From Haliotis rufescens (lineage: Eukaryota): a DNA stretch of 64,000 nucleotides. The notes under the pieces were generated by a model. The model did not search any database and was not told the DNA's origin. It worked only from the letters and a program-made list of their open reading frames with translations. The translations under genes and the position numbers were made by a program. Numbering within the stretch: the first letter of the stretch is position 1; each line of letters begins with the position of its first letter. Below, one piece after another: positions 1-64,000 of this stretch. The stretch covers positions 28,768,001-28,832,000 of the forward strand of contig NW_025964383.1 in assembly GCF_023055435.1 (NCBI RefSeq). Reading direction: 5' to 3'.

Positions 1-133
1 AAACAATCTCTGTTGTCATCAGGGTAAAGATCAAACATGAACTTCGGTTTATTAGAAATTGAACTAAGATTATTTTCTTTATTGTTAGAAAAAGAAATAC
101 ATATAAGCATACATGTAGATCAACAGTTAAAAT

Positions 134-3100
134 TCATTTGAATTGTTTCATTGCATACTTTACAAACATGTCGACTGTGTGATCAGTGTCAGCATACTTG
201 GGAATAAGACCAACAAAAAAATACAAGAAGCCATGTATAGACCCCGGGGAGTTGTAGACAACCACGTCCACACTGGCGTCCTTCATCCTCTGAGCATACA
301 TCAGACCATCATCCCTCAGAACATCAAACTCAGCTGTGACCACAAACGCTGGAGCCACTCCACTAAGATCCGGAGCCATCAAGGGAGCAAAATAAGGATT
401 CAAAATAATGTTCTCAATTTGATTGGAGATGTTATCATCGCCATGATCTATATTGGTTGGTTCTAAGTTATCGCCGTGATATGCCGTTGGCAGCAGCTTG
501 GAACTAACATATGAAGCATAGATCGATTGTTTCAGCTTCCTAGAAGTGTGGTTGTTGGTACTGAAAGCTTCTATCATGGTTGGTGTGTTAATGCCCATGT
601 AGTTGCACCAATAACGTGTCATTGTCTCGCATTGGAGGAAGTAGGGAGAGGCCTCCTCGTTTGAAACGTAAGATGGGGTTTTGAAACTGAACGCTTGGAG
701 CGCCGGGTAGATGAGCCACTGGAACCTGAGTTTGGGGATGTCTTTCACCTCAGATAGCTTCAGAGCTACTGCAGCTGCGAGATTACCACCCGAGCTGTCC
801 CCTGTGAAGTTAAACGTGAATGGATGAGAGAAACGGTCACACATCTCTTGAACTTGGGTCCAAGGTGTAAATACATATGAAGAGTTGATTTAGGCAGTCA
901 GTGCGTGGAACCACACAATGCTTGTACAGCTCGGTGTTCTTCTTTTAACATCGCTCTTTATAACAAATATTAGGCACAATAAGCAGTAATTGGCCAATCG
1001 AAATCTTCATAATTGATCTTTATTACTTGTTGTGACCTCGCATAATCAAAGTGTGATTTCCAACAATCGACGATTAAACCGTCCCTTACCTGCAATAGCT
1101 ATGTTCTCTGCATCTAGACCATATGTCCCTGCGTGGGCCAACACGTGAAGGGCTGCTTTTAGACATGCCTCGAACGGTTTAGGGAACGGATTTTCAGGGG
1201 CTAGCGGATACCTGTAAGGATTCACAAAATGGTGATGACTTCGGCATGCAAACATAGAAATATTTAGCAATAATGCTGTTGTAATACAGTCATTTTGTGA
1301 TGTCAGAGAAATGGATGATGAGGTTAGGCATACATTATTACCCTACATTTTTACTCACAATTTACAAACTTCTTATATGCATGATTCAAAATCAAATCGA
1401 AGTCTCTTATTGATGCCAGGTCCCTCACACACGCTCAATAGAATTTATAGCAGTATACTCCTTTAGGGAGAANNNNNNNNNNNNNNNNNNNNNNNNNNNN
1501 NNNNNNNNNNNNNNNNNNNNNNNNNNNNNNNNNNNNNNNNNNNNNNNNNNNNNNNNNNNNNNNNNNNNNNNNNNNNNNNNNNNNNNNNNNNNNNNNNNNN
1601 NNNNNNNNNNNNNNNNNNNNGTAAACTAGGTTTATAACACGCTTATAACACGAGAGAGAGAGAGAGAATCTGTATGCTGATCTCGGGAGGTAAAATGTGA
1701 AGTTTGAAATACTTCACGTTCAAAACTTGATGTTGCTGTTGTTTTTGCTGGCATTGTGTCATTGTATCCCATATTTCCTGGCTATGGAGTTAATGTCATT
1801 ATGATTGAATCAGTCAGTCCACAGCGTCTAATACCCATGACGTACTCACTCAATGGAAACAAAGACATAGCCAGATGTTACTGTTAAGTCTGATACTGTA
1901 TCATCGTAGCTGTCTGAAAGATAAAGGCACAAGCTTAAACAATGTAAGTGATCTGTATTTCTATTTGTTACAAGCATTTTCATTCTTCTGAATCATCAAT
2001 TACTTCCACAGTTCTATATTTACAATTGAATACGAATTAGCATTATGAACTATTGAGACACACTTTCTTTATTTGATTTTATAATTATTATTTCCTGTTA
2101 CAAAGTGAAATTTTGTTGTTTCAAAGTTTTAATGACTCAGCGTACAGACATGGATTCAGCTGAATTATCATTGTTCGGCATATACAGCTTATTAGCCGAA
2201 TGTATTTTCATATCACCGTATTTTGGGAATAAAACTGTATTATGCGATTCTTTGGCTTTTATTCCTGATATACTTCATGATGCAGCTTTAGAAACCGCGC
2301 ATGAATACAGTGATTGGGTGAACCGCCTAATTTATCAAGTAATGCCACGTGCCATGCAGCCATATTGGACTATATAAACACGGCGACACTTATCTCAAAA
2401 TAAATTGAACGTGAGTCAATAGTTTACTGATGAAGGAGACATTGCAACGATGTTTTGGAGCTTTAAAGTAGTTCTTCATTTGCATATTCATCGGATCGTG
2501 ATACCAAGTTTATCAGACTGGTTTATCGCATCGACAACACTCGCCATAATACAGGGGAAACACTCGCCATAACACAGGGAAAATACTCGCAATAACACAG
2601 GGAAAACATTCGCCATAACACAGGGGAAACACTCGCCATAAGACAGGGAAAACATTCGCCATAACACAGGGAAAACAATCGCCATAACACAGGGAAAACA
2701 TTCGCCATAACACAGGGAAAACACTCGCCATAAGACAGGGGAAAGACTCGCCATAACACAGGGGAAACACTCGCCATAACACAGGGAAAACACTCCCCAT
2801 AACACAGGGGAAACACTCGCCATAACAAAGGGGAAACACTCGCCATAACACAGGGAAAACACTCGCCATAACACAGGGAAAACACTCGCCATAACACAGG
2901 GGAAACACTCGCCATAACACAGGGGAGACACTCGCCATAATACAGGGGAAACACTCGCCATAAGACAGGGGAAACACTCGCCATAACACAGGGAAAACCC
3001 TCGTCATAACAAAGGGGAAACACTCGCCATAACACAGGGGAAACACTCGCCATAACACAGGGGAAACACTCGCCATAACACAGGGAAAACACTCGCCATA

Positions 3101-4959
3101 ACACAGGGGAAACACTCGCCATAACACAGGGGAAACACTCGCCATAACACAGGGAATCACTCGCCATAACACAGGGGAAACACTCGCCATAACACAGGGG
3201 AAACACTCGCCATAACACAGGGAAAAGAAATTCTGACCAGGGTGTCGGTTCCAAAATAACAGCTAGAGTCGATCGAGAAAAATATCAGTGGAACAAAGAT
3301 GGAAAAAAAAACCGAAAGTGAAAGGTAGCCTAAATAGTCCATGCGCTCACCTTGTAGGCTCCAGTTCAATCGGTACAGCCTATAATGTATGTTATTGGAC
3401 TTTTTGTTTTCGTACCTACGTTTAGGATGGTCCAGCCCCCACCATGAATATATATCACGGATGGCGATGGGTTTGCTGCACTTGTTGGACGATACAGCCT
3501 TACCGGTACACCATCAAACGTGTAGTCTTCCACCTGTGTGAAGATGCATACAACATGACATTAAAAACTTCACAGGGGCAGCTATACAGTAAAATGCGTT
3601 TATAACGAACACGCTTATAACGAACTGACTGATATTACGAACTTATTTCTTGGTCGCGGCCCTTGACTGTATATAATCTGTATATGTGGTAATAACGAAC
3701 TACGCTTATAACGAACTGACTGATATTACGAACTTATTTATTGGTCGCGGCCATTATTTGTATATATTCTGTATGTATGGTTATAACGAACTACGCTTAT
3801 AACGAACTAGAATTAGTGGCCAATATGAGTTCGTTATAACCGTAGTTTACTGTCCATTGACTAAATGCGTGAAGGGGACACAAGCTGGGACACTACCACC
3901 GGGTACTAGGGGCACATATTAACCCCATATCCTTACATGGCAGCTAGATCTTACGTGCTGTGTAATCCGATGTGTGTTACCTTTAGTTGATCTGTCTCGG
4001 GAGGTGGGATTTTGTCTGAGAGGATGAGACTAGTAAGCATTCTCGCCACGTTATCCGGCCTCTCCACACCAAGACCTCCTGCCACGCCTCCCTTCACAGA
4101 AATGTTCATGAAAGGTTTAATGCCAACGACTGGCTCAACAAGGTGAAATGAATGTGCATAGTTATATGGAGCAAACTATAACCGTATTCAATACTGGCAT
4201 CCTGAATCCGTTTAATGTCTTAGAATGGATATGATAACTTGTGGTTGGTTGGTTGGTTTGTTGTTTAACGCCGCACTCAGCAATATTCCATCTATATGAC
4301 GGCGGTCTGTAAATAATCGATTCTGGACCAGACAATCCAGTGATTGATATCATGAGCATCGATCCACGCATTTGGGATCGATGGCATGCATCAACCAAGT
4401 CAGCGAGCCTGACCACCCGATCCCATTAGTCGCCTTTTACGACGAGCATAGTCACCTTTGACGGCAAGCATGGGTTGCTGAAGACCTATTCTACCCCGGA
4501 ATCTTCACGGGTCACATTTGTCAATATTACGTCATATATTTTAGGATTGAAAGATATGAAAAACATGAAACAGCACGAGACATTCCGACTCAAATTGTGA
4601 CGTGTTGTAATCGTCATAATAACAATCGTGCTATCAACCCCTGAGTGAGTGAGTGAGTGAGTGATCGATGTTAAATGTGGAAACAGCTTGAAATCGCACC
4701 AACTCCCTTTAGCTTCGCCTATGACAGACAACATGCAAACAACACTTACACGTCTTAGAAGCAGTTACAGGAATTAAAAGTAGGACAAACCAAATCTCAA
4801 TCAACATACCGTTATTCTAACAACTCTTGCAAATGTGGAGATCATCCTCGCTTGATACGTGTCCACAATACCCTCCATCAACGGTATGTACGCGACATAC
4901 GAAAGGCCCGCAAAGACGACTGCAGCACCCACGAGGCAAGGGAGGTTACAGCAAAACAT
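134..4959 (-). CDS. Arylacetamide deacetylase / neutral cholesterol ester hydrolase 1-like esterase (HSL family alpha/beta hydrolase), 6 exons, ~410 aa
   Basis: Hand-spliced exons 4810-4959, 3981-4091, 3416-3533, 1850-1913, 1090-1211 and 134-801. All have GT-AG junctions, compatible phases and a total of 1233 nt. The protein has an N-terminal hydrophobic anchor, IYIHGGGW, EYPLAPE, the GDSSGG nucleophile elbow, AEFDVLRDDG and HGF. Confidence 0.93.
1473..1620. other. Assembly gap (N run) inside intron 4 of the esterase gene
   Basis: Run of n bases. Confidence 1.
2536..3225. repeat. Minisatellite, 23-bp unit (ACACTCGCCATAACACAGGGGAA), ~30 copies, in intron 3 of the esterase gene
   Basis: Direct reading; it explains the 23-aa-periodic spurious ORFs in all three minus frames. 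Confidence 0.97.
3587..3852. mobile_element. Tc1/mariner-pogo-type MITE (CAGTAAA...TTTACTG termini, internal TTATAACGAAC subrepeats)
   Basis: Imperfect TIRs cagtaaaatgcgtttataacgaac / gttcgttataaccgtagtttactg, preceded by TA. A second family member lies at 6981-7143. Confidence 0.75.
4243..4513 (-). mobile_element. Abundant ~250-bp non-tRNA-headed SINE-like element (family R), representative full copy
   Basis: Head GACCCGTGAAGATYCGGGGTAGAATAGGTCTTCAGCAACCCATGCTTGTCGTAAGAGGCGACTAA, tail GCTGGAATATTGCTGAGTGCGGCGTTAAACAACAA plus (CAAA/CCAA)n. About 20 full or partial copies in the window, e.g. 6137-6385, 9058-9330, 11000-11210, 13961-14210, 15682-15937, 18848-19118, 22660-22870, 24790-24990, 45840-46097, 61205-61448. 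Confidence 0.85.
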
Positions 4960-5279
4960 TGTCGCCTGTAACAGATAGTAAAGCAGAGCTAAGAGCTGGT
5001 CCTTGGGTTCCTTTCGGTGATACCTTAATTTGAACTCACTAGACTTGCTTAAAGGAGTACCAATAATGTAATTACTTACAGGTAGGCCGAGCGACATAGT
5101 CTTGTTACTGTTTGTGTTTAAAAAAATCTATGCCCCGATTGTGAGGGTCCATATTTCGAGGATTTATATGATAAAAAACTATCGTGAATGGTGTCGTATT
5201 TCTAATATCTAGCTGTCTGTCTGAAACTTCAACGTAACGTAACGTTTCGTGAATAATTTTATTATTGTTTTGAAACATT

Positions 5280-5997
5280 GTTGACTGCGCTAACCTAGCG
5301 CTGTAATGTGCCGACCTCGCTGTGGTGCAACTGAAAGATTGTTGACTGCGCCACGACAGTGCTGTAATGTGTCGACCTCGCTGTGGTGCAACTGAAAGAT
5401 TGCTGACTACGCCAAGACAGTGTTGTAACGTGCCGACCTTGCTGTGGTGCAACTGAAAGATTGCGGTCTACGCCACGACAGTGCTGTAACGTGTCGACCT
5501 CTATGCGGTGCAACTGAAAGATTGCTGACTACGCCACCACAGTGCTGTAACGTTCCGACCTCGCTGTGGTGCAACTGAAAGATTGCTGACTACGCCACGA
5601 CAGTGCTGTAACGTTCCGACCTCGCTGTGGTGCAACTGAAAGATTGCTGACTACGCCACGACAGTGTTGTAACGTGCCGACCTCGCTGTGGTGCAACTGA
5701 AAGATTGCTGACTACGCCAAGACAGTGCTGTAACGTTCCGACCTCGCTGTGGTGCAACTGAGAGAATGCTGACTGCGCCACGACAGTGTTGTAACGTGCC
5801 GACCTTGCTGTGGTGCAACTGAAAGATTGCTGACTACGCCACAACAGTGCTGTAACGTGCCGACCTCGCTGCGGTGCAACTGAAAGATTGCTGTCTACGC
5901 CACGACAGTGCTGTAACGTGCCGACCTCGCTGCGGTGCAACTGAAAGATTGCTGTCTACGCCACGACAGTGCTGTAACGTGCCGACCTCGCTGTGGT
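5280..5997. repeat. Minisatellite, 61-bp unit, ~11.5 copies, just upstream of the esterase first coding exon
   Basis: TGTGGTGCAACTGAAAGATTGCTGACTACGCCACGACAGTGCTGTAACGTGCCGACCTCGC recurs at 5321, 5382, 5443 and onwards. Confidence 0.97.
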
Positions 5998-6136
5998 TTA
6001 AATAGACATTGCTTACAATGTAATAGTGATTCATAAACACATGTTGTTGATACACTTGTACTCGGAATCGTACAATCGAATTTGTGAAAATATGTCTCAT
6101 GATTATCACGTATTACATAACATAATGCCCAACAAG

Positions 6137-6385
6137 AGACCCGTGAAGATCCGGGGAAGAATAGGTTTCAGCAACTCATGCTTGTCGTAAGAGGCGACAA
6201 ACGGGATAGGGTGGTCAGGCTCGCCGACTTGGTTGATATGCATGTCATCGTACCCCAATTGCGTGGGTCGATGCTCATGATGTCAATCACTGGATTGTCT
6301 GGTCCAGACTCGATTATGTACAGACCGCCGTCATATAGCTGGAATATTGCAGAGTGTGGCGTTAAACAACAAAAAAGCAAACAAA
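6137..6385 (+). mobile_element. SINE-like family R copy
   Basis: Same head, body and tail as 4243-4513. Confidence 0.85.
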
Positions 6386-6920
6386 CTCGATAAGAGTATC
6401 AGACATTTGCTTGTAGCAGGCCATGTTGTCCTAAGTGTGTGAGTGAGTGTTGTTTTACTCCGCTTTTAGCAATATTCCAGCAAGATCACGGTGGCCGAGT
6501 ATATCAATGACAGATATATTGATAAATTCTAGACATCCGTACAATATATGGAAAAGAACAATACTCATTAGTATTTATTTTCTAAGGTTGAGACCCAGCC
6601 TTGCTGAAAAAATTAATAACTCTTAACAGAAAGCTTGTTATAATTACCTGTAGGTTCGCTTAACACCCGTGATCAGTTCAGTACAGGCCGGATCTTGACA
6701 TGTGTTTTGCTAGGTCAGGTTTCGGCCATAGTCCATGTCGATGTGAGATACAATGACCTACTTTAATGCAATGGCTTTATCACAGCGTTTAGGGAGATAC
6801 GTGCTGATGCATCTTGGCCTGTGTAGTGCACTAATAAACACCACTTTATGATGTGGAGGACACATGTATCGATGTCTATAGGAAGTATACTCCTTTAGGG
6901 AGATGACCGCGTCTGAATAC

Positions 6921-6923
<3 letters not shown>

Positions 6924-6954
<31 letters not shown>
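6924..6954. repeat. (GA)n microsatellite
   Basis: Direct reading. Confidence 0.95.
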
Positions 6955-6956
<2 letters not shown>

Positions 6957-6980
6957 GAGAGCCAGGTAGGGTAACAAGTA

Positions 6981-7143
6981 CAGTAAACTAGGTTTATAAC
7001 ACGCTTATCACGGATATAACGAACTTATTTATTTTTTTACCGGCCATTTCTTGTATATATGCTGTATATATGCTTATAACGAACTACGGTTATTACGAAC
7101 TAAAATCAGTGGTCCCTTTGTTCGTTTTAACCGTAGTTTATTG
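6981..7143. mobile_element. Tc1/mariner-pogo-type MITE with TA TSD
   Basis: ta|cagtaaactaggtttataac ... gttttaaccgtagtttattg|ta; related to 3587-3852. Confidence 0.7.
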
Positions 7144-7716
7144 TAATGCCGATATTATAGTGCACACCAACCTAAGATCCACTAGATGTCCAATGCAATT
7201 CCCTATTTTGACCTGGACCATGCGTTCCCGTGTTTTTTTCAGGTGAACATTTGACTTGCCTTTGCATGTGTTTATGACGAGTGCCACCGGTGGGTCAGGA
7301 TTCGCGCACTTTTTCGCGAACACCTCTGTATCATTGCTATTTGATAGTGATTCATAAACACATGATCATGACATTGTACGAATCGTAGAGTCGACTGTTT
7401 TAGGCAGAGATTTCTTATGAATATTGAAAAGGGTTTGGGTTTTTATCATAATAGGAATAGTTTGGACAGGATATTGATTGCAATACACCAGCTATATGAC
7501 GCTGGTCTATAAATAATAAAGTCTGGACTACACAGGCCAGTGATTGACATCATGAGCATCGATCCACGCAATTGGGATACGATGACATGCATCAACCTAA
7601 TCAGCTGCCTACCGGGATTCGAACCCACAATCATAGGTTTCTGGCGTGCCCAAGGGACGCAACTCTGCACAGCGAATCGCGGCGCCTCAGACAACTGCGC
7701 CACCCGTGCCCCCTGT

Positions 7717-7945
7717 TATAGTACTAGCACACTGAGATGGCACGCCGCAGATAACATGAATACCCCACTCAGACACAGTATACCGAGCCAACCAGTCCTT
7801 GTTTTAGCCCCTTAATGCCGAGTGCCAGACAGGGTAACAACAAGTACCATCGTTTAACGTCTTTGGTATGACGCGGCCGGGGATCGCACACGGGTCTACC
7901 TCTCTCCGGGCGGACACTCTAACACTAGACTACGGAGGTGGCACT
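7717..7945 (-). mobile_element. tRNA-derived SINE (family M; central domain resembles the Meta/MESC domain)
   Basis: Reverse-complement match to the full copy at 45231-45591. Further minus-strand copies at ~15090-15316 and ~18536-18790. Confidence 0.75.
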
Positions 7946-8506
7946 TAGCTTTTCCGAGGCAGCCCGTAATAATAATAACAACTGAGTCAGGATCAGGCAA
8001 ACCAGTTTTTGTCAGCAGGAGCAACGTTCCACGCCATGGAGAATACATGGAGACAACACACACCACCCGAATCCCGTTCAAGTCGACGTTTACGACAAGG
8101 ATAAAGTACTTGGGGTCAACTCTGACACAGAATACTTAAAGACTGTCCCACCGGAACCATTACATATTTTTGTTTAACGTCAAACTGTTAATCGTCTTGG
8201 TCTTTTGAATAGCGAAGAAAGACGAATACGATTCGATCAATCCCACATAAGCAAATATCAAAACAATCAATATGTATGGTCATTTAGGGTCAAGCGCTGT
8301 GTGAAACCTATTAACGTAATATGACCATTTGAGAAAGATAAGTTCCCTGTCTTAAAAGATCAAGTCACTCCCTCTTTGTGTATTGTTATAGGTGATTAGG
8401 TGTACAAGATCATGAAGATATGACTTCTATTTTCTCTCGCCAATTACCAATACAAACATTAGTGTCCACGTATGTTGTGTTGACGAAGGAGTTGGCTTCT
8501 TTGCAA

Positions 8507-11500
8507 ATGAAGGGCAAAATGAGAATTCTTCTGTCAGTGACGATCTTTCTTTCGTTGCACCTTGCTCAAAACCTAAATGGTGAAGCAATTTCTCCAAGCA
8601 AGGCAATAACTCATGGTGGACAGAAAGATGCCCAAAATGATGTCTATACCTCTCGATATGCGTACTTGTTGGAACTGCAGAGTTCAATGGACATGTTGGA
8701 ACAACGGCTGGGGCAAGACATCTCGACAGTAGAGGAGGAAAACAAGAAAGAAGAATGGGTCAACAAGAAACAGAGTGAAGTTAATCTTACAGGAAAAGCC
8801 AAGGGTAAATCAAACAGTCTAAAATGAATGTATTTGAAAATCTTGCTTTTAGGTAAAAAAAAAGCTTATGTTTTGACGGCATAATATCAGGTATTTCATG
8901 ATGTCATGAACAAAACTGTGTCTAGTGTACAGACACTAGTGGTTGGAAGTACGACAGTATCTCTTAAAATACCAACCAAATATTTTGTGATAAGTGGGTA
9001 TATCGCTTGTTTCACAAAGTGGTTCTGTGAAGGACATATCTGTGATCAGAAAGCTTGTTTTGGTTTGGTTTGTTGTTTTACGCCGCACTCAGCAATATTC
9101 CAGCTGTATGACGGCGGTCTGTAAAATATTCGAGTCTGAACCAGACAATCCACTGATTGACATCATGAGCATCGATTCACGCAATTGGAATCGATGACAT
9201 GTATCAACCAAGTCAGCGAGTCTGACCACCCGATCCCGTTAGTCGCCTTTTCATCATGAACATCGATCCACGCAATTGGGATACGATGACATGCATCAAC
9301 AAAGTCAGCGCCTTTTACGATAAGCATGTAGGGCCATAAAATGAAATGAGAATAAGCTAGGTGCTTGATTGGAAGCGGATAAGAATAATGCTTGCTTGCA
9401 TATGATCAATCATGAAATGACACTGCTGGCATAACTTGCAGAAAGTTTCAAACCTGTCTTAGACAATTTGATCATAATTACAAAACCTTGAGGTGTCATA
9501 AAACCCAAAGAAATAATATGTGCTATAAGCTTTCAAAGATGATCACATCTTAAGCAAGGTTACACATTGACATGGTAAGTTGGAGCGGAGCTCTCCAGAA
9601 TTTGAATAACCATTTCAGCGATTAGACATGCTCTAACCAATTCGACAGTGGCTACTAATCAAAGACCTTAGTACCTAAAGTGTTTAAAACAGGACTGTTT
9701 TGATAACCGTGTTTTTAAAGACGTTTACGAACTGTAATATTGAATGATGTCAGCATGATCAAGAATTACTTGACTTGTTTCAGGGTTCTCAAACCGTAAC
9801 TATGCTGGCGTGATACTTTCCTGTGAAGAGGACATATCAGGTATATGTGCAAGCCGTCAACATCCTGGTGTCTTCTACTACATTCGAGCAGGGAACAAAA
9901 ATGAAAAAGGGGAAAGCATTATCTACGCATACGACACCAATAAACGGTCAATTATCGTTGAGATCAGTTTGGATGCTGTCAACACTGACTGGGAAGATAT
10001 CGCATGTGGTCCTTGTGATTCGGATGGATTTGGACATTGTATTTATGTATCTGATACTGGACATACAGGAGAAGGTCCTTCTAATCTGATCTACAAGGTA
10101 CAGGAACCAGAGGAAGTGATACAGGGTCGTAAACTGTCTCTCGGGGAGGACGAAATCGAGGTCATTGGCTTTGAGTAAGCTAATACTCTAAACTTTGGCC
10201 ACGCATTACCTTTTTCATGTTTACAGATATATTTTCAGAAATCTCACTGAGAGGCGGTCGTAAAACAATATCGACTTCTTTCTGTTTTTAATTTACTTAT
10301 TACACTAGTGTGTGTCCAAATAATAATATATGTTGCCATTGAAATTGGCATATATTGAATATTGCAATTGGTGTATTGAGTTTGAACTGATTGTCACGAA
10401 TTACATTTTGATGCTGTATTGTATGTTAATGTTCAACAGAATATTTTAGAGATACGCACAATGTGTTGTCAATGTAGACCTAGGCTACCTGTGGGATCAA
10501 CCATTCTAGATTTAACATTTGAAACCTCAAAATTCAAGTTAACACGGTTAAATGAAGCCAACATAAAGTGGGCATCCCTAAAGTTTAGATCTACTCTGCA
10601 CGTCCCTAGTACGATGTCACACCACTCATATGTCGTCGGTTACAGAAAAGCGTCAATTTGAAGGTCTCTGTTCCTAAAACTTGAAATGTACACTCTAAGT
10701 CGATTTGGTTTTTTTCTGCCAAAATTTATTATCACACGAACTTTCAATGTTGTTGTTACGGCAACTGTCGTTTTGTAACGTGAAATGCTATATATCATGA
10801 TTTGAAAACCTGTGATCAATAGTTGTCCAAATTCATGGTATTTTATGAAACCATGTTTTGGGGGGACTTATTCTTATGTTCATGTTACAGTCGATTATAT
10901 CTAATCTATGCAGAGAAATAACGACGGTGATAATGTCCTGATCACCTGTTGGAAGTGATGAAAAGGGCGATTTTAACGTATAGCCTCCATTAGACTGTTT
11001 CGTTTGTATGTTTGTTTGTTGTTGTTTAACGCCGCATTCAGCAATATTCAAGCTAAATGACGGCGGTCTTTAAATAATCGAGTCTGGACCAGACAATCCA
11101 GTGATTTACATCATGGGCATCGATCCACGCAATTGAATAACGATGACATGCATCAACCAAGGCAACGAGCCTGACCACCCGATCCCGTTGGTCGCCTCTT
11201 ACGACAAGCATTACTAGAATATACAAGTTCATATAACAGTGTGCTTATTGTAGTCAGTTTGCGACGGTGTACTTCAACATGTGATATGAGAAAATAAACA
11301 GTTAAGTTCAGTTCCTTAGGAACAACATTCCTTCTACTGCCAAGAAATCTTTTCAATCTCTGAAAAGGTATCCATTTTGATCTTTTCAGATCCACATTGA
11401 AGAATAGTAAGACACTCATGGTTTCACCAAGAGGCAGAATCTTCCTCATGGATTCTTCCCGCCAACCTAGAGGGTTATATGAAATCGATGAATATGAAGC

Positions 11501-11921
11501 CAAACACCTCTTTAATGTGGCTTTACCCAATGGCAACTCATACGAAGGTCCGAGTGGTGGAGATATATCTGTAGATGGTAAGGGATTCCTTATCAAGTTC
11601 AAAGAGGAGGTATTCTACTGGTATGTTGATGCAGAAGAAGATATGGAAAAGGTCCTCACCGATTCCAAACAGTCCATGCAACTACCTTATTGGACAGAAA
11701 CATTTGGCGAATCAGTTGCATGGAGTCTTGATGGGGCATCCTACTTTACAGTCTCTGCAGGCTGTAACGAACCACTATATCGATATGAGAGACTTGATCA
11801 TGCCACAACCGCAGTGTCAGAACACACTGACTATTATGTTGAATACGATGGAGATGATGATGATGAAGACGACGTTGTGATGCCTCCGTTGGGTATCTTT
11901 AGTTCGCTTTTGTTTGGGTAG
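8507..11921 (+). CDS. Secreted bacterial-like beta-propeller protein with acidic tail, paralogue 1 (3 exons, ~406 aa)
   Basis: Exons 8507-8804, 9784-10174 and 11390-11921 (GT-AG, phases 1 and 2, 1221 nt). Signal peptide MRILLSVTIFLSLHLAQNLNG; motifs ISGICASRQHPGV, DWEDIACGPC, GGDISVDG, LPY..E..GESVAWSLDG. Confidence 0.88.
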
Positions 11922-12179
11922 GCATGATAATATGTACCTCAGAATTTTGCAATGATCATCTTTATCTTTAAACATCATACCATTGGTTCAGAGATACAGT
12001 GATCCTGCAGATATTTATCGTGTAATGAAGACTAAACCTGTCAATGTTATACATGATAATATAAAATTGAACACTGACAACAAATTGTAGCTTATTCCTT
12101 TACGCTTATTTATCAACCTGACCTAGCAATAAAACATCTCATATATTTCATAGTTCGATTGATGCATTAATATTATGAG

Positions 12180-12340
12180 TGAGGGAGTGAGGTTTTACGC
12201 CGCTTTTAGCAATATTCCAGCAATATCACGGCGGGGGACACCAGAAATGGGCTTCACACATTGTACCCATGTCGGGAATCGAACCCGGGTCTTCGGCGTG
12301 ACGAGCTAACGCTTTAACCACTAGGCTACCCGACCGCCCC
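12180..12340 (-). mobile_element. tRNA-derived SINE (family A), full length, with 15-bp TSD CATTAATATTATGAG
   Basis: A box TAGCCTAGTGG, B box GGTTCGATTCC, (ACTC)n tail; TSD at 12165-12179 and 12341-12355. Confidence 0.92.
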
Positions 12341-12377
12341 CATTAATATTATGAGCGACAACAAAACTATCCACACG

Positions 12378-12745
12378 ACTGTATGACAAGAGGAATAACT
12401 ACATTTTCCCTTTTGTCGGGCATATACTTTCCAGTAGCTCCAACCTATGTCTATATTTTACCTTTGAGGTACAATCGAGCAAGCTCTCTCTTTACAATGA
12501 TTTCAAATAGCATCATACGATTCTTGCTCAAAAGTCGTTTGATTAGGGTTACACCATTCAAAACCTTAGTAAAGCTTTCAAGAAATTGTTTGGCGGAGAG
12601 CATTTCCAAATTTGACGATCAGTGACAAAAATGATCATCAAAGCAATTTATGAGTTTGACAACCAAATGTTCTCGTGTTTGTTCAAGATTATTGTTATTT
12701 GCATGTTCTTGTCACGGAAACCTCCGTTTTGCGAGCACCTGGTAT
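12378..12745 (+). mobile_element. Degenerate Penelope-like RT-thumb/3' remnant, duplicated with the gene unit (also ~24161-24575 and ~29281-29667)
   Basis: Frameshifted translation resembles LYDKR..F..NFPFLSS.IP..PAY.VYI..L.RY.RASS.Y.DF..RH.IL..K...QGY...L..AFKK and ends in the TTTTGCGAGCACCTGG motif. Family assignment is from recall. Confidence 0.55.
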
Positions 12746-15700
12746 CATCATCATTTAAAAGTGATTCATGAACACATGAACCACCGTCATACAGCTGCAA
12801 TATTGCAACAAAACAACAAACAAACAAATCATTAACATGTATTCAAAATCGAAAAATGGACTGCGCACTTGGCAGAGATATTTCTTATGAATATTGAAAT
12901 AGACGTCTCGCTTTTGTTTACGACAAGGGGGGGGGGGGGGGGAGTACTGCTGCAATGTGACGACAATTTACAAAACCTAATATTTATAGAACGTTTGCAC
13001 AATAAAATATGTCAATTATTTTATTTTCTCACAGGTGAAAATGTGTTTCAGGGAAATGTTTTTGTCACAATTTTGTATCCGTATTTTATGTGGTTAAACT
13101 ATTTAACAAACCTAAACTCTCTCTCAAATACATGAAGCTGCATCCATGAGGATTCGAGGTATAAATTAGTCCCCAGAAATCTGCAATGCCCAGCTGCTGC
13201 CATTTTCAGTAGAAGTAGATCTAATTTGTAATTTTTAAAAATACAAAACATACTGAACAAATGATGAAAACTGTCCTGACAAGCCGATCAAAGAATGAAA
13301 TTGTACAGTCTTGTATTAATGAACATTTATATTCACTGAAAACGAAAGGTTCATGTCATACGTTTGTTAAAAAAATTATAAATAGTCAAGAATGTTATTA
13401 ATTCATCAATACCATCAGATGTGACAATGTTTCCTTATGATGTCACATTAGAAAAATGTTCAACGTTTGTAATGTTGCGATGCTATGACCCCACAGCTAT
13501 GGAACATTGTGGCATTCCACTCAATTCGTCCTGATAGTTTGACTGTTATGCCAAGGCATTATGGAAGTGGTTGGATGGTTGGTTGGTTGGTTGGATGTTT
13601 AACGCCGCATTCAGCAATATTCCGGCTATATGACGGCGGTCTGTAAATAATCGAGTCTGGACCAGACAATCCAGTGATTAATATCATGAGCATCGATCCA
13701 CGCAATAGTCGCCTAGTCGTCAAGCACAGTCGCTTAGATAACTTAATTCAATAATGGTCTAGGGCATATTTTGACAATGTTGCCGTAGATCTTTTCTACC
13801 TCGGATCTTCGTCGGTCACGTTATACCTCCGTCATCCTGAACCGGAAAGTTCTGAGACCAAATACTGCTTCCATGATTACCTATTGATCGTTTGACACAT
13901 ACTTGTAAGTGAGACCCTTTTATATTAAAGCATATATTCATTTATGTCACTTCCATAATGGACCCGTGAAGATTCCGGGGTAGAATAGGTCGTCAGCAAC
14001 CCATGCTTGCCGTAAAAGGTGACTGTGCTTGTCGTAAAAGGCGATTAACGGGATCGGGTGTTCAGGCTCGCTGACCTGGTTGATACATGTCATCGTATTC
14101 CACACAATTGCGTGAATAGATGCTCATGGTGTCAATCACTGGATTGTCTGTTCCAGAGCGCCGTCATATAGCTCGAATACTGCTGCGTGTGGCGTTAAAC
14201 AACAAACATGATGATGATGAGGTATCACGTGTTCCCGAAAGGCTGTGTGTGGAGTAATGCCAATTGACAATGAACAATGAACAATTGACTTGCCTTTGTA
14301 TGTGTTTATGACGGGTGCCATCGGTCGGTCAGGATACGATCACCTTTTCGCAAACACCTGGTCTCATTAGTATTTGGTAGTGATTCATAAACACATGCTC
14401 ATGATTTTGTCGGAATCGTACAGTCGACTCTATTTTTCACAGAGATTTCTTATGAATATGGAAAGGGTTTTGTCGCTTTGATTTTTATTATAAAGGAAAA
14501 GAATACTTTGGACAGGATATTGATTGTGTTTAACCGGAGCCTTTTTAAATATATATAACTGTTTCGATTCTCATATCCTTAAACGAATAATCTTGAATGC
14601 CTTGACGAGTACTCCTGACATGGTACTGTTTGAAAGAGACACTGTGCGTAATATAACGTTGTTTATACAAATGTCAGTTATATGTAAAAGAGCCTCTCTT
14701 ATTTGGTCCATGCATGCACTCGTAAAGCTGAGAAACTGGATTCGATTCCCACATTGGTAACATCCAGGGATATAGGTTTCGTTGAGCTAGTTTAAGGCTG
14801 GAGTTCAAATTCTTAGAGTACACTTACACTTCATGTGAATATCTGTTGATATATATAACCACCTGTGATCTAAACCCATAGCCGGGTGCAGGGAGCCCCA
14901 GTTAGATGTATCACATTGTTCAAACCATGATGATGTGAGTGATGTCTGTTGTTATACGCCGCACTCAGCAATATTCCAGCTATATAACGCTGGTCTGTGA
15001 ACCTGGACCACAGAAGCCAGTGATTGACATCATGAACATCGAACCACGCCATTGGGATACGATGCAATGCATCAACCAAATCAGCTGCTAGCCCATTGAG
15101 ATACCATGCCGCAGTTTAACATGAATATCCCACTCAGACACAGTATACTGACTCCGAGCCGACCAGTCCTTGTTTTAGCCCCTTAATGACGAGCGCCAGA
15201 CAGGGTAACAACAAGTGCTATCTTTTAACGTTTTTTTGTATGTCGCGACCAGGTATCAAACCCCGGACTTTCGCCTCTCTGGGCGGACGCGCTACCACTA
15301 GACTGTGTAGGCGGTCTGCCACTATGTCGCTACCGTGAGCCATGCTTCACACTTGTAAATTATATGAATGGCACACTGGAGTCCGCGAAAAGGGTAAGCA
15401 TTGATACAATCCTTAATTCTACCCGTAGCACCTGCAACTCACACACTTTTCATAAAGGAAAGTAGGTGCCAGTCGGTTAGGACCTATGAAAACGATATGT
15501 AAAGGTCGATATGTAGCATGGGATAGCATCGCACATAATGTTGACGAGCGATGTGCCATATTTGGAAAATTCCTCTGACTGACTGGCATAAAATGTCTGG
15601 AATGACTTTAGGCCTTTCATGGAGAAAAGAGAGCTTAGTTGTACAAATGTCTTTCAATTGAGAATTGATTACGTCATAAGGTGACCCGTGAAGATCCGGG

Positions 15701-18394
15701 GTAGAATAGGTCTTCAGCAATCCATTCTTGCCATCAAAAGTGACTATTCTTGTCGTAAGAGGCGCCGAAAGGGATCGGGTTGTCAGGCTCGCTGACTTGG
15801 TTGATGCATGTCATCGTATCCCAATTGCGTGGATGATGTCAATCACTGAATTTTCTGGACCAGACCCGATTATTTACAGACCGCCGTCATACAGCTGAAA
15901 TATTGTTGAATGCGGCGTTAAACAACAAACAAACAAGATAAGGTGCCTTTTGAACATTGCTCGACATGAAAGGTAATTCACGATTGGAATATCCAAAACA
16001 GGATATGAAGACTGACGATGGAAAGCCTTCTTGGCTCAGAAACATGCTGCATTACATCAAGTGTTAGAGAGGTGCATGGCAACGTAACCTGCGTTCCATG
16101 ACGTTACCAGAGGCACGATGCACACATGGTAATATCTTACGATCAAAAGTGATACTTTTACTGTCATTTACGACCGACCAATAAAGCGTTGTTAATCAGT
16201 TTGTAAAGTCATTGACTAAGGGCAATTGTGATAACCTGAGCACGTCACACTCCCGTGATAACTTCGCAACACAATCCCCCATTGCGCACATGTTTGCGTC
16301 TGCTCGAAATACATGGAGTTTTCAAGACTGATGCTGGAGTTATTACTTCATAGGTTATTCGATAAGTTGAATTACCTTGAAGAGCCTCGAAAAGTAAAAA
16401 AAAATCAACATTCGTTTGTGCAGAAATTATTCAAAATGGTGAATACATATACAATTAAGGAGTGTATAACTCTCCTTTATAAAACTGTGTAAAACTTTGT
16501 CACCGTGAATTTAAATATAATTTCAATATAGGAATTGATCTGTGCTGACACCAGGTATTCGTCAAAAAGGATAAACATGTCCTGCCCTAACGTTATCAAC
16601 CGTTACTCACACACTCTGAATAAAAGTGTTTTTAGTTGACTGACGGTACAGCAGTGCTCCTGCCATACGACGGCCTGTGAACAATCAAGTCTCGACCAGG
16701 CAATCACGTGATGGACCGAGCAGTTCTGTTACAGGATAACTCATTCACTGATTTTGCTGAAACTAAAAACGATATGTTAGACATACATACAACGTTATGT
16801 AGGACATGCTTACCCTTTTCGCGAACATCTGGTGCCATCACTGATTATTAGTGCTCCTTTCATATAGAGTTAAACTCTATTTTACTTTTTACGTCCAATG
16901 GAATCTGTTTGGGCAAACAGTCGAAAGTGTATATTCTCTGACGTCGAAATTTTGGCATACATTTCCTGTTATGTAGTGAAATAGTCAGGTGCATGTACCT
17001 TACACAAAGTGTCACATTGTACTGTGGCGCAAATGTTGATCAGCTGTCATAAAACCAAACATGTTTTCAAGAACACTTAACATTAATATCATAATGATCT
17101 TGAGGTCAGCGAATGCGGAATTCGGAAACGTTGAAACGTTTACATGTACATATGCCTGAGGTCACTGTTTATAATGAGGTCACAAGGTCGTTTCTGGCTT
17201 TAGCAAACGTACAAAATGCACTTACATCTTTAACACTTTGCTGTTGTCTGTCTTCGTCCAATATTAATTCATATTTCTTTCAAACACAACCTATCCCAAA
17301 TGCGTAGTATGGTGCTCATGATGTCGATCACTGGATTTTCTGGTCCAGACTCCGTTATTTAGGCCGCCGTCATGTAGCTGGAATATTGCAGAGTGCGGCG
17401 TTAAACAACAAACAAACAAACAAACACAGTCTAATTTCAGTGACCCATGGATTTGTTTTTACTTTTCCAACTTGATGAATATTATATTGGCCGTAAGTGG
17501 CTTCTAAGTGTCATATCTTGAACTATCAAATTGAAAAGACATCAATTTTTGTCGAAGGGAGAAACATGAATGGTTCTTTTTGAACAATAGGTTTCATTTC
17601 CAAAACATTGTTTTAGACATGCATAGCCAAATCCAGTAGAAAATACCAAATTTCAAATCTTAAATTAAGACAAGTTTCAGTTTTCAGGTAGATTGTATAT
17701 AGTCAGTTGGCCACCAGAGGAGAAGAGGCTTAGTTAAGACCTTCGTTCCCACTTTTTTCTTAAACCTTTTCTTTTGCATAAAGGAGGTATCTGCACGCAA
17801 TTTTCATGGTAAGCTTGCAGGTGTGTGCTCGAAATTTCAGGGGGTCAAAATTGCATGAATTGAAGGAAGAATGCATAATTTGACAACATTGGCTGTAACA
17901 ATGTTTTCGCCATTAAACTATCCAAATTATGACAGTACAGGTAATGTGCTCGGTTATCTGAACTTGGCAAACATTTTGATTCATTCAACTAATTATTGTA
18001 ATTCTTATTAAAACATTGATAAAAATCATGTATTTTTTACTTCATTTTCAAATCTTGTGAGTAGGTAAAACACCAATGCCATTGAATTGTTACAATAAAA
18101 CCACTATAACTGTATATCGAGATATGCCTGAACGAATTTTTGACGAAAATTGCTTAATGAGATATGGTATGTAGTGGATGAGTGATATAATTGTAACAAT
18201 GCTTAAAAACACCAAAATACTAAAATCATAAAGAAAAATGATGTTTCAAGTTTTTCTATGAACATCATTTGTTTTATTGTTAGGGATCAGTTTACTACAG
18301 GAGTACACTGAATAATGTACATCATTGAAAAGCTTGCATATGATCATGATTTTAAAACAGGTGGAAATAGATGCCATCTTGAAAGATGACCCTT

Positions 18395-18535
18395 NNNNNN
18401 NNNNNNNNNNNNNNNNNNNNNNNNNNNNNNNNNNNNNNNNNNNNNNNNNNNNNNNNNNNNNNNNNNNNNNNNNNNNNNNNNNNNNNNNNNNNNNNNNNNN
18501 NNNNNNNNNNNNNNNNNNNNNNNNNNNNNNNNNNN
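18395..18535. other. Assembly gap (N run) between paralogue units 1 and 2
   Basis: Run of n bases. Confidence 1.
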
Positions 18536-19623
18536 AGTCCTGACTGATGCCGATGTTATAGTGCTAGCTCACATAGATGGCTGTAGTTTAACATGGATAC
18601 CCCACCAGACACAGTTTACTGACTCCGAGCCGAGCAGTTCTTGTTTTAGCCCCTTAATGCCGAGTGTCAGATAGGGTAACAACAAGTACCATCGTATAAC
18701 GTCTTTGGTATGACGCGGCCGGGGATCGAACACAGGTCTACCGCTCTCCGGGCGGACGCTCTAACACTAGACCATGGAGATGGTCCTTTGCTTTTTCCGA
18801 GGCAGCCCAAAATAATAACAACTGGGTCAGTATCTGACAGCAGGAGCAGACCCGTTAAGATTCCGGGGTAGAATAGGTCCTCTGCAACCCATGCTTGCCG
18901 TAAAAGGTGACTATGCTTGTCGTAAAAGGCGACTAACGGGATCGGGTGGTCAGGCTCGCTGACTTGGTTGATACATGTCATCGATCACAATTGCGTGGGT
19001 CGATGCTCATGATGTCAATCACTGTATTGTCTGGTCCAGACTCGATTATTTACAGACCGCCGTCATATAGCTGGAATATTGCTGAGTATGGCGTTGAACA
19101 ACAAGCCAACCAACCAACAGGTGGAGTCAGCAGGAGTCATGGAGAATACATGGAGACAACACACACTCAGCCTGACCACCCGATTCCCGTTCAGGTCGAC
19201 GTTTACGACAAGGATAAGGTACTTGGGGTCAATTCTGACACAGAATACCTTAAGACTGTCCCACTAGAACCATTACATACTTTTGGTTAACGTCAAACCG
19301 TTAATCGTCTTGGTCTTTTGAATAGTGAAGAAAGACGTATACGATTCGACCAATCACACAATAAGCAAATATCCAAACAATCATGGTATGGTCATTTAGG
19401 GTCAAGCGCTGCGTGAAACTTATCAACGTATTATGACCATTTGGGAAAGATAAGTTCCCTGTCTTAAAAGATCAAATAACTCCCTCTTTATGTGTTGTTA
19501 TAGGTATGGTGATTAAGTGTACACGGTCATGAAGATATGACTTCTATTTTCTCTCGCCACTGGCCAGTACAAACATTAGTGTCCACGTATGTTGTGTTGA
19601 CGAAGGAGTTGGCTTCTTTGCAA

Positions 19624-22600
19624 ATGAAGGGCAAAATGAGAATTCTTCTGTCAGTGAAGATCTTTCTTTTGTTGCACCTTGCTCAAAACCTAAATGGTGA
19701 AGCAATTTCTCCAAGCAAGGCAATAACTCATGGTGGACAGAAAGATGCCCAAAATGATGTCTATACCTCTCGATATGCGTACTTGTTGGCACTACAGAGT
19801 TCAATGGACATGTTGGAACAACGGCTGGGGCAAGGAATCTCGACAGTAGAGCAGGAAAACAAGAATGAAGAATGGGTCAACAAGAAACAGAGTGAAGTAA
19901 ATCTTACAGGAAAAGCCAAGGGTAAATAAAACAGTCAAAATGAATGTATTTGGAAATCTTGCTTTTAGGTAAAAAAAAGCTTATGTTTTGACGGCATAAT
20001 ATCAGGTATTTCATGATGTCATGAACAAAACTGTGTCTAGTGTACAGACACTAGTGGTTGGAAGTACGACAGTATCTCTTAAAATACCAACCAGCTCTTA
20101 AATTGTTCAGATACAGTCGGTAACTTATTCCATTACCAACTTCAATAAAAGCCCATTGTGGGTATATCACTTGTTTCACCAAGTGCGTCTGTGAAGGACA
20201 TATCTGTAATGAGCAAGCTTGTTTTGGTTTGGTTTGGTTTGTTGTTTTACGCCGCACTCAGCAACATCCCAGCTATGTGACGACGGTCTGTAAAGTCTGG
20301 ACCAGCCAATCCACTGATTTACATCATGTTTGTTTGATTGTTTGTTGTTTAACGCCGCACTCGGCAATATTCCAGCTATATGACGGCGGTCTGTAAATAA
20401 ATCGAGTCTGGACCAGACAATCCAGTGATTCACATCATGAGCATCGATCCACGCAATTTGGATACGATGACATGCATCAACCAAGTCAGCGCCTTTTACG
20501 ACAAGCTTGTAGGGCCATAAAATGAAATAAGAATAAACTACGTGCTCGATTGGAAGCCGATAAGAATAATGTGTGCTTGCATATGATCAATCATGGAATG
20601 ACACTGCTGGCATAACTTGAAGAAAGTTTCAAACTGTACCTGTCTGAGACAATTTGATCATAATTACAAAACCTTGGGTGTCATTCCAAAGGAATAATAT
20701 TACAACTTCGCTGTGTTATAAGCTTTCAAAGGTGATTACATCGATCCTAAGCAAGGTTACACATTGACATGGTTAGTTGAAGCGGAGCTTTCCAGAATTT
20801 GAATAACCATTTCAACGATTAGACATGCTCTAACCAATTCGACAGTGGCTACTGATCAAGGACCTAAGAACCTCAAGTGTTTAAAACAGGACTGTTTTGA
20901 TAACCGTGTTTTTAAAGACGTTCACGAACTGTAATATTGAATGATGTCAGTATGATCAAGAATTACTTAACTTGTTTCAGGGTTCTCAAACCGTAACTAT
21001 GCTGGCGTGATACTTTTCTGTAAAGAGGACATATCAGGTTTATGTGCAAGCCGTCAACATCCTGGTGTCTTCTACTACATTCGAGGCGCGAAAAAAAAAG
21101 AAAAAGGTGAAAGCATTATCTACGCATACGACACCAATAAACGGTCAATTATCGTTGAGATCAGTTTGGATGCTGTCAACACTGACTGGGAAGATATCGC
21201 ATGTGGTCCTTGTGATTCGGATGGATTTGGACATTGTATTTATGTATCTGATACTGGAAATACAGGAGAAGGTCCTGTTAATCTGATCTACAAGGTGCAG
21301 GAACCAGAGGAAGTGATACAGGGTCGTAAACTGTCTCTCGGGGAGGACGAAATCGAGGTCATCGGTTTTGAGTAAGCTGATTCGCTGTACTTTGGTCAAG
21401 CATTACCTTTTACATGTTTACAGATATTTTTTCAAAAATCTCCTTGAGAGTCGGTCGTAAAACAATATCGACCTCTTTCTTTTTTTAATTTTCTTATTAC
21501 ACTAGTGTTTTTCCAAATAATTATATATGTTGCTATTGAAATTGGCATATATTGAATATTGCAATTGGTGTATTGAGTTTGAACTGATTGTCACGAGTTA
21601 CATTTTGATGCTGTATTGTATGTTATTGTTCAACAGAATATTTTAGAGATACGCACAATGTGTTGTCAATGTAGAGCTAGCTTACCTGTCGGTTCAACCA
21701 TGCTAGATTTAACATTTGAAACCTCACTGGCGCACACGGTTCCAAATTCAATTTAACACGGTTAAATGAAGCCAACATCAAGTGGACATCCCTAAAGTTT
21801 AGATCTACACTGCACGTCACTAGTACGATGTCTCACCGCTCAAAATTCAATTTAACACGGTTAAATGAAGCCAACATAAAGTGGGCATCCCTAAAGTTTA
21901 GATCTACACTGCACGTCACTAGTACGATGTCTCACCGCTCAAAAATTCAATTTAACACGGTTAGATGAAGCCAACATAAAGTGGGCATCCCTTAAGTTTA
22001 GATCTACACTGCACGTCACTAGTACGATGTCTCACCGCTCAAAAATTCAATTTAACACGGTTAGATGAAGCCAACATAAAGTGGGCATCCCTAAAGTTTA
22101 GATCTACACTGCACGACACTAGTACGATGTCTCACTGCTCAAAATTCAATTTAACACGGTTAGATGAAGCCAACATAAAGTGGGCTTCCATAAAGTTTAG
22201 ATCTACACGGCACGTCACTAGTACGATGTCTCACTGCTCATATGTCGTCACAGTCGGTTAAAGAAAAACGTCAATTTGAAGGTCTCTGTTCCTAAAACTT
22301 GAAATGTACACTCTTAGTCGATCTGGGGTTTTTCTGCCGAAAATTTCGAACTTTCAATGTTGTTGTTACAGCAACTGTCGTTTTGTAACGTGAAATTCTA
22401 TGTATCATGATTTGAAAACCATCTGTTTCAATCAGAGATGTTTATTGTGATTAAAAGCTGTGATCGATATTTGTCTAAATTCATGTTTTTTTATGAAACC
22501 ATGTTTTTTTTTTACTTATACTTTTGGTCATGTTACAGACGATTATATCTAATCTATGGAAACCATTATTGCAGAGAAATAATGACGGTGATAATGTCCT

Positions 22601-23780
22601 GATCACCTGTTGGTAGTGTTGAAAAGGGCGATTTTAACGTATAGCCTCCATTAGACTGTTTTGTTTGTTTATTTGTTTGTTGTTTAACGCCGCACTCGGC
22701 AATATTCCAGCTATATGACGGTGGTCTGTAAATAATCGAGTCTGGACTAGACTATCCAGTGATTTACATAATGAGCATCGATCCACGCAATTGAAAAACG
22801 ATGACATGCATCAACCAAGTCAACGAGCCTGACCACCCGATCCCGTTGGTCGCCTCTTACGACAAAGCATTACCAAAATATACAAGTTCATATACCACTG
22901 TGATCATTGTAGTCGGGGCGGTCGGGTAGCCTAGTGGTTAAAGCGTTCGCTCGTCACGCAGAAGACCCGGGTTCGATTCCCGACATGGGTACAATGTGTG
23001 AAGCCCATTTCTGGTGTCCCCCGCCGTGATATTGATGGAATATTGCTAAAAGCGGCGTAAAACCAAACTCACTCACTCGTTGTAGTCAGTTTGCGACGGT
23101 GTACTTCAACAGATGATATGCGAAAATAAACAGTTAAGTTCAGTTCCTTAGGAACAACATTCCTTCTACTGCCAAGAAATCTTTTCAATCTCTGAAAAGG
23201 TATCCATTTTGATCTTTTCAGATCCACATTGAAGAATAGTAAGACACTCATGGTTTCACCAAGAGGCAGAATCTTCCTCATGGATTCTTCCCGCAAACCT
23301 GGAGGGTTATATGAAATCGATGAATATGAAGCCAAATACCTCTTTAATGTGGCTTTACCCAAGAGCAAGTCACACGAAGGTCCGAGTGGTGGAGATATAT
23401 CTGTAGATGGTAAGGGATTCCTTATCAAGTTCAAAGAGGAGGTATTCTACTGGTATGTTGATGCAGAAGAAGATATGGAAAAGGTCCTCACCGATTCCAA
23501 ACAGTCCATGCAACTCCCTTATTGGACAGAAACATTTGGCGAATCAGTTGCTTGGAGTCTTGATGGGGCATCCTACTTTACAGTCTCTGCAGGCTGTAAC
23601 GAACCACTATATCGATATGAGAGACTTGATCATGCCACAACCGCAGTGTCAGATGAGTACGATGAATATGATGATGATGACTATGACGATGATGACTATG
23701 ACGATGATGACGATGATGACGATGAAGATCGCTATGCGATGTCTCCGTTTGGTATCTTTGGTTCGCTTGTGTTTGGGTAG
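19624..23780 (+). CDS. Secreted bacterial-like beta-propeller protein with poly-Asp/Tyr tail, paralogue 2 (~415 aa)
   Basis: Exons 19624-19921, 20981-21371 and 23222-23780 (1248 nt, open frame), collinear with paralogue 1. Confidence 0.88.
21744..22241. repeat. ~99-100-bp tandem repeat, 5 copies, in intron 2 of paralogue 2
   Basis: Unit AAATTCAATTTAACACGGTT...GATGTCTCACCGCTCA. It is single-copy at ~10529-10628 in paralogue 1. Confidence 0.95.
22915..23078 (+). mobile_element. tRNA-derived SINE (family A) in intron 2 of paralogue 2 only
   Basis: A and B boxes, (ACTC)n tail, TSD TTGTAGTC; the equivalent site in paralogue 1 (~11268) is empty. Confidence 0.92.
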
Positions 23781-24049
23781 GCGTGATAATATGTACCTCA
23801 GAATTCTGTAATGATCATCTTTATCTTGAAACATCATACCTGAGGTGTTTTCGGACCATGGGTTCAGAGATACAGTGATCCTGCAGATATATATCGAGTA
23901 ATGAAGACTAAACCCGTCAATGTTATACATAATCATATAAAATTGAACATTGACAACAAATTGTAGCTAATTCCTTTACACTTATTTATCCACCTGACCT
24001 AGCAATAAAACATCTCATATGTTTTGTAGTTCGATCTATGCATTAATAT

Positions 24050-24126
24050 GTGAGTGAGTGAGTGAGTTTGGTCTTACACCTCTTTAAGCAATATTCCATG
24101 CAATATCACGGCGGGGGACACCAGAC
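24050..24126 (-). mobile_element. 5'-truncated family A SINE
   Basis: (GAGT)n tail plus 3' body, flanked by CATTAAT..TGTGAG repeats. Confidence 0.75.
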
Positions 24127-26094
24127 ATTAATTTTGTGAGCGACTTTCCACACTGTACGACTGTATGACAAGAGGAATGACTAAATTTTCCCTTTTTGTC
24201 GAGCATATATTTTCCAGTAGCTCCAGCCTATGTCTATATTTTACTTTTGGGGTACAATCGAGCAAGCTCTCTCTTTACAAAGATTTCAAAGAGCGTCATA
24301 CGATTCTTGCTCAAAAGTCGTTTGATCAGGGTTACAACATTCAAATCCTTAGTTAAGCTTCAAGAATTTGTTTGGCGGAGAGCATTTCCAAAGTTGACGA
24401 TCAGTGACGAAAATGATCATCAAAGCAATTCATGAGTTTGACAACCAAATGTTCTCGTGAACAAAAACCAAATGTTCTCGTGTTTGTTCAAGTGAAGACT
24501 TGACGTGATTGACATGTTCTTGTCACGGAAACCACCGTTGGGGCAGGATACGCTCCCCATTTTGCGAGCACCTGGTATCATCACCATTTAAAAGTGATTC
24601 ATGAACACATGAAACACCGTCATACAGCTGGAATATTGCTGAGTGCGGCGTTAAATAACAAACAAACAAACAAACATTAACATGTATTCAAAATCGAAAA
24701 ATGGACTGTGCAATTGGCAGAAATATTTCTTATGAATATTGAAATAGTCGTGTCGCTTTTGTTTACGACAAGGTGAGGGGAAGTTTTTTGGTTTGGTTTG
24801 TTGTTTAACACCGCACTCAGCAATATTCCAGCTATATGACGGCGGTCTGTAAATAATCGAGTCATGCATCAACCAAGTCAGCGAGCCTGACCACCCGATC
24901 CCATTAGTCGCCTTTTACGACAAGCATAGTCACCTTTTACGGCAAGCATGGGTTGCTGAAGTCCTATTCTGCCCCGGAATCTTCACGTGTCGGGGGGAAG
25001 TACTGCTGCAATGTTCTTTAGACTGACGTCAATTCACAAAACCTAATTTATAGAACCTTTGCACAATAAAATATGTCAATTATTTTCTCACAGGTGAAAA
25101 TGTGTTTCAGGGTTTTTGTCACAATTTTGTATCCGTGTTTTATGTGGTTAAATTGTTTAACAAACCTAAACTCTCTCTCAAATACATGAAGTTGCATCCA
25201 TGAGGATTTAAATTAGTCCCCAGTAATCTGTAATGCCCAGCTGCTGCCATTTTCAGCAGACCCGTGAAGATTCCGGGGTAGAATAGATCTTCAGCAACCT
25301 ATGCTTGCCGTTAAAGGTGACTATGCTTGTCGTAAAAGGCGACTTATGGGATCGGGTGGTCAGGCTCGCTGACTTGGTTGATTCATGTCATCGATCCCAA
25401 TTGCGTTTATACAGATGTCAGTTATATATAAAAGAGTCTCTCTCTCTCATTTGTTCCATGCATGCACTCGTAATGCTGAGAAACTGGGTTCGATTCCCAT
25501 ATTGGTACAACACGGGATATAGCTAGGTTTCGTTGAGCTGTTTAAAGGTTGGGAGTTCAAATACTTAGAGTACACATACACTTCATGTATGTATCTGTAT
25601 CAGGCAAATCAGTTTCTGGCAGCAGTAGCAAGGTCATGGAGGCAAGGAAACCCATTTAACCTGATTCCCGTTCAAGTCGACTTTTACGACAAGCATACGG
25701 TACTTGGGATCAATTCTAACACAGAATACCTAAAGGCTGCTCCCACTACAACTATTACATATTTGTTTAACAACAACCGTTAATCGTCTTGGTCTTTTGA
25801 ATAGTGAAGAAAGACGAATACGATTCGATCAATCACACAATAAGCAAATACCCAAACAATCAATGGGTATGGTCATTTAGGGTCAAGCGCTGTGTGAAAC
25901 CTATTAACGTATTATGACCAATTATGAAAGATTAGTTCCCTCTCTTAAAAGATCAAATCACTCCTTCTATATGTATTGTTATAGCTATAGTGATTAGGTG
26001 TACAAGATCAAGATATGATTACTATTTTCTCTCGCCATTATGGCAAGCAATGACCAATACAAACATTACTGTTTGACGAAGGAGTTCTTTGCAA

Positions 26095-28982
26095 ATGAAG
26101 GGCAAAATGAGAATTCTTCTGTCAGTGAAATTCTTTCTTTGGTTGCACCTTGCTCAAAACCTAAATGGTGAAGCAATTTCTCCAAGCAAGGCAATAACCC
26201 ATGGTGGACAGAAAGATGCCCAAAATGATGTTTATACCTCTCGATATGCGTACTTGTTGGAACTACAGAGTTCAATGGACATGTTGGAACAACGGCTGGG
26301 GCAAGAAATCTCGACAGTAGAGGAGGAAAACAAGAATGAAGAATGGGTCAACAAGAAACAGAGCGAAGTTAATCTTACAGGAAAGGCCAAGGGTAAATCC
26401 AACACAGTCTTAAATGAATGTATTTGAACATCTTGCTTTTAGGTAAAAGAACTTTATGTTATGATATAACACGGTATAATGTCAGCTATTTTACGATGTC
26501 ATGATCATAAGTGTTGGTTGGTTGGTTGGTCTGTTGTTTAACGCCGCCCTCAGCAATAATCCAGCTATATGACGGCGGTCTGAATAACCACTTCAGCGAT
26601 TAGACATGCTCAAACCAATTCGACAATGGCTACTAATCAAAGACATAAGAACCTAAATTGTTTTGATAACCGTGTTTTTAAAGACGTTTAAGAACTGTAA
26701 TATTGAATGATGTCAGCATGATCAAGAACTACTTGACTTGTTTCAGGGTTCTCAAACCGTAACTATGCTGGCGTGATACTTTCCTGTGAAGAGGACACAT
26801 CAGGTTTATGTGCAAGCCGTCAACATCCTGGTGTCTTCTACTACATTCGAGGTGGGAAAAAAGATGAAAAAGGTGAAAACATTATCTACGCATACGACAC
26901 CAATAAACGGTCAATTATCGTCGAGATCAGTTTGGATGCTGTCAACATTGACTGGGAAGATATCGCATGTGGTCCTTGTGATTCGGATGGATTTGGACAT
27001 TGTATTTATGTATCTGATACTGGACATACAGGAGAAGGTCCTGTTAATCTGATCTACAAGGTGCAGGAACCAGATGAGTTGCCAGAGGGACAGGACCTAT
27101 ATCTAGGGGAGGATGAAATAGACGTCATTAGCTTTGAGTAAGCTGATACATTATACTTACACAGTTTCGGGTAAACCCCATCCCACAAGTGTTCGATAGG
27201 GTTTAAATCAGGGCTGAGGGCTGGCCACGGTAGAACACGGATGTTGTATTGTAAAGGCCCGTGAAGATCCGGGGGTAGAATATATCTTCAGCAACCCATG
27301 CTTGTCGTAAAAGGAGACTACGCTTGTCGTAAGAGGCGACTTCGCTTGTGGTAAGAGGCGACTAACGGGATCGGGTGGTCAGGCTCGCTGACTTGGTTGA
27401 TGACGTCGGATCCCAGTGTCCCGGCTAATGTGTCGATATGTGTTCCTGTGGTCTATCGAGCACTTTCACTTGCAGTTAGGAACGGATGTCGCTGGTGTTG
27501 ACAGGTTTTCTGCCGATCTTGTCGAGGTGTGGTGACCCTAGGACGACCGCTCCGAGGAAGGTCATCTGTGGTCCGTGTAGCATTGTATCGATGCAGGAGA
27601 CGGTAAAATGTGGTTATGTTAACGTTGAAATGACGGGCAACATTCTGGAAGACTCACCAGCTTCCAAACGTCCGATAGCCTGGTTTCTCTGAATTTGAGT
27701 TAGGCGTGGCATTGTTGACCAAGGAGTGGTAGGTCCAAGAATCGGCCCCAGTTTTATACCCACTACAGTTCGTGACAGTTCCTGCATTTTCGATTTCGCG
27801 AGAAATGGGTGCATGATACCCACATATTCATTGTAATGGTGCGTTTTGGCGATTCGTTTTTTATGTTGCGTTTTTACTCGGGGTTTCCAAAATGCAACCA
27901 AAAATATTGATAACACCATCAGGCTTCACTACAGGGGGGGGCAATCACAGAGTTTGAACTTATTCTTTTGGTCATGTTACAGACGATTATATGTATTCTA
28001 TGGGAAAAGATTTTGGTATAAAAATTAATGACGGTCATAATGTCCTGATCACCCTTTGGTTGTGATGAAAACGGCGATTTTTACTTATAGCCAAAACTAG
28101 AATGTTTTGTTTGTTTCTTTGTCATCATCATCATCATCATCATCATGTTTGTTGTTTAACGCCGCACTCAGCAATATTCCAGCTATATGACGGTGCTCTG
28201 TAATTAATCGAGTTTTGATCAGACAATCCAGTGCATGACATCATAAGCATCAACGAGTCTGACCACCCGATGCCGATTACGACAAGCATTACAAGAATGC
28301 ACAGCAATTGATAATATATAAGTTCATATAACTGCGTTATCATTGTCGTCAATTTGCGATTGTGTATTTCAACAAGTGATATTGGTAAATAAACAGTAAA
28401 GTTCAATTTTTAAGGAAAAATATTCCTTCTGATGCCAAGAAATCTTTTGAATTTCTGATAAGGTATTCATTTTGATGATGTTTCAGATCCACCTTGAAAA
28501 ATAGTAAGACACTCATGGTTTCACCAAGAGGAAGAATCTTTCTCATGGATTATTACAAAAAACCTGGAAGATTTTATGAAATCATTGAAAATGAAGCTAA
28601 ACACCTCTTTGATGTTGCCTTACCCAAGGGCAACTCACGCCACGCTCCGAGTAGTGGCGATATATCTTCAGATGGTAAAGGATTCCTCATCATGTTCAAA
28701 AAGAAGGTATTCTACTGGTATGTTCACGCAGAAGAAGATATGGAAAAGGTCCTCACCGATTCCAAACAGTCCATGCAACTCCCTTATTGGATAGAACTAT
28801 CGGGCGAATCAGTTGCATGGAGTCTTGATGGGGCATCCTACTTTACAGTCTCTGCAGGCTGTAACGAACCACTATTTCGATATGAGAGACTTGATCATGC
28901 CACAACCGCAGATTATGATGACGATGAATATGGCGCTGAGAAGACTGCGATTCATCGTTTAGGTTTTCTTTTCTTTGGGTAG
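26095..28982 (+). CDS. Secreted bacterial-like beta-propeller protein, paralogue 3 (~394 aa, most diverged)
   Basis: Exons 26095-26392, 26747-27137 and 28487-28982 (1185 nt, open frame). Confidence 0.88.
27175..27712 (-). mobile_element. Decayed Tc1-family transposase fragments in intron 2 of paralogue 3, interrupted by a family R element (27256-27400)
   Basis: N-terminal MPRLTQIQRNQAIGRLEAGES (ATG at 27712) and DDE-region fragment IRVLPWPALSPDLNPIEHLWD at ~27177-27253. Confidence 0.85.
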
Positions 28983-29667
28983 GCATAATAATATGTACCT
29001 CAGAATTTTGCAATGATCATCTTTATCTTTAAACATCATACCTGAGGTGACTTCTTACCATTGGTTCAGAGATACAGTGATCCTGCAGATATTATATTGT
29101 GTAATAAAGACTTGCCCGTCAATGTTATACACAATAATATATATTTCAACATTGACTACAAGTTGTAGCTAATTCCTTCACACCGATCTACCCACCTGAC
29201 CTAGCAATAAAACATCTCATATGTTTCATAGTTCGATTTATGCATTAATATTGTGAGCGACAACAAAACTTTCCACACGACTGTATGACACGATATGACT
29301 AAGTTTTCCCTTTTTGTCGAGCATTATTCCCGTAGCTCCAGCCTATGTCTATATTTCACTTTTGAGGTACACTCGTGCAAGCTCTATCTTTACAACGATT
29401 TCAAAGAGCGTCTTACGATTCTTGCTCAAAAGTCGCTTGATAAGGGTTACAGCATTCGAAATCTTAGTTTAGCTTTCAAGAAATTGTTTGGCGGAGAGCA
29501 TTTCCAAAGTTGACGATCAGTGACAAAAATGATCATCAAAGCAATTCATCAGTCTAATTACCAAATGTTCTCGTGTTTGTTCAAGTGAAGACTTGACGTG
29601 CATTTGTATGCTCTTGTCACGGAAGCCACCGCTAGGACAGGCTACGATCACCGTTTTGCGAGCACCA

Positions 29668-32330
29668 GGGTGCACTTACATAAAGCGATCTTAGCGCTAC
29701 AACTATTGTCGATCCTTAAGACTTCGGCTACAATCGCCATTCACTTGCACAAAGCGATTGTAGGTTAAGATCATCGAAAGCTTCAATCGAAACTTACAAT
29801 TGGTCCGGAGTAGCTAAGATCGCTGTCGTCCCTGAATAAACTTGACAAAATGGCGTGCAAGACAGGGTCTGTTTCACATAAATAATCTGCTTTACATTCA
29901 ATCACCCTCTTTATTTTGTTAAACTGAATGATTCGAATCGACACTTCAACAACACGAAGAACGCACTTCAGATTTTACGTCAGAAATATCGTTAATTTCG
30001 ATGGTGAACCACATAACCATCGTGTTGAGAGCTAAAAGTAGTATTCCCACCCGTCTCAAGGCTGAAAGAAGGGTGGAACAACATACCTTTTCGCTTATCA
30101 AGGAGAGGAGAAAATAGAGAATTCTGTTTGAAAACAAAACAGCACCGACGCTCAAGATCCTTTTGGAAGAAGTTTCTTCAACTTATGAGAATTCAAGCGC
30201 CATGTTGTCAGTACGCAGGACACCTATAAGAAAATTTGAAAAGTCACATTAGCGCCGCGCTTTGAATATCGGACCAACAGTCGGTCACTCGCACTGTCGG
30301 GGTCCCGTCTGTGCATTCAAAATGGTTCGGTTTCCTTGATCTATCAGCTGAATTTATATCATGTCCGTACCATTTTGGAAGAGGGAAATCAGAGTACTCG
30401 CCAAAGACATTCATGTTTACTGTACCACCCTTTACTGAAGACGTAAAAATCAACACGCTCAAGTCTGCTTGCATGTCAGCTTCGAACGAAGGGCAAGGTC
30501 ACCACTGGAATGAAAAAAGACAACCGTGATCTACTCAGCGTTTTACGCTAGTTTTGGGCCACATAATCAGAAATCAGGCATACTTCTACGGAGTTTTCGA
30601 ATGATTTGTATCGGAAATGTTCACTTTGAGTGATCTGGTTGTGCAGTCGTGAACAAACAACTCCCGAAACAGTGCCACAAAATACGCTCCGAAGAGGACA
30701 CTGATGGCACAACCGGACCATCCCAAGTAAGTCTAGATATCTGTCCAGATAGTTTAAACTGACTTCATTTCACCACGCTTATCCATTTACGTTAAATCAA
30801 ATTGGAAGTTGCGAAATTAGTCGGGTGCGTCACGCTCAATGGGACCCTCGATCTATTGAACGGTAGTCGTATATTGTAAATGGATATAGCTCGATTATAT
30901 AATGTCTGTGGAAGCTCAATGCATTACTTATATAGGATGCAAACCGAATTTGATGCGTGTGACAATCTTGTTTTGTTTAATAGAGTGTTTGTTAACATCC
31001 CTCGCTCACATATGAGATTGCTTCAGTTCTGCCCTGTAGTTGCAAAATGAATGACGTCTCGCGAATTTTTATGAATGAAAAAAATAGTCCCGGTGTGACA
31101 GAGGTCACGGTTATCCAATCAAAACGAATAAAACAAGGTCAAACTTGACGTGTGACGTACGAATTTAGTCTCTTACCACCTGTATTTTCACCACGTGGGT
31201 AATAAAAACCTAAGTCGTCTGCAATCGATTTGTAACGTCCGTGACCTTTCGGATAATTCAAGGGCAGCTAATCATAGTTTATACTCAAGATGGGAGTGGT
31301 TCCCCTTTGTATAAGCCCGTAGAGTAGAATCTACCTTGCCCAGTGTATTGATGATGTAGAATTGCTGAGCTCCCCCTGTATTTCTTTTGGGTCACATTCG
31401 TGACGGGGACGAGTGGAATCAATATCTGAATTTAAAAGAAAAAATACAAGTATTCATCAAACAAGCAAATACACAGGATGAGACCTTTGAGATTTATGTA
31501 CATTTATCCCATAAATAGCAAAAGTGAAATTCACACTTTTTAAAAAATATAATTTATACCCAGTGAATAGATTTTAAACAACTGCTTTCTCGAAACATTC
31601 TTCATTATTTTTATTTCCCGTCCATGCATTCTTGAAATCCTTTCTGTGTTTTGAAAAGGAAATCATAACATCCTTTGTTTTAAGCAGCGAAACGAAACAA
31701 TTGAAGGATATATTTTTTATCTTTCGAAAAGCTCCCCATTACAGATGGTCATACATTTACTTGTTATGTTATTAGGACATATTATTATATATTTCATTTT
31801 CATAATAATTATGTCACAAACATGAGCATGACGCATGTAAGGTACACTGTGAAGGGTGCTCACCTTGTCTGCCATGTTCACCCTCCTAAATTATGTATTT
31901 ATCCGTATTTCAATACTTTAAATACAACATGAGTCGGTGTTCAATAGTCAATGAGTCAAGTTGCAATATCAAACAATTCCTAAATCACGACAGTGTTAAT
32001 GCCGACAAAAATATATGCCGTCCTTTTAGTAATCGTTTCCTTCAAATAATTGGGACCTAAAACTGCTAAAACTGTGCAAGGTGCGATGGAGGGAGGTACT
32101 GTTGTGTGCCGTTACCGGTTCCACTTATTGTATGCGCAGCAAGCTTGCAGACAACTGTAGACAGTAGTCGAGTTAAGGATAATCCCAGCTCCACCGTTGA
32201 AGATTTTGAACGCACTCTTAAATCCAAGCCGTCTTACAATCGCGCCAAGATCGGTTAGTGCAATTGGAATAGTACAATTGTATGGTGATTGTAAAGTTGA
32301 TTGGAGCCGCCTTGATTCAGTGCGACTTTA
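29668..32330. mobile_element. Probable old Harbinger-like DNA transposon remnant
   Basis: Replaces the expected paralogous flank. Starts GGGTGCACTTACATAAAGCGATCTTAG, has a degenerate inverted echo near 32245-32265 and a decayed Myb/SANT-like stretch at ~30090-30245. Boundaries are uncertain. Confidence 0.35.
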
Positions 32331-34001
32331 GACAACAAACAAACAACAGCAATATTCCAGCTATATGACGGCGGTCTGTAAATAATCGAGTCTGACCCAG
32401 ACAATCCATTGATTGACATTATGAGCATCGATCTACGCAATGGCAAACACCGGTACGAAACAGCGGCCCAGGGGGCGCTGCGGAATTTCCGTCCTTGTTG
32501 CTAGCTCCGTATGCTATTGTTTACATACAAAATGCCTTCGCGCTGTTGCGTACCGCAATGTGACAGTCGTTCTGACGGCCACGGTTTTCCTCAAGATCCG
32601 GATATTTGCATAAAATGGCGTGTGGCGATTAGAAGAGAGGATCCGGCATCCAAGAAATTATGGAAACCAAGTCCATACTCAGTGGTTTGTCGTAATCACT
32701 TCCTTGACAGCGACTACAAGCCATCGGACACTGGTAAGCGTCATTAGCAACGAAGTTAGTAACCGAATGAACGGACTGATGTTATTTTTGTCCTTTACCT
32801 CAGAATCTGGTATTGGTGACCTACCAAATGCAATACAATATTCAGTAATTTTGATATGTAAATCAATCATGAATATAGTGTATTAGTCACGGTATGTTTT
32901 TTTTTTATCTGGGTGCACAATATTGGGCTCACCCAAATATTGGCAGAAAAAAATATGTCAGTCGTCCTCTGTGCCGCATTTTACTGAAATAAATAATATT
33001 TTTGGTCCTAATATTAATTATATGTATTGCTATGAAGGACTTTCAGTCAATTCTTTTTTACGTGTTTAATTAAATTTTACATAATTAGAATCTATTTAAA
33101 TTATTCCCACCCTGAAGTTATGCCAGTCTTGAGTAGGCTTATATGCAAAAAACTGTTGAAGTGGATGTTCTATCTATTTAGGAGTAGACCAAATATAGTT
33201 CTATTACTATTATAGAGTTCTATACTATTAAATGAAGTTATCTTAATAATAATAATATTATTTCATTACCGTAAATTTGTCCCAACTAAAATAAACACCT
33301 TTTTTAAAATTCTGCTCAATGTTTTGGAATAATTTGCTTATGTCCTCATTGATAATATTTGTTCATGAATTTACCATGTTTATTGTTATTATGTGAACAA
33401 TAACTAAATTCCTTATTACGATAAAACCTTAATTGACGATATTTTGAAATAATTCTATATATTTTATTTTCAGGAAAGAAAAGACGATTGAAGAGGGGTG
33501 CAATACCAACAGTGAAAGTGAATGAACCAAGGAAACCTAGACACTATGTTATAGATGTGGAAGATGTTCCTGATCTGGGAAGTGAGGTTGAAATTTGTTC
33601 ACCAGGATGCGATGAAATTATTTGTCAGTCATATGCTGTTGATCATACAGAAGATGTGGCCATACAGTGCAGCTTGTTGTTTGAATCGAACTCCAGATTC
33701 TCGATTCATCACATAACTGATAATGACAAAGCAGTTTTGTATTACACTGGTTTTGACAATTATGATCATTTTATGTATTTCTTTCATGTACTTGGCCCCT
33801 CTGTCAATCATCTTTCATATCAGTGTTCTTTGATACCACCAGAAGATCAGCTTTTTATGACTTTGTTAAAATTCAGACAGGCAAGAGATGATTTTGACCT
33901 TTCCATGTTGTTTCATATCAGTGAAAGTACTGTATCAACATTAATTCTCACATGGACAAACTTTTTGTACTTCTGTAACCAGGGTTACCAGGGTTACCGC
34001 A

Positions 34002-34356
34002 CAGGTAGACTGACCAGAATGATGGATGAGGACTGTATAGCAAGTGTTTCTCTGATACATGGGACCTAACAAGCTGAGTTTGGTAAATACCATCACTAAT
34101 GAACGTATAGAGCTACCCAGGAAGGTATCTCTATCATGGGTTAAGGCAGGTAGACTGACCAGAATGATGGATGAGGACTACACAGCAAGTGTTTCTCTGA
34201 TACATGGAAAATAACAAGCCGAGTTTGATAAATACCATCACTAATGAGCGTATAGAGCTACCCAGGAAGGTATCTCTATCATGGGTTAAGGCAGGTAGAC
34301 TGACCAGAATGATGGATGAGGAATACATAGCAATTGTTTCTCTGATACATGGGAAC
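34002..34356. repeat. 145-bp tandem repeat, ~2.4 copies, at the deletion junction of the LTR element
   Basis: CAGGTAGACTGACCAGAATGATGGATGAGG at 34002, 34147 and 34292. Confidence 0.95.
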
Positions 34357-34509
34357 GTACAATATCCCATAGTTGTTAACGAATCGGGTAGACCTTCTGC
34401 TCCACTATCTTGCACCGTCGCTACTCAAACAGCTGCTGTTGGGGATGTAAAATTAATTTATCCGTCAGTTCCGCAGAGACCAGAGAGCATTGAAATGTCA
34501 CAGTTTTAG
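34204..34509 (+). pseudogene. C-terminal remnant of the retroelement's penultimate ORF (possibly env cytoplasmic region)
   Basis: Open frame ending ...RPSAPLSCTVATQT...LIYPSVPQRPESIEMSQF*, placed where env would end; the 5' part is lost in the deletion. Confidence 0.45.
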
Positions 34510-35522
34510 AAATCTAAGTGATCTCAGACATACTAGTGTCCTCTTGTACAAATGTTGATGTTATATTGTATTCAAAGATGTTGATTAGACCAGATGTTGA
34601 TTAGACCAGATGTTGATTATATTATAGATGTTGTATACATGAATATATGGTATACAAATGTGTGTACTTATGAATTGATGATAAAATGTATTGAATTTAT
34701 GAGAGAAGATATATCTGTTATATGTTACAGGTATATTGAATAAGGTGCATTGCATTGCATCGCAGGTTGTTTTGTGATTGTTTAAAAATGTATACTGTAT
34801 TGGTAGATGCAGATGTTATATACAGAAATATTTGTGAGCAATTTTACTGATAGAAATATGTATGTTGTGGCATGTTTGATGTCTTCAATACTTGTTGATG
34901 GACCGTAACCATCAAAAAGGGAACATTGGGTAGTACCCTATATAAATGCATGCTCAGAAATGTAACATTAAGTTGATGTTGTGTTGAAAAAAAAATATAG
35001 TAATCTGTTGTGTGTTTTAAATTGAGGTGTTGATTATGAAGCATGATATAGATACTGTAGCTATTTGCTTTGAAGTAGTTAAAATGATACCTAAACAAAA
35101 TGAATGTTCTCAACGTATATAATATACCGTAGTCTACATACTGGCAAGTTATGCAAAAACCTAATCAGTCTGATTGCAAATGTAAATAGAACTGCTTGGC
35201 CGCAATCAGACTATACGCTTTAAACGTGCCATGATAGTTCACGGGGGTTTGGTGTGGCTAGCTCGTACCCCGAAGTTTAGTGCAATTTGTGATATCGTTT
35301 GTGATTCCAATTATCTCTTTAGAGCATATCGCATACAATTACGCATATTTCACTTATCGCTTATCACGCACTTGCTTGGCTAGTCACCGGTCGTTGACCA
35401 CAGGGGTACACCTCCAATAGTTAGACGTCCGTGTAAGACATTGTTGTGTCCTGCTATATATATCTCAGTATTGTGAGTAATTATATTGTATTTAGTTATC
35501 ATCAATTACCTATAGACTAAAA

Positions 35523-36926
35523 ATGAACAGAAATAGGATTACTGGTGCTTTTAAAAATTCCACCAATCATGGTGAAACTGTCACCATTATGCAGAGACAG
35601 GTGAGGACATGGGCTGAATGGTCCTTGTTCTTTGCACAACTGTTGACTTTAAGTGAAGTTGACATGCCTGAAGTTATTTATTTAGAGGTACCAGAACTGA
35701 TATCTCCATATATTCATGAGGAGATTTTGGCAATCTTCGCTTATGATTTAAAGGAACCTATTTTCGACAACCGGTTGCCCATCGCCACCACTATGAAAAA
35801 TAGACGGTACCGAAAATTTCAAATTCGACCCATAACCATGGTCATATATGGGATGTATTTCGGCTTCTTTGATATTGTTAAGTTGGGATTAGTCGGCATG
35901 TTGACACCGTCTAATGTAGGAGATTCTTTAATCATATGTTATGCTTCACCCTATCGAAAAAAATTGATGCCCTTCTATGCTTACTTGCGAGGAGCTGGGT
36001 ATACTACTGATCAAGTAAATAAGTTTTGTGTATTTGGGGATGAAGGTAATTTAAACATTCAGCTTAGGTTGCGGTGGACACCACTTGCCCACAATGATCA
36101 TTTCCCTTTCCACAATACCTGGAAAAGGTGTGGATATTGCCTGGAGGACTTGCTTGATGTAGACCCTTATGCAAGTAAGGGCTACGAAGTACAGCATTGT
36201 GCGTGGTGTAAACGCATGTACCATGCAACATGTGCCATGCATGTGTTGATTATTTCCAAAAAGGTCAAGTTTGTGTTAAGGGATAGTATTGCTGGCACAT
36301 TAGGCAGGATGACAGAACAGGACAATGGACATTTGTTTGTTGATAGCAATAATGCACTTCGGTGTGAAGTATGTCAGGTTAGGATGGATGCTAATATACG
36401 AGGGGATATATCAGATACTCTGGCACTACCCTATTTTGAGGCCCAAAGAAGGTCCGGGACTACCACCAGCTATGCTTGTGAGGTGGTCCGAAGTTTATTT
36501 CCAGATGGCATGGCATTTGGAATGATAGGGAATGAGTTCCAATTCCTCATTCCAGAACTCCAGATGGACGATCCTCTCGAACATCAGGACTTTTATGCAA
36601 CCATCTCAGAATATCAGTTAGAATTTCCTAACGCTTCGGAAAGTCAAACTTTCCACTATCGGACTTGTAGGGATGAGCAGCCTCATTCTACAAGATGGTG
36701 GAGAGCCGCTTTCCTCGTAAATTTTTCTCATTTGATGGTACATCACTGGCCTTATTCAGACCAGTTTATTCGAGGTGGATTTTTCCCAATAAGAGCAAGT
36801 CCACCTCCTGTTGTGGTCCCTAATATACAGGTAGTTGATAGTGACAGTGACAGCGAAAGTGACGCTTCATCAGACTCAGGTCTACACTTTAGAGTTAACC
36901 CTGACGACTTGGACTGGTTAATCTAG
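35523..36926 (+). CDS. Intact intronless 467-aa accessory ORF of the LTR element with a C4HC3 (PHD/RING-CH-like) finger and an acidic SIM-like C-terminus
   Basis: ATG to TAG, 1404 nt in AT-rich DNA. Pattern CGYC-x19-CAWC-x4-H-x2-C-x43-CEVC; tail IQVVDSDSDSESDASSDS. A TATA-like CTATATATAT lies ~65 bp upstream. Confidence 0.85.
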   Translation: MNRNRITGAFKNSTNHGETVTIMQRQVRTWAEWSLFFAQLLTLSEVDMPEVIYLEVPELISPYIHEEILAIFAYDLKEPIFDNRLPIATTMKNRRYRKFQIRPITMVIYGMYFGFFDIVKLGLVGMLTPSNVGDSLIICYASPYRKKLMPFYAYLRGAGYTTDQVNKFCVFGDEGNLNIQLRLRWTPLAHNDHFPFHNTWKRCGYCLEDLLDVDPYASKGYEVQHCAWCKRMYHATCAMHVLIISKKVKFVLRDSIAGTLGRMTEQDNGHLFVDSNNALRCEVCQVRMDANIRGDISDTLALPYFEAQRRSGTTTSYACEVVRSLFPDGMAFGMIGNEFQFLIPELQMDDPLEHQDFYATISEYQLEFPNASESQTFHYRTCRDEQPHSTRWWRAAFLVNFSHLMVHHWPYSDQFIRGGFFPIRASPPPVVVPNIQVVDSDSDSESDASSDSGLHFRVNPDDLDWLI

Positions 36927-37340
36927 GGAGTACTAAGGATACATGATTAGGACATTGATGATAAGTTGTTAGTTGGTGTTGTGATTTGTTGTGCCTGAAG
37001 AAAAAAAAAAATGCTCATATGTCTATATATATATACCTGAAGTTAAGCGTTGAGAATCTGACTATCTGCATCTACCGAAGAAATTTTTTTTTATAAACCT
37101 GAAACCTTTACAAAGAATGATAATTTGATTATATCTTAATAAGCTTCAGATGTTATTCTCAGATAGGTACAACCCAAGACAGATCCTATCTGAGACATTA
37201 CTTTGTAAAATTTTATTATATTGATTTATCTGGTCCTCAGATACATACATACACATCTTGTTACATATTGATATTGTACCATTGTATTTACATCTTATAT
37301 TTTATTATCATTGGTCAATCGCATGGGACATGCTCTACAA

Positions 37341-37353
37341 CGGGAAGGGCATG
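37341..37353 (+). other. Polypurine tract-like sequence abutting the 3' LTR
   Basis: CGGGAAGGGCATG immediately before TGTAACCAGGGT. Confidence 0.7.
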
Positions 37354-38300
37354 TGTAACCAGGGTATTTTGGAAAAAGGGTTTTTAATATTTACTTAAAA
37401 TGTAGTTTACTAAATTGAGCTTTTGGGTAAAATATGGATGCATATGAGAGAAGTGACCGTACGGGGTGAGGGCATAACCCCCAGGGCAAATGATTATCGA
37501 TTTTACTTCTCTTAGTGATAGAGATAACATTTTCATTAGTACAATGAAATTAGCAGAATCTGGTCTTGCAATATAAGTATCAGAGGGGAAATGAATGGAT
37601 GGAACAAACTGTCAGTCTTGAAATGATCGAATATTTCTCACTACTACTGCTTGATTGGAATGTCTGATTAACATGATTAAGCATCTTTAAGACGCTTTCC
37701 AGTCTGACAGAGTGTTGGATTTTTGTCATAAAGAGGTTGAATTATGAGTATGTTATTAAGAGTTTATCGGTTGACCAATGAGTTAGGAAATTAGCTGAAG
37801 GTTTGGTTTAGAAGGGCTTGATAGAAGAACTGATTGGAACGGAAATTGGGGTTCATATGGAGGGGAGCGTTAGGACTCATTTCACATGACGTCAAATACT
37901 ATTTCGGTGTGGGGAGCAAAAATTATCATGGATAGTATTTAGGGAGTTGTCCGAGAGTGGTGCGGGGAGTCGGGAGGAGACAGCTGAACAGAAAGGTTCA
38001 CTGTGATTTTGGGATCCCGAGTCAGAAAAGAAGTAGAGGTAACGTTCATCAGAAAAACCATCAGGCTCTTCAACCATCATATAGGTATGTGTTGTATTTA
38101 TATCAGGCAACAACAAGAACTAATCTGAGGACCATGTGTACATGTTTATGATTAATTCTATCATAAATAAAAAGAGGCTGGAGCAAACCATCGGACTTGT
38201 GATTTTCAAGAGAGCTACATCATCCCTAGAACCAAGGAGTAGTTGATAGGTAGAAGTGACCATAGGTAGAAGGGTAAAGTACCCGGAACCTAAGGTTACA
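37354..38300 (+). repeat. 3' LTR (947 bp)
   Basis: TGTAACC...GGTTACA inverted termini; first 12 bp identical to 33974-33985; TATA-like TATTTATAT at ~38095 and AATAAA at ~38166. Confidence 0.85.
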
Positions 38301-40499
38301 CTTCCAACTGACTGAGCTAAACATATGGGCATCACATGACACCGTTCAAGATACAATGCCAGAAAACTTCAAGGAGCGCTTCCCATCAACAAGGGTCATT
38401 CTAGATGCAACTGAGACTCTGATTTGTAAGCCAGGCAATGTAGATTACCAGAGGGCCACTTTCTCAAGGTACAAGAACAGGAACACTCTGAAAACTATGA
38501 TTGGTTGTTCTCCTCGAGGTCTTGTTACCTATGTCAGTGACAGTTATGGTGGATCAACAAGTGACAGGCAGATTATTGAGAGGTCAGAGTTGTGCATGCC
38601 AGGTGTGTTTTGTGCAAGAGACAGTATTATGGCGGACAGAGGCATTATGGTGCAGGACATATTTTCATCTTCAGATGTAAAAGTCAACACTCCAACAATG
38701 CTCAAGGGTCGAAGTCAGCTTGAACCCCAAGAGGTAGTCCACGACCGCAGAGTATCATCCAAGAGAATTCATATTGAGCGTGTTATTGGACTTGGCAAAA
38801 CTTACAAAATTCTTAAGAGGGAGCTTCATCCATCAAAAGTTCCACTAGGCTCTAGAATTGTTCGAATTTGCTATATGTTGTCAAACTTTCGCCCAAGCAT
38901 TGTCAACCGACTTGCATGAACAAATGGCCATTCTAAACATACTTCACACATTCATGTATGTTTGTATGTCCTAGTGTGAGGTCTGTTCATAGCATTGAAA
39001 GTACAACAGTTTACTGCTAGTAGACAGGTGTGATTGTCTACTGTGACTGTATGGTGGGTATTAGACACGGCTCACTGCTGTATGATTACTGTTTACTCTG
39101 TTCCTTAATGATCTTGTTCAACTAATACAATCCGGAAACTGCAAAGGTATGTTTGTGAATGAGTTAGTTGATAAAATTAGAACATTGATGTTTGCTGATG
39201 GCATTGTGAATGCAAGTGACGCTATTGTCAAATTGCAGAAATCAGATGTAGCAAGCTTTTGTGGCAAATATGTTATGAATGTAAATTTAGATGAAACAAT
39301 TATGATTGTATTTTGCAGAGGAGGACTTTTCAAACAAATTGAAAAATGGTGGTTCAAAGGTGAAATACTTTAAATTGTATCAGCATACAAGTGCTTGTGG
39401 ATATTTGACACCCCAAAGTCTTAATGGGGTTTGGTTAGAAATACATTAGCACAACAACCTGTATAGCCATGAATATTTTGCTCACATTTATATATACTGC
39501 AAACATATCTTTAAGAGTTGTGTTTATTGTTGACAGAATGATTGTGCCAGTCATTGGTTATGGACCAGGTATGTGGGGTTATTCACAAGTTCAGACAGTT
39601 TAAGTGTACACATGAGATCATTGTCTGTTAACACAAGTACAGATAACGCGGTTGTTATAGTACAAGGATGTTTGTGGATTATGCACACAAAGTAAGCATA
39701 TTTATGTAGAAATGTTTATAGATTGTGGATCAATTTTTAGCGACAAACATGTAACCGTACTTTGGGCTGAATTCTGAATGCAAACTTAAACTTGAAAGTA
39801 CAACTGGAATGTGTGAGAAATGTTCAAATATAACAACTTTATTGTGTTTTAACAATTGAAATGATGAATATATGTACATAGCACTGTACCCATGAAGGGC
39901 CATGATATTACATACCGGGTAACGGTAATGAAAAAATACCATTGAATACATAATGAAAAAATACCATTGAATGTCTCACATTGTTGGTTGATCTGTGCTT
40001 AGGATCTCTCTCTCTTACCACTTTAACAATGAATGCAATAGTACAACACCATCACACGGTTGTCAGACAGACATTCAGTCATGTAATTTCCCTGCAAAGG
40101 AGCTCCACCACATTCCCAAGGTCAGTGTTCGAAATAGACATCAGTCCCTATACCCATAGATGACAGATTTGTTCAAAGATGTTTTACAAGCTGATAATTT
40201 CCTTGATAAATGTATCACCATCTATAACCACTGAGTCTCTGGGAACTCGGGTGTGATAGCAGTCATAGCTTCTGGATGACTGGTTGTATTTTGTAATTTT
40301 ATATTGCAAGAGTATATCTCACTGCTTCAGCTAACATGTTTGGGCCTACAGTTTCTCCATTAGGCCTACCCCTTATTCCAATATACTTCAGGGTTACAAG
40401 TGATATAAAAGAATCAAACAGTGTCAAAAGCTTCAGAAAAGTACACAAAAAGACAGTAGTATATGCATATATATTGAACTGGTTGGGTCTGAATACAGT

Positions 40500-40733
40500 A
40501 TCATGGTGTAACATTTATACTAAGTTTTCCATATAATAATTAGATCCACATCAAGTGCTTTTATGAGTTACCATGGTGTAATATTTATATATGCATTTTA
40601 CCTGATGATAAGTATTACTTGCTAAACTATTATATGAAATGATATATAAATATTACACCATGGTAACTCATAAAAGCACTTGATGTGGATCTAATTATTA
40701 TAGGATAACTTAGTATAAATGTTACACCATGAT
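40500..40733. repeat. Near-perfect inverted repeat (~93-bp arms, ~49-bp spacer) between the convergent transposon genes
   Basis: 40500-40592 is the reverse complement of 40642-40733 with few mismatches. Confidence 0.95.
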
Positions 40734-41061
40734 TTACACCATGATAACAGCCTGGGCCTTGTCAATTATGTTATAATCTTCATCAAACTGCTGTAGGCTA
40801 CAGCTAAGAATAGAAGTAAGTACTTTACACATGGTGTCAATCAGGGATATACCTAGCGGTACTCATTTGTATCATTCTCATCACCAGATTTTAATAGTTG
40901 AAAAGAAGAAATTTATATTCCTTAACTGTGAAAAGTCACTGCTTTCAAATAATTTTTGAAAAGTGAGGCAAAAGTAAGTTTCAAAAGACTCTTAGTACTT
41001 TTTAGATACACAGTCTTCACATGGATGTATTAATCCCCAAAAGGATGTCTGTTCATGAATC

Positions 41062-44000
41062 TTAACAAATGCAGTGAGTAGCAATGTAAGGCTTGAGGAA
41101 AGACTCAAAGAATAATGAGAGTCTGGGAATCAAACTTCCTGTACAGTATTCCTCATTGAGTGATATTTTCTGAACAAAGAAGTCTTTAAACGTACAAACA
41201 GCAAATAAGCAGTATTTTCGCTTTGATAGATACATCTGACCCTGCACTTGAAAGTAGTAATTACTGTTTTCTTTCAGTTGCATGAGGCCATTTCTCTTAC
41301 AAAGATAAGGAAAGAGTTTCCCAGGAGCAATGACCTCATTTCTGGCACTGTAAGGACATTTAACCTCAACAATGGTGTTAGAATCAATGACACCGTCTGG
41401 TGTTGCTGCAAGGAAAGGGAGTTCAGAGTCGACAAACATTCCACAACTATGAACATGAACATTACAGGCTATTTCAAGTTTGGCAATAGCTTTGGGTTCC
41501 TGCTGTAACCCATGCCTCACAGAGTTACAAACAAGTTTTCTTCCAGAGACAATTTGTTCACATAATTTAGTTTTGTTTCTCCTTGTAGTACATTTGCAAA
41601 TTGTCCCAAACTGAGATGCGGTAAGCCTCCATCTCCTCTCCTCATGCCACAAGCTACACTTGGCCTGCTTTCTTGTCTTTGACTCTAAGTCTGCAGCCTG
41701 GTCATCTGTAATCTGTCAAAGATAGACAGAATAAAAATAAATAAACAAAAACTTATCAATAAAATTCTTGAAACTCCTTTACAAATCAGAACAAAACAAT
41801 TCAATCAGATAACATGGCTAAAGCAGTTTAACCATATCGTATCTAGCTCCAAGGGACCAGAAGAAATCCATTTGCATGCAATTCAACCTAACCATCAACT
41901 ACTACACTGCAACGTCTGAAGATATTGTGTCTTCTGCAGTAAGAAATGAACTAACCATGAAATGAATAATAGCAGGCATTTTTTTAGAAAAAAGTGAATT
42001 ATTTATTTGAATGCAATAAGCAGTAGCTATTGAAAGCCTAAAATATAATAACTTAATATAGTGATTTGTGAGAATGCATAAAACTCAGGATTGAAGATTT
42101 CTTCATTACGGAAAACATGAGTGTAAAATACCTTCAAGGCTCTCTCCACCCAGTATTCTGTGAAGGGCTTGTCCAAATAGTCATGATCTCTTACTGCAGA
42201 TGACAGACTGGCTCTTTCAAACAGGTATCTGATCGTGATATCCTTAGATGCTGAAGAGCAGTAGTTGATGGTGATGTTTCGCACATGGTCCCTGTAAGAT
42301 GCACTATTTCTGTATTTTGCCGGTCTTGGGTCATCAAACATGGTTGGTCGCTTCGCCCCACACTTGAATGAGTCTGCTTTCTTCGGTGAATCTATTAAGA
42401 GGCAAAAAAAAAAAAGAGGAATAATTTTTTGGCTGAAAATATATTACTAATACTGGGACACTTCAGTATATAATATTTGAATGTAGAAACAGCAAATAAG
42501 CAGTATTTTCTCTTTGATAAATACAGGAAGTGAAATTGTCATAATTTCAGACAATTCATAATTTGGGGTATATGCCAAACCTGTCACGGGGGAAACAATT
42601 GAAAGGGTGATCACACACTGCAGAAATAGCTTGTGAGGCTTTTAAGTAGTTATGGCTAAGCTATACGAGCAATGCCTACTGAATACATTAGCAGAAAGAT
42701 CAGTTTCATATGTCATGGAATAATTAATCACTCTGTATATTTAATTCTAATAAATATGAACATATAACCAAGGGGTACTTAATTTATTTTAATGTCTGCA
42801 GCTGAACAGAATATCTATTTTTTCAAACCATATAAAAATTTCCTCATTTTAAGAAAACAATTGACACAAAAAAACTTGATAATTAATTCATTCTAACATG
42901 CTGTATAAGCACTTTGAATACCAATATATTTACTACACAGTAAACATGGTAAGGTACCTGAATATTCCTTTTGTGGCCTGTGGAATGTCTGCAGTTTGTC
43001 TGTGCAGGATCGCCTCACAGCAATCACACCTGTAGACTTGAACTGTGACAACATGAGGAGGACAGAAGCGAGGTGTTTGCAGGTTCCATGGGGGCCTTTA
43101 CCAGCTGGGCACTCACAGTGTGTGTTAACCACTTCACCACATTCTGCTATTATGATGCGAAGACTGTAGGATACCTAAGTCAAGGAAATCAAAACTTGTA
43201 ATACAGAGTTATCTAAGTATCATCATGATAACATATAATGAATTATTCCTGCAAGTGACAATGTTTGGTATAACTGACACATTATTTACACAAAGGTGAA
43301 ATATTTCTTATTACAGACCTAAATGTACAATCATGAATGGCAAAACTGTGAATGATTACTCACTAATTTAAAATCATTAATCACTGACAATTCAATATGT
43401 GGTTGAGAATGGAACTTATGACCAATCTGTTTCTAAGGTAACAAACCTTTTTCTTCATAGCAGCACTGACTAGACCACTGAAGTAGGCATGGTGATGAAT
43501 GACAACACTGCAAGCCAGGACATGATTGGATTCCAAAAGTTGATGTCCCTTCTCAATAGCCTTCAAATCTCCAGTCTGAAAGCAAATAATTTCATTTTGC
43601 TAATTTCAGTATCTCATTTATTCAAAAGATTTCTCATGTATGTTTCACAGGATATGTATTATCAAACACACCTGTTAATGTTAGTGTTACTATTGGTAAT
43701 AATTTCAATAAATTTGAGTAACGCATAGAAATATATTGCACACTTACCTCTTCATTATCTACAGCTAACCGGTACCTAAAATACGCCTCGACATCCGAAG
43801 AGGCCAAGGGCGGTAAGCTGTCTTTGTGTAGTGGCATCAGTTGCTTGAAACCTGTGACTGGCCATGATTCAAATCGGATAGGCTCAGGTAACTTAATGTC
43901 ATCTTCTGAGTGGCAGAAGTTATTATTTCTGTCATAGGACTCCAATCTGAAACAAATTTTACAATACACCTGTATATATTTGGAGAACATTTTTTTATTT

Positions 44001-44894
44001 TAAAATACTTTAAATTCAGTCGGGGTGGGGTGGGGTGGGGTGGGGGAAACCTATGAAGCTGACCTATGCATTGGATTACTATTAATAAAAATATTTTGTG
44101 CAACCAGACCCTTGGAACAGAAGTCATGTAAGAAGGTATTTCCATTTTCAAAGTACTGCAACTATATCTTAGATTTAGAATGAAAATGTCACAGGTCATG
44201 TCAAACCCCAGAAATAAGAACATTAGACAATGCCCAAAATAACTTGAATGAGGGTTATTTTGCCAGGACTGTAGATTGTAAAAATAACTTTACCCATGCA
44301 GTCTCATATGGTACTTGTGATACCTTAGCTGTGCTAGGAAATCCTAACTGAAGCTTTCTTCTCATTTTTTTCACTCGAGATATTAATTAAAGTATCAAAA
44401 GGTTAATATATACGGTACTATTTATTTTGATATATTTTAGTCTGATGCATTGAGTCAATGTATACACCACTGCCGGTATATGGTCTTTGCTTTTGCATAC
44501 ATGTAGGCCTAGTCACTATGGCCCCAGTTCATGCTCTGCAGACGACTGACATAGCATAATGGGTAAAATATATTTAAGCATGCTTTATTTACGATTACAC
44601 CAACATGCACGGGTTTTCATTCAATAAAATGAAATTTGCACACCCCTGACGTTTCCTTTATCGATAACAACAATTTTCATTCAGTTCGGATTTCCCGCGG
44701 TAATCTCGAGTCGTACTAGTGGAACAAATCAAAGACTGTTCGAAGATTCAAAGCAAACTGACACAGAATTGGCAAGTCTATGGTACAATTACATACCTTT
44801 CAATCAAATCGATCTTCTTCCCGCGTGTAGTTGCTCCACGGCATCGCAACTCTGTCTTCAACTTCTCAACTGTCAGACCGCTGTAGTGCGACAT
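41062..44894 (-). CDS. Transposon second gene: SAP + SWIM zinc finger + YqaJ (lambda-exonuclease-like) protein, 6 exons, ~517 aa, intact
   Basis: Exons 44797-44894, 43748-43946, 43447-43575, 42958-43174, 42132-42391 and 41062-41712 (1554 nt, phases consistent). SAP LTVEKLKTELRCRGATTRGKKIDLIER; SWIM CECPAG..TCKH; YqaJ W..ERR.RLTASQFG, AATPDG, EVKCP, QVQGQM. Confidence 0.93.
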
Positions 44895-45230
44895 GTTTAC
44901 ATTAGCAACACTTCCGGGACGGAAATTCCGACGCGCCACCTGGCGGATTAGTGTACCGGTGTTTGCCATTGGGATACGATGACATTCTCAAACCAGGTCA
45001 GCGAGCCTGACCACCCGATCCCGTTAGTCGCCTCTTACGACAAGCTAGTCGCCGTTCATGGCAAGCATGGATTGCCTATTCTACCCCAGATCTTCACGGG
45101 TCAGATCAAAGAAGTATATTGTAGAGTCTTGTATTAATGTATATTCATAAACTGAAAACGAAAGGTTCATTCGTAAATCGTAAATGTCATTCGTTTGTTA
45201 AAAAATCATAAATAATCAAGAATGTTATTA

Positions 45231-45591
45231 GACCGCCTCCGTGGTCTAGTGGTAGAGCGTCCGCCCGGAGAGCGAAAGGTCCGGGGTTCGATCCCCGACC
45301 GCGTCATACCAAAAGACGTTAAAAGATGGTACTTGTTGTTACCCTGTCTGGCGCTCGGCATTAAGGGGTTAAAACAAGGACTGGTCGGCTCGGAGTCAGT
45401 ATACTGTGTCTGAGTGGGGTATTCATGTTAAACTGCGGCATGGTATCTCAGTGAGCTAGCACTATAAATCGGCATCAGTCCGGACTAGTACAAGCAGCCA
45501 CACAAACACACACACGTACATGCACGTCGCTATATAATTGCAATAATCTTGGACGCGACGTTAAACCCCATTTCACCTCACCTCACCTCAC
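45231..45591 (+). mobile_element. Full-length tRNA-derived SINE (family M) with 14-bp TSD CAAGAATGTTATTA
   Basis: A box TGGTCTAGTGG, B box GGTTCGATCCC, (CACCT)n tail. The empty paralogous site is at ~13387-13400. Confidence 0.92.
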
Positions 45592-46629
45592 CAAGAATGT
45601 TATTAATTCATCAATACCATCAGATGTGACAATATTCCCTGATGTCACATGAGAAAAATGTTGAACGTTTGTAATGTTGCGATGCTATGACCCCATAGCC
45701 ATGGAACATTGTGGCCTTTCACTCAGTTCGTCCTGGGTAACGAAACAGTTTGGTAGTTTGACTGTTATGCCAAGGCATTGTGAAAGTGCAATAAATGAAA
45801 ATATGCTTTTATATAAAAAGACTTACTTACAAGCTTAAGGTTGGTTGGTTTAATGTTTTACGCCGCAATCAGCAATATTCCAGCTATATGACGGCGGTCT
45901 GTAAATAATCGAGACTGGACCAGCCAATCCAGTGATTGATATCATGTGCATAGATCCACGCCATTGGGATACGATGACATGCTTCAGCGAGCCTGACCAC
46001 CCGATCCCGTTAGTCGCCTCTTTACGACAAGAATGGTCGCCTTTTACTTCAAGCATGGTTTGCTGAAGACCTATTCTACCCCGAATCTTCACGGGTCTTA
46101 CTAACAAGGATATGTGTAAGATTTGTACAGTGAAAGCTGAAGGTAACACATGTGTCAAACGACCAAAAGATAATCAGGGAAGGAGTATTTCATCTCAGAA
46201 CTTTCCGGTTTCGCTTGACATCCACTAACAAAATACTGAAAGGGTGCTGAGAGAATATTTCGTCAATAGAACCGAAAGTTCATCAGAACAGGATGGAGGA
46301 GATGTTGTTGTTTTTCAAAATATATAGTCGACAGGTTACCGTTTTCAGACTGAAAGTCAACATCGACGCCAGGAAGCAGCTTAATGTGATTTGTATCAAC
46401 AATAAATCTTTTACGTTGCACAGACTGATTAGTTTTGTTAACAATAAAATGTAAAATGTTTTGGAAAAAAAAATGCAAATCATTTCGACTCTATATCATT
46501 CGATATAGGGACGTGACTTAAAGATAGACTTAAAGAACGAACGAATGAAAAATATTACAGGCGTCCAATGAAAAGACGAGTTATTTAAAGAAAACTGTAA
46601 TTCCCATGCCCAAGAGCATTACAGAACAT

Positions 46630-47170
46630 TTAATTCCCTCTATTTGGCATTCCTTACGGATAAGAATACCATATAAGTACCTGAACATTATGATCCAGAT
46701 TTGTACGATGAAACAGACAGCACAATAGGACTTTTAACAAGTGATCACATTGTGTTTGGTGGGAATTGGAATATCATTCAAAGTAACTCGCTAGATTCGT
46801 ACAACAATAAAGAATGTTAATAATTCAAAGTTCAATAAAGGGTACTTAAACTTAAATGTGAATTGGACTTGTCAAAGCTTCGAGGGAACTGAAGCCTTTT
46901 GCTAAGCGATGCATATGGACAACATAACCCTTTAAAACAACCCCGCTATCTTTACCCTTTAGACTATCAGAACTGCAGCGCAAGAAAGGCTTTTGGAAAA
47001 TGAATAATTCACTTCTTAAAGACAAAAGTTCCTTTGCGTTAGTAATATCAATCCAAATGAAAAGGAATAATCGGTATAGATGTAAATAAAGCGTCTTCTC
47101 AATAAGCTTTTAACTTCTCAGGAAAATGATCGAATGAATGATCAGAGGCACCGCTACACACTTGTCATCG
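46630..47170 (+). mobile_element. Highly decayed L1/Tx1-type LINE ORF2 (endonuclease region) remnant
   Basis: Fragmentary GGNWNIIQ..LDSYN, NPLKQPR and KGFWKMNNSLLKDK motifs in collinear order. Confidence 0.6.
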
Positions 47171-47299
47171 TGTCAGAAAAGAACGTGAACAGTTGGAAAG
47201 GGGCACAGAACATAATTCTTGTAAATGATAGCAATTCGATGCAAATGATCCCATGTGAAATACACTAATCACACCACATAGCCCCCTTACCCCACACAG

Positions 47300-49613
47300 C
47301 ATACCGTGGCATAGTGTATTTACTAACTTCAACTGTCAGCAGCCCTCTTACTGTGGCATAATGTATTTACTAACTTCAACAATCAAGAGCCCTCTTACTA
47401 TGGCATTATGTATTTACTTACTTCAACAATCAACAGCCCTCTTACTGTGGCATTATGTATTTACTATCTTCAACAATCAAGAGCCCTCTTACTGTGGCAT
47501 AATGTATTTACTTACTTCAACAATCAACAGCCCTCTTACTGTGGCATAATGTATTTACTTACTTCAACAATCAACAGCCCTCTTACTGTGGCATTATGTA
47601 TTTACTAACTTCAACAATCAAGAGCCCTCTTACTGTGGCATAATGTATTTACTTACTTCAACAATCAACAGCCCTCTTACTGTGGCATTATGTATTTACT
47701 AACTTCAACTATCAAGAGCCGTCTTACTGTGTCATAATGTATTTACTTACTTCAACAATCAACAGCCCTCTTACTATGGTATGGTGTATTTATTAACTTC
47801 AACAATCAACAGCCCTCTTACTGTGGCATAATGTATTTATTAACTTCAACAATCAACAGCCCTCTTACTGTGGCATAATGTATTTACTTACTTCAACAAT
47901 CAACAGCCCTCTTACTATGGCATGGTGTATTTATTAACTTCAACAATCAACAGCCCTCTTACTGTGGCATAATGTATTTATTAACTTCATCAATCAACAG
48001 CCCTCTTACTGTGGCATAATGTATTTATGAACTTCAACTATCAAGAGCCATCTTACTGTGGCATAATGTATTTATTAACTTCAACAATCAACAGCCCTCA
48101 TTATTGTGGCATAATGTATTTACTAACTTCAACTATCAAGAGCCCTCTTACTGTGGCATAATGTATTTACTTACTTCAACAATCAACAGCCCTCTTACTG
48201 TGGCATTATGTATTTACTAACTTCAACTATCAAGAGCCGTCTTACTGTGTCATAATGTATTTACTAACTTCAACAATCAACAGCCCTCTTACTATGGCAT
48301 AATGTATTTATTAACTTCAACAATCAACAGCCCTCTTACTGTGGCATAATGTATTTATTAACTTCAACAATCAACAGCCCCCTTACTGTGGCATAATGTA
48401 TTTACTTACTTCAACAATCAACAGCCCTCTTACTATGGCATGGTGTATTTATTAACTTCAACAATCAACAGCCCTCTTACTGTGGCATAATGTATTTATT
48501 AACTTCATCAATCAACAGCCATCTTACTGTGGCATAATGTATTTATGAACTTCAACTATCAAGAGCCCTCTTACTGTGGCATAATGTATTTACTTACTTC
48601 AACAATCAACAGCCCTCTTACTATGGCATGGTGTATTTATTAACTTCAACAATCAACAGCCCTCTTACTGTGGCATAATGTATTTATTAACTTCATCAAT
48701 CAACAGCCCTCTTACTGTGGCATAATGTATTTATGAACTTCAACTATCAAGAGCCATCTTACTGTGGCATAATGTATTTATTAACTTCAACAATCAACAG
48801 CCCTCATTATTGTGGCATAATGTATTTACTAACTTCAACTATCAAGAGCCCTCTTACTGTGGCATAATGTATTTACTTACTTCAACAATCAACAGCCCTC
48901 TTACTGTGGCATTATGTATTTACTAACTTCAACTATCAAGAGCCGTCTTACTGTGTCATAATGTATTTACTTACTTCAACAATCAACAGCCTTCTTACTA
49001 TGGCATGGTGTATTTATTAACTTCAACAATCAACAGCCCTTTTACTGTGGCATAATGTATTTATTAACTTCAACAATCAACAGCCCCCTTACTGTGGCAT
49101 AATGTATTTACTTACTTCAACAATCAACAGCCCTCTTACTGTGGCATGGTGTATTTATTAACTTCAACAATCAACAGCCCTCTTACTGTGGCATAATGTA
49201 TTTATTAACTTCATCAATCAACAGTTCTCATTATTGTGGCATAATGTATTTACTAACTTCAACTATCAAGAGCCCTCTTACTGTGGCATAATGTATTTAC
49301 TTACTTCAACAATCAACAGCCCTCTTACTATGGCATGGTGTATTTATTAACTTCAACTATCAAGAGCCCTCTTACTGTCGCATAATGTATTTACTAACTT
49401 CAACAATCAACAGCCCTCTTATTGTGGCATAATGTATTTATTAACTTCAACAATCAACAGCCCTCTTACTGTGGCATAATGTATTTGTGAACTTCAACTA
49501 TCAAGAGCCGTCTTACTGTGGCATAATGTATTTACTAACTTCAACAATCAAGAGCCCTCTTACTGTGGCATAATGTATTTACTTACTTCAACTATCAACA
49601 GCCCTCTTACTGT
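47300..49613. repeat. Satellite/minisatellite, 47-bp unit, ~49 copies
   Basis: GCCCTCTTACTGTGGCATAATGTATTTACTAACTTCAACAATCAACA repeated. Confidence 0.98.
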
Positions 49614-50370
49614 GATAGACAGACAGGCAGACAGACAGACTCACGCGTTCATGCACATGCAGTTGAAAACAACCGTCACGATGAAATCGGTAGACTACAA
49701 GAAAGGGTAGATCTAGGTCACATCGTAGACTTAAATTTATGTTTCAACCACAAGTCACTCATTACATCCTTGGCTCATGGAGTTCAGAGAAATAATATAC
49801 TGCAGGGGGGGGGGGCGGTCGTCGCAGTAATTCCCATCAGCTCTTCAAGCGGACTGCTGTCCTTCCTTAAGCATAAGCAATTACCTATGCACATTGTAAA
49901 TGAATGAAACTCAGATATGATTATATATAGACACAGAAAAGCTTCAAAGGGTCGATGTTTAGTAAATCCAACTAATTTCTTACCTGCAATACTTGAAACA
50001 TTATCGAGTATGTACTTCACTGATGGTTTCATGGAAATGCCCCTCTTATACTTCCATATCTGTTCTGAATCCTACCTTAGACATATGTGTTTGCATAACA
50101 TTCGTGTAGTATTGGCCCAGTTTAGATGTAGTTATCAAATATTTAACCAAGCAGGACGACATGGGGATGCATATAAGGAATGCATAAGACGGATATTCAC
50201 ATAATTTAGAAGTTATAAGTAGTATTTCCTTCAGTAATATTGCCCGTAATCTGATACACTCACTCGTAATTATATCGCGAAATACTACTTCGTTAACGCC
50301 ATCACGTGTTCATTTATACTTAACATTAATGTCTACAGGCCAACTTGGTAAACAATGACTTGTATATTAT

Positions 50371-50535
50371 GGGCAGTAGGCGGGCCCTGTGGGTAAAGCG
50401 TTGGCTCGTTACGCCGAAGACCCGGGATCGATTCCCGACATAGGCACAATGTCTGAAGCCCATTTGCCGGTGTCACTCGCCGTGATACTGCTGCAATATA
50501 GTTAAAAGAGGCGTTAATACATACACACTTACTCA
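50371..50535 (+). mobile_element. Diverged family A SINE
   Basis: Degenerate A and B boxes, GAAGCCCATTT body, tail. Confidence 0.75.
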
Positions 50536-51127
50536 CTACAATCAATAAGTGATTGATTGATTGGTTGTTTGAAAAGAGTCCCACAATATGAACTAATTAA
50601 CTGACACATATGCTTAAAAAGCCTTGCTGTGTACAACAAAGATGCTTGATAAGCTTCACTCAAATTACAGCTTTGTTTACCTACAAGCTAGACATATTGT
50701 TAGAAAGAGCCACAAAATGTCGTATTTAAATGTTCATATTTAATAGTCCCTTTTGTGGTATCTTGTAACGAGATAGGTATGCGTGACTTACATTCGTTAT
50801 CAATTGCTCAATGACATGAATGCGCCGACACAAAGTGAGTGAGTGAGTGAGTCCCACAATATGAACTAATTAATTGACACATATGCCTATTATGCCCCGT
50901 TGTGTACAACAAAGATGCTTGATAAGCTTCACTCAAATTACAACTTTGTTTAAAAGTTTGCTCAAAGCGGCGTAAAACATACTCACTCACTCACTCACTA
51001 ACTCCACTACAGTGTGGTCATTATAGGTGTGACATGTACCATTTCCAAGCATGTCATGAAATGTGTCTGAGTGGCAGTTTGCAAGCATTAGACTAACGTT
51101 TAGTCCCTGGTATAAACTTATCTTATA

Positions 51128-51132
<5 letters not shown>

Positions 51133-51219
<87 letters not shown>

Positions 51220-51221
51220 AT
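51133..51221. repeat. (TA)n microsatellite
   Basis: Direct reading. Confidence 0.98.
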
Positions 51222-51949
51222 CTACTCAAAACAAGATAATATCAAAATGGAACCCAGGACAATGCTTCATTTCTAGTCTCAGAAATGAAAATGTTTTACA
51301 GAAAAAACAATATAATAAATAGGAGCCCAGAGACTCTTCATTAGTCTAATATAGACTTGAATGGGCTGTCGCTCACTTCAGCTGTAACGACCAGTGGACA
51401 GCACAAGATTAACTGATAAAAACAACCCAGAATCTCGCTTGTGGGCCCTACAGAATTAGACAGAACCGAGAGCTCAGACAAATTATTCCAGACTTGAGTT
51501 GGATCTAGTTCTTATTTTTTCTCTAGGGCCTGGGAGGCAGGTTAGGTTAACGCTATAAGATCTGGACAAGCAGTCATACATACAAATGCAAATACACTTT
51601 CCCTCAAGAATGCGACGAACTCTATTTCACCTCCTTCCCCTGCTTTGCTGACAAAAAAAAGATGAACATTATATCATATAAGTGTCACACATTATAAAAT
51701 GCAAGTATGACAATGTCACACCATATTGCTTATGAGAAACACAAGTATGCATAAAAACATGAACTGATTACGACGGTAGACTCTTAATGTTTTTATTTAA
51801 TACCACCCACCAACCCGCACATTTATTCATTTATCCTTCTAAAATAGCTTGTAGTTTGTGTTTAGGATTTAAACACATTTTCTACAGTGAATGACACCAC
51901 GTGTTTGGGTATTACTCAATGCCTCGTAACCTTGTTTCATTGTACACCC

Positions 51950-52692
51950 TCATTAACCGCAACATCAACCTCGGTACAGTTAGAACCTGACCTACAGCAC
52001 ACTCACACTGCCCTCCACAGCATAACATCCTCATCAACCGCAACATCAACCTCGGCCCTTTTAGACCCTGGTCTTCAGAACACTCACCCTTCCTCCACAA
52101 TAGAACATCCACATCAACCGCAACATCAACCTTGGTCCTGTTAGACCCTCACCTCAGCATACTCACCCGGCCCTCCACAACAGAGCATCCTCATCAACCG
52201 CAACATCAACCTTGGTCCTGTTAGACCCTCACCTCAGCATACTCACCCGGCCCTCCACAACAGAGCATCCTCATCAACCGCAACATCAACCTTGGTCCTG
52301 TTAGACCCTCACCTCAGCATACTCACCCGGCCCTCCACAACAGAGCATCCTCATCAACCGCAACATCAACCTTGGTCCTGTTAGACCCTCACCTCAGCAT
52401 ACTCACCCGGCCCTCCACAACAGAGCATCCTCATCAACCGCAACATCAACCTTGGTCCTGTTAGACCCTCACCTCAGCATACTCACCCGGCCCTCCACAA
52501 CAGAGCATCCTCATCAACCGCAACATCAACCTTGGTCCTGTTAGACCCTCACCTCAGCATACTCACCCGGCCCTCCACAACAGAGCATCCTCATCAACCG
52601 CAACATCAACCTTGGTCCTGTTAGACCCTCACCTCAGCACACCCACCCTGCCTCCACAACAGAACATCCTCATCAACCGCAACATCAACCTT
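51950..52692. repeat. Minisatellite, 80-bp unit, ~9 copies (central ~6 identical)
   Basis: TCATCAACCGCAACATCAACCTTGGTCCTGTTAGACCCTCACCTCAGCATACTCACCCGGCCCTCCACAACAGAGCATCC. Confidence 0.98.
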
Positions 52693-52789
52693 ATTGGCTG
52701 TCAAAGCAAAATGTGAAACATGTAAACAGCAAAACGTGTCTAGACGATAGCCTCTGTAGAGAGAGCTGATATTATGTATGTGATAGACG

Positions 52790-52960
52790 AGTGACTGAGT
52801 GAGTGAGTATGGTTTTACGCCGCTTTCAGCAATATTCCAGCAATAGCACGGTGGGGGACACCAGCAATTGGCTTTACATATTGTAGCCATGTGGGGAATC
52901 GAACCCAGGTCTTCGGCGTGACGAGTGAACGCTTTAACTATTAGGCTACCCAACCGCCCA
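52790..52960 (-). mobile_element. Family A SINE
   Basis: Matches 12180-12340. Confidence 0.88.
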
Positions 52961-53990
52961 TGTGACAGACGAACACTCATCTCTAGTTTTCCGATCCCAT
53001 GTTGAGAGTGAAAGTTTGAGGATTTTCGGGGCGTTTCAACGTATGACAAACGTGTTACGAGACGCCAGTTTCCACACTCACCAAGGCCGTTCTCTGGCGT
53101 CAGCTACTCTACTAGGGAAAGTGACAGTGGATATGGCCAATTTATAATAACAGAGGAAGGTACTTTGGTCCAGGATACGGCAAGCGGCATCCGATGGGCC
53201 ATCCACATGCCATCTACTACCAAATGGATAACAGTTCAAAGCTGAAGGCCCGCGACAGTGTACCGGATCAGTAGATAATTGACACTATCGTTTGACCGCT
53301 GGGTGGAAATAAACACAAAAAACAATATCTCATCATGAATCAACGATTGGATTCCATTTTATGTTTATGGTAACATTCCCCAACCATTTGAAATCAGCAA
53401 CAAAGTGTTTAACAATTTTAAACTTTTTTGTTTTCAGAGATTACAACTGAAGCAAAAGAAAGCCCACGATTTGCATGCAATCTTTTTGCTCATTTAAATG
53501 CCGTTAAAACCATTTTACTGTATCAGAGGTTACGAGAAGTCAAGTTTCACAAGGGCAGTTTAGTTGCTTGACGCACTTTTTAATTATTAACCACTTGGGT
53601 CCAGTGAAGTCCAGTTTTGTTTCAGAAATGAGATCAGACTTTAATGCAATCTTGATGTTGTGTCTCCATGTGTCCTGAGAAAGGTTTCTTCATCACCTAT
53701 TGAAGAACCTTTTATGTAAACGCAAAGTTTGGTCTTTAATGTTGTTTTAAGTACCAGAGCATCTTTGAATCAATATTGAACTGAACCTGTACCCTTTGGA
53801 TAGGATGTGCCACTGGGTATGATCTCTATTTCTCACTTCTTCTGATACAGAGCTTCCATGAGATGTTTCATCAGCAACACTTGGTGGATCAGTCATAGAC
53901 GAAGTTGGATTCATACACCAGATCACGCCTTTTGCATAAATGAGATCTCATTAAAACAACTTTATGGTCAATCAATATTCTGATATGTGT

Positions 53991-54482
53991 GACCGCCTCC
54001 GTGGTCAAGTGGACAGAGCGTCTGTCCGGAGAGCGGAAGGTTCGATCCCCTGCCGTGTTATACCAAGATATGTTAAAAGATGGTACTTGTTGTTACCCTG
54101 TCTGGCGCTCGGCATTAAGGGGCTCAAACAAGAACTGGTCGGCTCGGAGCCAGTATACTGTGTCTACGTGGGGTATTCATGTTAACCTTGATATCTTAGT
54201 GGGATATCACTACAACTTCGATTTTGGTTTGTGCTGGTTTGTTTGTTTGTTTGTTGTTTAACGCAAACCTTAGTAATATTCCAGCTATATGACGACCCCT
54301 GTAAATAAACTGACCAATCGATCCCATTAGTCGCCCCTTACAATAAGCACAGTCGGCAAGCATGGGTTGCTGAGGACCTATTCTAACCCGGATCTTCACA
54401 TGTCTCGCGCTGGTACAAGCACACACTTGCATGCACGCACGTAATCTTGAACGCGGCGTTAAACCCCACTGCACCTCACCTC
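53991..54482 (+). mobile_element. Family M SINE interrupted by an antisense family R fragment (~54225-54400)
   Basis: Head and body match 45231; the tail resumes at ~54410. Confidence 0.8.
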
Positions 54483-57400
54483 AAGTAATATGTGTAACCA
54501 TGTCATATGAACAAATGATAGCACAAGGATTGAAAAACAATGCATACAAACTGAATATTCATTTTAAGCATGAAAAATATTTTAAAGTTTAGCCGACCTG
54601 ACATGACAATGAGGCCAGAGGGGTGTGAGTGCTGTGACCTCCGCATGTGATTCTGTGCACCATGCCCAGATGTTGTCATGCCAACCATGTCTTGTTTGCA
54701 CGGATTTTCAATCAACGGAGATGATCTGTTTAAGTTCTGTCTTTTGAGTTTATCGCATTGTACTTCTGCTGTTGTCTCATGGACACGATTTTTTTAGTAG
54801 AACCAGTTTAAAGCTTCACAGCAGACCACGTTACTTCATTGTCCAATGCATCAGAGGGTGTGAGTTGGTTAAACCCCGATTAGAACAATATTTTAGTTAT
54901 ACATTAGCATGTTGTGGAAGGAGTCTGTGAATGACTTGCGTTTAGACTTCTTTCAGCAGTATTCCAGTTCACGACGTGTCAGCTTAATGTGGGAGGAAAG
55001 CCGGAAGTGATGCAGGTCTCAGACGTTTATCACTTCGGTGAAACCCACGAGCACGGCTATGGCGCTGACAAACCTAGACACATAATCGGGTCGAACCGGT
55101 TAGCGGCCTGCCCAAGGGACGCAACTCTGCACATCGAATTGCGGCGCCTCAGACAACCCGTGCTTGCTGTGGGAGGAAAGCCCAAGTAAACAGGACGTTA
55201 ACCACTTTTACTGAAACCCGCGAGTACGGTTGTAGTCCTAGAAATATATTCAGAGAGACTTTTGGATTCGAACCCCCTATCAGGTTTCTAGCACGCCTAA
55301 GGGACGCAACTCTGTTTATCGAATGGACTACTGGGCCATCTGGGCCCACCTTGTTTTGTGTTCACCAACGTACTTGCTCTTGGAACCAAAGCTTTTGTTC
55401 TAATATATTGTACAGAAGCACACAATGTACATCACTTTTGATGAACTTTTTATTTGTCCAATACCACACAACAAACGAAGCAGTAAGCATTGTGAGAGAA
55501 TCGGTTGGAGATAGGGCAGTAGAAACAGACCAATCCAAAATTACTATTAGTGATACCGACACATCATGAAACGTGTATGACTAAGATTTGGTCATTTCGT
55601 TTCTATTATAACTTAAAAACTCCTCATAATCCTGAACACAGAAGTGATGAATACATGATATAGAAACATCTGATTATCAGAAGAAAGATTTTTTTAATAA
55701 ATTGTACAACGATAGCATCTGAACACACGTTAGTCCTCCACCATCCATATTAAATACACATTCACTGTTCATTGATAACAACATCTAAGGGTTTATGTTA
55801 TATATATATTCTCAATGTTATGTTGTGGTCAAACAAATTAGCTCTTACTTCAAAAAGGTACTAATATCTGTACGAGTGCACAGTTACATCTGTCTGATCA
55901 CGTGTTTGTGACTATACATCCATCCACATATGAAGGAGAATATTTTTTGGAAAAGTTGAACTGATATATCACGGTTTAGGCGCGTTCATAATATAACACT
56001 GTGACAAAAACAAATTTTATTGACTAGTTGAATAAACCGGTATCAAATATACAATGTACAAATAGAAACGTCAAAACTCTTTCCATAATCATAAGCAATC
56101 ACTGCTAAAACCAGATTCCATTGTACGATTCCGACTATATCATAAGCATGGCGGGTGCTACCAGTAGGGCAGGACAGGCTTACCCTTTTCGCGAACACCT
56201 GGTGTCATCACTGATTTCCAGAGGTTCATTCATAAAACCGTCACAGCTATTTTGCCATTTACGCTTGATTTATACTGTTTCGTGGGATAATCCAGGCTGA
56301 TTATTCTCCTGCATTGGCAATTCATGTTATGAATCATACAGAATTAATGGTACCAAGTGTTCATGAAAAGGTGAACGTATCCTGCCCCACCGGTGGCTCT
56401 CGTCACAAACAAATGCAAGGGCAAGTCAACTTTTCAGCTTGTGGAAGTAATCACACCATTGGGTTTTTGCATTTCTTATCACTTTTGTTTCATTCAAATC
56501 GACATCAGTGTCACGTGACAAATTGAAGAAACATATTCAAAAAATCCTAAACACACAAATAAAAACAAAATGCCACTTGAGATCTGTTTCAAACTGAGTT
56601 TCAGAACCTCGTATCGGCATAATAATATTTCCATCGTTACAATCTACATCAAGACAAACTAGTACAAACAGTTGATCAGTTAATTGTGAACCGGCCGTTA
56701 TATCTTATCTTCTATCTTATCCCAGACAATGTATTGTATTTTTAAAGTATTTTGTCCAAAGCCATTGTAAAATCTGGCTTCGTGTTAGAGTTACATGTAA
56801 TGTGTGACGCCAAACGTTACACATAATACAGCCTAGGTGGACAGTCGGCAAGGTGTATCATCAGTTGGTGTTACTAGTTGAGGCTGCATGGGTAAGTCTG
56901 CACTCATCTGCTAAGCAAATTCCTTAAAGGCCTACCGGCACATATTTAGTTCTAGACTCTTGATTAGATATATCCTTTTTTATTTAACTAATTGTTTGAA
57001 TTCAGATAAGCAAGTAATGCATTGTTTCAGGCCAGGAACTAATCAGGAATTTTGGAGAAATCCGGCTACAACGACATCTGATAGATATTGCTACCATCTG
57101 TGCATAACTGGGAAATTACAGTTCCTCGTGAGGACGATCTCTGCCGTCACATGTCAGTGAGGCAAGCAAAACTTCATGTAAAACTTCATGAGCTGGAGTT
57201 ATAAAAATACACTTATTTATCCTCAAGTTCCAGAATCATACACTCACACCAAAGGGTATATTTCACTTGGAACCATAATACAGCTTGAGTGGTTCCTATT
57301 ATTCGGGGTGGTACAGATATGCAAATGTATTATACAATTACGATTTGTAACATGAACATGGCCCCGTTGCTCACCAAGTAGGACTGAATCGTATATACAC

Positions 57401-59061
57401 TTTTAAAAAAAAGTGATATCTAGTTCATTGAACCTGACTACGCAAAAAAATGCGGTATATAAATTGGATATATGTTATTGGAAAATGTTGGTGGCCTGAT
57501 ATTCGACAAACGGTGCATCAAAACGCAGCCATTGTCGATTTGCAATGTCTTAAACGGCATTGTTTCACCCTTCTTCAAAACTGACATGGAGGAAAACACA
57601 AAAGCAAAATGCACGTGCAAGTTATGGCATTCGTAACTCGTGGTAGTGGCTATAAAAAGGCAAGGATAAGTAAGAATTTGTCATTCAATGAATGAAGAAG
57701 TCAAACGAATGGATGACGGACGGACGGATAGTAGACGGACAGATCTGAGCTCACTTGGACTTGGACTTTTCCGGCCTGGTGACCCAAGAAACGACCAGAT
57801 TTAGGAAACCTCCAAGCGTATCCTCGAGTCATTCACCATTCCTCTTGCAAATTATAAACAAGCATTATTTTTTTAAAAGAAAAAAATATGTGTACTCTTT
57901 GATGAACTTACTGTTAGAATTGTTGATGTGTTAATTGTGAATAGATTATATGCATTGAAACCACTAGGAAGACCAGTTAGACGGGATAAGACTTATTGAT
58001 ATTATAATAAAGCTTCACTGATCTGTGCAATGTTCGCTAACACACTATAACCAACGTGCAATTTGAAGTGTCTTGGGTCGCAGGTTGATCATATGGGAGT
58101 CCATCAGACCACCAAGACAGCCATGAGCATGAAATAGAGTAACTGTCATCACTACTTTCAGCTTACTGCTCTTTCAAAGATGTTTACTGATTGTGCGGAC
58201 ATATCCTACTGACAATTGTAATTAATAAATGTGCTTGGAATACCTTTCCATGGTTTTTCTTTACACGTTTCAATTAAGAATTGAACGTCAGTTTGGATGG
58301 GTTTATTGAAGTGTGAACAATTTAAAAGCGCTGGTTAAACTGTGTGAACCTCCGAGCTTGGGAGGCCACATCTGAGCAGGGTACAACATTGTTTTCATTG
58401 GTGCTAGATTCCTGTCATTTGCGAAAACAAGGCATCAAAGGTAATGTCGCTCAATAAGTGAATTTCGTTCACCTCAGTAATTTTACAGAATTCATTTTCT
58501 TCACGTGCGTTATTAGTATTGAAAGATCGCCATTCCATATCAGCATCACCGTTAGGACAATCCATTTTGTTTCATTTAGCAACTAGACGATATTAAACAC
58601 CAGAACAAAAGCATTTATTTATTTTTAAGTCAGATGAAATGTTACAAGACCAGGCAAAAATACTAAATTATAATTTAGTTATACTGCTGATGAATGCAGG
58701 GATTAAAAAGAAAATAGAAAAACGAGAATTCAGGGAAACCCCGGGAAGTAGTTCCGGCAAATGTTCACACGATCAATTTCACAAAAAAATGTTCACATCG
58801 TCTGAACTTTTCAGTGAGTTCACAGGAGTGTGAACTCTAAACATCAGATCACGTGACTACCCATTCAGCCATTCAGCATGAAAGAAACAGTGTAAACTTT
58901 ACAGTATGAAATTATTTTACTACGTATGTAATAAATCACAATCTGAAACACAATCACATTATCTGAGTACTGGTAGGTTTTAGAAAGTTCAGAGTTGAGT
59001 CCCGTTTCCCGCCTGAAACCGAAGATCATGTGTTCGCCCTTATTGTGCTTCTATGATTGAC

Positions 59062-59220
59062 AGGGCGGTCGGGTAGCCTAGTGGTTAAAGCGTTCGCTCG
59101 TCACGCCGTAGAACTGGGTTCGATTCCCGACATGGGTACAATGTGTGAAGCCCATTTCTTGTGTCCCCCGCCGTGATATTGCTGGAATATTGCTGAAAGC
59201 GGCGTAAAATCATACTAACT
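59062..59220 (+). mobile_element. Family A SINE
   Basis: Matches 22915-23078. Confidence 0.9.
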
Positions 59221-59689
59221 ATATTTGACAGCACAATATCCCCACAAAAGGTAAACCTCTGGCACGGTGAGTGATGTGTTCTGCAAAAGGCGATCCCAGT
59301 GTCACCAGCAGCCGCTTCCTTGATGTACAGTAGAGCATCAGAATCAGTATGAGCGTGTAATAGATGGCAATGCATGACACTCAAGTTGAACGACCAAGGC
59401 TGCACTAGAAATGATCAATTACAACATGAATGTGGCCTGTTGTTTCAACGGGAGTAAAGCTGACATCAGGAACACAACATCACTGCTACATTGTCAACGG
59501 AAACCATACAACACAATTTCACATGAATTTATCATCAAAGGTCGACAAATGTAAAACATTTGTTTTCCCAAATTGTAAGTGTTCAGAATAATATTCTTGT
59601 AATAGTGAAACACGCTATTGTTTATGTTGGTAGATGTTACAGATGTTACAGTCCTAACTGAACCACACAAGTCCAAGGCTGTACATCAT

Positions 59690-60257
59690 ATTATGGCACT
59701 GTTTGATTTCCAGAATGTACTCCCTCCACCAGGCCTGTCATAGGATCAAGTCTGTATGTCATGATAGGCACTGTTTGATTCCTAGAAGTGCTCCCTCCAC
59801 CAGACCTGTCCTAGGATTAAGTCTGTATGTTATGTTATGGCTCTGTTTGATTCCCAGAATGTACTCCCTACATCAGATCTGTCATGGGATCAAGTCGGTA
59901 TGTTATGTTATGGCACTGTTTGATTCCCAGAATGTACTCCCTTCATCAGGCCTGTCATAAGATCAAGTCTGTATGTTATGTTATGGCACTGTTTGATTCC
60001 CAGAATGTACTCCCTCCACCAGGCCTGTCATAGGATCAAGTCTGTGTGTTATGTTATGTTATGTTATGGCACTGTTTGATTCCCAGAATGTACTCCCTCC
60101 ACCAGATCTGTCATGGGATCAAGTCTGTATGTTATGTTATGGCACTGTTTGATTCCCAGAATGTACTCCCTCCAACAGACCTGTCATAGGATCAAGTCTG
60201 TATGTTATGTTATGACACTGTTTGATTCCCAGAATGTACTCCCTCCAACAGACCTGT
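59690..60257. repeat. Minisatellite, ~72-73-bp unit, ~8 copies, overlapping the 3' end of the receptor CDS
   Basis: GTTTGATT recurs at about 59701, 59773, 59845, 59918, 59991, 60074, 60147 and 60220. Confidence 0.95.
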
Positions 60258-63118
60258 TCTTGTGTCGTCAGGATCGAGTTGCAGAACGATAATGGCGTAT
60301 GTGAGCAATGTGCCCAACACCTGTAAAACAACAAACATAAATGTACTCCCTGTCGAAAGTTAACATTATATCTAATTAATGATCTGGTACGACGTGTAGC
60401 AATAGTGTCTCCTAATTCTATTTTGACACATGCTGAGGATTGATACAAATACAACTATCCTGGCAGACATATAGAACAAACGAGTGAGTGAGCGAGTTGG
60501 CTTCACCGCCGCTTTTAGCAACACTTCAGTCATATTATGGTGTGTCAGATTGATGTCGAGGACCGAAGTGATTGGTCAATCAGAGGTATCAAATCACAAT
60601 AAACCCCCTCAGATTGAAACAGCCGATCTGAACATCCATATATTTTACTATCACAGAAAAAGGGTCTGTAAAGGATTAACACATTAAAACGTGTTGGTAT
60701 GATTTACTCTCATTTCCTTCATTTAATTAAAAACACTTACAAAATTATATTTAGGAATGACAAAGTTAGGAATTGAGATGGGATTGTCACTCCTTCCTAC
60801 CTGTTCGGGTGTTAATGATGTACTCACCGTTAATATTGCCGATGAGTCCACGGTAAACAGGCCATGCACTGTGAATCCAATGACAGGTCTTATGAGGCGG
60901 GTCGTAAATAGATTGACCTGCAAGTAAATGATTGATTTCACCAACAGTGAAACTTCAGGAACTGTACAAGATAATGGATATCGTTGGGTTTTCTCATTTT
61001 GAAACAACAGGGAATGTATCATGAAGATATTTGCAATGGGGGACAACATTACTAAATACTTACAGAATGCAACGTGGTGCCGGACAGTGTCGTAAGATCA
61101 CTATGAAGCAGGTCGTCCACACAACCGTGAGCCTGAAACAATGGTACAGGGTTTAATGTTTGGAGATCTGAACCTGCGAGAAGGCCTAGAACTCTATGAT
61201 CGGTGTTTGTTTGTTTGTTGTTTAACGCCACATTCAGCAACATTTCAGCTATATAACGACTGCCTGTAAAACAATGAGTCTTCATCAGGCAATTCAGTGA
61301 TTGATATCAAGAGCATCGATCCAGGCAACTGGGATACGATGACATGCATCAACCATGTCAGCGAGCCTGATCACCCGATTCCGTAAGTCGCCTCTTACGA
61401 CAAGCATGGGTTGCTGAAGACCTATTCTACCCCGGATCTTTACGTGTCTGGAACTCCATGAAATTATTCAGACAGGCCTCATTTACTTTTGCAATGTACT
61501 TTGTTTAATTTGTATGTTGAATGCCGACTTGGAGTCAATAATATGTATCCATTACACGAAATTGAACATGCCCTTGTTGTTATCAAATAATGTCACTATG
61601 TGACAGAACATGAATTCAGTGTATTCGTTTAAAAACGCGTTTTTTTAAACACTCCTCTAAAACAGGAAACCTTCACATTCGTTCAATTGCCTTAACACCA
61701 CAGTCGCACAATAATATAAGTGTAATATAACCAAATTAATTAAAATATGTACTGTTTACCGCCAAATGTACAAGCAATATCCTGGAGGGTAGTGTATCGA
61801 TAGTGTATGCGTCTGTGATCATCACTGATCGTCACACGGTCGGTTTCAGTTATTTAGTGAGTGAGTGAGTTGGGTTTAACGCCGCTTTTAACAGCACTCC
61901 AGTTATATCACGGCGTGTCACCTTAATGTTGGAGGAAAGCCCGAAGTGGTGCAGGTCTCAGACGTTTACCACTTCGGTGAAACCCACGAGCACGGGTACG
62001 GTGCTGACAAACCTAGAAACATAATCGGGGCGAACCGGGATTCGAACCCACAATCATAGGTTTCTGGTGTGCCAAAGGGACGCAACTCTGCATAGCGAAT
62101 CGCGGCGCCTTAGACGAGTGGGCCACCCGTGCCCCCTTCAACTGACACAGAAGCACTGATGTTTTGTACACAGTATATACAGACTGCTAATGGGCGTACT
62201 TACCATTGAACTTATATAGGTCCCGATTAATAAAGTCGAGAACAAGAACACGATTCCAACACCAGTCACGAAAACAGACGACATGGTTTCGTCTAGAGTC
62301 AACGTTCCTCTGATCAGTCCAAATAGTACAAAACACAGAATAGGAATCTGTGTTGTGAAGCAGGCGAACATGACATGTGTAACAATCTTGTTACCAGTCT
62401 CCAGTACTCCACAGAGAAGGATGTGACGTTTCCGTAATGATTCACATTGTTCGTTCACCGTCTTGGACTCAACCATTTCTTTCACCAGCTGGTTGACATG
62501 AGAAAATTCCTTACCAAGAAATCGAGCAAGAGCAATAAAAAATAGATATGGTCCAAATATACCAAGGTTTCTGTAAGCGTGAAATAATGTGGAGAATAAA
62601 ATGCCTACGACATAACTAAAACCCTCAAGTCTGTAAAATGGATAATATGCTCTATTTACCCAGCTGCTATTTAATGGTTGAAGCAAAGCCCACATCAGAC
62701 AGAAAGCAGTGAATATAGCTAGAACTGTTATAATAAACATTCTCTTGAATAAGACTGCTGCCTTTTGCAAATTAACTGCACTGCCATAGATCATGTAGAA
62801 AGATGACAACTCGTTCACAAAAGCATCAATGTATTTCGAGAATGCAATGGCAATAGCTGGTACTTGGTAAGCGCTCCATGCAAAATTCAGCCAGAAAGTC
62901 AATGATACTGTAAAACTTCCGGTCAAGCCTTTTTCCTCCGTGAATATTAAGCTGTATCCAGTAAGAAAACCCAGGATGACCGAAGACACAAATACACTAT
63001 ACAGGCACTGAGCCCATCGCCACCGCCTCTTACTCTCAAGTGAAACATACATGCCTCCTACTTTCAGAAACCATTTGAAATGACCCATGCAAATCTCAAC
63101 GTCAGCAGTGACGGACAT
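60210..63118 (-). CDS. Gustatory receptor-like (Grl / 7tm_7) seven-TM chemoreceptor, 4 exons, ~394 aa
   Basis: Exons 62204-63118, 61064-61132, 60828-60917 and 60210-60320. Multiple TM segments, R..H..LC after TM4, GFTVHGLFTVD, and the TM7 signature GTLLTYAIIVLQ. Three C-terminal phase-0 introns. The start codon is inferred. Confidence 0.92.
61857..62136 (-). mobile_element. tRNA-derived SINE (family V) in intron 1 of the receptor gene; partial copies at ~7610-7713 and ~54930-55330
   Basis: Head GGGGCACGGGTGGCCCACTCGTCTAAGGCG...GGTTCGAATCCCGG, a V-domain-like GTGGGTTTC...CTTTCCTCC body, and an (ACTC)n tail. Confidence 0.75.
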
Positions 63119-63189
63119 TGTCAAGCGATGTGTACGTCCTGCTAGTCTCTGAATGTTTGTCTGCTCTTTATCAACCGGTAGAATGTGGT

Positions 63190-63570
63190 CTGTTTCCAAC
63201 GCCGTCACTAAACAGTAGATCAATGTTACCACTGTAGCTCACCCGGTATATTCCAACGCCTTCACGAAAGAGTAGACCTGTAACACCACCACTGAAGCTC
63301 ACCTGGTATATTCCAACGCCTTCACGAAAGAGTAGACCTGTAACACCACCACTGAAGCTCACCTGGCATATTCCAACGCCTTCACGAAAGAGTAGACCTG
63401 TAACACCACCAATGAAGCTCACCTGGTATATTCCAACGCCTTCACGAAAGAGTAGACCTGTAACACCACCACTGAAGCTCACCTGGTATATTCCAACGCC
63501 TTCACGAAAGAGTAGACCTGTAACACCACCACTGAAGCTCACCTGGTATATTCCAACGCTTTCACGAAAA
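63190..63570. repeat. Minisatellite, 60-bp unit, ~6 copies, immediately 5' of the receptor ORF
   Basis: ACCTGGTATATTCCAACGCCTTCACGAAAGAGTAGACCTGTAACACCACCACTGAAGCTC repeated line by line. Confidence 0.97.
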
Positions 63571-64000
63571 TGAAACGTCTCACTGGCAAATGCCTACCCA
63601 TATAGTGACAACAACACACTACATAAAGCAATATAGTAAAACTATCAGGCAAATGCCATTGATTCAATATTGTCATAGCGACTGACTTGTGGACAACCAT
63701 TGTCTGAAGGAACATTTAATTCCAGGCTAATTACCCTGTAGCCATGACAAGTATATGTCTAGAATTACTTAACTGACATTACTTATAAGATGCTAATTTT
63801 TAATCCCCATTGACTGTCAGCCATCCCGAACCGCCTGTGCAACTATGTCACTTCTCATAATTACTGTTGTCTATGACTTAATCTGTGTCAGATGGTCTCG
63901 GGTATGTAAGCCTTGGTGCAGAGACGAAAAATAGGGTCTCACCCTCAGCCTAGCTTTGGTTAGGCTAGGTGCTCCGGGTACACCAAGACACTATCACCAT

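Follow-up and report, generated by a model that had tools for sequence, protein, structure and literature searches.

An ISL2EU Transposon of Haliotis rufescens Interrupted by an LTR-Like Insert with an Intact Orphan Gene

Nested Structure of the Locus

How many mobile elements make up positions 32442–44967 of the DNA analyzed here, and which of them departs from known types? The window, i.e., the whole stretch under analysis, comprises 64,000 nt of the Haliotis rufescens genome (GCF_023055435.1, NW_025964383.1, 28,768,001–28,832,000, forward strand), and all positions given below refer to it. The region is 12,526 bp in length and 8,195 bp once 33974–38304 is taken out; it probably consists of three nested mobile elements: an ISL2EU transposon, an LTR-like insert in its transposase gene, and a 248-bp MITE (Table 1). 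The earlier note described a transposon inactivated by a single insertion, which holds for the coding sequence but not for the whole element, since the MITE is also present, located between the 3' ends of both ISL2EU genes. The ISL2EU copy itself is unremarkable, a two-gene transposon of a known kind that has spread recently, its transposase broken by a retrovirus-like insert; the element type and the question of its YqaJ nuclease are already in print. The less ordinary part of the locus is the interrupting insert with its intact orphan gene, rather than the ISL2EU host.

Table 1. Features of the locus and its flanks (positions in the window).
Feature	Position	Strand	Remarks
Host repeat, 5' half (high-copy, SINE-like)	32347..32441	+	Empty-site copies in window; ends in AT
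Left TIR, perfect over 15 bp, opening with GG	32442..32456	+	Imperfect subterminal match to about 32498
Transposase exon 1 (THAP)	32532..32733	+	PF05485, E 1.8e-11
Transposase exon 2 before insert (linker, HTH_Tnp_4)	33474..33973	+	PF13613, E 1.9e-13
Insert, LTR-retroelement-like, 4,327 bp, TGTAACC..GGTTACA ends	33974..38300	+	33968->38300 joint in 3/3 contig runs
Tandem repeat, 145 bp, 2.4 copies, 94% matches	34002..34352	+	Left end of insert
Orphan ORF, 467 aa, intact	35523..36926	+	Putative zinc finger at residues 190–284; acidic C-terminal tail
Purine run GGGAAGGG (PPT-like; PPT role inferred)	37342..37349	+	4 nt upstream of LTR-like segment
LTR-like segment, 947 bp	37354..38300	+	Opens with insert's first 12 nt
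Insert TSD, second CTTC copy	38301..38304	+	4 bp; first copy 33970–33973
Transposase exon 2 after insert (catalytic DDE part, stop)	38305..38919	+	PF13359, E 5.4e-33
Degenerate stretch, non-LTR reverse-transcriptase-like by eye	39086..39373	+	Also in other samples
Hairpin MITE-like element, 248 bp, very high copy	40499..40746		z -21; ACAG at 40495–40498 and 40747–40750
ORF2 exon 6 (YqaJ/lambda-exonuclease domain, stop)	41062..41712	-	Pfam, splice model, homolog profile
ORF2 exon 5	42132..42391	-	Splice model
ORF2 exon 4 (SWIM-like CxC..CxH)	42958..43174	-	Pfam, splice model
ORF2 exon 3	43447..43575	-	Splice model
ORF2 exon 2	43748..43946	-	Splice model
ORF2 exon 1 (SAP)	44797..44894	-	Pfam, splice model
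Right TIR	44953..44967	-	Followed by AT TSD, 44968–44969
Host repeat, 3' half	44968..45103	+	Repeat comparison in window

The ISL2EU Element

The perfect TIRs and AT TSD noticed earlier were found again: beyond the 15 perfect base pairs, imperfect likeness extended over about 57 bp at 80.7%, and AT was present on either side of the element (32440–32441 and 44968–44969) within A/AT/T. In the available text of the ISL2EU papers (PMC4482050, PMC4122938, PMC9179366), TIRs of 6–259 bp, usually starting with GG, are given for this group. An empty-site probe was made by joining both flanks with one AT and was aligned to the window. Two of its 20 alignments were the element's own flanks, and in most others a host-repeat copy read straight through the junction, which confirms the ISL2EU empty site.

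Joining of the transposase exons across a 740-bp GT–AG intron with 33974–38304 skipped gave a protein of 438 aa with one terminal stop, exactly as had been proposed, while retaining both CTTC copies in the frame resulted in 11 stops. The boundaries of the removed segment were correct and can be refined: the insert proper ends at 38300, and the last 4 bp are its TSD. It breaks the transposase after codon 234. THAP, HTH, and DDE domains were all detected with Pfam, and the residues D268(22)K291(29)D321(23)D345(18)P364(23)R388(3)E392 fit the PHIS motif D(19–29)K(29)D(18–40)D(11–19)P(18–28)R(3)E, as worded in the available text of the same three papers. At least 120 homologs with 57–70% identity were present among the transposase matches listed.

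The second gene, ORF2, comprised six exons and five GT–AG introns and encoded 517 aa with a single terminal stop, in agreement with the intact SAP–SWIM–YqaJ gene of the earlier note; SAP and YqaJ were above the Pfam cutoff, and SWIM was under it (E 0.0034 and 0.027). The TIRs, the A/AT/T target, the THAP–HTH–DDE transposase, and the YqaJ exonuclease domain of ORF2 thus bear out the proposed membership in ISL2EU.

ISL2EU elements of the PHIS superfamily, so far as the available text of PMC4482050, PMC4122938, and PMC9179366 describes them, are alike in AT target, TIRs, THAP–HTH–DDE transposase, YqaJ, animal host, and DDE spacing. Their average size is about 4.8 kb there, in contrast to about 8.2 kb for the abalone element, which is larger because of six introns, the MITE, and the reverse-transcriptase-like remnant. 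Abalone ORF2 also has SAP and SWIM, neither of which is named for ISL2EU ORF2 in that text; a Mytilus homolog is labeled “SWIM-type domain-containing” in UniRef. Unlike typical ISL2EU, the abalone copy is interrupted by an insert.

Age of the Family and Other Copies

Sequence comparison supported a young age of the ISL2EU family in H. rufescens, in line with what had been suggested. ORF2 shared 469/474 and 435/448 aligned residues (97–99%) with two other H. rufescens RefSeq loci, and the transposase was uninterrupted in 3/3 contig runs. ORF2 was also identical to XP_048246348.1 (517/517 residues); this RefSeq entry may represent the same locus and was therefore taken as confirmation of the gene model and not counted as a further copy. 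In run X15, one contig continued beyond the left TIR for 527 letters that do not resemble the flank in the window, which marks a different insertion site.

The proposal that an active element can be rebuilt directly from the window copy was weakened, because its transposase deviates from all three contig runs at residues 121, 137, and 140 and about 12 nt are missing somewhere in 33407–33738. Such rebuilding is also unnecessary in view of the uninterrupted transposase in these runs. A young, multi-copy family with uninterrupted members therefore represents a usable system for the role of the YqaJ nuclease.

Regarding splicing, no spliced read or contig was found: there was no splice joint among the 15 listed of 399 contig joints, and none of the runs matching the stretch was recorded as RNA. 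Runs X15 and X18, guessed to be RNA, contain the introns, as DNA would, and are thus uninformative in this respect.

Predicted Function of ORF2

In line with the earlier note, no settled role of YqaJ in transposition is given in the available ISL2EU literature. In an alignment of 29 homologs, 36 columns were conserved in 85% or more of the sequences, and ORF2 agreed with every one of them; a profile of 22 homologs matched lambda exonuclease, at E 7e-13, and 3SYY, at E 2.9e-24. Catalytic and 5'-phosphate-pocket positions of lambda exonuclease and Laribacter LHK exonuclease (1AVQ, 3SYY) and of mimivirus R354 (5YET) all aligned to ORF2; W323, R327, S334, E373, D407, E417, and K419 correspond to W24, R28, S35, E85, D119, E129, and K131. 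D407, E417, and K419 were invariant across the 22-sequence alignment (24–53% identity to ORF2). According to the available text of PMC11611040, R28 binds a DNA end's 5'-phosphate. Unlike lambda-type exonucleases, ORF2 carries SAP and SWIM in ~300 extra residues at its N-terminus, and the element offers it no annealase partner.

Since the lambda-exonuclease catalytic and 5'-phosphate-pocket residues are kept, the likeliest task of ORF2 is to resect breaks that the transposon makes; from these observed residues we infer, with about an even chance of being right, an exonuclease that resects the broken donor site. The transposase would bind the TIRs, excise the element, and integrate it with a 2-bp stagger, which is the chemistry known for the family. 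The convergent ORF2, a SAP–SWIM-tethered lambda-type 5'->3' exonuclease, would then resect the broken donor site, and its repair by copying the sister chromatid or homolog would turn cut-and-paste into copy gain.

It is rather unlikely that ORF2 instead cleaves the second (5') strand at the ends of the transposon, obligatorily for excision, as TnsA makes the second-strand cut for Tn7. No PD-(D/E)xK residue is lost, ORF2 could be tethered through SAP and SWIM, and Harbinger requires both ORFs (available text of PMC9179366); however, the W24/R28/S35-like pocket suggests a free 5'-phosphorylated end and not an internal cut. Furthermore, Spy, a sister group, is described in the available text of PMC11304231 as transposing in human cells with one ORF, which means that transposases of this class are able to cleave both strands unaided. 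Somewhat less probable still is a mainly DNA-binding or scaffolding partner with dispensable catalysis, proposed by analogy with the Harbinger Myb protein, its ORF2 (available text of PMC9179366); the invariance of D407, E417, and K419 argues against it.

The Interrupting Insert

The insert has TG..CA termini and a 4-bp TSD, as expected for Gypsy-type LTR elements; TG..CA termini and TSDs of 4–6 bp are characteristic of LTR elements (PMC12440569). The 12-mer opening it recurred only at 37354 (2 matches vs. 0.27 expected). The LTR-like segment starting there contained TGACGTCA at 37887 and AATAAA at 38166, 130 nt before its end; the purine run ahead of it is only 8 nt long and stands 4 nt off its start.

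We failed to find paired direct LTRs, only 12 nt being common to the left end and 37354–38300, or a PBS-like sequence behind the left end. Neither gag nor pol nor integrase was found in the insert, and its sole long ORF was the 467-aa orphan. The insert was therefore filed as LTR-like and not as a Gypsy member, given that gag–pol, PBS, and a second LTR are lacking. A frame at 34204–34509 (101 aa) was not above chance (158/300 shuffles reached 101 codons).

In run X1, contig depth, which does not equal copy number, was 838–2192 over 36974–38275 vs. 75–163 over the ORF bins; these bins do no more than bracket the step at 37354, as the implied depth for 36974–37353 was still about 370–410. Small-RNA reads on the insert were almost all antisense (98 reads, one run), with U first in 3/3 of the start piles listed, of 7. 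A 19–20-nt pattern from the LTR-like start had one metagenome and one viral contig match, both rejected as chance: they were one and the same giant-virus sequence (23% GC), in which no real similarity extended past the pattern.

The Orphan Gene

None of 300 dinucleotide shuffles gave an open frame of >167 codons, against 467 aa for the orphan ORF. No homolog was found among 3,450 candidates, and there was no match in 1.84 billion representative proteins, in metagenome, viral, or GTDB contigs, or in PHROGs or NCBIfam; the Atlas gave no usable match for the whole protein, and every match to PDB sequences had E >0.2. Residues C203, C206, C226, C229, H234, C237, C281, and C284 fit a C4HC3 pattern. 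Pfam matches below cutoff were C1_1 (6e-5) and zf-HC5HC2H_2 (0.021), and Atlas leads were RING-like at 0.84–0.90. Single-sequence AlphaFold models had a mean pLDDT of 33 and 35, and no 19-residue window exceeded 1.6 in hydropathy. By its residue pattern, the protein carries a putative C4HC3 (PHD-like) or C1-like zinc finger. Whichever architecture applies, the gene is probably an accessory one without relatives that occupies the ORF3 position in an LTR element of the abalone. An intact, homolog-less 467-aa gene in an LTR-like element that draws antisense small RNAs would point to an accessory-gene class missed in repeats by annotation pipelines.

Origin of the Insert

An LTR origin of the insert is quite likely. 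In its leading form, to which we assign slightly less than an even chance, the insert is a Gypsy-type LTR retrotransposon that has suffered an internal deletion and retains an orphan accessory gene, belonging to a family that draws antisense piRNA-like small RNAs. The deleted element would comprise 12 nt of the 5' LTR, a 3' internal part containing the zinc-finger gene, the purine tract, and the complete 3' LTR of 947 bp. An LTR-type integrase would later have placed these 4,327 bp in the transposase gene, producing the 4-bp TSD. The ISL2EU copy would be left non-autonomous with intact ends and ORF2, and transposases of other copies could mobilize it. Bdelloid Juno and Vesta (Gypsy/Metaviridae with a non-env ORF3, PMC5408684) resemble the insert in TG..CA termini, 4-bp TSD, an extra ORF just before the purine tract and 3' LTR, and antisense pi-like RNAs. 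In contrast to them, the insert is without gag or pol and has only 12 nt of the 5' LTR. Its ORF is neither env nor GDSL nor DEDDy: no library gave a match, hydropathy stayed within the limit given above, and the protein has a putative PHD/C1-like zinc finger.

We consider it unlikely that the insert is a whole, solo 4.3-kb LTR of an undescribed molluscan retroelement, whose U3 would have extended upstream, capturing the ORF, the old purine tract, and the LTR start, and would now bear an intact, fast-evolving zinc-finger gene. The MMTV LTR contains sag. Consistent with such an origin are clean ends on both sides with an intact 4-bp TSD, the absence of PBS, gag, and pol, the presence of the insert's left part in other samples, where its depth is close to that of the ORF, and the left-end tandem repeats, which resemble U3 enhancer repeats. 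However, it requires a terminus duplicated upstream; contig depth is far higher for the 947-bp part than for the remainder, so that the LTR usually occurs in its short form; and no comparable LTR is described in the literature searched. If the ORF does lie inside an LTR, this architecture was not found described for invertebrates in that literature, and it would be an invertebrate parallel to the LTR-borne accessory genes of complex retroviruses. The ORF product would then plausibly be a chromatin reader or a ubiquitin-ligase-like counter-silencing factor, spread by each solo LTR.

Improbable, compared with the deleted Gypsy-type element, are a 947-bp solo LTR that entered the transposase and then received, near its start, a separate 3.4-kb element (33986–37353), or a non-autonomous Ginger-like DNA element. 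The 12-bp direct repeat, as a putative TSD, flanks 33986–37353 exactly, and contig depth differs between both parts, but the duplication would have to begin precisely at the LTR's first base, neither a poly(A) tail nor a TIR is present in the inner part, and this reading does not account for the purine run. Ginger shares TGTNR termini and a 4-bp TSD with the insert, and PHD is present in one Ginger1 transposase; however, Ginger needs TIRs of at least 40 bp (40–270 bp) and CCGG/CCGT or RTATAY targets (PMC2836005), whereas the insert has a 7-bp inverted repeat, a CTTC TSD, and no integrase-like transposase, and it was rejected as Ginger. KolobokP and Troyka were ruled out by termini, TSD, and coding.

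Other Sequences in the Element

The stretch at 39086–39373, which by eye resembles a non-LTR reverse-transcriptase remnant, had no match in Pfam, PDB, or NCBIfam. No tRNA genes were found, and a bacterial promoter scan, irrelevant for this host, gave nothing. An Rfam match to MIR7723 at 40495–40740 (68.5 bits, cutoff 200) was rejected, being just the MITE hairpin.

ISL2EU element: structure and gene models

Very probably, the two-gene ISL2EU transposon is what its features indicate, a well-supported member of an already known group. Its terminal 15 bp were perfect inverted repeats starting with GG, and the similarity between the two TIRs extended to about 57 bp (80.7% identity). The dinucleotide AT, within A/AT/T, borders the element on either side. 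Each flank is one half of a host repeat of high copy number. Joined across a single AT and used as a probe, the flanks yielded 20 alignments within the window, two of which were the flanks themselves, and most of the others spanned the junction, which fixes the AT target site duplication (TSD).

THAP, HTH_Tnp_4 and DDE_Tnp_4 domains were found above Pfam cutoffs in the transposase, the frame of which contained 11 stops when both CTTC copies were kept. The SAP-SWIM-YqaJ gene (ORF2) had SAP and YqaJ above and SWIM below the cutoff. Contigs of the runs X15 and X18 contained intron sequence; the splice junctions reported here are predicted. Since the TIRs, TSD probe, both gene models and Pfam domains agree, the anatomy described in the earlier note (perfect TIRs, AT TSD, 438-aa frame, six-exon ORF2) was right.

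Features located in the window
Feature	Position	Strand	Remarks
ISL2EU element	32442-44967		both TIRs present
Transposase model	32532-32733, 740-bp intron, 33474-33973, 38305-38919	+	438 aa, one terminal stop
ORF2 gene model		-	517 aa; six exons, five GT-AG introns
Insert	33974-38300		TGTAACC start, GGTTACA end, CTTC duplicated
Orphan ORF	35523-36926		467 aa, ATG to stop
Hairpin element, 248 bp	40499-40746		ACAG either side, z -21, X1 depth 9,678
Minisatellite, 23 bp	2536-3226		
Minisatellite, 61 bp	5300-5997		
Minisatellite, 47 bp	47302-49614		
Minisatellite, 80 bp	51948-52692		
Minisatellite, 73 bp	59691-60257		

Other copies and defects of this copy

The YqaJ exon had 99% and 97% matches among Haliotis rufescens RefSeq proteins. 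The ORF2 model was identical to XP_048246348.1, which may be the locus in the window; it agreed with XP_048244174.1 at 469 of 474 aligned residues and with XP_046331249.2 at 435 of 448, and these two are on other contigs, thus giving at least three annotated family loci. The sequencing comparison covered 4 of 24 listed runs, three of them contig runs (X1, X15, X18). Among the X1 pieces listed, divergence from the window was 15 letters plus 14 gap letters in 1,353, 1 in 371 and 2 in 373, with one older copy (24 differences in 263). One X15 contig passed the left TIR and continued into 527 unlike letters, thus indicating another insertion site. From this low divergence, the other loci and the second site, we infer that the ISL2EU family is young and multi-site, in line with the youth proposed previously.

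The insertion point was crossed by one insert-free contig in all three contig runs (joint 33968->38300), and no insert-filled junction was present among the joints and loose ends listed (15 of 399 joints, 18 of 1,044 loose ends); the insert looks private or polymorphic. The copy had been described as inactivated by a single insertion: the insert was confirmed, but the hairpin element is a second one. Nor is this copy the best or a needed template for reconstructing an active element directly, as had been suggested. Transposase codons 121, 137 and 140, located in a poorly conserved linker, differed from all three contig runs, and contigs of these runs exceeded the window by 12-25 letters across 33068-33968 (12 within 33407-33738), so the window copy probably has a short deletion. 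The transposase also differed at 7 of 100 columns conserved in ≥90% of 120 homologs, none of them catalytic.

X1 depth at 40012-40445 was 885 vs. about 100-190 over the rest of ISL2EU, thus part of the intergenic region is common to another repeat. Intron 4 of ORF2 contained, at 42476-42525, a repeat of 50 bp from exon 6 (41185-41234) with 90% identity. A degenerate stretch, 39086-39500, also present in family copies of other samples, gave no database match; by eye, it resembles a non-LTR reverse-transcriptase fragment.

Predicted functions of the transposase and ORF2

The transposase agreed with the published PHIS motif; as is known for such transposases, it would excise and integrate with a 2-bp stagger. 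ORF2 retained 36 of 36 columns conserved in ≥85% of 29 homologs. Its profile, built from 22 sequences out of 31 matches plus P0152 (near-identical and long ones omitted), matched only lambda-type exonucleases in PDB (7 sequences); W323, R327, S334, E373, D407, E417 and K419 aligned with lambda W24, R28, S35, E85, D119, E129 and K131. According to excerpts of the respective papers, lambda exonuclease requires a 5'-phosphate, held by R28, and starts at a DNA end to degrade the 5' strand (PMC11611040), and Spy, the sister group, transposes in human cells with one ORF (PMC11304231). Because the lambda-type 5'-phosphate residues are kept and the single-ORF Spy jumps, we favour, at about even chances, a role in which ORF2 would resect the donor-site break and thereby drive templated repair and copy gain. 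Cutting of the second strand, the function of TnsA in Tn7, is an unlikely role for ORF2, and that of a Myb-like scaffold is slightly less likely still. The earlier statement that the role of YqaJ in transposition is not resolved accords with the available part of PMC4482050, where the second ORF is said to have an unknown function; no ISL2EU assay was found among the literature matches listed (see also parts of PMC9179366, PMC4122938, PMC9587614 and PMC12730594). With its ends and ORF2 intact, this copy could in principle be mobilised in trans and serve as a source of ORF2. The element is of interest mainly as assay material; the part worth following is the nested LTR-like element with its orphan zinc-finger gene.

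The nested insert

The first 12 nt of the insert had two matches in the window (0.27 expected), the insert start itself and 37354, the latter 4 nt downstream of the purine run GGGAAGGG; beyond these 12 nt, the left part had no further similarity to 37354-38300. This 947-bp segment contained TGACGTCA and the sole plus-strand AATAAA of the insert. X1 depth per bin, which does not equal copy number, was 838-2,192 on the segment (about 4,000 at 37377) vs. 75-163 on the orphan ORF, and the order was the same in X15 and X18. A 145-bp tandem repeat (2.4 copies) was found at the left end. Over tandem repeats, a 101-aa open frame (34204-34509), not above chance in length, ended with PSAP and YPxV, which resemble retroviral late domains.

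None of 300 dinucleotide shuffles gave a frame above 167 codons, against 467 aa for the orphan ORF. Its residues 203-284 formed a C4HC3 pattern, and H190 permits a C1-like reading; no clear membrane helix was seen. Protein, contig, profile and PDB searches revealed no homolog, and an Atlas query with part of the ORF gave RING-like leads only (0.84-0.90). Of the three ORF variants listed, two were silent and one non-silent, too few to judge selection. Small-RNA run X21 contributed 98 reads; except for a depth of 0.24 in the first bin, part of which is host repeat, they fell on 35238-38275 and were almost all antisense, and the ISL2EU genes had none in this run. All three start piles listed (of 7; 10, 10 and 30 molecules) began with U, as piRNAs do.

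TG..CA ends and a 4-6-bp TSD mark LTR elements (PMC12440569, in part). Paired LTRs and gag-pol were looked for and neither was found, so the insert is classed as LTR-like only. The favoured, though tentative, reading is a Gypsy-type element that would have lost gag-pol and nearly the whole 5' LTR; the accessible part of PMC5408684 describes rotifer LTR elements that carry additional non-env ORFs upstream of the 3' LTR and have antisense pi-like RNAs. A giant solo LTR with the ORF within U3 is unlikely, and a nested or Ginger-like arrangement is improbable, the insert departing from the Ginger criteria in the text seen of PMC2836005. No PHD-like accessory ORF in or beside an invertebrate LTR was found in the literature searched, including part of PMC13524379 and excluding Repbase, subscription papers and supplements, the family tables of which could bear on novelty. 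A probe from the LTR-like start matched one 23%-GC giant-virus contig (L001/L002), rejected as chance; several clustered ORFs on it look, by eye, like glycosyltransferase and sugar-synthesis genes.

Other features of the window

A multi-exon gene region at 8391-28980 was present in three tandem copies (blocks 72-98% identical), its exons having no Pfam or NCBIfam match. Two runs of about 150 N were located upstream of ISL2EU, near 1.6 kb and 18 kb, and none within it. An exon of an alpha/beta-hydrolase gene (Abhydrolase_3, hormone-sensitive-lipase type) was found at 137-889 (-), and a 366-codon frame at 62141-63238 (-), adjoining a 60-bp tandem repeat, had a sub-cutoff match to Promethin (E 2e-5).

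Follow-up and report, generated by a model that had tools for sequence, protein, structure and literature searches.

A fourth, zinc-finger gene between env and the 3′ LTR of errantivirus-type elements in the abalone genome

The stretch of Haliotis rufescens DNA analysed here (the window; 64,000 nucleotides, positions 28,768,001 to 28,832,000 of contig NW_025964383.1) contains an LTR element at 33974-38300, bounded on both sides by the 4-bp target duplication CTTC (33970-33973 and 38301-38304). What remains of this copy, all on the + strand, is a 12-nt stub of the 5′ LTR (33974-33985; the first 12 nt, shared with the 3′ LTR), the 3′ end of env (33986-34509, with a repeated 145-nt unit and 94-96% identity to the env ends of fuller copies; the last 101 codons lie at 34204-34509), a 467-aa open reading frame, ORF4 (35523-36926), a polypurine tract (37342-37349) and a 947-bp 3′ LTR running from TG to CA (37354-38300). 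The copy has neither gag nor pol, and most of env and the rest of the 5′ LTR have also been deleted. An earlier, sequence-only reading of this DNA had already noted the loss of gag and pol, and had described ORF4 as fully open and as lying between the last structural ORF and the polypurine tract and 3′ LTR; all of this was confirmed, the last structural ORF being the C-terminus of env. At 33974-34000 the 5′ LTR has collapsed to a near-palindromic stub, like two LTR ends joined, with the target duplication intact.

The element interrupts a Harbinger/ISL2EU-type DDE_Tnp_4 transposase gene, the 5′ part of which, with the HTH, lies at 33437-33973 (+; HTH_Tnp_4, 51.4 bits on 33833-33973) and the catalytic region at 38305-38919 (+; DDE_Tnp_4, 114.9 bits). 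The host of the insertion is an ISL2EU/Harbinger-type DNA transposon, with a YqaJ exonuclease at 41062-41715 (-), on the opposite strand to the transposase. Elsewhere, the window holds three tandem copies of a multi-exon gene (8400-29000; exon ORFs at 8420/19537/26095 and 11418/23250/28515, with acidic C-termini) and tandem arrays at 47160-49500 (47-nt units), 2400-3300 (23-nt) and 51900-52700 (80-nt). From their look we take a hydrophobic 326-aa ORF at 62138-63118 (-) to be gustatory-receptor-like and an exon at 134-844 (-) to be the C-terminal exon of a carboxylesterase-like gene.

The TATA-like box that the sequence-only reading assigned to ORF4 is present, at 35455, within a candidate internal promoter (35414-35497, +) comprising a CCAAT box at 35414, a TA run at 35455-35463 and an Inr-like TTAGTT at 35492. 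Because the + strand of the window has 1.6 TATAWAW motifs in every kb, a promoter belonging to ORF4 is only a candidate. The TA run is kept in all seven copies read, the whole spacer is about equally conserved and, in these copies, the proximal promoter showed no special conservation relative to the rest of the spacer.

Neither the length of ORF4 nor its C4HC3 pattern is due to chance: the longest ORF in the shuffled 6-kb region was 174 aa, with none of 200 shuffles reaching 467 aa, and even a loose form of the pattern appeared in none of 20,000 protein shuffles. Searching the abalone genome with the protein of this family, which we call family A, gave at least 28 matches at no fewer than 13 loci, at least four of them full length without stops, and a search with the LTR gave at least 47 matches, many of them paired. 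Element DNA continued beyond the ORF at 13 of the 13 ORF4 loci among the matches listed, which shows that the gene is not a one-off retrocopy. Fuller copies have the order LTR-gag-pol-env-ORF4-LTR. The family A pol contains PR, RT, RH and IN in Ty3/gypsy order (Pfam, copy G000:C368), and env is F-like, with a furin site (RSKR) followed by a hydrophobic fusion peptide and a C-terminal transmembrane segment; Pfam gave no Baculo_F match for the family A env itself, and the env of a related family, G, which is 24-26% identical to it, does pass Baculo_F. Together with the paired LTRs, primer-binding site, polypurine tract and target duplications, these features place family A among the Ty3/gypsy errantiviruses (env_F). 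ORF4 is therefore the fourth gene of an env-carrying Ty3/gypsy (errantivirus-type) family, in the position between env and the 3′ LTR in which, as had been suggested from the window alone, complex retroviruses place their accessory genes. We regard it as nearly certain that ORF4 is a genuine accessory gene under selection. Parts of ORF4 are also covered by contigs of four public runs (four species labels; their RNA status is a guess).

Some copies of the family are organised differently. One (C334; L035-L036) has a different gag, about 50% identical, no pol, an intact env and ORF4, and LTRs that are 99.9% identical; the copies at L053-L059 likewise combine family A LTRs with this gag and no pol. 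Another (L051-L052; G000:C368) carries an internal tandem duplication of ~1.2 kb over the start of env.

ORF4 is under purifying selection, in the range of env and pol. Comparison of the window ORF4 with 11 other copies, by the method of Nei and Gojobori, gave dN/dS values of 0.16-0.35 (for the two copies furthest from the others, local alignment favours the better-conserved stretches), and over all 66 pairs the values were 0.13-0.72, with one undefined. In samples drawn in the same way, from copies covering more than a quarter of a gene, env pairs gave 0.08-0.79 and pol pairs 0.12-0.50. The comparison among copies that the sequence-only reading had proposed thus yielded values below 1, and the effect is specific to the frame, since the other two sense frames of ORF4 gave 1.15-2.69 (three pairs). 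Within the protein, dN/dS was 0-0.19 in the finger region (four pairs) and 0.09-0.36 in the tail (three pairs). Changes shared between copies were 51 synonymous and 38 nonsynonymous, against 36 and 68 for private changes (Fisher p = 0.002); that the shared changes, and not the private ones, are mostly synonymous points to selection while the elements were active and decay after insertion. In the same family A pairs, dS for ORF4 (0.14-0.20) is about twice that for env and pol (0.07-0.09), and the spacer between them differs by only 5-10%; the history of ORF4 would seem to reach further back, perhaps through recombination between sub-lineages.

The gene has nevertheless been lost repeatedly. In two copies (G000:C24, at 25.30 Mb, and C368) it was removed by one 2.28-kb deletion between 11-nt microhomologies, which correspond in the window to 34674-34684 (+) and 36954-36964 (+). 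The LTR pairs of these copies are 99.8% and 97.4% identical and their target duplications differ, from which it follows that the deleted form itself inserted twice. A separate loss, with a remnant kept, is seen in the C605 copy (35.62 Mb), and seven shorter deletion derivatives of family A are also without ORF4. Gag and pol are not found together in any of the four copies whose ORF4 is open, and the copies with the best-kept gag, pol and env are without ORF4. Losses in copies that inserted imply that ORF4 is not needed in cis, so that either its product works in trans or the gene is on its way out of family A; in this family ORF4 may be close to dispensable.

Searching the genome with env recovered sister families, among them family B, whose env is 33% identical to that of family A and which has, at the position of ORF4, an ORF of 456-457 aa that is 19-24% identical to ORF4. 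This homologue keeps all eight zinc ligands as well as W228 and R231, and profile comparison over the finger confirms the homology (hhalign 88%, E 2.9e-6). The ORF is open in four copies, and the six family B copies read have gag, RT, RH, IN, env and ORF4 in order, between LTR pairs that are 99.4-100% identical. Between subfamilies B1 and B2, dN is 0.31 at a near-saturated dS of 1.6-1.9; one young family B pair gave a dN/dS of 0.81 on 15 changes. No ORF was found at the ORF4 position in families C, D, E and F (two copies read in C, and four, two and three full copies in D, E and F, respectively). Trees of pol and env make C the sister of B with A outside, all at 100/99 or better, and the simplest reading of these sequences would be that the common ancestor of A, B and C had ORF4 and that C then lost it; exchange through recombination is a possible source of the same distribution. 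At least seven env-carrying Ty3/gypsy families have young copies in this genome, and family D (L096-L098, L105-L107) has LTRs that are unusually long (2.3-2.6 kb) and, within any one copy, 99.8-100% identical.

Family G has a different ORF after env, of 318-331 aa, whose C4HC3 finger is compact and resembles a RING (spacing 2-18-0-4-2-18-2) and whose Pro/Ser/acidic tail ends in a Trp motif. It gave 27 genome matches, among them L129:3099-4052 (+) and L130:5750-6742 (-) (G000:C479 and C279), its dN/dS is 0.22-0.64 (nine pairs) and it is deleted in one copy. No homology to the family A or B protein was detected by hhalign (0.08% and 0.21%), and the family G gene is possibly a second, independent gain. 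An acidic end with Trp is common to the ORFs of all three families.

The finger of ORF4 (aa 203-284; 36129-36374, +) has the ligands C203, C206, C226, C229, H234, C237, C281 and C284, with a spacing of 2-19-2-4-2-43-2, and all eight are invariant in families A and B. The sequence-only reading had given the ligands, their spacing and the tail ending DDLDWLI correctly, and had offered RING-CH and PHD as the candidate folds. RING-CH fingers have the spacing C-x1-C-x7-H; here it is C-x2-C-x4-H, with Val or Leu at C6+4 instead of the helix Trp, and the RING-CH (RINGv) assignment was rejected. The central C-x2-C-x4-H-x2-C is the usual spacing of PHD and C1 domains. Across 11 fingers, Pfam returned C1_1 in all 11, PHD in nine, zf-RING_16 in seven and zf-HC5HC2H_2 in four, the sole match above the cutoff being C1_1 on the isolated window finger (28.9 bits); PHD did not exceed its cutoff in any of the 11, and the best sub-threshold E-values were 0.095 for PHD and 0.068 for zf-RING_16. 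C1 domains follow the pattern H-x12-C ... H-x2-C-x7-C. In families A and B, Ser takes the place of the last of these Cys and a distal C-x2-C is invariant, and this favours a cross-brace fold of PHD or RING type; a C1 domain was rejected for this reason, and because the first His is found in family A only.

Between PHD and RING, the evidence leans towards the latter, although the leans from the structure model, Foldseek, the Atlas and single residues are weak, not independent and all below threshold. Histone-reading PHD fingers have Asp after C3 and Trp at C7-2; the family A and B fingers have neither, the residue two before ligand 7 being Leu in A and Asp in B rather than an aromatic. A helix-favouring run follows ligand 6 in both families (mean cost 0.20-0.37, compared with 0.61-0.71 for whole proteins), and is absent from family G. 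By the usual residue rules, the hydrophobic residue at C1+2 leans to RING, as does the Arg after the last Cys in family B (C-x2-C-R-x-P-F), where the window protein has Gln, not Arg; with 43-64 residues, the insert separating ligands 6 and 7 is much longer than is usual in a RING. The full-length structure model was unusable (pLDDT 26.6), and that of the finger (pLDDT 42.8) has a 10-residue helix at 51-60, between ligands 6 and 7 (pLDDT about 55). Foldseek with this low-confidence finger model gave a best E-value of 0.25, with RING E3s in 18 of 47 weak rows and PHD in one, and for family B the Atlas lead was a zf-RING_2 cluster at 0.86, below 0.9. Passages of PMC4192618 ascribe E2 binding in RINGs to a helix between ligands 6 and 7, and those of PMC4897099 recount that K3 and K5, at first read as PHDs, proved to be E3s.

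The Pro/Ser/Asp-rich tail (aa 428-467; 36804-36923, +), with the SIM-like IQVV and the terminal DLDWLI, is a feature of family A only. An I-x-V-V core is present in four of the eight family A tails read (IQVV in the window copy and IPVV in three close copies), and the four older copies have PNVV or PNVI in its place; family A does retain the acidic tract and the closing DWLI, even in a ~50%-identical copy. The homologous family B protein has no such tail, and a conserved SIM was accordingly rejected. The phospho-SIM put forward by the sequence-only reading is thus not a feature of the family, and the ICP0-like architecture of a SUMO-targeted ubiquitin ligase (STUbL) is weakened with it, the finger being C4HC3 and not a C3HC4 RING.

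The reading that we tentatively prefer is that ORF4 encodes a RING-like E3 ligase that would work in trans against a protein of the host defence, a proposal that rests on the position of the gene, the selection on it, its invariant ligands and its repeated loss in cis, together with the RING-leaning features of the finger and the RING-looking finger of family G. The C4HC3 finger would fold in a RING-like manner and bring in an E2 enzyme of the host, target binding would fall to the large N- and C-terminal regions, and a host restriction or silencing protein would become ubiquitinated. No transmembrane segment is predicted in the product, which would be soluble and, translated either from a separate transcript or from a spliced one, would act in trans, so that copies dropping ORF4 could still spread while other copies supplied it. 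We favour this ligase over a PHD-like chromatin reader, in which ORF4 would be an LTR transactivator with its acidic, Trp-containing C-terminus as activation domain, an explanation that we consider a real but lesser possibility. Foamy-virus Tas provides a positional comparison for such a transactivator, and the PHD-type spacing, the sub-threshold PHD and zf-HC5HC2H_2 matches, the promoter-like motifs upstream and the C-termini of families A (DLDWLI, its like kept in the 50%-identical copy), B (DWEAEF, DWL) and G (LEIAWSDVE) all suit it, but the missing histone-reading residues, the helix after ligand 6 and the single PHD row from Foldseek do not. An unlikely alternative is a Rev- or CERV-like regulator of RNA export or processing, in which the finger would be structural or RNA-binding. 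Such elements presumably need a spliced or separate env message besides genomic RNA, families A and B have basic patches, and there is a Ty3/gypsy precedent in CERV of C. elegans Cer1, required for genomic RNA export according to PMC10309623; yet families C-F and several family A copies have near-identical LTR pairs without ORF4, which is thus not essential in cis.

Slightly less probable again is a strict ICP0-like STUbL with a functional phospho-SIM: an E3 role is plausible, the window tail does have I-Q-V-V before a Ser/Asp tract, and the low dN/dS of the tail and the retained acidic tract in family A are in keeping with it, but the I-x dipeptide is confined to the four youngest of the eight tails, the motif is single rather than clustered and family B is without the tail. 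A C1-like lipid- or membrane-binding module, aiding particle assembly or budding with Env, would explain why C1_1 was the best Pfam match in every finger and why in family A, as in C1 domains, a His precedes the first Cys by 13 residues; it is nevertheless very unlikely, since the match leaves out both ends of the 53-position model (it spans 11-47), Ser replaces the last Cys, family B has no such His and a distal C-x2-C is invariant instead. Scarcely credible, finally, is a captured host retrocopy carried neutrally, to which the repeated deletion from elements that still inserted might have pointed. The dN/dS of about 0.2 is specific to the frame, the gene lies in element DNA and it has persisted in two families at saturated dS; the genome matches listed (28 and 42) included no host gene that could be the donor, with flanks inspected at 13 family A loci and six family B copies, and we rejected this explanation. 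A broader reading, which is possible though on balance doubtful, is that mollusc errantiviruses include ‘complex’ forms with their own counter-defence ubiquitin ligase behind env, the C4HC3 gene having been acquired at least twice (A/B and G) and shed repeatedly once endogenous. If true, this would be an invertebrate parallel to accessory genes of the Vif, Vpx or ICP0 type, hinting at a mollusc restriction or silencing factor.

Searches with the single protein found no ORF4 homologue outside abalone in a 5.8-billion set; with alignments A1 and A2 the same set gave one match each, to a family B gene model (Haliotis rufescens, H. cracherodii). The window protein had no match in 1.84 billion representatives (single protein only) or in the ESM Atlas, a sequence search of the PDB returned only chance rows of COX6B1 type, and viral and metagenome contigs held no ORF4 homologue; these sequence sets are poor in unannotated ORFs of animal elements, and the blanks do not bound the range of ORF4. 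Ty3/gypsy elements with env are usually portrayed as simple, with gag, pol and env only, and, to our knowledge, few examples are known in animals of anti-silencing proteins encoded by an element. The literature searched (e.g. passages of PMC12440569) describes no comparable gene in an errantivirus, although Repbase and subscription journals, outside that search, may catalogue such families; the passages seen of the Troyka paper and PMC6338049 hold nothing on this gene. Chary and Hayashi (PMC13524379) annotate mollusc errantiviruses with gag, pol and env, ten of the elements being from gastropods and none from Haliotis, and their main text, as far as seen, mentions no accessory gene, ORF4, extra ORF, PHD or gene downstream of env, although their element sequences may hold such ORFs unremarked. 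As described in that text, the mollusc elements resemble those reported here in gag-pol(PR-RT-RH-IN)-env order, F-like env, LTRs and 4-bp target duplications, and the abalone primer-binding site is complementary to the tRNA-Ala end given there for Gibbula magus errantivirus 5; they differ in that no fourth gene after env is described. Errantivirus-type elements with a fourth, zinc-finger gene are seen here in three families of one genome, which suggests a fight with host defence, or self-regulation, as in complex retroviruses.

ICP0 and RNF4 have C3HC4 RINGs and several SIMs, and C4HC3 is the ligand order of FANCL-type RINGs. HSV-1 ICP0 and RNF4-type STUbLs are like the window copy in combining a zinc finger with a SIM-like motif, and in the virus-like carrier, but ORF4 has a C4HC3 finger and one unconserved SIM-like motif. 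With the viral RING-CH proteins K3 and K5, as passages of PMC4897099 describe them, ORF4 has the C4HC3 order in common; compared with these and the FANCL type, it has no transmembrane segments, no RING-CH spacing, no Trp at C6+4 and a long insert. The ORF3 of bdelloid LTR elements and CERV (PMC5408684 and PMC10309623) are, like ORF4, extra element-borne genes gained and lost repeatedly; the bdelloid GDSL/DEDDy ORF3, as the first of these sources describes it, stands in place of env, whereas ORF4, with its C4HC3 finger, comes on top of an intact env. Predicted to be soluble, the ORF4 protein could be assayed alone, and knowing what it binds would identify the host pathway by which these elements are restricted in a farmed mollusc. 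Foamy virus tas/bet and epsilonretrovirus orf-A/B are accessory genes between env and the 3′ LTR. Complex retroviruses share with the ORF4 elements the position of a non-structural gene and a candidate internal promoter, but they are Retroviridae, whereas the elements with ORF4 are Metaviridae, with a C4HC3 finger and no sequence similarity to them in any search; if the E3 reading is true, these elements would be the invertebrate counterpart of complex retroviruses.
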